DNA from: Callorhinchus milii
Taxonomy: Eukaryota
DNA length: 64,000 bases
Assembly (NCBI RefSeq): GCF_018977255.1
Contig: NW_024704742.1
Coordinates: 61,134,001 to 61,198,000 of the forward strand
Direction: 5' to 3'
A program made the position numbers and the translations under genes. The notes beneath the pieces are model-generated. The model saw only the letters and a list, made by a program, of their open reading frames with translations. It was not told the DNA's origin and made no database searches. Positions 1 through 64,000 of this stretch are shown piece after piece (position 1 is the first letter of the stretch; every line of letters begins with the position of its first letter).

Positions 1-200
1 TGTGATATGTTGGCATCTTGTCTTTCAAACCCTCATCCTGAACCAAAGCTACTTCTCCACCTTCAGTATATCACCCAGCTTCATTCTCACTACACCTTTA
101 ATGAAACCAAAATCCTCCTTCAAGTATTTGTGGCCTCCTGACTGGAGATGCAAACGTTTTATTTGCCGACCTCCTAAGCTTGATCCTCAACAAGCTCTTA
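1..200 (+). mobile_element. Highly decayed L2 LINE ORF2 C-terminal fragment
   Basis: Frameshifted translation resembles the L2 segment LRNIARLR...[21 protein letters not shown]...NKL. Confidence 0.45.
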
Positions 201-584
201 ACTCTTCCTCAATGGAAGTAATGTATTTCTACAGTGATACTATCCAGGAGATTTATCCATCTGCAGGGTATTGTCTGAATATTTCCAAAAGGACTCCACG
301 TCTTTTGGAAAGTATTAGGCAATGTTTCAGAAAGGCTTAAAGTTTGAGCGTTGGTTGTTGATCCATAATATTTTCAAGAAAATGTACTGTAGGAAACCCA
401 GTTAATCTTAGTTAAAATGCAGTCCTAGATTTAGTGTCATATAACAGAGTCGCTTCTGTTTTGTAGACAGTTTGCACTTCACTGCATTGAGATGGGGGGT
501 CAATGATCACTCTCAATAAACCTGTCTGTAAATTGACTGACTGACTTTCAATAATGGAACAAAGTTAGTCTTAATAAACCGTTA

Positions 585-780
585 GTTATCCTGGATGAGT
601 TGTAACTTCTTACTGCTAAATGTCATCAAGACTGATGCTCTTCTGCATGGCTTCTGTCAGCTCCTTGTCATCTCAAATGCTGGCTGCATTGATCTGCTTG
701 GATGCTCACTACACCTCATGGAGCCGGTGTGGAATCTTGGTGTTTTGTTTGACCCCCATCTGTTTTTCGAACCTTGTTAA
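585..780 (+). mobile_element. L2 LINE RT fragment
   Basis: WMSCNFLLLNVIKTDALL...VWNLGVLFDPHLFFEP matches L2 WMSxNFLQLNxxKTE...VRNLGVxFD. Confidence 0.75.
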
Positions 781-1624
781 TAAGTAGTATCTGATTGTAC
801 ATAAGTAAACTGTTGTGCAAGGAAAAACAGCCACTCTGGTTTGGAGCTGTTTCCTGGCTCTTTGAAAATGCCTGAAATGTCAGATTTGTTTAAATTCCTA
901 AATTGTATCCCATTTTGTCCTTGATTTGTGTGATCTTCTGCACTCGCACATTTTCTGTGTAAGATGTTTTAATTGTACTCTTAAAACTACCCAACAAAAT
1001 AAGTAAACAAAGATCAGGATATCAATTTGTGTAAAGTCCATGCCAATAGTTTTTCTTTATAATGAATGCCAATGAATTTTAAAAAAATATTAATACATAG
1101 ACCTCCACTGTCTACTCATGTGCAGTACCTCCGACTGAAATCTGCTATTTAGCTTCTAGATATGAAACCAAAATGAACTCGGTAATGAAGTTATTGGAAT
1201 TTCTCCTTTTATTTTGACTTTAATTTAGCTCTATTCATTTTGATGAACTTTCTCCTTCTTTTTCTACTTGGTGTCTGTTACCTTCATACTTAAACACTGT
1301 TGTTTGCCTGGTTTAGCCATGAAGTGGATATGTTATGTGTAGCATTAATTTTGCCTGAAGGGGATTATCTTCCTGCAACAACCCACTGACCTAACGTACT
1401 GCATGCTCTTGTAGCTTTAAACACATTTCATGATTTGAAATAGACTACAAGGTTCACCTCCAGAATGACTAAGACTGAAAAGCATATGTTAGGCATTTCA
1501 TTTAGATTGGATTGTTATGTTGTCAGATCTTAATCTAGTAGAAATTGTGAAATTAACTGGAACAATCTCACAAAATCTCTAGCTCTGACAAAGTAATAAA
1601 TAATCCTTGCATAAGACCTTGCAT

Positions 1625-2040
1625 AGATCTTATGAGCAGGGACTGGAGGAACTGGAACTTATTCCATTGGAACAGAGAAGGCTGAGGGCCAAACTGATAG
1701 ATATCTTCAAAATTATGACGGGTTTTTATAGGCAATAGGTAGAAATTATTTCAACTGGTCAGTAAGTTTGACTAGAGGTCATGAATTTAAACAAACAAGC
1801 AAATGGGGAGGTTAGAAGAATTCTATTCATGCAGAATAGTTAGAATGTGGAATATCCCATGGGAGCGATAATTGAGGCAGAATCCATATTAGCTTTCAAA
1901 AGGGGACAAAATAAATACTAAGAAGTAGTAGGCTAAACAGCAAGTAAATAGGACTGAAAGAATTGCTCTTCAAAGAGCCAGCACAGACACAATGGGCCAA
2001 ATGGGCTGCCTTCTGTGCTGTTAATTTCGATGGTTCTATT
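1625..2040 (+). mobile_element. CR1 LINE 3' end
   Basis: LELIPLEQRRLRAKLIDIFKIM (CR1 LxLxSLExRRLRGDLIxxxKI) and the CR1-type tail GCACAGACACAATGGGCCAAATGG...CTTCTGTGCTG...TTCTAT. Confidence 0.8.
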
Positions 2041-2041
2041 T

Positions 2042-2275
2042 TCATATAACACCTTTCATATTAGTCTCAAAATGCTTCACAGCATTCACTGTAAAGTGCA
2101 GTGATTTGTATTTTTTATACAGGTCAAGTGTATCATTCACTTCATGGCTGTTTACTGTATGCAAATTGGCTGCTGTGTTTGCCTATAAAATAGTACTCAT
2201 TTTACAGTAAATCCTGTGAAGCGCTTTGAGACTTTGACCTAAGATTACTGTACCAAAAGTAAGGATTATTATTTA
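2042..2275. mobile_element. Two decayed SINE 3' halves in opposite orientation (- then +)
   Basis: 2042-2120 is the reverse complement of the SINE tail; 2135-2275 has GCAAATTGGCTGCTGTGTTT...TGTGAAGCGCTTTGAGAC...GGATTATTATT. Confidence 0.65.
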
Positions 2276-3651
2276 AATTGATAATTGGAGTTGGCTATGG
2301 CGACTCTTCTACCCTTTTTCTTTACCCAGTTGGTGTACTAGATGCATGTTTTCTATCACTTTAATTTTTGCGCTAAGTGCAACCTGTTTTACATTTAAAT
2401 TTAATTCCCCAAATTCTGACCTGTGTGAATGGTTCCTCTGAACGCATGAGTTTAGTAGCCATATTATTCACAAACTACAATGCCTGTATTTTCTCACTGT
2501 TACATTTGCATTATCTAAACAGTCCTAAAATTTGATTTTGTTTTTCCTTAGCTTGCAGTGCTGTGCACTCGTATATCTAAATAATGCTTGAAGCACACAG
2601 TTAGTTGTTCAGTGGACGTTGAGAATAAATGGAGGTTTCGCTCCCTGTGCTTATTCCAAATTGTGTTCACGTAACTATCTCTTATCTCCTCAGCTGGCTG
2701 AAATTTAAAATTGCTAATTTATTTCCACTCTGCAATTTCATTCAAAACCAGGTACAAGCTTCCACAAGTGATTCAAGTGTACTATCACTCAACTTACATA
2801 TTGTATTTCCCAAAGCTACTGCTGTATTCTGGTAGAATTTCTGCAGTGTTCCGAAACCTGTGCGTGTTTAGTGGAAGTGTGATCTAAGTTAATTTAGGGT
2901 GTTTAAATTGTGTTTCTATATATGTTTATATATACGATGGTGTAATTGGAGGGGAAGGGCTGTGCATTAACAAATGCTGCATGAAGATGATTTCCCTTCT
3001 GACCTGGCTGGCAGTGGGCTTCTTATTTAAATTCAGTCCTGACAGAACTGATGATGCTCAATTTATAGAGCCTTGTCAGCTTGTCTGGATATCCAGATTA
3101 CTTGACATTAATGTTGGATATCAGATGGCAAACAGATGAATGTAAAAGCTGAGTTTATCTGTCTTTTTTTAAAAGCGACACACACTCTGGGTATCTGTGA
3201 GTGAGAATGATCAGTAGAAATACAGGCAGTCGGACGTTTCCACTCTGGGGAGAGGGGGATATGGACTGGTGGTCTTTTCTCATGTTAATAGTCCACCCCT
3301 TCAGAAATGTGCAGGTCTAAAAGCTTCCTCTCAATCTAAAGCACCAGATTCTGCCCAAAACAATATTTTAATTCCTCTTATCAGAAGCAAATCAGTTTGA
3401 AGAGAGCATTTGGGTCATATAGGAAGGCACGACTGAAATCTGTTCCCCGCGTCCAGCAGGCTAGACAAGAATACTTGCTTACAGTGATAAACAATGGGCA
3501 GCATTCAGAAAAAAAATTGATAATCTTCACGGAAGAGTAATTTGAATGAAATTACACTTGACAAGCAATCTCAAAGCAAACAAGGGGAGTGAGCGAGTAC
3601 GAGCCAAGCTCTGAGGACTTGCCCAAGCTACTGCTTGAAGATCCAGAGGAA

Positions 3652-3681
3652 ATTTTTTTTCTCTCTCTCTCTCTCTCTCAG
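3652..3681 (+). promoter_or_regulatory. Poly-T + (CT)n tract ending in CAG: candidate 3' splice site / 5'UTR microsatellite upstream of the GPM6A ATG
   Basis: ATTTTTTTT(CT)9CAG|CTCCTC; the AG ends at 3681, 57 nt before the ATG, with no ATG in between. Confidence 0.5.
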
Positions 3682-3738
3682 CTCCTCTAATAGAAGCTTT
3701 TGTTTAATTCTGTGTAGCATTTAGGACTGACAGGAGCA

Positions 3739-3775
3739 ATGGAAGAGAATATGGAAGAGGGGCAAACACAGAAAG
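3739..3775 (+). CDS. GPM6A: First coding exon of neuronal membrane glycoprotein M6-a (MEENMEEGQTQK + first base of Gly codon)
   Basis: ATG GAA GAG AAT ATG GAA GAG GGG CAA ACA CAG AAA G|GTATTG translates to the GPM6A N-terminus I recall (MEENMEEGQTQKG-CFECC...). Strong Kozak context (GCAATGG), in-frame upstream TAG at 3715-3717, phase-1 GT donor at 3776. Confidence 0.93.
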
Positions 3776-3963
3776 GTATTGTTTCGTTCAGAAAAATAAA
3801 TAAAATTAAAAGCATGTTCACTTTTGTGTTCCAGTTCACCGTTGGCTCAGGTGGATAGCAAAAGGGCAAGTAAATTAGCCCACAGTAGTTGGATGTTGTG
3901 ATTTAGCTCATCTTCTGTGCCTTTGGTTTCATTGTAAACAATGCTTATGTCTATACATTACTT

Positions 3964-3984
3964 TGTGTGTGTGTGCGTGTGTGT
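3964..3984. repeat. (TG)n microsatellite
   Basis: tgtgtgtgtgtgcgtgtgtgt. Confidence 0.8.
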
Positions 3985-6096
3985 TTTGCATCTATTTATG
4001 CAGATTTTTGGCTGCAGGAATTCAGACTTGGAAAATAATGCAGTATTGTTTGAAGGACTTGCATTGAGTGTATCTTACTTGAGCTATCCAGGAGAATTGT
4101 CATTGTTAGCTCTCATTTGATTCATTTGTTTTACACTCTTGTCAGGTGATGAGTGTCTCCACTCAAATGAAAATTAATTGCTATTGTCTTATTTGTTTGA
4201 AGTGATGGGGAGAAATCCGCAGACCTGGCTGCATATAGATTTTTTGATACAGTAAAATGTCCTTTTTTTTTATCTCAGGGATTCTTTTTCTGTAACTGTT
4301 TAAGAATATTGAATGCAATTTGATTTGTAAGAAAAAATTATTTAAAAGCCGAGACTTTTTAAAAAATATATATAAAGTGTTCTGCTGTAGAAGCAGTTAT
4401 TTATGAGTATATATTGAAAATGACCTGTAGCCTGGGCAATGTTAACAGCTCATTATATTGTTGAATGCTGATAATCAATTAGTATCTGGCTGCCCAGTTT
4501 TGCACTGAGATGCTTTCTGTGCCCTCAACAAATAAGTAGATGTAGGGCCCTTGGACTAAACTTGGCACAAGACTTCTGTCCTCCTAATTGCTTATTTGCC
4601 TTGGGGGTGAGAGCCTGGCTGTGTGCTGTGTTACGTTCAGTGTAAGCCTCATACAATGTGTTGAAATGAAAATTGCAAGAAGAGTGGAAGCAGCAAATGT
4701 TCCTCCTCACAACAAAAGCTGCCATTTTGAGCTGTCGAACTGTTGTTCGATCTAAATGTTACAGTTGCTTAATTTTTTTTAACAGTGTAAATGGACTTTG
4801 CTTCATGGGATGCTCACTGTTCATTTTCCGATTGCATTTTCTGATCACAAATCATTTATCCACATGCTGCCAGCGAATGCCATGCTTGCTCATTAGAAGT
4901 GACCCGTAAAAAGAATAGGCTGGATGGAAAAGCATTTATTATCTTGACTTATGCTGCTGTCTGCATCAACAGTAAATTAAAATGCAGCTGTCAGCTCAGC
5001 ATATGTATGTCTAAGTGAGTTCATCTGGTATATCATGGGGTCTAACTGGGAGAAATGTGTGCATTGTTTTATGGTCAAAGGGTATTTGTAGTTATTTAAA
5101 TGGAAAAAAACATTGTAAGGCCGTGGTGAGATTAATGAGGGGTGTGGGTGTGTGTGTGTGTGCGGGGGTGGGGGAGTGGGGGAGCTGAGATTTATCACCA
5201 GCTGTCATGAATAAAGAGTAAAACCAGGGCTTAAAACCACTGTCTTTAGGCGGCATTATTTGGAGAAGAATAAGGGTTCAAATCTGTCACTGAACAATAA
5301 TTTCTGGAATAAGGAATTAAGCTTCAGCCATTAGCATTTAATTTCCATATTCCCTTAAATCTTTATGCCTAAATGGAGAGTGCATAAACTGAACGGTCAT
5401 ATCCATTGAAGGGCTGTTCCAGACTTTGACACATTAATACTGTAATTAGATTTCTGTGGTGGTGCTTTAAATCCATTACAACAGCTGGTCTAGTGGACTT
5501 GGATAAATATTACGTCTAGCCTTATTTATTTCCTGCAGCCTGCAAAGGTTAAATTTTTTTTTGATTATTGTGCAAGCTGAGTGTTTTTATTTGCAACAAT
5601 TAACAAGTGCTAACTGTGGATAGTTTGAAGAATTCTCACTTGGGGTGGCATTGCGGGCAATGCAGGTTTGATTCCTTCACTGCATTGAGATGCTGACATT
5701 AGCCCTCCTCTGTGAGCAGGCATCTGGGCATTTTTGACAGCAAAGAGAAAATCCAAGTAACCGTCACTATTACACATCCTGTAGCAGCCTCCTGAAGGAT
5801 ATTAATAGAGGCTGAGGCGGGCTTCCTGTTCTCTCTCTACTAAAGACTGTCCATGGACCAGCGAGATGGATGTTCAGTGGGTGGGAGGAGGTGGAATTTC
5901 AAATACCATACTTTGGTTTTTTGAAAAAAAAACCACTTAATTTTAATTTTAGATGGAGTAAATATGCCCCTTCCTCTGTAACTCTGCAGTTTGCCAATAC
6001 AAAGCATTGTGATAAATTTCACAGTATGTGTTTAATTAAGACTGCCTTCTTTGTCAGGGCTTTGGTTGGCTACACCTCCCTCTTGTTGATCGAGTT

Positions 6097-6333
6097 AGGC
6101 TTGGGACACTTTCTGATGTGAAAGACACAATACAAATGTAATTTTGTTGGTGTTCTGGTCAACAATGTGTTGGGTTGTGACAAGACGTGTACAGGTACAT
6201 CCACTGAGAACCAGTTCAACCGCAAGAAAATGCAGCTCGCCTAATCTTTTTTTTCTCTGCTCATCATTAATGGAGGATACCTTTAGTCCTCCTGACGTGA
6301 AAGGCGCTACACAAATGTAATTTGTTGTTGTTG
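6097..6333 (+). mobile_element. Two tail-only L2 remnants (6097-6155 and 6280-6333)
   Basis: ...CCTCCTGACGTGAAAGGCGCTACACAAATGTAATTTGTTGTTGTTG, the same L2 3' terminus seen at 26118-26189 and 48762-48833. Confidence 0.65.
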
Positions 6334-6352
6334 ACACTATATTCATTACATC

Positions 6353-6945
6353 GAGGCTTGATTATATAAAATCCTTGCTTGTTGGCCTCCCCAGATCCTC
6401 TCTCCATAGGCTGCAGATCATTCAGAACTCTGCAGCCCGTGTCCTCCCGCACCAGGCTCTGTGTCAATATCACCCCCATCCTCACCCGACTCCACTGGCT
6501 TCCCATCACACAGAGGATACAGTTCAAGATCCTAGTTCTCACCTTCAAAGCCCTCCATGGTCTTGCTCCCCCCCTACCTTTGGGACCTCCTAACCCCCTA
6601 CCATCCCACCCGCTCCCTCCGCTCAGTGTGCTTTGGCCTGCTTCACGTCCCCACCTTGCCTACCCCACCATTGGCGGGCAGGCCTCCTGCCACTCTGCCC
6701 CCACCCTCTGGAACTCCATCCTGCAGTCCCTCCACCTCGCCCTCTCCCTGGCCTCCTTCAAAACCTGTCTCAAGACCCTCCTCTTCGACCATGCCTTCGA
6801 TCACCCTGAATCCCCTTCATGCCCTCCACCCTCCCCAACCCCGATCCCCAGCTCGGGTCCAAAAATCTGACTGTTTAGCGCCTTGAGACGCCCTCCCAAC
6901 AAGAAAGGCACTAGACAAATGTAATGTTGTTTTTCTTGTTATTAT
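6353..6945 (+). mobile_element. 5'-truncated L2 LINE (family A) with 13-bp TSD
   Basis: SRLDY..LVGLP..LHRLQIIQNSAARVL / ITPILTRLHWLPITQRIQFKILVLTFKALHGLAP / APTLWNS / FKTCLKTLLF, hairpin tail; TATTCATTACATC at 6340-6352 and 6946-6958. Confidence 0.92.
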
Positions 6946-7188
6946 TATTCATTACATCAACCTCTAAGATGGCAAGTTATGTGGACCCACCAGGGTTAAA
7001 TATCAAAGTCGTGGATTTACATAACTGACTGGGTTACCTGGAATGATTAAATTAGGTACAATTGTATGTACCAACAGGAAACGGTTTGGGGCAGTAGTAA
7101 AATCATAGAATAGAATATGAAGTTCTGTGATTTAGAATGAGGGTGTTGTGCCATGAAATGGTAATAATGTTGTATTTTGCCCAAGATA

Positions 7189-8066
7189 TTTCTTATTGGA
7201 TCCAAGAAATTGTTTGGCACATCTCCACAAGGAGAGAAACTGCTGTGTTGGTATGGTTTGCACTCTCTATCTTGCCTCCTTTAAGGCCTATCTCAAGACC
7301 ACACCTCCTACCACCCTCCTTATTCAGATAAAATGAACTTAATTTATCTTAATTGGGAAATAAACTAAACTTGATTCGTATTTTTCCCTCCCTCAATGGA
7401 AATGGATGTAGTTCAAGTTAATATTTAAACGTGCACTATGTCAGCCAAATTGTAAGAATTTCAACTGAGTAAAATAGACTCGCATCCCTTGGGAATATTT
7501 ACAGAATGTTAATTAAAGTGTAGAAGCAGATAGACCAGCCCACACAAAATCTGGTTGCGGTGCATTGCAACTGTCACTGCAAGAAATGTTGCCTGGGAAA
7601 TGAGAATGGGCTGTTGGTGGATGAGAATGTATATATTTGCAATTTTAGCTCGTCATTACACTACCTGAGGTTGTCATGGCAACAGGCAATGGTTGTTTGG
7701 AAATATTTGAAATTCTACAATATATTAAAAACTAACATTTTATATACATTTTCTCGTTGGGTGGACATCCCACTGTGCTTAACAATCCTGGTTTGGCATT
7801 CAAGCTGGGGTGGGAACTGAGGTGGGTAGGGCGGGGGAAGATGACTGAAAGCATGGTCAAAGAGGTAGGGCTTGAGACTGACTTTGAACGAGGGAGGGAA
7901 TAAGTTGAAGTTTTTTCTTATTGGATCCAAGCAATTGTTTGGCACATTTCCGCAAGAAAAGAAACTGTTGTTTTGGTATGGTTTGTACTCCCTTCCTTGC
8001 CTCCTTCAAGGCCTATCTCAAGACCGTCCTCTTCGACCATGCCTTCAGCCAACCTCCTACCCCTCT
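7189..8066 (+). repeat. Pair of ~110-150 bp diverged direct repeats (7189-7320, 7914-8066), L2-derived, flanking a minus-strand L2 3' fragment (~7740-7900)
   Basis: Both start TTTCTTATTGGATCCAAG.AATTGTTTGGCACAT and run into CTTGCCTCCTT.AAGGCCTATCTCAAGACC. Confidence 0.75.
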
Positions 8067-8104
8067 TGATCCCTCTTGATCCAAACCTCCATCTCAGACC
8101 CTGG

Positions 8105-8910
8105 AATGGACTTCCAGAAAGTTGGGACAGATAGGTGAAAAGCCTGCCTGCTGATGGTGGGGTGGGTTTAGGTTGAGAGACACAAAGCGAGACAGTGCTC
8201 GCTGAGCGAAGGGTGTGATCGGGTCAGTAGGGTTTGAGGAGGTCACAGAGGTAGGCTTGGAGGGATTTAAAGGTGAGAAAGAAGATCTTGAACTTGAGAG
8301 CAAATGGAGCTAATGAGGAACAGAGTGATGGGCTCATTATGATAAATGCCTGGAGGAAGGTCTTCGCAGCCCAAAGCTTTTAAAAACACAAACCCCAAAG
8401 AACAGTGAAAATTGCATAGAATTATGTACAATGTTACAGCATACAAACAGGCCATTCACTCTGGTGATTATACTTCACATACTACTCCACCTCTCTTATA
8501 CCTCTCCATTCATTTCTCTCTAGTGAATGCAACATGGTTCCAATTTCAAGATCCTCACACTGACATACAAATTGTTTCATGCCCTAGCACCTTCCTACCT
8601 ATCCAACTTGCAGACCCTACTCCTCTACCCATCCTATTCGCTTGTCTGGCTCAGCCTTCTTCGTTCCCTCGACCACTCCGCTCTGCCATCGATGGAAATG
8701 TCTTTAGCCAGTATTCCTTGAACCTCTGCTTTGCCCTCTCTTTTCCCATCATTAGATTGCACCTGAAGACTTTCCTCTTTGTGCCTACAGTTACTTGCCC
8801 TTTCTTCCCAGCTCAGCACCAATCTATGACATTTTATATTTTGTGGGAGAAACGCAGTAGCCAATTGTGCACAGCAGTGTCCCACAAACAGTCATGGATT
8901 GAGTGACAAA
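8105..8910. mobile_element. Cluster of decayed L2 3' fragments (- 8105-8370; + 8490-8820) and a SINE fragment (- 8830-8910)
   Basis: FKILTLTYKLFHALAPSYLSNL on +; the L2 3' region recognisable on -; AGCCAATTGTGCACAGCAGTGTCCCACAAACAGTC is the reverse-complement SINE core. Confidence 0.65.
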
Positions 8911-9084
8911 TTATTATTTGCAAGTTGTTGTTCCTCTTAAATATGTTGATGCTTCCTGATTAACTGGCTTTTGGCAGGGAGTTCCACCTTCTCACCACCC
9001 TCTGCGTAAAGAAGTTCCTCTTAAATGTTTTGTTTAAATCTACAACTTGATATTTTGTATTTGCACATCCTTGTTTTGGATTCA

Positions 9085-9600
9085 CCATAGACATTTACAG
9101 CACAGAAGGAGGCCATTCAGCCCATCAAGTCCTCCCTGCTGCTCAGAGCAAGTGTTCATTGAATCCCAGTGCCCTGTTGTATCTCCATACCCCTTCAAAT
9201 CTTTATACGCTTTATACACGCCTAATAATAATCCCTCCAAAAAACAAAACAATAATAAATTGGTCATTTTCAATCCTGTTTGTGGGACACTGCTGTGTGC
9301 AATTGGCTGCCGCGTTTCGCCCACAAATATACAGTCAATTCACTTTACAGTCTATTCTGTGAAGAGCTTTGAGACGTTGAGAAGACGTGAAAAAACGTTA
9401 TATCAAATGCAAGGATTATTATTATTACACTTGTTTACTTCCATCTTGAAACCCATAATGGACTCTGCCACTACCAACTTTCTCAGCAGGGCAATCCATA
9501 TCCCAAACAACTCTGAGTGAAACAAATTCTCCAAAGCTCTCCTTTTGCTCTTTTTGCAGTATTTCATGTCCCCTAGTCAGTGATTTCCCCTACAAGTGGC
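9085..9600 (-). mobile_element. CR1 3' end interrupted by a SINE
   Basis: CATAGACATTTACAGCACAGAAGGAGGCCATTCAGCCCATC is the reverse complement of the CR1 tail; CR1 sequence resumes after ~9450. Confidence 0.7.
9216..9428 (+). mobile_element. tRNA-Ala SINE, short variant, head missing
   Basis: ACACGCCTAATAATAATCCCTCC...TGTGGGACACTGCTGTGTGCAATTGGCTGCCGCG...AAATGCAAGGATTATTATT. Confidence 0.9.
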
Positions 9601-10189
9601 AATAGCATAATAATATCTATTGTTGCATAAAATACATGTATTTTCTAAATATTACAAGTCTTGTAAAGTGTTCTTGGACTATACTCTATTAAAGAAAGGT
9701 TTCCCAAATGAACTTACCATGGTAACTGTTTTATGCAGTTGTTGATGATGCAGATTTGGATTGGCTTCTCTCTTTCAGTGCCAAAGTTTTAATTCTTCAC
9801 AAAGAAGAAATCCAGCCGATTATTTACCCCCGATAATCACTTTCCTTTAAAAGAGGAGCACATTTAGATTCCACTGTTCAGTGCTATTGCTGGAAGAGTT
9901 GGGTGTTTATTTTAACTGTGTTAGGGCATCATGCACAAATTATGTAAGTGTAATTTTTGCAACAAATGTTCTGATTATGTTGTAACTGGCCTTTGAAGCC
10001 ATGACAAGGATGTACACAATACAATGGAGATGATTCACCTTCAGCTTAAATTATTTCTTTGACTTTTTTGGTTTTTTAAAAAAAAGCATTTTTCTTTTTT
10101 GAAATTTTCCCATCCTTGCATAATTTTTAAAACAGTTTTTATTCCCTGTTAGATTTTTCCATTATCGAACGCTATTTTCATGTCACAAT

Positions 10190-10680
10190 GGAAATCAAAT
10201 ACGTTTTGCCTACAAATACACAGTCACTATACTTGACGGTCAGTGAAGCTCTTTGAGATGTCCTCCTGATATAAAAGGTGCTATACCAAGTGCAAGAATT
10301 ATTTAATTACAATATGAGCCCAAATCTCAATGATGTCACTGTCTTATTAACTGCAGGAGCTGCACAACAACAACAACTTGCATTTATATAGCGCCCCTTG
10401 CGCAGTGCTTCGTCCCAGAACACAAAATAATCGATTGTTTGTTTCCCGTTTTCTTCCTCTTTCCCCCTAAAAAAACAATTTTATTTTAGCTCTGACAGTG
10501 GAAACAGTCTTTGCAGACTCAACATCCAAAACTTGCATTTATATAGTGTCTTCATGCAGGGTAGTGTCTCAAAGATCTTAATAATGGCATAGTTTGACAC
10601 TGAGCCAGAGAAAAAGGGGAAGTGACTATAGGCATGGTCGGAGAGGAAAGTCTTCAGGTGAGATCTGAAGATGGGCAAAG
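10190..10680. mobile_element. SINE tail (+, 10190-10305) and L2 3' ends (-, 10365-10420 and 10527-10680)
   Basis: AACAACAACTTGCATTTATATAGCGCCCC tail; FRSHLKTFLSDHAY in ORF 10481..10726(-). Confidence 0.65.
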
Positions 10681-10871
10681 CCCCCTTTTCTGTCCTGATA
10701 TCTAAACAAGCCTGAAATTCGTACATTAGTACGAACTAGAAGACATTCAGAGGTTAGCATAGTGGTAATGACCAATTAATCCTGTAGTTATAATATTGTA
10801 GAACATTTTAAGCAATCTATGTTCCTATTGTTTTGGTTTCCCTAGAAATGTGAGCAGACGCAAAAACCAAC

Positions 10872-11590
10872 CTAGTATCCTTCCATCACAGCATCAAGCT
10901 GCTTTTTTAATGAGTCCAGTGTTTTGGCCACAACCACTTTTCCTGGCAACCTGTTCCAATTCATTGTTACTCTCTGGGTAAAGGAAGATTTCCTGGTATC
11001 TGTTCTGAAATTGCCTTTTGCAACTCTAAACCGATGTCCTCTTGTTCTATCGCCTTGGTGCAACCTGAAGTATTGTTCTGGGTTTAATAATAATAATAAT
11101 AATCCTTGCATTTGATATAGCGCTTTTCACGTCGGGAGGACGTCCCAAAGCGCTTCACAGAACACACCGTAAAGTGAATTGACTGTATATTTGTGGGCGA
11201 ACGCGGCAGCCAATTGCGCACAGCAATGTCCCACAAACAGTCGTAGATTGAAAATGACCAATTTATTATTGTTTTTTTTGGTTTTGGAGGGATTATTATT
11301 AGGTGTATGGAGTAAGGAAACTTGCCCAAGGTTTCGCCCTGCCTGGAATTGAACTCAGGTCTCTCACTTGCAAAGCGAGTGCTCTAACCACTGAGCTGTT
11401 CTTGCAATCCCATGTAAAGAGTCTTAGCTTACATAATATCTTACCTTGTAGCTCATATACCCAATACTAGGGATCATCTTTTGCACTGCTGTTAGGGTCG
11501 GGGCAGCATTTATTGATAGCATCCAGCACTCTATGTAATACTCCTGAAGTGGTGTGACAGGAGGACTATACTATTTCAGCATAACCTCTG
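10872..11590 (-). mobile_element. CR1 LINE 3' portion split by a SINE insertion
   Basis: YFRLHQGDRTRGHRFRVAKGNFRTDTRKSSFTQRVTMNWNRLP (CR1 ORF2 C-terminus); decayed continuation at ~11400-11590. Confidence 0.8.
11085..11397 (-). mobile_element. Young tRNA-Ala-derived SINE (short variant)
   Basis: Near-identical reverse complement of 13052-13365, with most of the A box, the B box and an (ATT)n tail. Confidence 0.95.
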
Positions 11591-13051
11591 ATGATCTCAA
11601 ATATGCTGTGACAGGTCAAAATAAAGTTTTAACTGAAAGAAATGGAGATACTTAAGAGACAAACTGAGAAAGAAATGTTCTGTTTTATATAGTGTTACTT
11701 TTATTTAAAATAAACAATGAGACTGATGGGTACGAAATGGGAAGTATAAAAGAGTAATAATCGGAGGTAAGGTGAAAAACTTGGGCTGAAAAACCTGGGA
11801 AAAAGGAAGAATTTGGGATGCTTTTTTTTTGAAAACTGGGAGAGAAGTAAAGTAGTTTTAAAAAAAATAGAAACAAAAGATTCTGTCTCTGATTGTAGAG
11901 TCATGGTTGTAGATACAAGTATGTATTGGCAATGGAAGCATTTCTTAAGCTTCATTCTTTCCTGTTCAACAAAAGCTTCATTTCACTTCTCTGTTTTATC
12001 TTTGAAAGAAAATGCTCAATTGATTTGCAACACACAAACCTACTATGCCATACTGCACACAAGTCTATTATGCAGATGAAATTATATTGTTTCAATAATT
12101 GAGGCATCCATTTGTTACTTTGGTAAGGGGGGTAGCATCAAGCTACCTTGTGTTGCTTTCTGATGAAGCAAGACCCAGGATCCTTTTTAATGCCATTGAG
12201 AAGATCACAAATAGAAGCACTGTGTTTACTTTTATCAAAAATTGTGGTTTTTAAATATTTGGATGATGGATGATGAAAGTTTTGATGTCGCTGTACTTCA
12301 AGCTAGGTCTGATTTGTATTCATTCAGTACGTAGACAGCAGTGGAGTTTGCAAGATGACTTTTGAATAACTATACAGCTCAGTAATCTCTTGCAACTGAT
12401 CACATTTTTACTTTTCTCTCTTCCTCCTTGTAAAACTCTACATTGGTGCATAGATCCAAAGAGCAAGGCAACACAATTGGAACCTCAGTCAATCAGGTGT
12501 TCTTAATCTGCAACCTTAGGCTGTGAGACTTTCACCTCCTTTTATGTATACAGACTCCCGATCTGAGTTAGGCCAGTGTCCTGTGAAGTGGCACTCATGT
12601 TATTTTCTGCAGTTGGCAATAACCATGTGGCAGCTTTGGGCCAAACTATTGTCTGGAGACATGGCGGTGGGGAAGAGGGTGATCATTCAATAATTGTTTG
12701 GTTTGGACCATAACTTTCAGTGAGGTGATATCACCTTGAGTTACGTTTCACATTTTGCAATTTTCACTCCCGTTTGTCTCTTGTCTATACAAATAGGATC
12801 ATGTCTCAAGACAGCATTCTGCTGTAGTCGCGATGTCCCTTAAATTTAGTGGAATCCAGTGAGGTCAACTTCAATGACATGTAATACTTTGAGATGCACA
12901 TATTTTATTAAAAATCCCAGTACTAACATTTCCATAGAGTAAGAGAAAATATCATAGTTGATACTATAAGTTCAAATCCTTAAGATCAGTATTTCTCAAA
13001 CACTCCAAGTTCCAGCTCATCTAGAACTCCTTGCCATATCTTCTCACTCTC

Positions 13052-13365
13052 GTGAAGTCCTGTAGCTCAGTGGTTAGAGCACTCGCTTTGCAAGTGAGAG
13101 ACCGGAGTTCAATTCCAGGCAGGGCGAAACCTTGGGCAAGTTTCCTTACTCCACACGCCTAATAATAATCCCTCCAAAAACAATAATAAATTGGTCATTT
13201 ACAATCTACGACTGTTTGTGGGACATTGCTGTGCGCAATTGGCTGCCGCGTTCGCCCACAAATATACAGTCAATTCACTTTACAGTATGTTCTGTGAAGC
13301 GTTTGGGACGTCCTCCTGACGTGAAAAGCGCTATATCAAATGCAAGGATTATTATTATTATTATT
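13052..13365 (+). mobile_element. Full-length young tRNA-Ala-derived SINE, inserted in an older L2 fragment (~12995-13610)
   Basis: A box TAGCTCAGTGG (13063-13073), anticodon arm CTCGC-TTTGCAA-GTGAG (TGC = Ala), B box GAGTTCAATTCC (13105-13116), L2-type hairpin tail and (ATT)n. Flanks read QLI*NS and ARLH*. Confidence 0.95.
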
Positions 13366-14401
13366 TGTCACCGCCATCCGTGCCCGGCTCCACTGATTCT
13401 GTTCACCAGTAGATCAAGTCAAGATCCCAATATTTTCTTGAATCCTTCCACATCTGAACCTACCTCTGCATTGCCTTCCAGCTCCACCTTCTTCAATCCA
13501 CAAACTCGGGCCTGATGCACACCCATTGGTATCAATATCCTTCCACCTTGTACCTTCTCTCCCAGTCATCAAAATCCTTCTAAAACCTCTTCAATTGTAC
13601 ATTTGCCTGCAAACTTGTTCCCCCAAAATAATTATCTATTTGTCTTGAATGAAACTGTTAAAAAGGGTAGAATTAATTTTTACCATAATGTTGGCATGCA
13701 GGAGTGTATGTGAGTGTTGACTGAATCTCTAATGTGCATTATGGGTAAAATATTGTCTTTTTTTAATTGATTTTATGATGCAATTTAAGTTTAAAAACCT
13801 TACATTTCTGTGCTTCTGTGGAGGAAGTGATTATGTTGAAAGATATGCTGGTCAGCATTTTTTTTATATATCCGTTGGGCAGCATTGACTACAAAGTGTT
13901 TTTTGTGCAGTTGTTTTAAAGATTGTGCTTCCAGCAAAAGCAGCAGGATGAAACCTTGGAGCACTTGATGTGCAGGGTTGCTATAGTTACAACCTAAATT
14001 TGCTTCAAGATCAAAGCATTATCTCATCATGTCTCTTGCCTACAGCCAAACACTGAGATTTGCTGCTCGGGCTAAAGGCACCACAATTCATTATTTCTTT
14101 TTCAACAATTTTAATCCACTGTACTTTTATAAAAAAAACACATTTTGGCTGCTGGTCAGCTGTAATGGATATGAATGTCCTGCTGTAAAACCATTAATTC
14201 AGTCTTTACGTTGCACAGCTCTCATATCCTAGTTGAATGTTGTGATACCAATATGTAAAGACCCAAGAACCAGAAGAGAAGATCTCTTACCTGGGCAGTC
14301 TTTTCATTTTATATTCCCATTGCACATCAATTATTGCCCACAGTATGTCCTGTGAAGCACTTTAAGATATCCTCCTGACACGAAAGGCACTTTATAATGA
14401 T

Positions 14402-14749
14402 ATAATAATCCTTGCATTTGGTATCATGTCCTTGAGATACCTCAAAACACTTCAAAGGATATACTGTAAAATGAATGGACAAAACGCGGCAGCCAATTGC
14501 ATGCAGTAGTGTCCCACAAACAGTCATGGATTGAGTGTCCAAATTTTTTATTTTTGTGGGGGAAGGGATTATTACCCCCGGAAAAGCAATCCACCAATCA
14601 ATCAACAACCGGGCTCTTACTTACTGCTCGGTAAGCAGAGGCATGTGGAGTAATGAAAATTGCCTCAGGTTTTGCCCTGCCCGGGAATCAAATCCAGGTC
14701 CTCTCACTTGCAAGGCAAGTGCTCTCACCACTGAGCTACAGAACTCCAC
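14402..14749 (-). mobile_element. tRNA-Ala SINE, long (older) variant with ~60-bp extra internal segment
   Basis: Same head and tail as 13052 plus GCCTCTGCTTACCGAGCAGTAAGTAAGAGCCCGGTTGTTG...GCTTTTCCGGGGG (read on -). Confidence 0.88.
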
Positions 14750-15089
14750 TACATAGCACCTGATTCCAACCCCCAGCTCAGATGCAATCCCTTAACTGTC
14801 CAGCATCTTGGGACGTCCTTCTGAAGTGAAAGACACTAAATCAATGTAATTTATTGTTGATGTATGTAAATATTATTATTTTGGAGTTGGGGGTTGGGGT
14901 GACATTTTTTTCAAAGTTACTTGAAAACAGGATCTGTACGGTAACCTGTTTATTTGTAATGTACTCTGATATTTTAGAAAACCATAATTTCTATAAGATG
15001 CATGTTCTTAATAGTGGAAAAAGATTTTCTGACACGCTTGCTCTTTCAAAATAATAATAATTCTTGCATTTAATACATAGTAATATATC

Positions 15090-15256
15090 CCTCCCTTCCC
15101 ATTTTCAGGTCTCTGCTGAAGACCTTTCTTTTTGACCACGCCTTTGGTCACCTTCCTCCCCCTCCCCCTGGCTCGGCCCCGGGATCCGTTACTGTAAAAC
15201 GCTCTGAGACGCCGTCCAGCGTGGAGGGCACTATGTAAATCCAAGTTGTGGTTGTT
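15090..15256 (+). mobile_element. L2 family B 3' end
   Basis: Reverse-complement match to 47807-47965 (CTGAAGACCTTTCTTTTTGACCACGCCTTTGGTCACC...GAGACGCCGTCCAGCGTGGAGGGCAC...GTTGTGGTTGTT). Confidence 0.85.
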
Positions 15257-15264
15257 ACAGTACC

Positions 15265-15560
15265 TTATATTATCGAAATGACTGAAAGCACTTGACAGGA
15301 TTTATTATGAAGTATATCTAAAGTAATTGTAGGCAACTGCGGCATCCAATTTGTGCACAGCAATGTCCCACAAACAGCAACAAAGTGAGTGAACAATTTT
15401 ATCAGGGTGGGGGGAGGACACCGGGAGACACTCCATCCTCTTTCCGATAGTGCCGTGGGACATTTAAAGTCCACTTAGACCAGTCAAATGGGACTTCATC
15501 CAATGGTTGACACCTCTGACGTTGCAGCAGTCCCCTCGCATTGCACAATGAGCTCAAACC
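15265..15560 (-). mobile_element. Deu-domain SINE (SacSINE1/AmnSINE1-like), partial
   Basis: On -: GAGGGGACTGCTGCAACGTCAGAGGTGTC...GATGAAGTCCC...GTGGACTTTAAATGTCCCACGGCACTAT, typical of the Deu-domain core. Confidence 0.7.
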
Positions 15561-16302
15561 AATATTCTTTGGCTGTCAATATACTTGCATGCTTGCTGTT
15601 CTTTATTTGCAGTTTTCTGTATAGAGGATAGCTTGTGTAATAAGCTGCTTTTTTATAACTGTCAGATATGAGGCAAATGAAGATATATATACTTGTATGC
15701 ATTATGTGAATGTGTAGGAGGTTTTGCAAAGGGTCTGTATCTGAGTTACTGCCAACTGCATTATGCCACCCACGTCCGTACGAGCTGTAGAAGCCACTCA
15801 AGGCTGTTCACGAATAACGACATAAAATCAAAGAAATGTTCTCACATCATATTATGTTGTTGCCTAAATCTGAAAGAAAACACAAATTTTGCTTTTTAAA
15901 AACAAATATTTTTTGTGAAACCTTTCTTGCATGTTGATTAATTATGATGCCATAGAGATAGCACAGAATTGCTGGCTTCATTTGACTTGTGTAAAGGACT
16001 CATCACGAGCTGTTTTTATGCTCAGCAAATAAACTCAGCTAACTGTCTTGCTATTGATTGATATTTCATGGTTTCCTTTAAGATGTCTTTAATGCTTTCA
16101 ATACAATTCCTTTCTGATGCTTGCCTTGAATAATGAAGTTGAGTGAACTGTTCCCATTTGGCGTGATGTTGTACACTTTTATGCAGCGGCATTCGTATCT
16201 CATCTATTATGTAATTAAATGTTTCCTCTTTTATGTCACGTTTGGCATGTCAGCTAGAGTGAGGAAATTTGTATCTGAAGCTGAGTGAGGCCATCATTTC
16301 AA

Positions 16303-16470
16303 GGTGGGAGGGTGTGTGGGTGAGGAGAAGGGAAGTGGAGAGGGAGCTGGGAGTGTGTCTTGTGGGGGGAGTGTGTGTGATGGGGAAAAGGAGCTGGAAG
16401 TGTACTTGTTGGGAGGGGAGGGGTGCGGAGGAGCTGGGAGAGTGTGTGTTGGAGGGGTGAAGAGTGGGGA
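16303..16470. repeat. G-rich degenerate tandem repeat / low complexity
   Basis: Three GGAGCTGG(G/A)AG(T/A)GT.. units separated by G runs. Confidence 0.6.
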
Positions 16471-17654
16471 GTCGTACGAAAAGATCAAAATGTTGTAACT
16501 ACCTTAAAGGGCCTCAATCAAATATGAATGTTGTCTGGGATTTTGTGCTTTTGGGGTAAAGAAAACCTTTGTATTATTCACTGTAAAGTATGTAACCATG
16601 TAAAGCCTAAGACGTCACCTTTCTCTTTCCCCTCACCAGTTCAGGCTCCCAGTCATCTTTATGAAACATGTTGTGATGACCTTCTAATGTGAAAGTTTCT
16701 ATATACATTTGAATTGTTGTTGTTAGACATAATATAATTTAGGGAACATCCTGCAGATTTCCATCATGATTCACCCTGACAGAAATGCTCTTCAGCATCA
16801 CGGTTCTCGGTTTAAAATGGCTCTCTTTACATTATTGTAATTTAGTGTATTACTCGAGACAAATGTAGCTTACATCTGGAACTCCGTATCCTTTCCAACT
16901 AATTACCTCAAGCAGGAAAATATAAATGGGAAAACCTGAGGTATCTTTGAAATGGGAACAGGCCACTTTGTTGATAACAATATAAAAATGTAGAAAATGA
17001 TAGTTGAATAAGATAATGCACAGATTGGAGTGTGGTGGTAGTCCAGTGAATTGAGAAAATCAGAAATGGTTGTGAATCTGATTGCAGTTCTTGAGGGGTT
17101 CTCTGTTATCTGAGCTTTGTGACTTAATGTATTTCAATTGCATTTCAGTCCATTCTAATTATTAGAACTGGTCTATCAGGGTTGTTTTTTTCTAACTTGT
17201 TTCACATCACAGACCTCTGTGCACAAACCACATAATTTGAGCTGGAGTGGCATTTCACCCATTTGAATCATCTTTGTTAATTGTCCCAATGTACAAGGTA
17301 CCTCTGGCTTGTGCTGTGCCTGATCTGGGTGTGCTTGCTTCCGACTTTAGATGCCCAAAGTGTTTGGTTCACATGACTGACATCATTCATCCTGTTGCTC
17401 CCCCCTCCTCCTCCTCCTCTCCTGGGGGAAACACAAATGCCTGCTTATTTTCATTGCTAGCAGCTGGTGTGCCTCCCTCATGATTTGTTATTCGAATATG
17501 CGAATATGTGTTGTCAATCAAAATGTTATTTCATTTGGTTTGGAATAGCTGACGTGAAGGAGCACATAGCTGTTTGTAAAAATTATTTTTATTGCATTGT
17601 TCAGAGGTTCTGTGCTGCTGAGGAGGTATGGGTTTAAAATAAGTGCAGTATAAT

Positions 17655-18275
17655 ACCCATATGAAACCCACCACCTGTTCTCTCGATCCCATCTCTAACC
17701 CTCTCCTTATCTCCCAGTTCCACCTCCTTGCCCCCTTACTCACAGATAACATAAACCTCTACTTGGCCACTGGAACTGTTTCAACCCCATTAAAAACAGC
17801 CATCATCACTCCTATCAAAATACCTTCCCTGGACCCATCCCTGCTCTCAAGTTACCAGCCCATCTCCAGCCCCCCATTCCTTTCCAAGGTCCTGGAACGA
17901 GTCGTTGCTTCGCTTCTTCCTCTCCCACCACTCCCTATATTAACCCCTCCAATCAGGTTTCCATGCCACCCACAGCACAGAAACAGCCTTGATCAAAGTG
18001 ACAAATGACATTCTGTCCATCTGTGACCAGGACTCCCTCTGCCTCCTCGTCCTCCTTGACCTCTGCTGCCTTTGATACCATTGTTCTCCACCATCTCTCC
18101 TCTCACCTTAACCTTCATGGTTCTGAACTTGAATGGTTCAGATCCTATCTCTCACACTGTCTGCACTTTGGCTCCAAAAATGGCTTCTCCTCCGCGCCCC
18201 TGCACAGTCTGTGCGGCGTTCCTGAGAGCTCTGTCCTTGGTTCCCTCCTCTTCAATATCTATATGCTCCCTTATT
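17655..18275 (+). mobile_element. L2 LINE RT N-terminal fragment (frameshifted)
   Basis: MKPTTCSLDPI...KTAIITPI...YQPISSPPFLSKVLERVV; HSTETALIKV; DLSAAFDT; GVPESSVLGSLLFNIYMLP. Confidence 0.9.
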
Positions 18276-18640
18276 CTGCGTGAAGGGTGCTTGGGGGACA
18301 AGTTGTTGTTGTTATTCTCCTTGAAAATGGGAGGAAAGGAAAACTAAAGAGGGTATCCTCAGGGCTCACCTAGCTCCACAGGAAGTACTGTAGACTGTGA
18401 GGCTCAGGAACCAATCTACCTGTCACAACCTCTAGTTAATGCTGGAGAAGCATCAGAAAGCTTGCCAGCCAGTAATAAATAATCCTTATGTTTAATTTCT
18501 CTTAATGAAAGAACATTTGTTTTAGTTTCTTACATTTAAGCTTGTTGCCATTGCTCAGTTTTGTTCTGACAAATTGAGCACAATCTACTATCTTGTCTAC
18601 TCGTTAGTATTTAATTCCATTGGTTATATGTTTCAATAAG

Positions 18641-18892
18641 ATAATCCTTGCATTTGATATAGTACCTTATCACTTCATTGCGAAATCTTAAAGCTCTTCA
18701 CAGAATATACTGTAAAGTGAATTGACTGAAGCCAATTGCGCACAGCAGTGTCCCACAAACAGTTGTGGATTGAGTGACCAAATTATGATCATTTTTTGAA
18801 GGGATTATTACCCTTGGGAAGCGATCCTCCAATTTGACTAACAACTGGATTTCTACTTACTGCTGAGTAAACAGAGGCATGTGGAGTAAGGA
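18641..18892 (-). mobile_element. tRNA-Ala SINE long variant, head missing
   Basis: CTACTTACTGCTGAGTAAACAGAGGCATGTGGAGTAAGG plus core and tail. Confidence 0.85.
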
Positions 18893-19949
18893 GACCAGCC
18901 TAAACCTGCGTGAATTCTGCACTATTCATGGTTATCTGGGAACACGAGTAAGAGTGTCAGAACATTGCTGAGTGACCTGAAATTCCACCAATATGTTGCA
19001 TGCCAAAACATGCATTGGTTTTCTTTAAAAGAACTGGCATCCAAATTAAAGCTGAATTCAAATATTTTCTACAATTCTGCACATTTTTAAATTTTTAAGA
19101 CAAAATGCTGGGGGCAGGCAAGATGAAACAGGATTTTTAGTCCCCCTCGAAGGTCTAAAACAAGGTTTTTCGCAAGTCAGAGCATTAGTTTGCACTTGTG
19201 ATACCCGATGGCAAGGTGTCAAGGGATGAGCCAAATCAAAATCTACATAGATCCATATGTTAATCCCTGAAGACATCATTTGAAAGGCCCTTTGGTACAA
19301 AGCAATTGTGATAAAAGCAAGCAGTGAAAAGCGAGCAAAATTTTCCATAAGTACCAGTTTGCCCACAAAATACACAGTCAATTCACTTTACAGTATAGTC
19401 TGTGAGGCGCTATCAGATGACTCAACAATGTGATAAGGCTCTATATCAAATGATAGGGTTATTATTATTATTAGTGAAAATAGGATAGGCAGATGTAAAG
19501 CCTCCCTGGTCATTGAAATTAACCAAGGTCTTGTTCTGGATGTTTTTGGAGGGGAGAAAGACCTTCATACGAATCATTTTAAAACATAACCAGCAGGGTT
19601 ATTTGACCGTTTGACTGAATAAATCGATATTATTAGTACAACGTTAATGGAGAGAGCAGTCAAATATGAGCCAGAAGCATTGAACCGAACCCAGTCCCTC
19701 TCCCCACTTACCATTATCTGACACACCCAGTCTTGTCCAGCTGGGAACGAGACCCCCCGGCTGTCTATGGGCCAAATGTTTTTCTTTTCAGTCCTCACCC
19801 CACAAAACAGAATGTCAGTGTTGATTTACAACAGAAGATTGCCTCCTAAGGCCAGTAATAAGGTGCTAGCCCTATGACAACTGATCATAAAATGGGCATC
19901 AGGCTGGAATGGAAATTATGAGTCAAATCAGTAATCTGCAAATTCCTGA

Positions 19950-20292
19950 TTAGAGCACTCACCATGCAAGCGAGAGGACCTGACTCCACACGCCTGTTTA
20001 CCTTAGCAGTAAGTAGGAACTCGGCTGTTAGTCAATTAGCGGATCGCTTTTCTGGGGGTAATAATTCCTTCAAAAAAAATAATAATTTGGGCACTCAATC
20101 CACGACTATTTGTGGGACACTGCTGTGTGCAATTGGCTGCCTCATTTTGCCCACAACTGTCAACTAATTTTACAGTATATTCTGTGATTTTACTATTAAA
20201 TTTGCCTAAAGTTTCACCCTGCCCAGGAATCGAACCTGGGTCAATTTGTTTGCGAGGCAAGTGCTCTAACCAATATTCTACAGCACTCCACA
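19950..20292. mobile_element. Long-variant SINE (+, 19950-20186, head internally deleted) abutting an isolated SINE head (-, 20200-20292)
   Basis: TTAGAGCACTCACCATGCAAGCGAGAGGACCTG|ACTCCACACGCCTGTTTACC...; then GTTTCACCCTGCCCAGGAATCGAACCTGGGTC...GTGCTCTAACC. Confidence 0.8.
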
Positions 20293-21939
20293 ATTAGAGG
20301 GATTGGTCAATAAAGGGATTGAACAGTAATAATGCATAGAATTTGAAATTTCATGGATAGAAAATTTTGCAACAATTTTAAAATTAAGTGCTGAGAAATT
20401 AGTAATCCAGTTTATAAATCTGCCGTAGTCTAATGATAAAAATATCCTGCAGGGACACTGTTCCACAGATTACTTGATGGGGAAAAGTTGACGCATTTTA
20501 AAGTGGTTTTAAATTTTTTATGACCAACTCCCCTAAGAAGCAGGTTGAATGAATTTGCTTCACATTACACTGCTCTTGGTATGCTAATTTCAACAACAGA
20601 TGTGTCTTTATGGATCCCCCATAATTTCTTTGACTTTAAATAATTTAAAAAGAGATGTGCATAATTGCTTGCTTTTATCCCATGTGTTGGGCTGATAAAG
20701 AAATACCTGTGAAATACTGCACGGTTTGAGACTGGCGATTTCTGCCATGAATTTTGGTAATTATGAATATAGCGGCACCATTTCTTTGTACCCCACTTTA
20801 AGCTACACTAATTACAAGTGGATCTATTCCGAACCAATATTTGGACACAATCAGTTGAAGTCCATTGCATTTCCTTTGTGTGTGTTCTGACACTGTTAAC
20901 ATGAGCTGAATGTTATTATCCAAGCCTGTGGGGTCATACAGCTCTGTAGAATGTTAATAATTGCAAATCCAGGGTAATAGTTTTTTTGTAAAGTAAATGC
21001 AATGACTCTTCTGTGAACTCCATGCACTGACTCACCATTTGCTCTTGTATATGGAGAAAACAATTTATGCACATCTATTTTTCAAATGATTTAAAGTCAG
21101 AGAGGTATAAGGAATCTACAAAATACATTTATAGTAGCAAAAACAATCCTACTAGTGTAAAAATCTGACCACCACCTCCCCACCCACCCCATAGATTCAA
21201 TGTAAAAACTGACAGTACACTGTGCTTTGTCCAACAAAAGACTTCTGAACACTAAGTGCAGTAAACTGGCAAAGTAAAGTTATAATGGTTGTCATCTAAA
21301 AGAGACCTTCTCAAATAGTTAATATTCTTGGGCAAATGGAGTGGCTGAAAAAGAAAATAGTTTCTTAAAAAATGAAAGACACATAAAGATGACAAATTCC
21401 ACATTATATATGTAGCTAGAGACACACATATATGAAATGTATCCAAAAGCCAAGCAGACACTAGGAAGATGGATCCCACAAGCATTGAAGTGACCTCTTC
21501 TCGGCAATCTATTGTCATGGAATACAAAGGTTGCTGCTCCACTCAGAGAAAGTCACATTTACTTATTACCATTTCAATCGTATAAATCTCTACGCCTCAA
21601 GACAAATACTCAATAAAGATGCAAGGTAATAGATACATGGCAGGGAGTTACAGAAGTGCAATTTAAAATCAAGCATATCTGATGACATCATGAACTGTAA
21701 GAGCAAAGATATAGTTTACGATTTAGCAGAAAGACTGATTGAATTAGTCCATAAAAGACATGAAAGCTATTTGTTGCACCCAGGGGCAGGTGGTCAACAT
21801 GGAGATATCAGCTAAAATCATGCAGATGTAGCCAGACAATTTATTCTTGTGAGTATGGATGATTTTTACAATTTGCAGAAATCAGGCCAACTTATAGCCT
21901 ACAACTCAGCCAAAATACAATACAAAATTAAATTTTATG

Positions 21940-22365
21940 AGGGATGAGGCAATGGCGGAGCCGGGCGATGTTGCAGAGGTGGGGAAAAGCAGAGCGGGTA
22001 TGCATGGATGTGGGGTAGAAAGGATAGTTGAGGGTCCAACAAGACGCCAAGATTCCTAGTGTCTGCTTGGCTTTTGGGTACATTTCATATATGTGTGTCT
22101 CAGTGAGGTGGAATTTTCATCCTTGGATGATAATGATGCCAGTGCCTGAGGTGTGGAGGAGCTGACGGAATCCAATGAGGACAACCATTTTGATGTTCAA
22201 CTGTAGAAAGTTGGCTCTCATCCAGGACGATGTCTGACAGACATTCTGTCAGGACAGCAGTTGTCCTGGAGTTGAGGGTGGAGGCAGAGAGATAGAGTTG
22301 GGTGTCATCTACATACATGTGGAAATTGACCCCATGTCTGCAGATGATGTCACCAAGAGGGAGCC
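21940..22365 (-). mobile_element. L2 LINE RT fragment with catalytic motif
   Basis: LPLGDIICRHGVNFHMYVDDTQLYLS in ORF 22100..22375(-); RNLGVLLDP further on. Confidence 0.9.
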
Positions 22366-25224
22366 AATTGGTCATTCAACACTGACGAGTGTAAATTTGA
22401 GCCCTCGCTAGGTGGGCGCCAGAGACCAGGAACGCCTTGTGAGCCTTTTGATAGCAGCACAGCTCAGCACGTCATATGTGACAGCATTACCACTATCCTC
22501 CTCTGACGTGCCTTGGCAATGAGATGCTTCTGTCATGAAGCCACCTCTGCATTGTTGTTAAAATTGTCCTCAAATCCAGTCACAACAATAATTTTTAGTG
22601 TCCTGCTTGCTTCTTAAATAGTGAGAGGCCTTTAACAAGAATTTACTGTTTAAAATGTTTAACTGATTACTTGTGCATTAATGATGATCGGTCAAAGATT
22701 TTCCAATTTTATTTTAGATGATTGAAATTTCATTTTCTTAATTTAGCTCAAGTCCTGAATAAGTTAGTGCGTCTCATACAGTCCGTCTCTGCCTGTCTGG
22801 AGCACTTAATCTTATTAGAATGCAGGTCAATTTCAGCTCCCCATCAGGCTGCAATTGAGATGAAAAGCAGCCTCTCTTCGATTCGTGTGGTGGGTTGATT
22901 GTCAGCTCTTAAAATCATTTTAACTTTTGAGGGCAAAACAAAACTGTCACATTTGTAAATAGGATAGAGATGACCCAATCGTAATATTTTACTAAACCCT
23001 TTTGCCTTATTAAAGCAAGTAAGTAAGCATTTAGTTGCATCTCATACTTCACATTCAAATCTTTTGAACGTTGAGGGTTTTATTGATGGGGTTGCTAATA
23101 TTGGTGATGGCAGTAGGATGTGGGGGGATGGGGAGGCTTGTGAAGATAACTCTTGGGGAGGAGGAGAATTGGAGCTTGTTTTTGCTGTGGGATGAAATTA
23201 TCTTTGGGGTGGAGGCCATCAGAGATTTCTTCAATTATCATCTTTGTCAACTATTCTTTTGAGCAGCTCAGTTTGGAGAAGGGGGAGAATCTCTGCACAC
23301 TTTGGCATGCAGAGACCTAGCCAATTCCAACCGTAATTAGCAAATACTGTGCTGTATATATTTTTTGCATTAATAGAAAATGAAGAATTGAGAGGAAATG
23401 AATAATGGAAGCATTTTGAACCTTAATGGCATGTGGTGGGGTCAAATGTGAGCAGGGGGAGAGTGAGGGGATTTGGGTGGGGGTAGACGGGGGTGAGGTG
23501 TGGGAGGAGATGAGGAGGAGTCTCAAACATATGTTTATGGTGAGTGACTTGCCAATGCGTTTTTGAGATAGCAGAGGAGGTCTGTGCGTCTGACTGATTC
23601 CTGTTGTGGGCATTGTTTTCAACAACAAAATAATCCACCTTAAATAAGACTGAAATGGTTGAAATCACCTGCCACTGAATCAGTATTTGAAAGAAGAAAG
23701 AATAGACTGACCTTTTTGGGGTTTGATACTTCCATCAAAGTCTCACTGTCCTGCTGTGGATTTTGTTTTTAATTTTCAGCATTTGCAGTTATTCTGACTG
23801 AGCATCTTCGCTATAATTAAGACACAAGGTAAATTCACGCACATCATCCATTCAGACTCATCATGGGCACTCTAAACAGCATGTTAAATGGTGTTTCAGC
23901 ACACTATTTTCATATTTTTCCTACAAAAACATACATGGTTACACACTTTACAGCAAATAAGTGTTAAGCACCGTGAGACATCCTAACATGAAAGGTGTTT
24001 TGTCAATATACATTATCTATATATTCCAATCCTGCATCTCAATGCAGGAGGTTGTCACAAAGCTCTTTGCAGGATTCACAGACCATTTGTGAGCAACAAT
24101 GTCCCACAATCAGCCATAAAGTGCCAGCAAGCAATCATTATATAGCATTTAAAAATGCAGCAGTTTCTAAGAAATGCAATACCCTTGCTGTAGAGTAATT
24201 AGGTCATTTCTGATATGGTCAAAAAAAAATTCTTCCATCTGGTTTTGCTCATTAAATATTGAGCAGCCAGACTCGGATAGAAGCTGAAGTGTCGGTGGTT
24301 ATTTTATTTTAAAAGCTGGACTGCTGTGAACTGGGTACGTACCATCTGTGTTTTCCACACACTCAGTATATCGCCTACTGTTGCTACCATCTTCCCTCTC
24401 TGCAAGAGAGGCCAGTTAATCTTAAAATCATCCAGCAATCATACTTATTTTTTTCCATCATGGAGTCACCCTGGAAATAGTGTGTTTTTTTACAAAAAAA
24501 ACAATTTAAACCATCACGCATGATAAGACTTCCTGATGTAATTTGCAAAGATTTCTTCATATAAAACAACGGATGGGATCATTGGAAGTGCACATCTATC
24601 AAGTCCATCTATTTTTGACTGGACAATTAGAGTGTAGTCATAATAATGAACCCAGGGTCAATGTTGAGGCTGCACTGTCCATATTAGCTGAAGCACTCAA
24701 AGCACCATTAGTCTGTTGATTCCAGAGAAGTTAATTTATTACAGCAGATTCTCTAAATGTTGTGGTGAACATAATCCTAATTAAAAGGTTGGCCAATTTG
24801 CAATGGTTGTGAAAGTGTCATGTGTTTTCACCACAGATAGGCAGGAAAAGACATGGTTACACAGCGTATTAAGTGTTTCAAATATAAAAAATAACTAAAC
24901 AACACTTGAATTTGCTAATTATTTGAACCGTTGCTAACAATAACTTTGTACATGGATTATTCTACCAATATTTACAACTTTCACTTAGGTCAAGCATTTC
25001 ACATAGGTTAGGTAAACCAAGTTAGGTGGGAGATGCGAGGGGAGGTGACCAACAGAGCAGTAGAAGATGTTTTTTAAAGTAGGATTTGAAAGCAGAGAGT
25101 GAAGTGGTAAAGTGGACAGATTTATGTTAGCGAGTTCCAGAAAGTGGGTTCATGGTGACTGAGGGCTCAGACACCAATGATGTCTGACGAGCAGATTTTT
25201 AAGACTGCAGTGGTCCTGGAGTCT

Positions 25225-25440
25225 GGAGTGAGACAGAGAGATAGAATTGGGAAATTTCAGGACAATTACCAGAAAATATTTCTTTACCCAGACGATAATT
25301 AATTATTACAAAAGCTTACCAGGAAGGATTGGACTGGATATCAAATAAAAAGCTTGATGCTGTGATGGGAAGATGCTAGGTTTGGTATTCTGGAAGGATG
25401 AGATCAAATGGACTGAAGGGACTTATGAATCTGAAACTCT
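25225..25440 (+). mobile_element. CR1 3' end, decayed
   Basis: GKFQDNYRKYFFTQ-like segment similar to 10872-11084, plus tail GATCAAATGGACTGAAGGG. Confidence 0.6.
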
Positions 25441-25658
25441 CGTGCTTAATGTATTAGTAATTGAATAACTGAAAAGGTAATTACTGAGCTAATATTTTAA
25501 TAACTAATAGTTTTCTATGAGGTCTGGTACAATATATACAGCGTTTAGTGGAGGGAAAATTAGAGTTTCAGGTGAAGAGTAATCTTGTTAAAGCTGAACC
25601 TTTCTACAATTATCCTCCTGTCTAAAGTACTTTTCTAAAATGCCTGACAAAGAGATGT

Positions 25659-27848
25659 CAGTCTGCAATTTTGGTGTCTATCCACAAGAAGGGTGACTCT
25701 AGTGAAACTGATAACTACAAAGGGATCTCACTAATTTCAGTGGCTCTTAAAGTGGTGCTTCGGGTATCAAATGCATGGTGATCAGGAAGGTACAGGTTGG
25801 CTTCCGTTCTCGTGAGGAATGTATGGGATAGGTTGTGGCTCTGTATGAGATCGCAGAACGTCGTAAGGCTGAGAGGAAACTCACTTGCCTTGTGTTCATC
25901 AGCTTTCATAAGGCTTTCGACCTAGTTCCTCTCAGCCCCTAGGCTCTGGAACTCCATTCCCCAGTACCTTCGCCTTGCTTCCTCCCTTTCCTCCTTCAAG
26001 GCCGGTCTCGAGACCTTTCTCTTCAACTGTGCCTTCACCTCCCCTCTCGACTCTCTACCCCCTTCCCTCCCCTCACCCTGACCATTTCCCCCCTGGTCGG
26101 GTCCCGACCCAACTGTCCAGCGCCTTGGGACGTCCTCCCGATGTGGAAGACGCTCTATAAATGCAATCTTGTTGTTGTTATTGTTGTTGAGGCTGGAAGC
26201 CATAGCAGCACATGGCTGAAACCTAGATTTTATCTGGAATGTGTACTCCAGCTCCAAGATTCGTGTAAGGGCCAACAGTGGACTTACTGAGGCCATCCCT
26301 CTGGAAAGCGGTAGAAAGCAAGGCTGCCCATTGTCACCCATCCATTCAATGTGTTCATCAGTGACATGTTGGATGGCATCGAAGAGGAAGGGCTTAGTGT
26401 ATCTGTTCCAGGCCTCTCTGACAGGATTGCAGCATTTCTGTTCGTGGGTGATATTGTGCTGCTGGCGGACTTACTTGGGGACCTTCTGCACTGCACTCGC
26501 CATTTTGAACACTGGAACAACCAGGGACATGGTGGTAGGCGCCCCCAAGTGCAGAATCATGGTTCTACATGGCCAAGGGAAGACATTGAGGGAATTGATT
26601 GGAAGATAAAAGAGGCATCAGTCCAAATTGTTGACTTTGATCAGTACCTCGGGGTTGTGATGGACACCAACTTCAGCCACTGTCCTGAAGGACCACGCTG
26701 AGAAGGGGGTAACGACACTCTGGTCATTCTCATCCCTCTTCAAGGACAGCAAGGTCCCAAGCGTGTGGTATATAATACCTGTGTGCAAACAGTCTTCCTT
26801 TATGCATCTGAGCTCCTGGGGATGCAGCGGAGAGGCTTCCTTCGACCCATCTGCAAAGTCCACAATCAAGCAACGAGGTGGATTTGTGGCAAACATGGGA
26901 AGCGGCTACAAGGAGGGAGAGCTTCAGCCTATACTGACCTGTTGCTAATCGCCCTGGAGGTGGAGTCGGCTTCACAGCGGGCACATTTATTTGCCAAGAC
27001 CTCTCACGTGAGAACCTGGATTGAGCAGCTGGTCCTGAGTGAGTCCGGTTTGCGGCATTGCACTTGAACCTCAAGAACATCAAAGTGGATAGCACGTCAC
27101 AAGTTATCCTATAAAGGTCCTCCCACCACGTTGAAGGCAGATGATGGCCAGATAGTTGATAAGGAAACTCTGAGGCTTGGGTGACAGCTGCTGGAGGGCG
27201 TTACCTGGAGTTCGAGTTCGTGAACACACGTTCATACGTCCAGTGCCTGGAATCCACCTTGCTTGCCTCCAGAAAGGCAAACAGCTGCTGCTTAAACCCG
27301 CACCTCCAATTGGTGGAACCATTGCTCAATGGGAAGGGATGTGTGCCCGAGTTGTGGACAGGAAGACAGTGGCAATGCTCTCACGCATTTCGTACTGTGA
27401 TGTGTTGCCCGACAGGAAGCTCCCAGGGAGTCCTTGATACCTATCATCCACCTAGTGAGGAACAAACCTGCGCCTGTCAGATGTTGAATGACCAACTAGT
27501 GACTATCCTCCTTGAGGGGTGGGGGGGTAAGTGGGGTCTCCTTGGAGCTGAACTGGTTCCAAGGTGACATGTCGGGCAATGGAATGTCGGAATTGAGCCA
27601 ACCCTCTGTGACGGTCGCAGTAGTCCGGTTCCTGAGCCAGGATGGCCCGTAGTATTCCAGGGCACTGCTGATGACAGCCCCGCCAGCCTGGCTGATCAGC
27701 AGGATCTAGAATGGCAGACCACTCACTAGGGTAGGGAGTCATCCCACTCAGCTCTTGTTAACCCTTCAAGCCAAAGCCCTAAGAAGTAGGGTGATCCTAG
27801 CTGGACAAGCAACGGGAAAGCTTGTCGGATAGCAATATCAATGGTAAG
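25659..27848 (+). mobile_element. 5'-truncated non-LTR retrotransposon, RTE/RTEX-group-like (RT + C-terminal CCHC), pseudogenised
   Basis: AILVSIHKKGDSSETDNYKGISLISVALKV; QVGFRSREECMG*VVALYEIAERR; LVFISFHKAFDLVP; GRKQGCPLSP; VPGLSDRIAAFLFVGDIVLLA; YLGV; YASELLGM; CPSC-X10-H-X4-C at 27344-27403. The 3' boundary is approximate. Confidence 0.85.
25928..26189 (+). mobile_element. L2 family A 3' end nested in the RTE-like LINE
   Basis: Matches 48762-49040 (-); hairpin AGCGCCTTGGGACGTCCTCCCGATGTGGAAGACGCT and (TTG)n tail; splits KAFDLVP from RLEAI. Confidence 0.92.
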
Positions 27849-28070
27849 TTATGTGATTTTAGCTGGTTAGACTCCAGCAGTACCTGCAACGTTCACTCTG
27901 AGGTCCCCAAGTCTTGGCTCTTGCCAATCTGCACCTAATACTTACCGGAATTAGGTAAGCAGGATGTGTCCCTCAAGGAACAGTGCTATTCCTGGATTAT
28001 ATAATATAACATAATGATGTTGTTGCTGATGTATTAGAACCAACATCAGAATGTTGCTTCAGATATTTCT

Positions 28071-28289
28071 CCTCTGTTTACTTACCAGTAAGTAGGAATC
28101 CGGTTGTTAGTCGATTGGCAGATAATAATACCTTCAAAAAAAATAATAATTTGGTTAATCAATCCACAATTGTTTGTGGGACACTGCTGGGTGTCATTGA
28201 CTGCTACGTTTCACCCACAAAATACACAGTCACTACACTCCATAGTATATTCTGTGAAGTGCTTTGAGATGTCTTGAAGACGTGATAAG
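28071..28289 (+). mobile_element. tRNA-Ala SINE long variant, head missing
   Basis: CCTCTGTTTACTTACCAGTAAGTAGGAATCCGGTTGTTAGTCGATTGGC...TATCAAATGCAAGG. Confidence 0.85.
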
Positions 28290-30004
28290 ATGCGATATCA
28301 AATGCAAGGTGATAGGTTTCCACATGTGGCAGACACCTGGCTGACCCAAAAATGGCCTCCTAGTCAAATGACAGATCTGAATCTCTGCATCCTAAGGAAA
28401 ATGTACCCTACGAAAATCTGTGACACAATTTGCCCAGGTTTTTCACCACCACAAGCAAGAAGTATTTACAATTTACAATTAAACTGGTAAATTGTTTGAA
28501 GAGCTTTGTTTGTAATTGTTTTGTGGTGTGCTTTCTGAGTTTGTGCAATCTAAGGAGAGCGTGGGTTCAGAACAACTGTTCTGGATGATCTTAGCATCCA
28601 CTGCGTCATTGGCATTCTGACGTTGTTTCTTGTGTTTAAATGGTAGTTTAAGAGCTGGTGTTTTATATTAACTTCATCTGGTGGATGTGGTAAGGTAATT
28701 CACTTGCAATGATCGACTATTTTCTACTTGTACAGTGCGTGCTTTTGAATGCTGCGCATTTGTATGCGGAGGGTTGCAGACAGAAGTCCCAGCCTCCACT
28801 TTGATTACAATCTTTATTTTTGATCCTCCCTGGTCAGTTGGTAGAATAAAAAAAAGCCCCACATTTTCAGTATTGTCAGGCCTTACGGCATAATTCTGCT
28901 TTGACAGATGTACACAGAGCTTTCTGTGGAGCCCAGAAATTACAATTAGATTGAAGCCATTGAAGAAGAGGAAAACAAACTGCAGCAGTAGCCTGACGTA
29001 GGGGTGAACACATCATCCATTCTTCTTACCCTCCCTACGCTGAAGAGCTGATTTAAAGGAGGATTGTTTTAACAGTTCTTTGAAATCCGCAATTACTGAT
29101 GTAAACAAATTGCTCACAAAAGCACCATTCAGCATGTTAACAGACTACAAGTCTCCAGTGATCTTTTATATAAAGAGAGGTTTTGAACCAGCTATCGTTT
29201 CCAAGCAATAAACCCTGATGATAAAAGCAAAAGATTGAAGACATGCGCCGAGGGTTTGGGAAGTGGCAGGGGGCGGCGGTGCGTGGGTGGGGGGAGGGAG
29301 AAATGAGAAGGATAAAGAGGCACACACAGAGTTGGGGGGAGAAGAGAGACAGGTCAACAACAATTGACATTTATGTACCATGTGAACAATGCGTACAAAA
29401 ACACCATTCGCTCCAATATCATTCCTGGCTATGAAGCCTCGGTCTAAAGTTGCCCAGCAGCCCTCCTGTCCCCTGTAGTGGTGCTCAAGTAATGGTTGGC
29501 TCAGCTTATTCTCTTGGTTTAAATTTGTAGCAGCTGTGAGGAATATTGGGTATTCAGCTCCTTTGGCTAAATTTTAACATTAGTATTATTAGACTTGTTT
29601 TAACATCCAGTTTGTTAACTTAGCATTTTTGCCTAAATACATCTTAATTTTGCATTTCTAATGTATTTTCTTTACCATTTAAAGTGTAATTGAATTAGTT
29701 ATAAGTGAACTGCAACAAATTGGATCAACAAATAAGCACTATTAATGAATTTATTACATTTACTCAACTACCCCTAATTTGTTTTTAATGTAGGTTAGGC
29801 TAAGCAATTGAGTAAACTGCTACTTAAAAAAAATCAAGAAGGAGCATTTGTGGAGATCATTTTTAAACCATGTTTTCAAATTTCTGAGTTGTTCTGAGGT
29901 TTCATCCTGCCTCAGTTGGTAGCCCTCTTGCCTCTGGGTCACAAGGTTTACACACTTTCCAGCAACTACTTGTTAAGTACTTTGAGACGTTTCAACATCT
30001 TTGA

Positions 30005-30087
30005 GGTAGAGATCAGCCATGATCTAATAGAATGGTGGAACAGGCTCGAGGGGCTGAATGGGCTACTCCTGGTCCTGTGTTCCTATA
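30005..30087 (+). mobile_element. CR1-type 3' tail
   Basis: GATCAGCCATGATCTAATAGAATGGTGGAACAGGCTCGAGGGGCTGAATGGGCTACTCCTG, homologous to 46500-46580 (-). Confidence 0.75.
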
Positions 30088-30132
30088 ACATTATTCTTGT
30101 ATCAAATGCAAGTGTTATCTTTTACCTTATGG

Positions 30133-30490
30133 AATAATAATCCTTACATTTGGTTAGTCTCTTTCACATTGGGAGGCCATCTCAAAGTGCTTCACAAGAT
30201 GTACTGAAAAATGGATTGACTGTGTATTTTGTGGGAGAATGCAGCAGCCAGATGCACATAGCTGTATCCCACAAACAGCCATGGAGTGAGTAAACAATTT
30301 TATTTGGCCAAGACACCAGGAGAAACTCAATTCTCTTTTCAAATAGTTCTATGGGATCTTTAATGTCCAGCTGAACAAGCAGACAGGCCCTCAGTTTAAT
30401 GTCTTAACCGAAGGATGGCACCCAGGATAGTGCAACACACTCCAGCACTGCATTAGAGTGTCAGCTTAGACTATGAGAGTTCATGTCCCA
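30133..30490 (-). mobile_element. Deu-domain SINE
   Basis: AAATAGTTCTATGGGATCTTTAATGTCCAGCTGAACAAGCAGACAGGCCCTCAGTTTAATGTC...GATGGCACC...AGTGTCAGCTTAGA is the reverse complement of the Deu core. Confidence 0.8.
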
Positions 30491-31849
30491 ACATGTTGAT
30501 GTTTCAATATGATGAGTGCTATAAAAATGCAAGTACCTTTTGCTTAGCCTGAATTTGACACAGAATAAAACTGGTGTTGGACATGCCATTTGAGGTGGTG
30601 GCAGTCCACAGTTCTGACCACCACTGCCTCCCGACCTCAAGATAAACACTTTGCGTCCAAGGTAGCAATGGTTTTGGCTATGCAGCTTTGACCACTTGAG
30701 CTAAGTGCCTGGATTGCTCAGCCCCCACCCACCTTGTACGGGTCAGCAAGTTAGTTTCAGTCCTGCTGTCTTGTTCAGACTGTCCCAGCAGTTGGTGAAC
30801 TAGCAGCCCCCTAGGCCAAAACATGGAAAATGACTCCACATGTGTAGTTTAATGGATTCAGTACTGCATGGATGGTGGTTTCTCTAGCAACTGGGAGTTG
30901 CTATAGCATAGCATTTTCTGCTGCACACACAGCTTGAATAGGTCAACTATTCATAAGTGTTACTGGTGAATCTGGTTTGTACAAAGGTATCCTCCTGGTA
31001 AAGAATCCATTTGTGTATCTTTATTCCTGACTCATTTTTAAGTCTCATTTAAGAGACATTGACCATAAAACTAATGGATCACAAACCTCGACTATCCTCT
31101 TTAAATTCCTCCAGAAGATGCTAGAAAAAACAAGCGATCAGAGTGAGACACCACCCTGGATTAAAATATCCAGTAATCCTGTTTTTCTTGGCAACAGTTC
31201 AGATTGTTGTTGATGTCACATTAATGCATTTAAAACATTGTAGAATATACAGTAAATGCAGAAAATGTACTCCGAGAATGCTTTCGTGTTTCCCGCAATG
31301 AGATTGTGTTACAGCATCGAACAAGACGTGTAATTTGCATGAGTTAGACCCCGTTACATAATGGAGCAATTAACAGATCAACCAACATTTGTAGCGATGA
31401 GAATGGGGAGCTGGCATTGATGGCATAAAAATGTACAGCTACATTGACTCATTACATGCTTCAGTGTGTTTTAACATACTCCTGCTTGCCTTCTTTGAAG
31501 ACAGTTGGACAGATAAAAGACCTAGATTGTGATGGGCTTTCAGCAAATTTATCAGAATTACAATAATTAAAGGTCTGCAGAATTCTTGATCTGAAACCCA
31601 GTACGTCTCTCAAGAGCATCTCAAGAAAGCTATTAATTCAACTGAATATACTGTAGCATTTAATATTAAATAGTTTGTTTCCAGGACATCAACCTTTTCT
31701 TTGACAGTCATTAATTTTGGTTCTGTACACCTTTTGTGGTTCAGGTACAAATTGAGAGATTTGTTTTTCCGAATCCCAATGCTATTTTTTTTAAAAATTC
31801 TCCAACTTATCCGTGTTTTTATTCCCTCCAAATCCAAGCAACTGCTCTG

Positions 31850-32150
31850 TTTATATGACACGTTGTCACATATATCTCCAAGTCCACTGATGTTCTATCA
31901 GCTTGTTTGTCTGACATCGAGGCCTGTATCAGCACTTTCAGACACTATGTATTGAAACTTTGGAACTCTCTCCCTCGATCCTTCCTCCTTGGCCCCTCCT
32001 TCCCCTTTTTTCAGATCACCCCTGAAGACCTTCTTCTTTGACCATGCTTATGTTCACCTCCTGCCCGCTCGGTGTCAGACTCCGCAACTGTTAAGCGCTC
32101 TGAGATGCTACCCCATGTGAAGGCCACTATATAAATGCAAGTTCTGTTAT
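31850..32150 (+). mobile_element. L2 family B 3' end
   Basis: LWNSLPRSFLL..FRSPLKTFFFDHAY and tail AAGCGCTCTGAGATGCTACCCCATGTGAAGGCCACTATATAAATGCAAG. Confidence 0.8.
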
Positions 32151-33850
32151 TTTATCAATAGCTGTTACATTCCCTTTGCCTCCCTCCCTCTCTATTTTCA
32201 ATGCCCATTTTAAAAAAAACTATACCTTTGCACCTTTGGTATCTCCCACTGATTCCCATCACCCACACTGTGCAGGACCTCACTCCATCTCTATAAAGCA
32301 CTTTCACCTATATGAAAGATGCAAGTTGTCACGATTAACTGAGAAATTTAGATTAATGTCAAATGGACAATGGGTCTGAGTGCAAAACTAATTTGATTGC
32401 ATTGGTCCTGAGAATCTCAAGATGAAAATGCAAAGAATCGACTCTTTAATCAATGTGGGATGAAGTGGTGGTGAAAATATCCTGTTCAGAGGCCTTAGTT
32501 GGAGGTTGTTAGACAGAGATAACATTAGAGCAGATTACCGCCCAATCAGTTCAATGCTTTCACTTTACCACTTCTGCCATTGCTACTGATTAACATCAAT
32601 TCCAATAATTAATTTGATGACCTCATCAACCACATATTTGTACCTAAACTTCGCAAATTATCAACATTTTTATATCAAAATTTTGAGGAAGGTAAGTCAT
32701 GTCACAAAACCTGAAGGTAAATGTTATTAAAGTTGTGAGTCAGAAAACAGAATAATCCTTCATTCAAACAACAATTCTTAGTGTAAGTAACTGCTCAGGA
32801 ACATTGAAGCTTAGAACAAGAGGAGGCCATTCAGCCCTTTTAACCTGTACCACCAGTTTATTAGATCTTTCCAGGTGTTTTAATCCCAATGCCCCACCAT
32901 TTTGCCCTGCCCCTTAATACCTCTACACTGCTGGTATGTCTATCTCTTTTAAACATTGGTTCACTTATAGTTGAACTTGGCCTTTTGTTTCTTGAGCTCA
33001 ATATATTTTCTTACATTACCCGTGGGTTTTGCCTGAGCTCAGGTCATAATTGTGTGTTATACACATGTGTAGAGTTTATGTACATAGGAAACATATATTG
33101 CGTGTCATTTGAGAACACAAAATTATCCATTTATATGTACTCCACCCATGACAATGGCTTATTTCTCATGTATTTCACTTGTTGCTCTCAATTGAACTCA
33201 CTATTATTTTCTTGTTAATTATTTGCTTATAGCTTTTTTTTGTTCACATGTTTTACTTATCTCTGTATCAGTTACCTGTATTTTTATGTATTTTATCCTT
33301 GCTTGTGCTATGATGAATTTCTCCTATAGCTACATTTGATAAATCTCTCACAATCTTTCTGTTCTCTCTTCATGTAAACCATTTTTCCTAATTCCCTTTT
33401 GTTCGTGTAAAGTGTTTCTCTCGGCTGATGTTCATCTGTGACCCTGTCTTGTATTCTTTGTTTATCATGGTGAATGTTGATAGCTTGCCCTGTGGTATTT
33501 CTGCTATAAGTACACAAACTGCTTCATTTGAACATGTTGTGATTCTACCAGCACAGGCCACACTATCATTAACTTGTCCCTAGTTTCTAGGTAGGGTATC
33601 TATATGGAGGACAAAAATGACAAGAATTTTAAAATGATTCACAGTTTGCAATTCGTTTCTTGAACTACTCAGAAATTTTGAAGCTTGGTGTGAATTCACC
33701 CATATTCCTCTTATGGGCACTGAGCGTCCTCGTAAAACCATTGTAATGCAGGTAGTCTACTATATTTTGAGACTCAGCCTATGGTCATTTTGACGCCCTT
33801 TCAGCATTAACAGCAGAATCCAGAATAACAGTTTCACCTTTCATAATAAC

Positions 33851-34245
33851 CTGGTTCAGTTTGTTGCTCTCTTACCTCTGAGTTGGATTGTGAGTTCAAG
33901 TCCCATATTGGGACTTTGAGTTCATACTCTAAGTTGAAACTCCAGGACAATGCTGGGGGAGTGCTGCATTGTTGGAGGTGCCATCCTTCAAATGAAATGT
34001 ACCAAGGTCTCGTTTACCCGTTCAAGTGGACAATCAAGATCCAGTGACATGATACCAAAAGAGAAGGGTGTTTTTTTAGTATTCTGGCTAACAATCCCCC
34101 AGATAAAATTGGTGACTTGTTTTATGGCTGTTTGTGGGATGTTGGTGTATGCAAATTGGCTTAACACTACACATAGTACACTCTGCAGTAAGTTATGAAT
34201 TACAAGGGTGTGAAAGAGCACTATATCAAAGACAAGGATTATTAT
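33851..34245 (+). mobile_element. Deu-domain SINE, near full length
   Basis: tRNA-like head (..CCTCTGAGT...GAGTTCAAGTCCC), GGGAGTGCTGCATTGTTGGAGGTGCCATCCTT core, L2-type tail with GGATTATT. Confidence 0.82.
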
Positions 34246-34615
34246 AATAGCCAAAAGAAAGTCCTGAATATACATAACTAGCCTTGCATCTTCTGGTATG
34301 GTTCCCAGTGATGCTTGATTCTTTAATCTCACATTGAAGGGTTACAGCAGATCAATTAGTCATGGAGTGATTTGGTTGCTCAAAAATGTTTTGGGTACCC
34401 AGTGAATGGATTTGGATATAGCTACAGCAGTGGACATAAGTTTTTTTTTATTCTATAGGTCATTAATATCCCCCACATTAAACAAGGGTAGAAATGCGCC
34501 ATCACCTATGGATTAACTTCTCCACAAATAAGAATTATTTATTGGAATTAAATTGGTTCTAATGGCTTGTTTCAAAAGATTGTGCAGCTTCCTGTATGTT
34601 TTAATGGTTTGTTCT

Positions 34616-35015
34616 AATAATACTTGCATCTTATGATGTTTAATGCCCCAAATTGTGTTCACATGATGAACTGTCGTAACTGTATTTGTAGACACATGTG
34701 GCAACCAATTTAAGACCAGTATTGGCCCACAAATGGTCATTGAGTGAATGACCAATTTTATCTGGACTATTGTTGGCCAGGACACTGAGAGAAATTCCCT
34801 TCTCCTTTTCGAAAAATCCAATGAGATCTTTAATATTCACCAAAACAGGCAGATGGGATCTTAGTTTAACGTCTCAGCCAGAGGACGGCATTTTCGACAA
34901 TGCAGTGCTCCCCCTGCTCTGAATTGGAGACACCACCTAGAATATGAGTTCAAAGACATGTGGTTTGAACCAACATCCTCCTGACTCAGAGGTGAGAGTC
35001 CTACCAACTGAGTCA
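34616..35015 (-). mobile_element. Deu-domain SINE, near full length
   Basis: On +: GTTTAACGTCTCAGCCAGAGGACGGCA...GACAATGCAGTGCTCCC...CCTGACTCAGAGGTGAGAGTCCTACCAACTGAGTCA. Confidence 0.82.
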
Positions 35016-36134
35016 GGGTGGCATCCGGGAGTCGAATTAATGGTTTGGGTTAACCATGTGTAAATACACATGGTGTGTACATGTATAGAGGAAATTATAG
35101 ATGTCTTAATGAATTAACTAATGAAAATCATCTAATTTATTTGGTAAATTAAGTTATGATGGAGGGGGTAGGAGAGATAAAGATGGATAGATGGGTTCTC
35201 CTTGGGGCTATGTTGGTTCTAATATCCTTTCCTATGGTTTGGTGGCAAAACGGAGTGTGATATCATAGTTTCTGTCCACCCAATAACTTTCATAAAGATT
35301 AATGAACTGTTGATTCTCTCGATGGCTCAATTTCAGTGTGAACATGAGCCATGCAGTCACTGACTTTCACGGATTCCTTCCTTAGTCTATACTGTTCACT
35401 GATCTCAGTCATTGTCAGTGGGAGTACTGTAGCTTTTAATAAACTAGAAAAAGTATGATCTCGGCCGCATACAAAGTCTTTTTATTCATCAAATTAGTCC
35501 AATAATTTTTCTTAAACGTGTGCTTGCCAATTTATTGCGAACAGGAGATGTGATGCCTAGGTTGATATAAATCTGTAGCATTTATTTGAGATCTGTTGAT
35601 GTTTCTTTTGGGAATTGTACTAATGGGTTTATTAACCGGACCAGTGATGCCTTACCCCTTTTAAACATTCTCAAAATATTTAGGCTGTTCTGTAGTCCCA
35701 TAAGAGCTACTAAATGATCTGCCAATAAAAGGGCTGAGGTAGTAAAACGGTAGCATGACAAATGGGTGTTTATTCAATAGCCAGGCTGTATCTTAATGAC
35801 ATTGTTTTGTTGCACTGAAATGTCCTGCAATAAACTGTTCTGTAATAACCCTTTTCTGCTGGTACTCCTGTTTTCTTGTTAACCAGTTTTATTACTCAGT
35901 ATATTATGTAGACATGAGTACATGCTCAAATTGAGCTCTTCCCAAATCCAAGTCTTGGGTTGTATGTGTGGAAGGAGATTGATGAGCTGTACTTGCTGAT
36001 AGATTAGTTTGGGCTATTTGTTTTTTTTAACATTGAGAAAATGGCCAGGACAAAAGGAGAGGATCGACTGAATAAATATTGTATTTTCATTCTTAGTTTA
36101 CTTCGCTCTACTTTAGAAGGTTAGGCATGGGGAG

Positions 36135-36830
36135 CGGGTTCGATCCCGTTATCCTTCCTCCGCCACATCCGTTCCCTGACCAGGACCGCTTTCCTCTTCC
36201 ACCGCTACATTGCACGTCTCTGACAATACCTCACTCCACAAGCTGCCAAAACCCTTGTCCACGCCTCCGTCACCTCTCGGCTAGATTACTCTAACATCCT
36301 CCTTGCCAGTCTCCCCTCCTCCACTATTCACAAAATGTAACACATCCAAAACTCCGCCCCCTGCATACTCACCCGTACTAAACTCCGCACCCCGATTACT
36401 CCAGTCCTTGCCAAATTCCACTGGCTCCCTGTCACATAGCAGATCGACTTCTAGATCCTCACTCTAGTGTTTAAATCCCTCCATGCGTTGGCACCACCCT
36501 ATCTCTCCAATTTCCTCTCTCCTCACAGAACTACCCACTGCTTCCATTTTACTGGCTCCGGCCTCCTCCTTGTCCCTCGAATCCTCCGTTCCACAATTAG
36601 CTGCCGTGCCTTCAGCCACTACGCCCTGAAACTATGGAATTCTCTTACTCAATCCCTTTACTTTGCCCCTTATTTCCCCATTTTCAGGTTTGCACCTGAA
36701 GACCTTCCTCTTCGACCATGCCTATGGTCACCTTCCCCCACCGCCTGGCTCAGTATCGGACTCCACCATTGTTAAGCACTCTGGGACGCTGCCCAGCATG
36801 GAGGGTGCTATATAAATGCAAGTTTTTGTT
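36135..36830 (+). mobile_element. 5'-truncated L2 family B
   Basis: FLFHRYIARL...[25 protein letters not shown]...HWLPV...FKSLHALAPPYLS...LWNSL; hairpin tail. Confidence 0.9.
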
Positions 36831-37771
36831 GAGCAAGGCATTGCAATCACTCCCAGCCATGATGTCATCTGATCTGCTCCAAGCACCTTAAGAAGGAGTT
36901 GGTGGATGGCAGTTGGATGGTGAGATATCTCATGGAGGATATTTCCCTGCTACGTTTTTCCATTGCCTGCAGTTCTTTTGACCTCTTGTTCTATTAGAAT
37001 GAGGTTGGCTATCTCGCCAGACTTGGGTCAGATCTGGGACATTATTGGTCTCCAAAGCACAGTGCTCCACTGCCTACATCTCCTCACTGAGCTGTCAAAC
37101 GCCTTTATGTTCCTCTTTGCATTCTCCTCATTTGCATTGGGACTGCGGATTATGGTGCTGACACTATTTAATGACAAGGCATTTGTAATGAAAACTGAAG
37201 GTTACCATTGGGGACTTAGAAGCAAACGTTGAGCAAAATTCAGAAGTGACAGTCGTGTAGAGACAGAACTATTCCTTGTAAAAAAAACAGAGGCAGAAAT
37301 AACAGCTTCTGGAGCTGGGGGCATGGGCAGCAGCTTATGTGATGGATAGCCTCATGCCTGACTTACTCTTGGCAAAGGTGAGATTTACCTTTGAACCACT
37401 ATTGCTTGTAGCTTGTATAATAGGTGGTGGGAAAAAAATGATGTGGACTGAAATAAATTCATGAATTTTTGAATATAGCTTTTAATATTTTTTTCAAACA
37501 CTTTTGTTTACGCAGCTATTGGCTACAGTTCAGTGGTTGGTTTGTGGACATTGTCAGGCTTCCAAAATCTTGCATCTCTTAGGGGAGATCCACTGGTATT
37601 AAACTTGGACCTCTTGTTTAATGGATATGAACCGTAAACCCTCTTGCCTTTAAGTATACAGTCATTTGAATGAAGTAACTGAGCAGTGTTTACACTACAA
37701 AAGATAAGGAACCAGATAGAACTTACTGAAGATTTCAATGTTCTAAGGGTTTTAGCTAAACTGGTCCTCAA

Positions 37772-37885
37772 TGATAATAATAATCCTTGCATTTGATATA
37801 ATGCCTTATCACGTCTTTGAGACGTCTAAAAACGCTTCACAGAGTATACCGTAAAGGAAATTGACTGTATTTTTGTGGGCAAAAT
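37772..37885 (-). mobile_element. SINE 3' tail (old-loop type)
   Basis: AATAATAATCCTTGCATTTGATATAATGCCTTATCACGTCTTTGAGACGTCTAAAAACGCTTCACAG. Confidence 0.8.
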
Positions 37886-39729
37886 TATATGTTTTATATA
37901 ACTACAAACTGGGAGCCACAGACCCGAGCTCAGAGAAAACAGCCTTGAGATTTTAGCTACTTTGCACAGACTAGTGAATTCTGCACCTAAAATAGACAGT
38001 GGTGGCAAATTTACAGAGAATTTAGATTTTTTAAATAGATTTATCTAAATAGATTTTTTCAGTGAACAGTTTTAAAAATTGTAAGAGATGAGAGCATTGC
38101 AGTTTTTTAAATGCACGAGGACTGCACTGGTGTCTTCAAGTCATGGACATTCCTCCATTTCTCAATGTGGCTAGTAGGTTGCCTGTTCTGTCACAACTGG
38201 AGCATGCCGGCCACCAATGTTCTCCTTGTTGCAGTATTAAATTCTATCTTCTCTTCATCTCTTCCAAACCACCTTGCCACAAATGTGAAAATGGGTAAAC
38301 CACCATCACTCACTTGGAAGCCACTTAAATGCAGTTTCCTTTGCTCCCTGGGCAGGTTTGCAGTTTTTGCTTAGGCCACTGTGGGACATTGGGAAGTCTC
38401 CATATAGGATGTTCTACTCAGTCCGATGTCTCTGCTTCTAAAAAAAAAACTGATATCTATAATTTCATATAATTATATTTAAAATTTGACTTGTACTGCC
38501 TTCCAGTTCACCTCATCCCAAAAATTGCTCAGTTTGTCAATCTTCTGCAATCTAATGCACTTCAGGTGCATTTATACTATGGTAACAATCCTGCCTTTGG
38601 GAATTGCACTGAAAATAATAATTTTTACAGGTTTTACAAACAGGAGAGAATTTAGAATATTTTGGTTAAATGAGCATCTTGATTTTTGGAGGGGTTCAGG
38701 TGGAAGTTTTTTTAATTGGTCTCATGTTTAATAATTGTTCCTGTGTCTTAATCTTGGAAAAGCATCATATTTGCTATTGTCCCAGTAGATTGGTTGACAG
38801 ACAGTTAATTGGTTCTCTGCAGAAAGCCCTCTTAACATGCTTAGTTCACAGTTAAGCTGATGCTATATTTGCTACAACGTGATGGTAATGGCACTGATTT
38901 CATAAACTTTTTATGACGCCCTTTATTCATTTAAGCATAGTGACGTGATGATACTAGCACCTCAGTAATTGCATCATTAATTGGATCTATTTCTAAACCT
39001 GATAAATAATGAAGATCTCTGCCTCTGGTAAGAGTGGCCTTTTTGGAGTGCAACACATTAAAATGCAGACTAAGAATTTCATTGTGCATAAACTGAAGTA
39101 GATTCTTCTTTATCTGCGACAAAATCTGCAAATTCTGGGTTTACACTCTGGAATATTCCTCATTTTCTTTTTAAGATTTGAGTGGTGCATGCAGTTGATG
39201 TGATGAATTAACTATTTGAAATGCGTGCATATTAGAAAGCATTGATTTTTAAAGAGATGGATTTTCAAAAGTGCATTTTTCCCTTAGAACTTCATTCATT
39301 AAAAAGTGTATTTTTTTTTCTCTCTCGTTTGCTTTTTGCCTAAGGAAAAAATATAATTGTTGCCTCCTTTCAGCTTTAGTTGTGGTTCCCGGAGCTTCGT
39401 CTTGGTGAAGTGTCATGTTTGCTATTGTCCCAATAAATCTGTTGACGGACAGTAATTGGGTCACTGCAGAAAGCCCTCGATCTACGCTCAGAACCAGCAG
39501 CACCAGTTGGCATAGCAACCCCACTGGTCGATTAAACATGCACGAGGATGAATTGTGAGCTTGTGTTTTTTTAGATGTTGGTGGCTGGAGGGTGCGAGAC
39601 TGAATGATGGAACTAATATACAATTCTGTGGAAGATGGTCTTATCATTTACTGTTTTCTTAATCTTTTTTTCATTTATTCCTCTTTTCTATCTTTCAGTG
39701 AGCTTGTTTTTAATTCTAATTTTTTAATA

Positions 39730-39938
39730 TAATAATTATTGCATCTGATATAGCGCCTTTCACTTTGGGAGGAAATCTCAAAACACTTCACAGGATTTAC
39801 TGTAATGTGTATGACTATTTCCTAGGTGAATGCGGCTGCCAATTTGCACAACAACAACTTGCATTGATATAGTGAGCTTCATGTGGGGTAGCATCCCGGA
39901 GCACACAGCAATATCTCACAAACCGGCGTGAGTGAATA
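39730..39938 (-). mobile_element. SINE 3' half with a nested L2 tail (39848-39902)
   Basis: SINE ...GCCAATTTGCAC is interrupted by AACAACAACTTGCATTGATATAG... and resumes GCACACAGCAATATCTCACAAAC. Confidence 0.7.
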
Positions 39939-42900
39939 ATTATTTTATGTAATAATAGTATAATATTACATAATAATTATGTAATATTTCTGAATGCTAG
40001 CCTTCTTAAACAGCAATATATGTTAAAGAGAGTGTGTTTGAAAAGATGAGAAATGGAGATTATTGAGAAATGGCCCTGAATATGTTGAACACATTTTACA
40101 TTTTATCCAATACAACATTATATACTGCCCGGAACATTTGTTGGGTCTCACTGAATGTAAGATTTGTTTTGGTCAGCAGTTGAAACCCATCATCATAGAT
40201 AATGTATATGTATGTCATCCATGCATGGAATTTTCCCTTTATCTGGAAAGGAGTACACACTCTCCCCAAAGAGACACACCTTGCTTACCTAATTCCAAAA
40301 AGTATAGGTTGGTAGGTTGGTGAGAAGCAAGCCTTGGCCCCCTAGAATGTGTTTAACCAGCTAAACTCACTAAGCTTTACAGTATATCCTATGAACAACT
40401 TTGTGATGTCTCGATGACATGACGTGCTATACTAATACACAAATTATTATGAATAAAATTGTTTAGCTTGTCGTTGTGAATAGTCTAGAAGCTTCCTGTT
40501 GCTTACCCAGGTTGGACAATTCTAACAATTAGAAGTTAAGTGAAGAATCCTTGTCCCCATTGGCCAACCTGCCCCTTCAACTCTCGCTGTCAATCCCGGC
40601 TGGCTTGTCGTCAACAAGCCTTGGAGCTTTGGGGACTTGTTTGGCTTAGGAATTGGATGACCAAAACCACTACAGATATTCAGCTTGATTTCAATATTCC
40701 TTCACCTAGTTCATTGCCTTGGAGCTAGCTGAACCCCAAGAAGAACCCCAGTTACCACCTTCTCTCCCACCTCTTTACCCCAGGAGGATAGGTAAGAGTG
40801 GATTTTGTCCCAACCCTGTGCATTCGTCAGTACATTTAATATTGCATACTTTCAAAGAGGGGAAGAAGGTGAAAAAGCCTCTCTGGACAACATTTAAATG
40901 ATGGGAGAAAATGTTTATAATCTATGATTTTCAGGGGATACATCTGGACTGCTCCCTAAAAAGATCACTTTGTTTTTTTTTTAAAAAATGTTTTAAATTA
41001 TGCTTTGCACAAATGAGGGTTCATGCAGAATTTTGCTGCAGCTACTGCCGAGTGGTAGAACTGAGAATTAGATTGTGGTGGTGCAGTGGATTAGAGCTGC
41101 AAGATAGAGCACCACAACATTCATATTCTGTATTGAATGCTACTGCTTTGCTATGGGACAGCATTGCACGCTAAGTATTTCTCTGGGAAGAGAACAATGA
41201 TTTGAGTGTGTGTGGTGTGTGTGTGGGGCGCGGGGGGATGTTTGTGGTGCATGGAGGAAAGAATGAACGAAGAAACCTGTACATCATCTCAGGCCATTTC
41301 TGTGCACCTCCCAGCACTTTGGGGTGTCCTCCTGATGTGAAAGGCACAATATCAATATAAATTTTTATTGTTTTAGACTGGACACTTGCAGAGTCCTGTT
41401 TGTTGCGTGGTGACCTGAAAGAATGTGGAAAGCGAGACTGAATTCCACAGAGATGTTCACTCAAATGCTTAAAAAATCAAGTTTACCAAGTGCAAGAGGT
41501 TAATTTTTTTTTAGAAAAATTGGTGTGGGGCCAAAAATGTATCATATAGGACAGCAATTTAAGAAATAGCAGCTCAGTGATGCTCTGTTTGTCATTTGTT
41601 TGTCTCTGTACATTTTAGGAGGAATAGAGGGCTAAGGGGAGCAAGGAGTGTCACAGTATTGAGGACGTGGGAAAGAAAGGTGGCAATGGTGTGGCTGAGT
41701 TTTCATTTTAAAATATTGAGAATATCTGAAAGTTGCCATGTCCTTTGGTGTAGGTGGAATCCCTCTTTCAAAGTCTTATTGTATTGAAATACATTTAACT
41801 TGAACTGAGAATAATGAAATTGCAAATGATACACTTTTATACCTATTTCTGTAGCAAAGATATAACCACCTCCTTCTTAGTTTTAAACATAGTATGACAT
41901 ACATACGAGGTTCAGTGGGAATCGCTGCCATTAAACCTGGAAGAAAAGATCAGTAGGATGAATAAAAGAAAGGATATGAGGGTAAGACTGGAAGATCATA
42001 AATATATTGAATAAACCTATTGAATTTATAACATTTAAAATTGCAGTACTTCAGAAACCACAGGATAGACAACTGTGTGACACAAAGAAATATAAATACT
42101 GCAGATAGCTCTCTGGATTTGGATGATACACGGACATAGAAACCACTAAATTTAGTGGTGCGGAATGAGCCATTTGAAGGCTTACACAATGTTTTACATC
42201 AGCAGGTTTCTTTTTGTACGTGTTACCATGTATCACACTTAGAAATTTACAGCTGATAAGGGATACTGCAAAATCCATTTTAATTCCACTCTTTGTACAC
42301 CATATCTCTTGGGTGTTGGTGATTTAACAGAAGATGGCAGTATAATATTTGAATTCAGGGATAGATTATGTACCATTATTATTTTTTATTTCTGAAATCA
42401 AATTGCATTATTAACGACCCCCCTGCCCAAAACCCCCTGCCCATATTTGCTTTAATTTTAAAAAGCAGCAGCCTTCTATATTTAATTAGCTTGTACATAA
42501 AATCAATTCTCTAGAGGTTCAAAAGGTAGACCTCAGTTCCTATTTATCTGGGCTGGGTTTTCATTAGAACTTTCTGTCAAATCCATAGGGGTTGTCTGAG
42601 ACCTACAAATCTCTGATCTTTTATTGAAGTCAGTGGCATTCAAACCATAAACTTGTTTCATCTTTATTAGTGCATGGACAACTTTCATGTCTTTTGTCAT
42701 ACCTTTTGAATGGTTTAACGGAGGGTTCTGTTTTTTTTCTAAATTTTGTGCAGTGTTTGCGAATGTGATGTGTTCCTTTGATGTAAATGCTCAATCGATT
42801 TGCATCACACAGCTAACATTTGCAGGAAGATCATTAGCACATTTCCGATGGGTGCCTCCAAAATTCAGCAGCCATTATGAGGCTGACTAGTGCTATTAAG

Positions 42901-43414
42901 GGAGAATTGGTACTCACAACTGAAGGTACAATTTCCATTCAAATTGGAAAGGTTAGAACAGAGAGTAAGAGGTGAGGAAATTTTTGGCTCTGAATTCGAC
43001 TTGATTGCTGCAAGAATGATTTCCTCATTCCACAACCTCCTATAAATCATGCAATCGCATTCTGTCATCCTGGCATCACTGCAGTCTATCACATTTGGAA
43101 CGCGATGTAATTTCAGGACTGAGAGAAGGAAAGTTTGAGGGATCACTTTTAGTGTGAAACATTCAGTTGCCTGCATAATGTAGAATAGAACAATTTGAGG
43201 AACTTGGCCCAGCATTGAGAAGTCTTCAACTTTAGCAAGTCCTATTTTCCTGCTGTGAAGATTGGTTCAGTTAAAACTTCTTTGCTGATGCACCTTGTTA
43301 AGTTGTATAAGTCACACATATCTGGCTCTGATTTCAGACCAGGGCAGAGATATGCTCACCTCTGTCTTGGCTGTCTTTTCTGGTGTTGATTTTTCCTAGA
43401 TCTGCAATCACACC

Positions 43415-43950
43415 AAAAACAAAATCTTGCATTTATGTAGCACCCTTCAAGGGGGCTAGCATCTCAGAGTTCTCAACGGTGATGAGCTTGAGGGATTGAT
43501 AGATAGAGTCCCAAGTTTCAGGGAGTAGGCTGAAGGCTCATCCGCCGATGGTGGAACTGAGGGGCAAAAGCAGGAGACCAGGCCCAGCTGAGCGGAGGCG
43601 GGGGAGGAGGGGTTGGTGGGGGGAATAAGCATCTCCTGCCTTGAAGGAAATCCCTTTATGCCCGGCACTTCCCTATTTGTCTGATCTGCTTACTCCCCAG
43701 TCCACCACCCACTGCCTCTGCTTGGCTGCCTCTGGCCTCCTGCTTGTTCCGCATCCACTCCATCAGCAGCCATGCTTTCAGCCACTATCCCCTGAAACTT
43801 TGAAACTCTCTCATCAGTCCGTCTGCCTTTGCCACTCCTTCCCCCCCAATCAAATCACACCTGAAGACCATGCTTATGGTCACCTCCTCCTGGCTCAGGG
43901 TAAGGCTCTGCCATTGTTAAGTGCTCCTAGGCACTACCATGTATGAAGCG
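43415..43950. mobile_element. Head-to-head L2 family B 3' fragments (- 43415-43620; + 43640-43950)
   Basis: Reverse tail AAATCTTGCATTTATGTAGCACCC...; ALPYLSDLLTP..THCLCLAASGLLLVP on +. Confidence 0.7.
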
Positions 43951-44986
43951 TACGTGCTGTGGTCACACAAAGGGGTCGAAGCTGCTGATCACAGCTGGCT
44001 TCCGTCGCTAACTGAGAATCCTGCTGCTTACTAATATAATGGTGTGAACTTCATTCCTGTTTTGTGTAAGTGTTACAAAGCTCTGACATTTCATCAATTT
44101 AATGCAGTAATATTTAAGAGCGCTCTCTCTCCCTGTTCGTATTTTCTTCCCCTGCTCCTTGTTTTTTTTTCTCTCTGGCTTTGTGCCATACACTGCAGGC
44201 TTTTTTTGTTGTGTTCACAAATGTCAGCAATATAATCTGGGGATTCCAAAAGCAATGGGCTAAAGTGGAAACAGCTGAAACCAGTGACATGGTAACCCAA
44301 ATATGGTCGGCTGTGTTGATCTTTTTTTAAAAAAATACTTCAATCATTCAGCATGTTATTCAAATTACACCCATGCCATAAATTACATCCTACACAGCGA
44401 GATGTACTAAATCAGCAGTGGTGACAATATGATGGAATCCTTCAATGATTTATGACCATTTGCATGTAAAATACTGTGTTCATGTCTGGTTTGTGTTGTG
44501 TTAGCTAATCAAACAATCTCTCTCGTGAAGTACCAGCAAAAGGTTATGACCTTTTCTTCTATGAAGAAGTAACCATTGCAGAACTGTGACCTCTCACTCT
44601 GGTTAGATAAGTGGAAACGTTAACCATGTTGGTGGCAGTCATATGTGAAGGTTGACAGGTTGACATAGGAGCTGTGTATTGGCTCGGAGTGGATGGGCAG
44701 AAGGGAGTCTGCTGTACAATGAGGAAGTGGAGTCAATTTCAATTGAGTGGTGGCAGTTTTTTTTGTACTTGTTTAATATTTTGATTGGCAATTAGCTTTT
44801 GACTAAGAGGTTAAAGTCTGAATATTGAGATGCATTAAATGAATATTTTTTAAAATTCATAGTAAGATTAAACGTCATTCAATTTATAGCTCTTTTGTGA
44901 GACATTGCTGTGTGCCAATTGACTGCCATGTTTGCCCACAAAACACATAGTCATTACATTTAAGTGTATATCCTATGAAGGGCTTC

Positions 44987-45224
44987 GGGTGACCATATTT
45001 TGCAAACCAAATCCAGGAACATGTGTAAAAAAAATTGAACTCATCACAATTCCTGATGTTGGCAGTACTGTTGAAGCTTGTTGGATTAATGGCTGTATTT
45101 CTCTGAGAGTGTATCTGTTTTAGAAACTTATTGGTCTTGCTCAGTATGTTGCTGAACTTAAGACGGGGCTAATTTAACCAGGGACACAATATCCCATACG
45201 GGATTGTCCCCAGAAATCAGGGAT
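44987..45224 (+). mobile_element. Putative non-autonomous DNA transposon (hAT-Blackjack/MER94-like end) inserted in a SINE tail
   Basis: Begins GGGTGACCATATTT...AAATCCAGGAACA, ends with GGGAC/GTCCC-type subterminal motifs. The SINE tail breaks at GAAGGGCTT (44985) and resumes at TAAGATGTC (45226). Confidence 0.4.
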
Positions 45225-45909
45225 TTAAGATGTCATTCTGACATGCAAGGTGCTATACCAAATGTTAGGATTATTTGTTAATCTGATTAATAAAAGCCAC
45301 AAACTGGCTTTATTTCAAAGCATTATTTCAGGTAGGGGCTATATTGATCACAATTTACTTTTGGTAGCAAATCACAATGAAATATTACTTATGAGTCTAT
45401 TGTGCTTGGTGACTATAAACCCCCAAGTGAATATTGAAAGATTCCCATAAGACTTTGCCAGCTGTCAGAAGCTTATTTTTATTAGTGAAAGGATCAAAAA
45501 GCTGTTCTTTCCAACCTTTCAAGGAGTAGGAAACGTCAGAGTCCAATTATTTTACACATTTTGAATAATTAACAAGAAAACTAATTCCCCACAGGTCCAG
45601 CAGAGTGTCTCAGCACTGTGGCCAAATGTGTCTCGTCTAATTGATGATCTGCTGGCTTTCAGGTGATCATCTCAACGAAGACATTTTCTCTGTGTGGCTT
45701 TGATTGTGAAACGAGTGCCAATCTCTCAATAACTTCTTTGACATTTAACAAATGGAGTTTTAATAGTCACAATGTTGCATTTGAAACAGTGCAGGTTTGT
45801 TTCTAAGTTGCCGTAATGCATCTTAATTACCACACTGTCGCTGAAGTATATGTATAGTGAAATGTTGACATCTAGTATAGGCTGCAATGAAGTGTTGGGG
45901 AAACTTGTG

Positions 45910-46145
45910 GGTGAGACTTTAAACCAAGGTCCTGTCTATTTGTTCAGGTGGATGTTAAAGATCCCATGGCACTATTTGAAAGGAAAGGGAGTTTTTCTCA
46001 GTGCCACAGCTACAGTCCTCCAGATAAAATCAATCATTTATTTCCCAGATGTTTGTGGGGCATTGCCTATTAACACAGGCACCACTTTACAGTAAATTTT
46101 GTGAAGCACTGACATGTTTGAACAACATAAGGTACTATATCAAAT
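45910..46145 (+). mobile_element. Deu-domain SINE, 3' part
   Basis: TAAACCAAGGTCCTGTCTATTTGTTCAGGTGGATGTTAAAGATCCCATGGCACTATTTGAA. Confidence 0.8.
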
Positions 46146-48761
46146 ATACGAATTTAAAAAAATTAACATCAACAAATCCTGATATTCAATAATTGTGCTA
46201 AACAGGGGGAGAGTCCCAGAGAAACTGCCTCTTTGCCTCATGAAACAATGGAAGATTTGTTTTAATACGTATATAGGGTTATATTTCACTTATTTCTAAA
46301 AGAAAAATAGGGTTCCGATAGTAAAAGTTTTATGAAACTGATGAAATCTTAAAAATAGGCAGGACTATTTTTGTTTTCTGGCGAAGGGGGTCTTTTAAGC
46401 TGTGGAGACTCAAATGATCAATGATCTAGCTTTTATCCTGATGCAACTTGGTCATTAAAAGTTCCAGCAAAGACACAATGGGCCTTCTAAAGAACATAAG
46501 AATATAAGAAATAGGAGCAGGAGTAGGCCATTTGGCCCCTTGAGCCTGGCCCGCCATTTAGTAAGATCATGGCTGATCTTCTAACCTAATTCCATTTACC
46601 TGCCCTATCTCCATATCTCTTAAACACTTCAGTTTTTAAAAATCTATCGATCTCAGTCTTGAATATGTTCAATGACTGAGCATCCACAGCCTTCTGGGAT
46701 AGAGAATTCCATAAATTCACTACCCTCTGAGTAAAGAAATGTTTTCTCAGCTTAGTTCTAAAGGGCTGAACTTTAATCTTAGTTTTAGATTCTCCAACCA
46801 GTGGAAACAGTCTCACACTATCTACCCTGTCAAGACTCTTAAGAATCTTATAGGTTTCTTTAAGATCACCTCTAATTCTTCTATATCCTAGAGAATATAG
46901 GCCTAGTTTATTTAACCTCTCCTCGTAGGTCAACCTCCTCATCCCGAGAACCAACCTAGTGAATCTACATTGCACCCCCTCTAAAGCGAGTATATCCTTT
47001 CTTAGATAAGGAGACCAAAACTGCATACAATATTCCGGGTCGGTCTCACCAAGACCTTATACAATTGCAGTAAGACTTCCCTATTCTCATACTGTGACCC
47101 CTTTGCAATAAACGCTAACATGCTATTAGCCTTTCTAATTGCTTGCTGTACCTGCATACTAACTTTCTGTGATTGGTGTACAAGGACACCTAAATCCCTC
47201 TGAATACTAACACTAGTATTCAGAATACTAATCTCTCCCCCTTTAGAACATAATCTGTTTTTTTATTTTTTCTACTTAGGTGAATAATTTCACACTTCCC
47301 CACATTATACTCCATCTGCCACCTTCTTGGCCACTCACTTAACCTGTCTATATCCCTTTGCATCCTCCTTGTGTCCTCCTCACAACTTACTTTCCCGCCT
47401 AGTTTTGTGTCGTCTGAGAATTTAGATACATTGAGCTCTATTTCCTCATCTAAGTCATTGATGTAGAATGTAAACAGTTGAGTCCCAAGCACTGATCCCT
47501 GCGGCCCTCCACTAGTCATAACGTGCCAATCTGAGAAGGACCCGTTTATCCCTACTCTCTGTTTTCTGCCTGTTAACCATTCTTTGATCCATGCTAATAT
47601 AGTACTCTTAATTCCATCTTAGGTAACAACCTTTTATGTGGCACCTTGTTGAAAGCCTTCCAGAAATCTAAGTACACTATAGCCACTGGTTCTCCCCTAT
47701 CTAACCTGCTAGTTACATCATCAAAAAACTCTAAAAGATTTGTTAAACACAATTTCCATTTCATAAAACCATGTTGACTCTGCCTAATCATATTATGACT
47801 TTCTAACAACAACGACTTGGATTTATATAGCACCCTCCATGCCGGACGGCGTCTCAGAGCTCTTCACAGTAACGGATCCCGGGGCCGAGCCAGAGGGAGG
47901 GGGAGGAAGGCGACCAAAGGCGCGGTCGAAAATAAAGATCTTCAGCAGGGACCTGAAAATAGGAAGAGAGGGGATGAGAAGGAGGGAGTGAGGAAGGGAA
48001 TTCCAGAGCCTTGGGGTGGAGTAGCTGAAGGCACGGCCGCCGAGGGTGGAGCGGAGGACTCAGGAGACAAGGAGGAGGCCAGATCCGGAGGAACGAAGGC
48101 AACAGTACTGTTTTGAGGAGAGAAGAGGTCAGAGAGGTGGGGGGGTGCAGAGGAGTGGAGGGATTTCAATACAAGGATGAGGATCTTGAAGCCGATCCTC
48201 TCTGGGATAGCAGCCAGTGCAGTCTGGCAAGGAGTGGTGTGATCAGGGAGCGGAGTTTGGTGCGGGTGACAATGCGGGTGGCAGAGTTTTGAATGATTTG
48301 GATTTTATGGATGGTAGTGGATGGGAGATCAGCAAGGAGGGCATTAGAATAGTCCAGCCGAGAGGTCACAAAGGAATGGACCAGGGTTTCAGCGGCTTTT
48401 GGAGAGAGGTATTGGCGGAGACGGGCGATTCGTCGGAGAGAAGAAGGCAGTGCTGGTGAGGGACCGATGCGGGGAGGAAGGATAATTGGGGTTCGAACCT
48501 GACACCTAGGTTGAGTATGGGTTGGGAGAGTTTTAAGGGGAGGTCTGGTAGGTGGAGGAGGTGAGAGCCGTGAGATTTTAGAATTTCACGAGAGCCAAAG
48601 ATTAAGGCATCTGTCTTGTCACCGTTCAGCTAAAGGAAATTTGCGCTCATCCAGCCCCTGAGATCTGACAGGCAGGCTGACAGAACATCAGGGGACTGGG
48701 GATCGCAAAGAGAGGTGGAAAAATAGTGGAAATGTACCCCATGTCTGCAGATGACATCCCT

Positions 48762-49347
48762 AACAACAACAAAAAACAACAAGATTCCATTTATAGAACG
48801 CCTTTCACGTCGGGAGGACGTCCCAAGGCGCTGGATAGTTGGGTCAGGATCCAAGCAGGGGGGAAATGGTCAGGGTGAGGGGAGGGAAAGGAGGGAGCGA
48901 GGAGGGGGTAGAGAGTCGAGAGGGGAGCTGAAGGCACGGTCAAAGAGAAAGGTCTTGAGACTGGCCTTGAAGGAGGAAAGGGAGGAGGCAAGACAAAGGC
49001 ACTGGGGGATGGAGTTCCAGAGCCAAGGGGCTGAGAGGCTGAAGGCCCGGCCACCGATGCTAGGGCGATTGGGGCGGAGGACGTGGAGCAGACCGGAGCC
49101 GGAGGAACGGAGGGTACGGGCAGGTAGGTAGGGGGATAGTAGGTCAGAGAGGTAGGAGGGAGCAAGGCCGTGAATGGCCTTGTATGTGAGGATGAGGATC
49201 TTGAATTCGATCCTCTGGGGGATGGGGAGCCAGTGGAGGCGAGCGAGGGTGGGAGTGATGTGGTCGCGAAGCCTGGTTTGGGACAGTACACGAGCTGCAG
49301 AGTTCTGAATGACCTGCAGCTTGTGGACGGAGGTGCAGGGAAGGCCC
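48762..49347 (-). mobile_element. 5'-truncated L2 family A nested inside the full-length L2
   Basis: Has its own hairpin and (TTG)n tail. Removing it rejoins host YILPLG|DVICRHG. Candidate TSD TCCCTAA (48757-48763) / TCCCCAA (49348-49354). Confidence 0.88.
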
Positions 49348-51587
49348 TCCCCAAGAGGGAGTATGTAGGTCAGAAAGAGGAGGGGACCAAGGATGGATCC
49401 TTGGGTACCCAGCAGGTAACTGGGTGAGAGCGGGAGGTGAAGCCGTTTGTGCAGATGTACTGCTGGCGGTTTGTGAGGTAGGACTTGAACCAGGCGAGTG
49501 CGGTCCCACTGAAGTAGATGACGGAGGAAAGGCGGTGGAGGAGGATGGCGTGATCGACTGTGTCGAATGTGACGGAGAGCTCCAGGAAGACAAGGAGTCA
49601 GAGGGAACCCTGGTCACAGATGGAGAGGATGTCATTTGTGACTTTCACCAGCACAGTCTCTGTACTGTGGGCGGAAACCGGACTGGAGGGGTTTGAAGAG
49701 GGAGTGGGAGGAGAGGTGTGCGCGACGTTGATTGGCAACAATGCATTCTTGGACTTTTGCGAGGAAGGGCAGGTTAGAAATGGGGTGGTAGTGGCTGGGG
49801 TTTGAGGGAACTAGGGAAGGTTTTTTGAGGAGGGGGGTGATGACAGCAGTTTTGAGGGGGGCAGGGACTGATCCAGAGGAGAGGGACTGGTTGATGATAT
49901 CATCCAGTAATGGGCAGAGGAGGGGGAACTGGGTGACCAGCAAGTTGGTGGGGAGGGGATCGAGGCAGCAGGTGGTGGGTTTCATGGAGGTGATGGTGGA
50001 TGAGAGGGAGGAGGGAGAGATGGGGAGGAAGAAATGTAGGATGGGGGTGGTGGTAGGAGCAGATGATGGGGAGGGTGAGGGGGACAGAGATGGCATGGTG
50101 GTGGGTGACAAGGCACAGGCAGATGAGGCTGCCTGGCGGATGTTGTGAATATTAGATGAAAAGAAGTCCATGACCTCCACGCACTTGGCATTTGATATGA
50201 AGATTGAGGAGGCCTGAGGGGCTGCATGGAGGAGGTAGTGGGTGGTGGAAAAAGGATTTTAGGGTCGTGTTTAGCCTCCAAGATGATGTTGCAGTAGAAG
50301 CCGTTTATGCATGTGTCAAAAACAGCAGTAGCTGTGGAGATGCTCGAGGGGCAGTTGGCAGTGGACTGTTAGGCCAGTTTTCCACCATCTGCACTCAACT
50401 AGCCGGGTTTGGGTTTTTAGGCAGTGGAAATGGTTTTTGTACCAGGGGTTGAGGGCTTGGTGGAGGAGAGAGGGATGTAAGAGGAGAAGGAGATGAGGAA
50501 GTGGTCCGAGACGGCCTTGTCCACTATGTTGAGGTCGGAAATGTCAAGGCCGTGGGTGATAACGAGGTCAAGGGCGTGACCACGTTGTGGGTGGGTGAAT
50601 TTATATGAAAGGTGAGGTTTAGGGAGGAGAGGAGGGCAGTGAAGTCAGCAGAAGTAGTGCAAGGGGAGCTTAGGTGGAGGTTGAAGTCACCCATTATGAG
50701 CAGGCGCTCGGAGGAGAGGGATAAGGAAGAGAGGAGAGTAGAGCTGTCTGTGTGGAAAGAGCTGGGGGGCTTAGGTGGTCAGTAGACAAAGAGGATTTTC
50801 AAGGGGAGAGAGGGGTGGAGAAGGGTGAGGTGCTCGAAGGAGGGGAAGCAGCCAGAGGAGTAGGGGGTAAGACCAAGGGAGGCTATGGAAATGAAGGCCA
50901 CCCTGCCGCCACGTTGGTTTGGACGGGGCGTGTGGTGGAAGGTTTAGTCTGGAGGGGAGGCTTCCACTAGGGGGATGGTATCATTGGGGGAGAGCCAGGT
51001 TTCGGTGAATCCAAGAATGTCAAGGTGCTCATCCAGGATGAGGCCTTTATTTGAGAGAATGGAGGGAAATGTGGGTGGGTTTGCTGGAGGGAGGAGAGAG
51101 TGATGCGGAGAGGATTTTCGGGTGTACAGGAGAGATGGTTGTGGCAGGTGGTGTGAGTGGAGAGTTGGGATGGTATGTATGAGGGAATGCGGAGTTGGGT
51201 TTGCCTTAAGGAGGCGGTTTGAGCGGAAGGAGTGAATGATTGGACACGTGGGGTTGCTGCTCTGGGACAGTCAGTGCCGGGAGCCACGATGGACCCGGCG
51301 GAGATTGCCCAGGCTGGAGCAGAGGGAAGTGGTGACGGGGTCGAGGAGAGAGAGAAGGCGAGCAGGGCGGTGTGAGAGAAGGACAGAGGGGGAGTAGCGG
51401 ATAGAAGGGGATGGGAGGAGAGACATTTATAGTGGAGCGGGAGGCTGGGGTTGGGGCGGCAACCGAAACGCACACGCAGAGACCGGGACGGCATCAGCGC
51501 CCAGGCTCAGCCTCCCAGGTCATGGCTGGGATGGCAGTGCCAGCGGCTGTCAGGCCGTTGTTGTTGTTTTTGCTGTTTATTTTTCCT

Positions 51588-51761
51588 GTGACGTCACGCC
51601 AACGTCACTTTGTGAATCGCGCCCCCCCCACCCCGTCACTTACCCCCCACCCCCCACCCCCCTCGCTCTCCTGCCTCCTCTCCCATCTGAGTGGCTCCTC
51701 GCCTTACTGTGCTTTATACACGCAGCTGGGCCTCGGCTCCGCCCCGCGCTCTCCTGCCTCC
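51588..51761 (-). promoter_or_regulatory. Candidate internal Pol II promoter of the L2 5' end
   Basis: On -: GC box GGGGCGGAG (51737-51745), TATAAAG (51712-51718), palindromic CRE GTGACGTCAC (51588-51597) plus half-site (51602-51607); CpG-rich. Confidence 0.45.
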
Positions 51762-53334
51762 GCTCTCGTCTTATGAATTTATAAGTGCCCCACGACGACA
51801 TCCCTAATTATAGACTCTAGAATTTTCCCTACCACCAATGTCAGGCTAATTGGTCTATAGTTCCCCATTTTTCTCTCCCGCCCTTCTGAAATAGCAGAGT
51901 TACGTTTGTGATCTTGAAATCAACAGGAACCGTTCCCGAACCCAGGGAATTCTGGAAGATCAAAAACAATGCATCCACTATTTCTGCAGCCACCTCTTTA
52001 AAAACCCTAGGATGCAGGCCATCAGCTCCAGGGGATTTATCAGTTTTTAGTCCCATCAATTTTTCTAGTACTATTACTTTACTGATATTAATTTTTTTAA
52101 GTTCCTCAGTAACATTAGTCTCTTGGTTCCCCACTATTTCTGGTAAGTTTTTAGTATCTTTCAACGTGAAGACAGAAGCAAAGTATTTGTTTAGTGACTG
52201 CCATTTCTTTATTCCCCATTATAATTTCTCCTGTCTCTAAATGTAACATATACTTTTGTTAATCTTTTCCTATTTATACACTTATAAAAGTTCTTGCAAT
52301 ATGTCATTATATCTCTAGCTAATTTACACTCATATTCAATTTTCTCCTTCTTAATCAGTTTCTTGGTTTTACTTTGCTGATCTCTAAAGCCCTCACAATC
52401 CTCAGGTTTACAGCTCTTTTTGCCAATATTATAGGCCTCTTTTAATTTTATACTTTCCTTAACTTCTCTATTTAGCCATGGTTGAACCACTTTTCTCATG
52501 GAATTTTTATTTCTCAAGGCTATATGCGTTCGCTGGGAATTATCTAATATATCTTTGAACATTTGCCATTGCTTGTCTACCGTCATATCTTTTAATCTAC
52601 TTTCCCAGTCTATTTTAGGCAAATCGTCCCTCATACCTGCAAAGTTGGCTTTATTTAAGTTTAAGACCCTTGCTTCAGACTTAACTACATCACTCTCAAA
52701 CTTAATATTAAATTCCATCATATTATGGTCACTCTGCCCTAGAGGAGCTTTAACTTCAAGATTACTGATTAGCCCTGCTCCATTACACAATACAAAATCT
52801 AGGATAATTTGTTCCCTCGTTGGTTCCTCAGCACACTGTTCTAGAAAACTATCTCTAATGCATTCCATAAACTCATCCTTTAATTTACTCTTGCCAATTT
52901 GATTTTTCCAGTTCTATATGAAGGTTAAAATCGCCCACTATTATTGCGTTACTTTTGTTACATGCTTCTCTAATTTCCTGATTAATACTCTGCCCAATAC
53001 TGTAACTGCTGTTCGGGGGTCAATAAACTGCTCCCACTAGTGTTTTCTGCCCCTTGTTGTTTCTTAGCTCCACTCATACCTGATTTTCAGGCTTAAGATC
53101 CTTCCTCTCTACTGCTTTTATCTCATCCTTTAATAACGGGGCTATTCCCCCCACCTCGTTTTCCATATTGCCTATCTTTCCTATGCGTCAGATACCCTGG
53201 AATGTTTAGCTCTCAACCTTGGTCTCCCTTCTTCTGTGCTGTAAGGGTCTATGTTTCTATAGTGTCTAGCTGGATAGTGTACTCATTAGAAATGCTAAAT
53301 AAAACAGGTTTTGCTTTCATTCTGAATAATGATG

Positions 53335-53500
53335 ATAATAATCCATGTATCTGCTATAGAGCATTACTACATCAGTGAGACGTCTCAACGCGCTTCACAG
53401 AATACACTCTAAAGTGAATTGTCTATTTTGTGGGCAAAACGAGGCAGCCAATTGAACACAGCAGTATCCCACAAGCAGTCCTGGATTGAGTGACCACATT
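53335..53500 (-). mobile_element. SINE 3' half (older)
   Basis: GAGACGTCTCAACGCGCTTCACAGAATACACTCTAAAGTGAATTG...GCAGCCAATTG. Confidence 0.8.
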
Positions 53501-53560
53501 TTAAAAAATCATTTAAAAGGTTTCACACTGGATGGTTCAGGAGGTGCCAATCAAGGCTTT

Positions 53561-53860
53561 AGCACTCGCTTTGCAAGCGAGAGACCTGAGTTCAATTCCA
53601 GGCAGGGTGAAACCTTGGGCAAGTTTCCTTACTCCACACGCCTAATAATAATCCCTCCAAAACCAAAAATAATAATAAATTGGTCATTTTCAATCTACGA
53701 CTGTTTGTGGGACATTGCTGTTGCAATTGGCTGCCGCGTTTGGCCACAAATATACAGTCAATTCACTTTACAGTGTGTTCTGTGCAGCGCTTTGGGACGT
53801 CCTCCCGACGTGAAAAGCGCTATAAGAAATGCAAGGATTATTATTATTATATTATTATTA
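53561..53860 (+). mobile_element. Young tRNA-Ala SINE (short variant), A box missing
   Basis: AGCACTCGCTTTGCAAGCGAGAGACCTGAGTTCAATTCC...AGCGCTTTGGGACGTCCTCCCGACGTGAAAAGCGCT...(ATT)n. Confidence 0.95.
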
Positions 53861-56800
53861 CAGATTTCAGGCTAGGACCCTGGTATACGCTCCATGGCCT
53901 GATTTTTTTTTTACCATGACAGTGTTTCGGGCACTGGAGAGTGTCACTAGGTGCTGGGAGGAAAATTACTTAGATTTCCCACTCACGATCACTATTCAGA
54001 AATGCTGGAAGGGCTGGAGATTCCCTGTGATGTCCAACTCTCACTCCAGAGCAGAGGTTGTCACTATGGAACGCACCTCCCTGGGGTCAGTTGTATGGCT
54101 CCCAAAAATCCCGGGTCTCATAGGACTGGCCCCACGTCCCAGCAAAGTTGCTACCCCTGCAACCAAACCCCACGACAACATTCCCACCACAATTGAACCC
54201 CTGTTTGGACATCAAGACGGATTGAGAGGGGTGTGGTTCAATGGCTGGCCCTGATCTGAATTAAACCACCAATCAGAGTGCAAGGAGGGAGTGGGGATGG
54301 ATTAGTTGCTCTGATTGACATGTTCGGCAACTAATGGCAGTCGCCTGAACGATGATATTCTCTAATGGAGGAGGGGCTCTGTTCACCATATATCAATTTA
54401 GTACTGGTCATCTTGCAAAATATAGGATTTTCAATTCTCTGTGTTGTCTTAGTAAACTTTTTCTTAGTTTAGGAAGGTTGATTATGACAATGTTTGAGAA
54501 TCCAGGGCGAATAAGGTATCAACAATGGTCGTTTGGTTTAGTTACCCGAGACTGCCCAGCACCAATGGAACTTTATCCCAGTAGAAGGAAGTTTTTTTTC
54601 CTTAAAGAGGAAAAAAATGGGCAAAATGAAAATGTTAAACCAACAGTTCACTTTAATTTAATTGAGTAATGTCACAAGTTTTGTCTTATGTTGCGAAGTT
54701 TTGAGGTTTATGGCATTGGGCAACAATTGTGATCACCGATGTGCCTTTTCACACACAGCTCCTGATTGTAAATTGTTCACATGGAAAAGAATGGCTTTTA
54801 TGCCTGGGAACTAGTCTTGGGAACAACAATGACATTGTGGCCTCAGAATGATCTCTGGCCTACAACATTATTGTAGGAGGCCGGTCCGAAAAGCGGCATG
54901 ACCTTGTGCTTACCAGATAGATAAAAGGGGCACAATTTAGTATGTGACACAAGGGCATTACTTTGGTCTAAAGATCTTGACCTTCATCAATTTGAGGCTC
55001 TTCATTTGTTTACACACTTTATTCTGCGTAAACTTAAACCAACTTTGTCAACTGATTTCCTTTATACATTAGCAGATTTTCAAAGTTAATTTTTGTGATA
55101 ATTTTGCAAGCACACATAATAATAATCCTTGCATTTGATATAAATGATATTTGAGCCATTCAGGTCAGAAGGACACCTTAAAGAGCTTCACAGGATTTAC
55201 TGTGAAGTGTAGTGACTATTTTGTGGACGAAATTCCAAACAGCAGTTGCCAAACAAATAGTTCAGTAATTTTAGTAATAGTTATTTTTAGCCCTGCATTC
55301 AGTTCAGAGAGAGAATATTTGCCTTTGATACAGCACCTTATCATACTGAAACATCTCAATGTTCTTTCTGTAAATTGTAATGATTGCATTTGGAGGCAAA
55401 CTTTCCGTTTTCCTGTTTTACAGCTGTAAGGGTGAACACTGTGATGTTGTGCCATCGACTGGTAATTATTCTGACTGACTTTGTATGAATAACCAGTGAT
55501 TGCTAACTCTGTATGAATAAACTTCTGATTTTCATGCATACGGTAAAGCCCAGAGATGCATGAAGTAGCCATTTGAACCATCCACTGAACCTTGCCATCC
55601 CAAAAGAACTTCTGACAAGTTGTGACTATATCCTACCTCTAAAGCATTGACATGATTTACTGAAGTACTCCCAGTGTGTCCCAATATTGATCTGTGGTAA
55701 GACTGTAATATGACAATTTGAGAACATCAGTCCTTCCTCTATCAAAATGATTTCAGTGGATCTAATCTGATAACCCTGAACTGTTCTCATTTGCTAGAAC
55801 TTGTTTAGTTTTGCATCCCTTTATAGTTTCACTGCACTGCTGTATTTGTGGTAGTTGCTTTGAAACTCTCTGCTGCAGTTTAGACCTTGGCAACTCTTCA
55901 GTTTAATTGGAACCAACTTACGATGCTTCAGTTTGTTTGTGGAGATCTGAAATGAGTGATTGGGGAAGGATGGGCAGCCACCAAAAGTGTAACCACCCTT
56001 AATTGCCAGTGACCCATTTTGTGGTCACTACCACTCCAATGTTCCGGCAGGTTAACAGTTTTCCATATGTTGTGTAGCAATATGGGATGGAAAATATTAG
56101 TCTTTCCCCTAGTAGCTTGTTAGCTGTATGTCATTGACAGCATGCAGCTTGTTCGTGTTAATTTCATTTTTACTTTTAAAGCTTGCAAGCCATGGTGCCC
56201 ATGTTGACTGTGTGTGTACAACTGAAGATTCTCTGGCAGGCGTCAGACTGCTCGAAAGTGGCCCTTCACTCCTGTGACGCACAGGAAGCTAATGCCCTTT
56301 CTCACTGGCTTCTGTGTAATGTAAAAGGTGTCATAGAGCTGCTAAGTGTGGGTGTTCCAGCGTGCCATGCCTCGGTAATAGGAAGCCAGTTCATGAACAA
56401 CTATTGTCTGCACAGCAAGCTTGCAATCTTAGCTTTGCCATTGGGTTAGCACCAGATGGTGGTTAGATGCTTCGCCATCAGAAGAAAGGGAACATTCTGT
56501 CACCTCCTAGTGTCATTGGCAAAGGCTTTGCTAGCAGATTGCCTGCTCTGCTTCTGTCAGGAAAGAATATGCAACACTAGGAAATGTGGCTGAGGAAAGG
56601 AAAAATGGAACAAAGGAAAAGAGAAAACGTACATTTTTTTAAAAAAAAGAGACAACAGTGCTTTAATCTGGATCTCTGTGAATAAGAGTAAAGGGTTCCT
56701 CTGAGGTTACATGCATGTTGAGTGAGAATTTTGGAACTGGTGCACGTTGGATTGCCTATGTGTCATTTATAAATGACATGGCTCACAAAAATCCATTTTG

Positions 56801-58032
56801 TTGCTGAGAGGCACCAAAAGAGAAACATTGACTTTCCTTGATGACCAACTGTAACATACAACAGCAGAAAAAAACACAGAATGGAGTAACCTGAACATCT
56901 GACCGCTGTAAACCAGGCTACTTTCTACTTATCTTGGGGCACCTTGCAGCACCATTAGAACATGGTTTCCTAGAATTGAGGATGCACATCTCCAAGTCTG
57001 TTATACATCTCCATCACATCTCCATTCACATCTCCAAGTCTGATTTATTTTTGGATTAATACTTACAGGGTGATTCCCCCATCACAGGAGTTTTTCAGGT
57101 CCATAAAATTAGATTCTGGGTTAAGACTGTACTGTGAAGATAAAATGGCCCCAGTCCAGTTTCTGGGTTGCCAAATGAACGCTGACATCACTTTTGGGCT
57201 TCTCACATGGACTTCCTGCAGTGCTGGTCAGCACAGCCATTCTTGCGATCATGCTTTGCATTAAAGACAAAAAAATTAGGAGCTGAATGGACCCCCCCAG
57301 GATTCAAATCCAGCACATTTTGGTCCCAAGTCTGGCATTGAACCAACTGGACTGCTTGTGATGTTTGGTGGAAGTAAGTGTAATAAACAGAGTTATAACT
57401 TGCAACTTTTGTTATTAAACAAAAAGGCTTTATCAAATTATTGATCGGAAATAAAGTGAATATTGACCAGGCAAACATGGCAGCTAAACTGCTCCAGCCA
57501 TGTCCCTTGAGCAATCAGAAGAGCAGTCAACTAATTTGAAATTTAGGGGTAAATTTGGATAAGGATGGGGAAAATAAACTAATAACCAGGAAAACACTCC
57601 ACGTTTGTTTGAAATAGCAATTGCAGGACTAAACTGAATCACAAGACGGACTGAACTTAAAATTAATAACATGAACAAAGCATGGGATGGTTGATCTGGA
57701 AGTAAATAATTGTGTGTGATGTAGAATTTGTAGGCAAATAGGATACACTGCTCCGTAAAATGAAAGAAAATTACAGCACAGAAACAGACTATTTGGCCCA
57801 ATCAAATCTGTGCTACTTTGCTTTATTGCATACTAGCTGTACTCGTTGCAGCTTCGCTTGGGACCAAAGGATCCAATATGGAATGTAGATTGACACACAG
57901 ACAGACATTTCATATTTATACTAATCTGGGAGGACTCAGTGGGAGGACTCGGCGCTTTAAAAATGTAATATTGTTGTTGTTGCTGCAACTTAGCTTTGTC
58001 TGTGTTCTTTATTTGGTTCCCGCCGCTTGGCT

Positions 58033-58186
58033 AGGTGTGAGCTCTGTGACGCAGGATACCACAGCGCCACGGTCAGCCGGTGCGGCCACCAGGTGTAACT
58101 GCAGTGTGTGTGTACATACATAGGTGCTCTGTGACACACGATGCCACAGCAGCATTTTGACTCGACGGCCACCAGGTGTAACTGCA
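58033..58186 (+). repeat. Two-unit diverged tandem duplication (~83-85 bp period) with a perfectly conserved 21-mer
   Basis: CGGCCACCAGGTGTAACTGCA at 58083-58103 and 58166-58186; GCTCTGTGAC at 58041 and 58126. Confidence 0.85.
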
Positions 58187-58383
58187 AAGAAAAATGCAAA
58201 ACTGACAATAACTCATGAATGATAGGAGATACCTGAAAACAAATATGCCCATAACACTCCCATGTGCAAGTCCTTTCCGATGAGGTTTTATCATGTCTGT
58301 ACATCAATCAGTTATTGAGATCCTTCTTGAAGCGCAGACAGACATTGTCTTTTTATTAATTTAGATAGATGAGCCAATCTAGG

Positions 58384-58813
58384 TTGGCTTAGTTGGTAAC
58401 ACTCTCACCTCTGAGTCAGAAGTATTGTGATTCAAGCCTAAATGTCAGGACTTTGAGCTCATGTATCAATGAAATTGACACGCTAAAACAGTCTTGAGGG
58501 AGCGTTGTAATATCAGAGGTGCCACCCTTAGTTGAGATATTAAGCTGAGGTCCTGGGTACCTGTGCAGTTGGAAGTTAAAAATCCTATTTGAAAAGAGAA
58601 GGTAGTTTCTCCCGGTGTCCTGACCAACAATCCCCCAAATAAAATTGGCTGTTCACTTCATGGCTGTTCATGGGATATTGCTCTGTGCAGATTTGTTGCT
58701 GGGTTCGTCTACAAAATAGTCACTGCAATTTACAGTAAATCATGTGAAGCGCCTTTGGATGTTTCAATGATATAAGGTGATCTATCGAATGTAAGAATGA
58801 TTATTATAATAAT
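58384..58813 (+). mobile_element. Deu-domain SINE, full length, followed by an L2 tail (58828-58892)
   Basis: TGGCTTAGTTGGTAACACTCTCACCTCTGAGTCAGAAG head; GAGGGAGCGTTG...AGAGGTGCCACC core; TGTGAAGCGCCTTTGGATG tail. Confidence 0.85.
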
Positions 58814-60334
58814 ATAAGGGAGAACGTCCCAGCACCTTGGGACATCCTCCCGACGTGAAAGGCACAAGACAAATATAATTTTGTTGTTGTTTTGTATAGT
58901 ATCTCCTCTCAATCTTCTGCTTGCTTCCCTCTTTATAATGTTCTTTCTCAAGTATTATTTTGGAGTCATCAATCCAATTCCCATTTGAAAGGGGCTGTGT
59001 TGAACTCAAGGGAATATGGAATCCCTTTACAGGCACCAAGGCTTTCCATAGAATATTATAAACACGATTCATTTCAGAAAACTGAAGGGTTAGTATACTG
59101 GTTGTTGCAGGAACCATGGATTCAGCATTTGAATGAGAACGGCCTGTTGGCACTCATGGAACCTTACCACATCTGGATGTGTTAATCTTGAACCTTAATT
59201 TCTACAACTAATGGTTCCTTTGTGAAAACAGCAATGGGTGACATTTCTAAGTGCTGAGCATAAACCTCTGTGTTATTCTTCCTATTAATGAACTGTTTTA
59301 CTGAAGTCATTGGTTCACAATTGATGACAGGAGCAATCGGTGTCAAGTATTTATATTTCCCTCTAGAGAAGCCAAGGAAACCACTTATTGAGGTGGGCCT
59401 GAGCTGCTCCCTTTACATCACTGCACCACTGCTAAGCACCTGGCTGCAATGCAATGAGTACTTTGGGTTTCCAAAGCGATGTTGGATTCAGCATGTTAGC
59501 ATGCAAATCCAGTCTTTTTTGTAATGCCACAGTAGATGCAGCGTGACCATCTATGGGAGGTGAATTAGCTTACTCATTTGAAGTGATGAGATGACTGAAA
59601 CAAGCTGGGCTAATAATACTATCCACCGATATTGCCATCTCCTTAGCACTTTGCTTCTTCAAGACTATTTCTCAGATTTATGTTGTCAGAATTCTTGGTT
59701 TACTGTTTTTTTGTTAAACAAAAGTAACAAATACATATTCTACGATGAGACTGCTTTTCATTTTTAAAAGGTGGTAATGATGCCACCTTTAGAAAGACTT
59801 CAACTGTTTATTTTGACGTTTATGTTAAGAAGGCAAAATTGTTAACTTATTTTGTTTATCTCGGTGTCCAATACACGCAGAAACCCATCATCTGACTTAT
59901 GAGAGCACTCCCTGATAAGTCTCCTGCTGTTTATTCAGCTGGGATCATCCCATATGTTAGGTTTAGGCTTGCAGGCTTAATAAGTACCGATTTGATAGTG
60001 TGGCACTTAGGCAATAGCAGCTTGCCTCTCTGCACACCAATTAAAGTGGATATCAAGCTCTGGATATATGAACGTGTTCACAAACCTGGTTTCCAGTTAA
60101 ATCTTCCAGCAGCTGTTGGCCCAAATTTGGGTTTCCTCATCAGCTATTTGATGGACATCTTCCTTCAGCAGGATTGGAGGACCTATACTGCACAATGTGT
60201 CAGGCATCTTGATCTATAAGTCCAATGTCACTTGCTCAATGCAAACTGCTTAATTCAGATCCTTGAGAGACTTATATTGACCCTTGTTTAGGACTCTCTT
60301 TCACGTTATCTAGGGAGCTCAAAATACTCAAGAA

Positions 60335-60665
60335 TTGTAGAAATGTGTGACATAGGAGAAATCCATTAGCCCCTCAGTTTTGTGTATGTGCTTGTTCCTG
60401 CAAGTAGCGACAATCCAAATCCTGATTCTCTTCTTTCTCTGTACCCTCTAATACCCTTCTGCTTCATGCACTAGTCTAATTCTGTTTGTTTAAATTGCCT
60501 AATTTCACTGGCAAATTATCCCATTTCCTGATGACTCTCTGGCAGAAGTTCTTCCAAATATCTCCTTTTATTTCCCTGGTAACAATGTTGAATTCACATC
60601 CTCTTATCCTCGAATCCCCTGCCAGCGGAAGAGTATTTCCCGATTAAGTCTCTGAAACCCTTTCA
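60335..60665 (-). mobile_element. Old CR1 3' end
   Basis: ATAGGAGAAATCCATTAGCCCCTC...CTCTGTACCCTC...GACTCTCTGGCAGAAGTTCTTCC...CATCCTCTT, a decayed reverse CR1 tail. Confidence 0.55.
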
Positions 60666-61049
60666 TTGTCTGATGTGCTGGCTGAACATTTGCTCTATCT
60701 GTTTCTGGTGTGAAACTTGTCCAATTACAGCCTCAACCTGTGGTGTTGAAACCCACTTGATTTACATTTTCTGGAAACCGCTGTTAAATAACTAATTTTC
60801 CAGAACTGTATTAATTTACGGATCATTGGCGTTCTCAATGGATCACTAACTGATTTGCATAATGAGGCCTTTGTGTATCAACTGGTCACTATTGATAAAT
60901 TTAGTGTGGAATTCATCCTGTTTTTGCATCTTTCTTGTTCTCTCTCTCGCTCCCTCACTTCTCCATCCAGCCCCATCCCCACATGATAATGATCCCTATG
61001 AAAAACAACCCTATACTACATTAGTATGTTAGTAACAGTCCTCAGTAAG

Positions 61050-61368
61050 TAATAATAATAATAATCCTTGCATTTCATATAGTGCTTTTCATGTCTTCTA
61101 GATGTTTCAAAGCGCTTCACAAGATATACTGTAAAGTGAATTGACTGTATATTTGTGGGCGAAACGCGGCAGCCGATTGCGCACAGCAGTGTCCCACATA
61201 TAGTCGTGGATTGAAGTGACCAAATTGTTATTGCTTTTTTTTCTTGAGGGATTATTATCAGGTGTGTGAAGTAAGGAAACTTACCCAAGGTTTTACCCTG
61301 CCGGGAATCAAACCTAAGTCTCTCGCTTGCAAAGCTAGTGCTCTAACCACTAAGCTACAGGACTCCAC
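61050..61368 (-). mobile_element. Full-length tRNA-Ala SINE (short variant, old-type loop)
   Basis: Ends on + with GTGCTCTAACCACTAAGCTACAGGACTCCA; tail CATGTCTTCTAGATGTTTCAAAGCGCTTCACA. Confidence 0.93.
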
Positions 61369-62288
61369 ATGCATACTGTGGATTACTGTCTAAATGCATG
61401 CAGGCCAGGAGAATGGATGAGGATGGCCCATTCCACGCCAGTGTCTGCCATCTAACGCTCGAGGGATGTGATAGATTATGGCTGAAGCAGCTTCACAAGA
61501 TGCTGCCTGAGCCTGACCTCCATTGTTAACACCAGGAACACAGGCTCCTGTGTTGTTCAGGCATCTGCAGAGAATACTAATGCTGAAACCTCACACACAC
61601 ACACACACAGCTTTTTCTGTCTGTGGTACTCTCCCACAGTGTTGTCACCTGGAACTCTGACCCCTGTGTACAGATCAAGTGAAAGTTAACCATCGGTTGG
61701 GGAACCCGCACCCTAAACTGTGGGAAATTGACATCTTGCCCAAAGGCAAATACTTTCAATTTTAATATATGTCCTGCAACAACTGGTTAAATTTTGTGAA
61801 ACATTTACACTTAGAATTATAGAAATTACACATTGAAAGAGGGTGTTTGTCCCATGGAGGCTCTGCTGGTGTGCTCACCCATGTTCACAGCGGCCTGTTA
61901 TTAATCCTCATAACCCTGTTATTAATCCAGCAAGTAATGTAGATAGAATTGCCAATGAAATAGTACCCTCCTTGGCCTACATCAGTCCTAAGGAAAATGA
62001 ATGTTGCACACACTCTTAAATATTGCCACATGTCTCATCGGGTTCATCGAAAGGAATTGGAGTGTTAGACCTGTTATTTTTGAGCAGGGATTCTTCCCAT
62101 TCAGCTCCTCTTAACCCTGCAAGCTACAGCCCTAATAGATATGTATGGTGTCCAAGCTGGACAAGCACAATTTTGCCAGAGAATGCTCTCAGTGCTGAGC
62201 TATACAGTGTCAGCTGGTTAGACTCCAGCAGTACATCAACGCACACTCTGCGAACTCCAAGTTTTGCTTATAATTACCCAGCAACAAC

Positions 62289-62514
62289 AATAATAATCCC
62301 TGCATTTGATATAGCGCTTTTCATGTCGGGAGGACGTCCCAAAGCGCTTCACAGAACACACTGTAAAGTGAATTGACTATATATTTGTGGGCGAACGCGG
62401 CAGCCAATTGCACACAGCAATGTCCCACAAACAATCGTAGATTGAAAAATGACCAATTTTATTATTGTTTTTGGTTTTTGGAGGGATTATTATTAGGCGT
62501 GTGGAGTAAGGAAA
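62289..62514 (-). mobile_element. Young tRNA-Ala SINE (short variant), head missing, abutting an L2 tail (62515-62584, -)
   Basis: Near-identical to 11085-11320. Confidence 0.92.
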
Positions 62515-63699
62515 GAAGATTACAAGAAGATTACATTTGTATAGCGCCTTTCACGTCAGGAGGATGTCCCAAGGTGCTGGACAGTGTACAGCATTTCACT
62601 TGGTATGTAGGGTGTGTCCTCAGGGGTGAGTGTGTGTGTTCCATTCTAGCTGCAGGAACATTTCCATGTATGGCATATATAGGTGGCATACATATATATA
62701 TATGTGGGATCCTGTTGGTTTGGATACTCTTAATTACTGTGATGAGTTTGTGCACTGTCAATTCCATGCATGTGTGCTTTGGACACCTCATTGACAAAAA
62801 AACCCTGAGCAATTAGAACTTATTCCCGAGAGAGTTTACAGAGAAGAACCTGGGATTTTAGGATGACACCAATATCTGGTTGGGGTTTCTTTTGGATGTG
62901 CTGCTTAATGAGCTGGGGGTGGATACAATGTTGGCTTCAAATGTGGCTGTATTAATCTGTACCCTATGCCATTTCTGAGACGTGACTTGTAAGATCCTGT
63001 TTTCACTAACATCAAGATTTTGCGTTTAATCTTTAGGTTGTGAAAGTGAGTCCCTAAGTGATTTTGACAGATCCCTACTTGCGTTGTGCAGCTCTGGAGC
63101 TCGTTATTTTTATAAGTACTCTTGAGATGTATAAAAACGTGCCGATTGTGGAGGAATGCAGTTTTACGTGAAATTGACTTGATTCCTAATCTGCAAACAA
63201 TAAGCTGCATTGAGAAATCTTTGGACTTGCATTTTGTTTTGTTTTTAAAAAAAGCACCTACATTATTTCTTGAGACTCCAATAAGCAGCAGTGGTTGCTG
63301 TGGTAACCCTGTTGCATTGTTTAAAATTTGCCCAGTAACTGTGGATAATGTGTCGGGAATATTAATAGAAATGCATACCACCATGTGCTATTTACTGTTT
63401 CTAAAGAAGAGGTCTCCTGATGCTGACATCATCAGAGCCATTGTCACTGCTTCACAGAGAGATTACTGGTACTAATTTCAAGTGAACATCTTCCCACTTC
63501 TACACAGTTATAGTGACTCCTACAAATGCAAAATATAGAAGATGATGACTAATGAGATAAAGACCCATACTTTCCTTCTGAGCGGTAATTGCTGTGGCTT
63601 CACTGTGCCATAAACAACTGACGATATCAAGCTACTTAAATTCCATATTTCAATTTAATGTGCATTTAATTGTAACAGGGTGGCAGTGGTTAAGTTAAG

Positions 63700-63775
63700 T
63701 TTCGCCCACAAAATATAGTCAGTTCACTTTACAGTATATTCTGAGAAATGCTTTGAGATATCTCAATGACGTGGT
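63700..63775 (+). mobile_element. SINE tail fragment
   Basis: TTTCGCCCACAAAATATAGTCAGTTCACTTTACAGTATATTCTG. Confidence 0.65.
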
Positions 63776-64000
63776 ATTTATGAATGTTGCTGCAATATGT
63801 GAAAATGTGTCAGAAGAACAGGACTGTGCTCCTATTGAAATAGTCCAGTCAAACTTCAGCTTCACGATATTTAGTATTAGCTACTTCTACAAGTTGGTTC
63901 TGCCACATGACTACTAATCCATTCTGAACCAGGTGGAGGAAAAAGAGAAGGCAAGACAACACAGAAGAAAGAAAGCATCCAATTGGCCTGGCCTTCTATT

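What the first reader, a model, noticed from the sequence alone, without database searches (positions are those of the whole stretch)
25659..27848. An unusual LINE (RTE/RTEX-group-like, CCHC knuckle) whose motifs recall fungal/microsporidian retrotransposons: possible horizontal transfer
Seen: a ~1.9-kb (excluding the nested L2) decayed RT ORF, visibly GC-richer than its flanks and single-copy in this window. Its motifs differ from every CR1/L2 here: KKGD..NYKGISL, GFRSREECxx*VVALYEIAERR, KQGCPLSP, VPGLSDRIAAFLF(V)GD, ASQRAHLFAK..RTWIEQL...T*TSRTSKW and C-X2-C-X10-H-X4-C. Established: CR1/L2 use PQGSVLGP, whereas QGCPLSP marks RTE/L1-type RTs, and canonical RTE lacks a C-terminal CCHC. From memory only (inference): the EECxxQxxALYEIxxRR and VPGLxxRIxxLLFADD signatures resemble LINE proteins annotated in trichomycete fungi (Smittium) and microsporidia. 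If so, this is an atypical vertebrate LINE lineage and a parasite-host transfer candidate.
Basis: partly seen in the sequence, partly recalled or inferred. Interest (0 to 1): 0.7.

Follow-up and report, generated by a model that had tools for sequence, protein, structure and literature searches.

The report
Unusual ancient LINE in cartilaginous fish
This is a dead, broken copy of an old and abundant jumping-gene family in a cartilaginous fish; its relatives are known mostly from fungi, microsporidia, algae, a yew tree and unidentified environmental organisms, so it may have entered the fish lineage by an ancient transfer, but not demonstrably from a parasite.

Summary
The element is real: a 5'-truncated, dead LINE at 25659 to ~27993, interrupted by a younger L2 (25928-26189). 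It aligns to a profile of intact relatives from the start of RT to the C-terminus (score 830, control 49; 11 frameshifts, 5 stops). Host contigs span its 5' junction. It is not single-copy: four more decayed fragments lie in the window, and host contig depth rises steeply towards the 3' end. The RT tree places it (99/97) in a distinct, apparently unnamed clade of endonuclease + RT + CCHC elements, sister to RTE/RTEX-like elements; grouping it with those is rejected (AU p=0.013). The fungal and microsporidian members are among its most distant clade relatives (34-36% RT identity, best 45%). Its nearest kin are two unnamed fragments. It shares a covarying 3'-UTR hairpin with the clade. Verdict: a new vertebrate host for a poorly described LINE clade. 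Ancient horizontal transfer is plausible (~50%), a parasite donor unsupported. Repbase/Dfam and other vertebrate genomes could not be checked.

The parts
25659..25930 (+). 5'-truncated start of the RT domain (KKGD..NYKGISL; clade motif Q.GFR..EE..LYE..RR; FHKAFDLVP). One frameshift near 25779, one stop at 25829. No endonuclease or 5' UTR upstream.
   Evidence: host contigs span the 5' junction with 0-1 differences (table 8)
25928..26189 (+). Nested, younger L2 3' end with (TTG)n-type tail, inserted inside the RT; about 6 codons of the host element are missing at the site
   Evidence: 86% (blastn) to 48764-49038, K2P 0.10; an out-of-frame translation matches a Callorhinchus milii UniRef protein at 75%
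26190..26760 (+). Rest of RT and thumb (QGCPLSP; VPGL..FVGD at 26441-26452; YLG). Frameshifts near 26343, 26516, 26568, 26672, 26760; stop at 26217.
26760..27343 (+). Post-RT region; carries the sublineage-specific segment shared with P0013 and P0086
27344..27403 (+). C-terminal CCHC zinc knuckle (C-X2-C-X10-H-X4-C), broken by a stop at 27398
   Evidence: a C-terminal CCHC is present in 202 of 231 proteins surveyed
27404..27789 (+). C-terminal end of the ORF (LLGG- and VARFL-like motifs to 27635). The probable original stop is the TAG at 27787-27789 inside motif A, as in three relatives (inferred).
27770..27792 (+). 3' motif A (GCCAA.GCC...GTAGGG) overlapping the ORF end; folds as a short hairpin
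   Evidence: pattern found in 3 of 157 loci (all clade members) and once in the window
27857..27884 (+). 3'-UTR motif B: TTTTA, then a 5-bp stem-loop, then A..TACC, with compensatory changes across the clade; candidate RT recognition element
   Evidence: 7 of 157 loci (all clade members) and once in the window; 4 of 5 pairs change on both sides
27885..27993 (+). End of the 3' UTR, ending in ATTCC (27988-27992); other host copies continue as ATTCC repeats. No target-site duplication found.
   Evidence: (loose ends at 27966 and 27978)
22363..22504 (-). Decayed fragment of the same family (CCHC region)
   Evidence: E 3e-12, K2P 0.39
40249..40803 (-). Decayed 3' fragment (element ~27491-27993)
   Evidence: E 1e-21, K2P 0.40
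59876..60269 (-). Internally deleted fragment (element 27005-27304 joined to 27746-27864)
   Evidence: K2P 0.37
62039..62277 (+). 3'-UTR fragment that keeps motif B (62202-62241)
   Evidence: K2P 0.34

Best explanation
WHAT IT IS (shown, ~0.93): a dead, 5'-truncated copy of an old, abundant LINE family in a cartilaginous fish genome. The family belongs to a distinct, apparently unnamed clade sister to RTE/RTEX-like elements. Intact relatives usually have one 1200-1500 aa ORF: a short N-terminal extension, an apurinic-like endonuclease, an RT with the Q.GFR..EE..L.E..RR signature, and a C-terminal CCHC knuckle. HOW IT WORKED (inferred from L1/RTE biology, ~0.85): target-primed reverse transcription. 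The endonuclease nicked DNA, the RT engaged its RNA at the 3' end (probably via the conserved hairpin and repeat tail), and copying usually stopped early. That leaves many short 3' copies and few RT-bearing ones. This copy was then cut by an L2 and decayed. ORIGIN (inferred, ~0.5): an ancient horizontal transfer into the cartilaginous-fish lineage from an unsampled eukaryote of the P0013/P0086 sublineage, not from the Smittium/microsporidia branch.
For: Profile alignment over the whole element. 429 hits at E<=1e-3; 149 of the best 150 are RT-clade proteins and one is the nested L2. Motif in 194 of 231 and CCHC in 202 of 231 proteins. RT tree 99/97, RTE/RTEX-like grouping rejected. Endonuclease + RT in intact relatives; best solved relative is L1 ORF2p. 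Genuine host DNA: all 10 holder rows (3 studies) are one organism, and contigs span the 5' junction. Summed contig depth in run X2: 6.5 in the flank, 451-978 over RT, 32,173 at 27468-27561, 126,390 at 27844-27937 (not a copy number). Five loci in 64 kb at K2P 0.34-0.40, with differences spread over codon positions (24/31/32%, p=0.17). Shared 3' hairpin. For transfer: named clade members are all non-animal; the two published trees holding these microsporidian elements list them next to red and brown algal sequences (label order only); the clade's host range is scattered.
Against: No close donor exists: best RT identity is 45% and the backbone is star-like, so sequence similarity cannot show a transfer. 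Only 30 proteins were looked up by name, and most clade members have no known host, so animal members may be hidden among them. One Atlas cluster near P0013 has a single Annelida record (weak). No vertebrate or invertebrate genome could be searched. The element's branch is long (0.84) because of decay. The RTE/RTEX stand-ins are unnamed. The hairpin rows were picked by a pairing pattern written after seeing them, and the AT-rich clade members (L001, L002, L085, L086) gave no hairpin hit.
Confidence: 0.55

Rival explanations
1. Vertical relic: the clade is as old as eukaryotes, was inherited by animals, survives in cartilaginous fishes (slow-evolving genomes) and perhaps in poorly annotated invertebrates, and was lost or decayed beyond recognition in bony vertebrates.
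For: The clade spans fungi, microsporidia, brown algae and a gymnosperm and a red alga. Pairwise RT identity is uniformly low (median 43%). Microsporidian members are described as inherited from the common ancestor. The element's sublineage has a long stem (1.01). One Annelida record near P0013.
Against: No animal-named protein among the RT-clade proteins whose names were seen, although Callorhinchus UniRef proteins are in the library (P0022). It needs many independent losses.
Confidence: 0.28
2. One reading: direct transfer from a microsporidian or gut-fungal parasite into the fish.
For: Same clade as Smittium and Trachipleistophora elements. [quoted passage not shown] Microsporidia exchange other transposons with animals (passages). 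The RT AU test does not reject the grouping (p=0.145).
Against: Those proteins are among the least similar clade members (ranks 196-218 of 257 for RT; ranks 68-166 for the post-RT region). They sit outside the 19-row subclade that holds the element (95/92) and form a separate 99/96 clade in the post-RT tree.
Confidence: 0.07
3. The family is already catalogued in Repbase/Dfam or in shark RepeatModeler libraries under a loose label (RTE-X, RTE, Tx1 or Unknown), and is simply an old chondrichthyan LINE.
For: It is abundant, so de novo repeat finders would recover it. RTEX-like, CCHC-bearing LINEs are known in vertebrates (L4, L5; passage).
Against: Ten literature searches listed no paper on such a shark family or on this clade by name. 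No protein above 45% RT identity was found. The RT does not group with RTE/RTEX-like stand-ins.
Confidence: 0.3
4. Assembly contamination or chimera with parasite or environmental DNA.
For: Intact relatives do turn up as contaminant contigs in bacterial bins.
Against: Host contigs from 3 runs in 2 studies span flank and element with 0-1 differences, and one spans the L2/element junction. A host L2 is nested inside it. Four more decayed loci lie in the window.
Confidence: 0.01

Closest known systems
Microsporidian/Smittium non-LTR elements (T. hominis ELQ76088, S. culicis OMJ08715/OMJ10672; unnamed group in the supplementary trees of PMC3486916 and PMC5381614)
   Same: RT signature, VPGL..LLFADD region, C-terminal CCHC, same RT clade (99/97)
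   Different: Separate sublineage; 34-36% RT identity; the published trees list no animal sequence among them (label order only)
Unnamed environmental elements P0013 and P0086
   Same: Reciprocal best matches over the post-RT region (38-39%); 100/99 clade with the element
   Different: Only 209- and 113-aa fragments; hosts unknown; no RT available for them
Taxus chinensis KAH9290949 and Pylaiella littoralis CAN0455222
   Same: Same clade, also in multicellular hosts; Taxus is 43% identical over RT and a weak sister (82/37)
   Different: The sister relation is unsupported; plant and brown-algal hosts
RTEX clade (L4, L5 in mammals; Repbase)
   Same: Endonuclease + RT + C-terminal CCHC (recalled definition); neighbouring branch of the tree
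   Different: The RT does not group with RTEX-like stand-ins; intact relatives mostly lack a separate ORF1; distinct signature motif
RTE clade (BovB, plant RTE)
   Same: Single ORF, QG..LSP motif, short-repeat tail
   Different: RTE lacks the CCHC knuckle (recalled); grouping rejected by the AU test
Human LINE-1 ORF2p (PDB 8uw3)
   Same: Best solved relative of the family profile (E 5.5e-86); same domain order; model for the mechanism
   Different: L1 has ORF1 and recognises poly(A) (recalled); this family has a structured 3' UTR

Membership tests
Endonuclease-type non-LTR retrotransposon (LINE) | Non-LTR RT domain | tested here: met
   (RVT_1, weak, E 0.035)
Endonuclease-type non-LTR retrotransposon (LINE) | Apurinic-like endonuclease upstream of RT | tested here: inconclusive
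   Absent from this truncated copy; present in intact relatives (PF03372)
Endonuclease-type non-LTR retrotransposon (LINE) | 5' truncation and 3'-biased copies with a repeat tail | tested here: met
Endonuclease-type non-LTR retrotransposon (LINE) | Target-site duplication | tested here: inconclusive
   No shared 6-mer or longer between the two ends; expected to erode at this age
Unnamed Q.GFR..EE clade (microsporidia, Smittium, algae) | Q.GFR..EE..L.E..RR signature | tested here: met
   194 of 231 proteins carry it
Unnamed Q.GFR..EE clade (microsporidia, Smittium, algae) | RT monophyly | tested here: met
   99/97; SH-aLRT 93.9 in a 64-row tree
Unnamed Q.GFR..EE clade (microsporidia, Smittium, algae) | 3'-UTR hairpin (motif B) | tested here: met
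   not universal in the clade; no fungal or microsporidian UTR of known host was available
Smittium/microsporidia sublineage | Element nests in or is sister to it | tested here: not met
   the RT-only AU test does not reject it (p=0.145)
RTE clade | No C-terminal CCHC (recalled definition) | tested here: not met
   CCHC at 27344-27403
RTE clade | RT monophyly with RTE | tested here: not met
   AU p=0.013 against eight RTE/RTEX-like stand-ins; stand-ins labelled from recalled motifs
RTEX clade | C-terminal CCHC (recalled definition) | tested here: met
RTEX clade | RT monophyly with named Repbase RTEX families | tested here: inconclusive
RTEX clade | Separate ORF1 (recalled definition) | tested here: inconclusive
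   5' end missing here; of L001-L005 a long same-strand upstream ORF was seen in L004 and L005 only
L1/Tx1 | RT monophyly with named L1/Tx1 | not tested
   No named L1/Tx1 sequence in the trees; one possible stand-in (L073) fell outside the clade
CR1/L2 | RT monophyly and PQGSVLGP-type motif | tested here: not met
Described chondrichthyan repeat family (Repbase/Dfam) | Match to a catalogued consensus | not testable with these tools
   No repeat library or vertebrate genome is held

The most novel reading that the evidence does not exclude
This is the first vertebrate family of an unnamed, deep LINE clade (sister to RTE/RTEX, with its own RT signature and conserved 3' hairpin) otherwise known from microbial eukaryotes, algae, fungi and a gymnosperm. 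It crossed into a cartilaginous-fish ancestor by ancient horizontal transfer from a non-animal eukaryote, amplified to many thousands of copies, and may have driven a ~500-nt non-autonomous derivative.
Probability: 0.33. Interest if true: 0.72.

Novelty: new variant of a known kind. Interest (0 to 1): 0.5.

Why it matters
[quoted passage not shown] A family from an extra clade at about five loci per 64 kb would be a sizeable, probably mislabelled part of cartilaginous-fish genomes. Transfers of LINEs into vertebrates from outside the animals are rarely documented (own knowledge), and slow-evolving shark genomes could keep an unusually old case. The clade itself seems under-described: hundreds of diverse intact members in metagenomes, a shared 3' RNA hairpin, and frequent contamination of bacterial genome bins. 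The locus has no sign of function; it is a fossil.

Tried and rejected
No genome is held for this window, so copy number and distribution rest on the window and on Logan contigs. Pfam on 8 element segments gave one weak RVT_1 hit and one chance hit. A word-index search with the element gave 2 hits among 1765 candidates. A search for full-length relatives of P0013 gave 0 of 444 candidates (weak evidence). A metagenome scan with P0004 alone gave 0 of 17. The viral collection gave 1 locus at 29%, without the 3' hairpin. Hammerhead idea (CTGATGA at ~27669): Rfam found nothing credible in 27400-28060 or in L001-L005; rejected. The 3' 246 nt fold no better than shuffles overall (z 0.14). GC content as a sign of foreign origin: rejected. 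A third-position excess between copies was not significant. No target-site duplication. No RNA holder listed. Organism B's run laid 0 contigs, which proves nothing. No host exon was recognised: 0 of 100 ORFs of 78 aa or more hit Pfam (the element and 46500-53000 were left out). Earlier findings: nothing in 4 look-ups. A literature search for the hairpin word listed 6 papers, none on retrotransposons by title. The fungal clade names Deceiver/Inkcap (recalled) were searched but not matched to this clade. No fold or complex job was sent; it would not bear on the question. The hairpin's spread in metagenomes beyond the loci already held remains open.

Full report
OBSERVATION. A full-length relative (P0001) aligns co-linearly across the frame changes. 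I built a profile from 150 intact relatives and aligned the window to it, allowing frameshifts and leaving out the nested L2. The alignment runs from 25659 to 27635 and covers RT, thumb, post-RT region, CCHC knuckle and the C-terminal motifs. It scores 830 half-bits against 49 for the reversed control and has 11 frameshifts and 5 stops. The element keeps the family's majority residue at 159 of 271 conserved columns. The RT active-site word reads FVGD instead of FADD. The copy is dead.

CORRECTIONS. It is not single-copy. Four more loci in the window match its 3' part (five nhmmer hits; none in the reversed window) at K2P 0.34-0.40. Its 3' end is near 27993. Its GC content (0.51) exceeds the flanks but is below the L2/CR1 region at 48-52 kb.

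HOST AND REALITY. The nested L2 matches a Callorhinchus milii protein and the window holds tRNA-Ala-headed repeats, so the host is a cartilaginous fish (inferred; species not determined). All 10 rows that hold the stretch, from 3 studies, are one organism. I laid 4 of the 24 listed runs. In 3 of them contigs span flank and element with 0-1 differences, and one contig spans the L2/element junction. Summed contig depth at 80% likeness in run X2 is 6.5 in the flank, 451-978 over RT, about 570-8,700 over the post-RT part, 32,173 at 27468-27561 and 126,390 at 27844-27937. The tool warns that this is no copy number. I use it only to show a multi-copy family with a strong 3' bias. The closest other copies listed differ at roughly 11-18% of letters (table 8), so the family has younger and older layers. 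Loose ends suggest an ATTCC-repeat tail. Differences between window copies fall at codon positions 1/2/3 at 24/31/32% (p=0.17), as expected for mostly neutral decay.

WHAT CLADE. HMMER over 1.84 billion proteins gave 429 hits at E<=1e-3 and none at 1e-30. Among 231 proteins gathered, 194 carry GF[RKQ]..EE and 202 a C-terminal CCHC. Intact ones have endonuclease + RT in one ORF. Of 30 proteins looked up by name, the organism-named RT-clade clusters were Smittium culicis (2), Trachipleistophora hominis (1), Pylaiella littoralis (1), Taxus chinensis (1) and one bacterial bin label; one further hit was the Callorhinchus L2 product; the other 23 carried no organism. Intact elements also appear as 4-5 kb stand-alone contigs in bacterial bins, which I read as eukaryotic contamination. 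In a 35-row RT tree (LG+G4; bootstrap not fully settled; rows chosen from 257) the clade has 99/97 support and is sister to eight RTE/RTEX-like sequences (99/91). Those stand-ins are unnamed and were labelled from recalled motifs. Forcing the element among them is rejected (p=0.013). A 64-row quick tree agrees.

WHICH RELATIVES. Best RT identity is 45% (unnamed). Smittium is at 34-36%, Trachipleistophora 34% and Pylaiella 36%, ranks 184-218 of 257. The element lies in a 19-row subclade (95/92) that excludes Smittium and Trachipleistophora, with Taxus as an unsupported sister (82/37). Grouping it with the fungal and microsporidian rows costs 22.5 log units but is not rejected (p=0.145). Over the post-RT region two unnamed fragments, P0013 and P0086, are reciprocal best matches (112 and 79 bits; next 60.5). 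They form a 100/99 clade with the element, while Smittium, Trachipleistophora and P0097 form a separate 99/96 clade (30 rows). The Atlas adds only one Annelida record in a cluster near P0013 (weak).

3' RNA SIGNALS. Relatives share two 3' motifs. A pattern for motif B (TTTTA, 5-bp stem-loop, A) hit 7 of 157 loci, all clade members near or downstream of their ORF end, and the window once, at 27857. Shuffled windows give 0.16 hits. Four of five pairs show changes on both sides, and 0 of 500 shuffles reach the covariation score. The pattern was written after seeing these sequences and selects for pairing, so the 100% pairing is circular. The position and the absence from non-clade loci are the informative parts. 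A covariance model found the two window copies it was built from and one weak hit (L004, E 0.59) among 38 further loci; AT-rich clade members lack it. Motif A (3 of 157 loci and the window) contains the stop codon in three relatives, which suggests the shark ORF ended at 27789.

MECHANISM. Shown: domain content of relatives, truncation, 3' bias, decay, L2 insertion, conserved hairpin. Inferred from L1, RTE and R2 biology (own knowledge; the passage describes 3' stem-loops in 'stringent' LINEs): target-primed reverse transcription with recognition of the structured 3' end. The tenfold depth step near 27500, which coincides with the 5' edge of the 40.2-40.8 kb fragment, hints at a ~500-nt non-autonomous derivative (inference, ~0.4).

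COMPARISON WITH PRINT. PMC3486916 (passages; text of Fig. S5, labels jumbled) and PMC5381614 (passages; supplement parts 2, 3 and 6 and searches) treat microsporidian non-LTR elements as ancestral. The latter's Fig. S7 includes ELQ76088 (my P0067) listed with Nosema, Edhazardia, Amphiamblys and Cyanidioschyzon, followed by Ectocarpus, with no clade name in the text I saw. I could read label order, not topology. PMC5753468 (passages) lists the Repbase clades and those with traces in humans. PMC4350176, PMC4202319, PMC3749934, PMC4654818, PMC3747384, PMC4421812, PMC7313128 and PMC7070016 were seen as passages only; none of those passages describes this family. Ten searches (listings only) showed no paper on it. 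The library lacks most subscription journals and Repbase Reports, where such families are usually described, and bioRxiv supplements were closed. Absence from print is therefore not shown.

VERDICT. The element is a fossil of an abundant family from a LINE clade not listed for vertebrates in what I could read. Identity and clade: ~0.93. Origin: ancient transfer from an unsampled eukaryote ~0.5 (non-animal donor ~0.33), vertical relic ~0.28, direct microsporidian or trichomycete donor ~0.07, the rest undecided. Independently, ~0.3 that it is already catalogued under a loose label. Novelty: new variant of a known kind. Interest 0.5.

Noticed in passing
window 27490-27993 and 40249-40803 (-): Contig depth jumps about tenfold near 27500, where the 40.2-40.8 kb fragment also begins; possible ~500-nt non-autonomous derivative of this LINE.
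   Followed up: partly
P0085 (Taxus chinensis KAH9290949): A member of the same clade annotated on a 680-Mb yew chromosome; a second large-genome multicellular host.
   Followed up: partly
L081-L090, L100, L103: Intact or partial elements of this clade sit as stand-alone 2-5 kb contigs in bacterial and archaeal genome bins; probably eukaryotic repeats binned by mistake.
   Followed up: partly
L001, L002, L085, L086, L088: An AT-rich (29-33% GC) sublineage with QFGFRN.EEC; resembles anaerobic gut-fungal LINEs (recalled); lacks the 3' hairpin where a 3' end is held.
   Followed up: no
L003 677-867 and 5253-5931; L081; L082: Sequence from the element's 3' end recurs upstream of the ORF or at the contig ends, suggesting tandem arrays or repeated targets in some clade members.
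   Followed up: no
window 11086-11397, 13052-13366, 53561-53854, 61047-61368, 62280-62514 and others: Young tRNA-Ala-headed SINE family, 91-98% identical among the youngest copies, many older copies.
   Followed up: no
window 46586-47809 (-), 48761-50258 (-), 52209-52913 (-), 6370-6947 (+): CR1 and L2 fragments with long open frames.
   Followed up: no
window 21419-21467 and 22053-22101: 49-nt inverted repeat pair, 98% identical, about 590 nt apart; possible MITE or DNA transposon ends.
   Followed up: no
window 1-64000: No host exon recognised: 0 of 100 ORFs tested hit Pfam; the window looks like repeat-rich intronic or intergenic DNA.
   Followed up: partly
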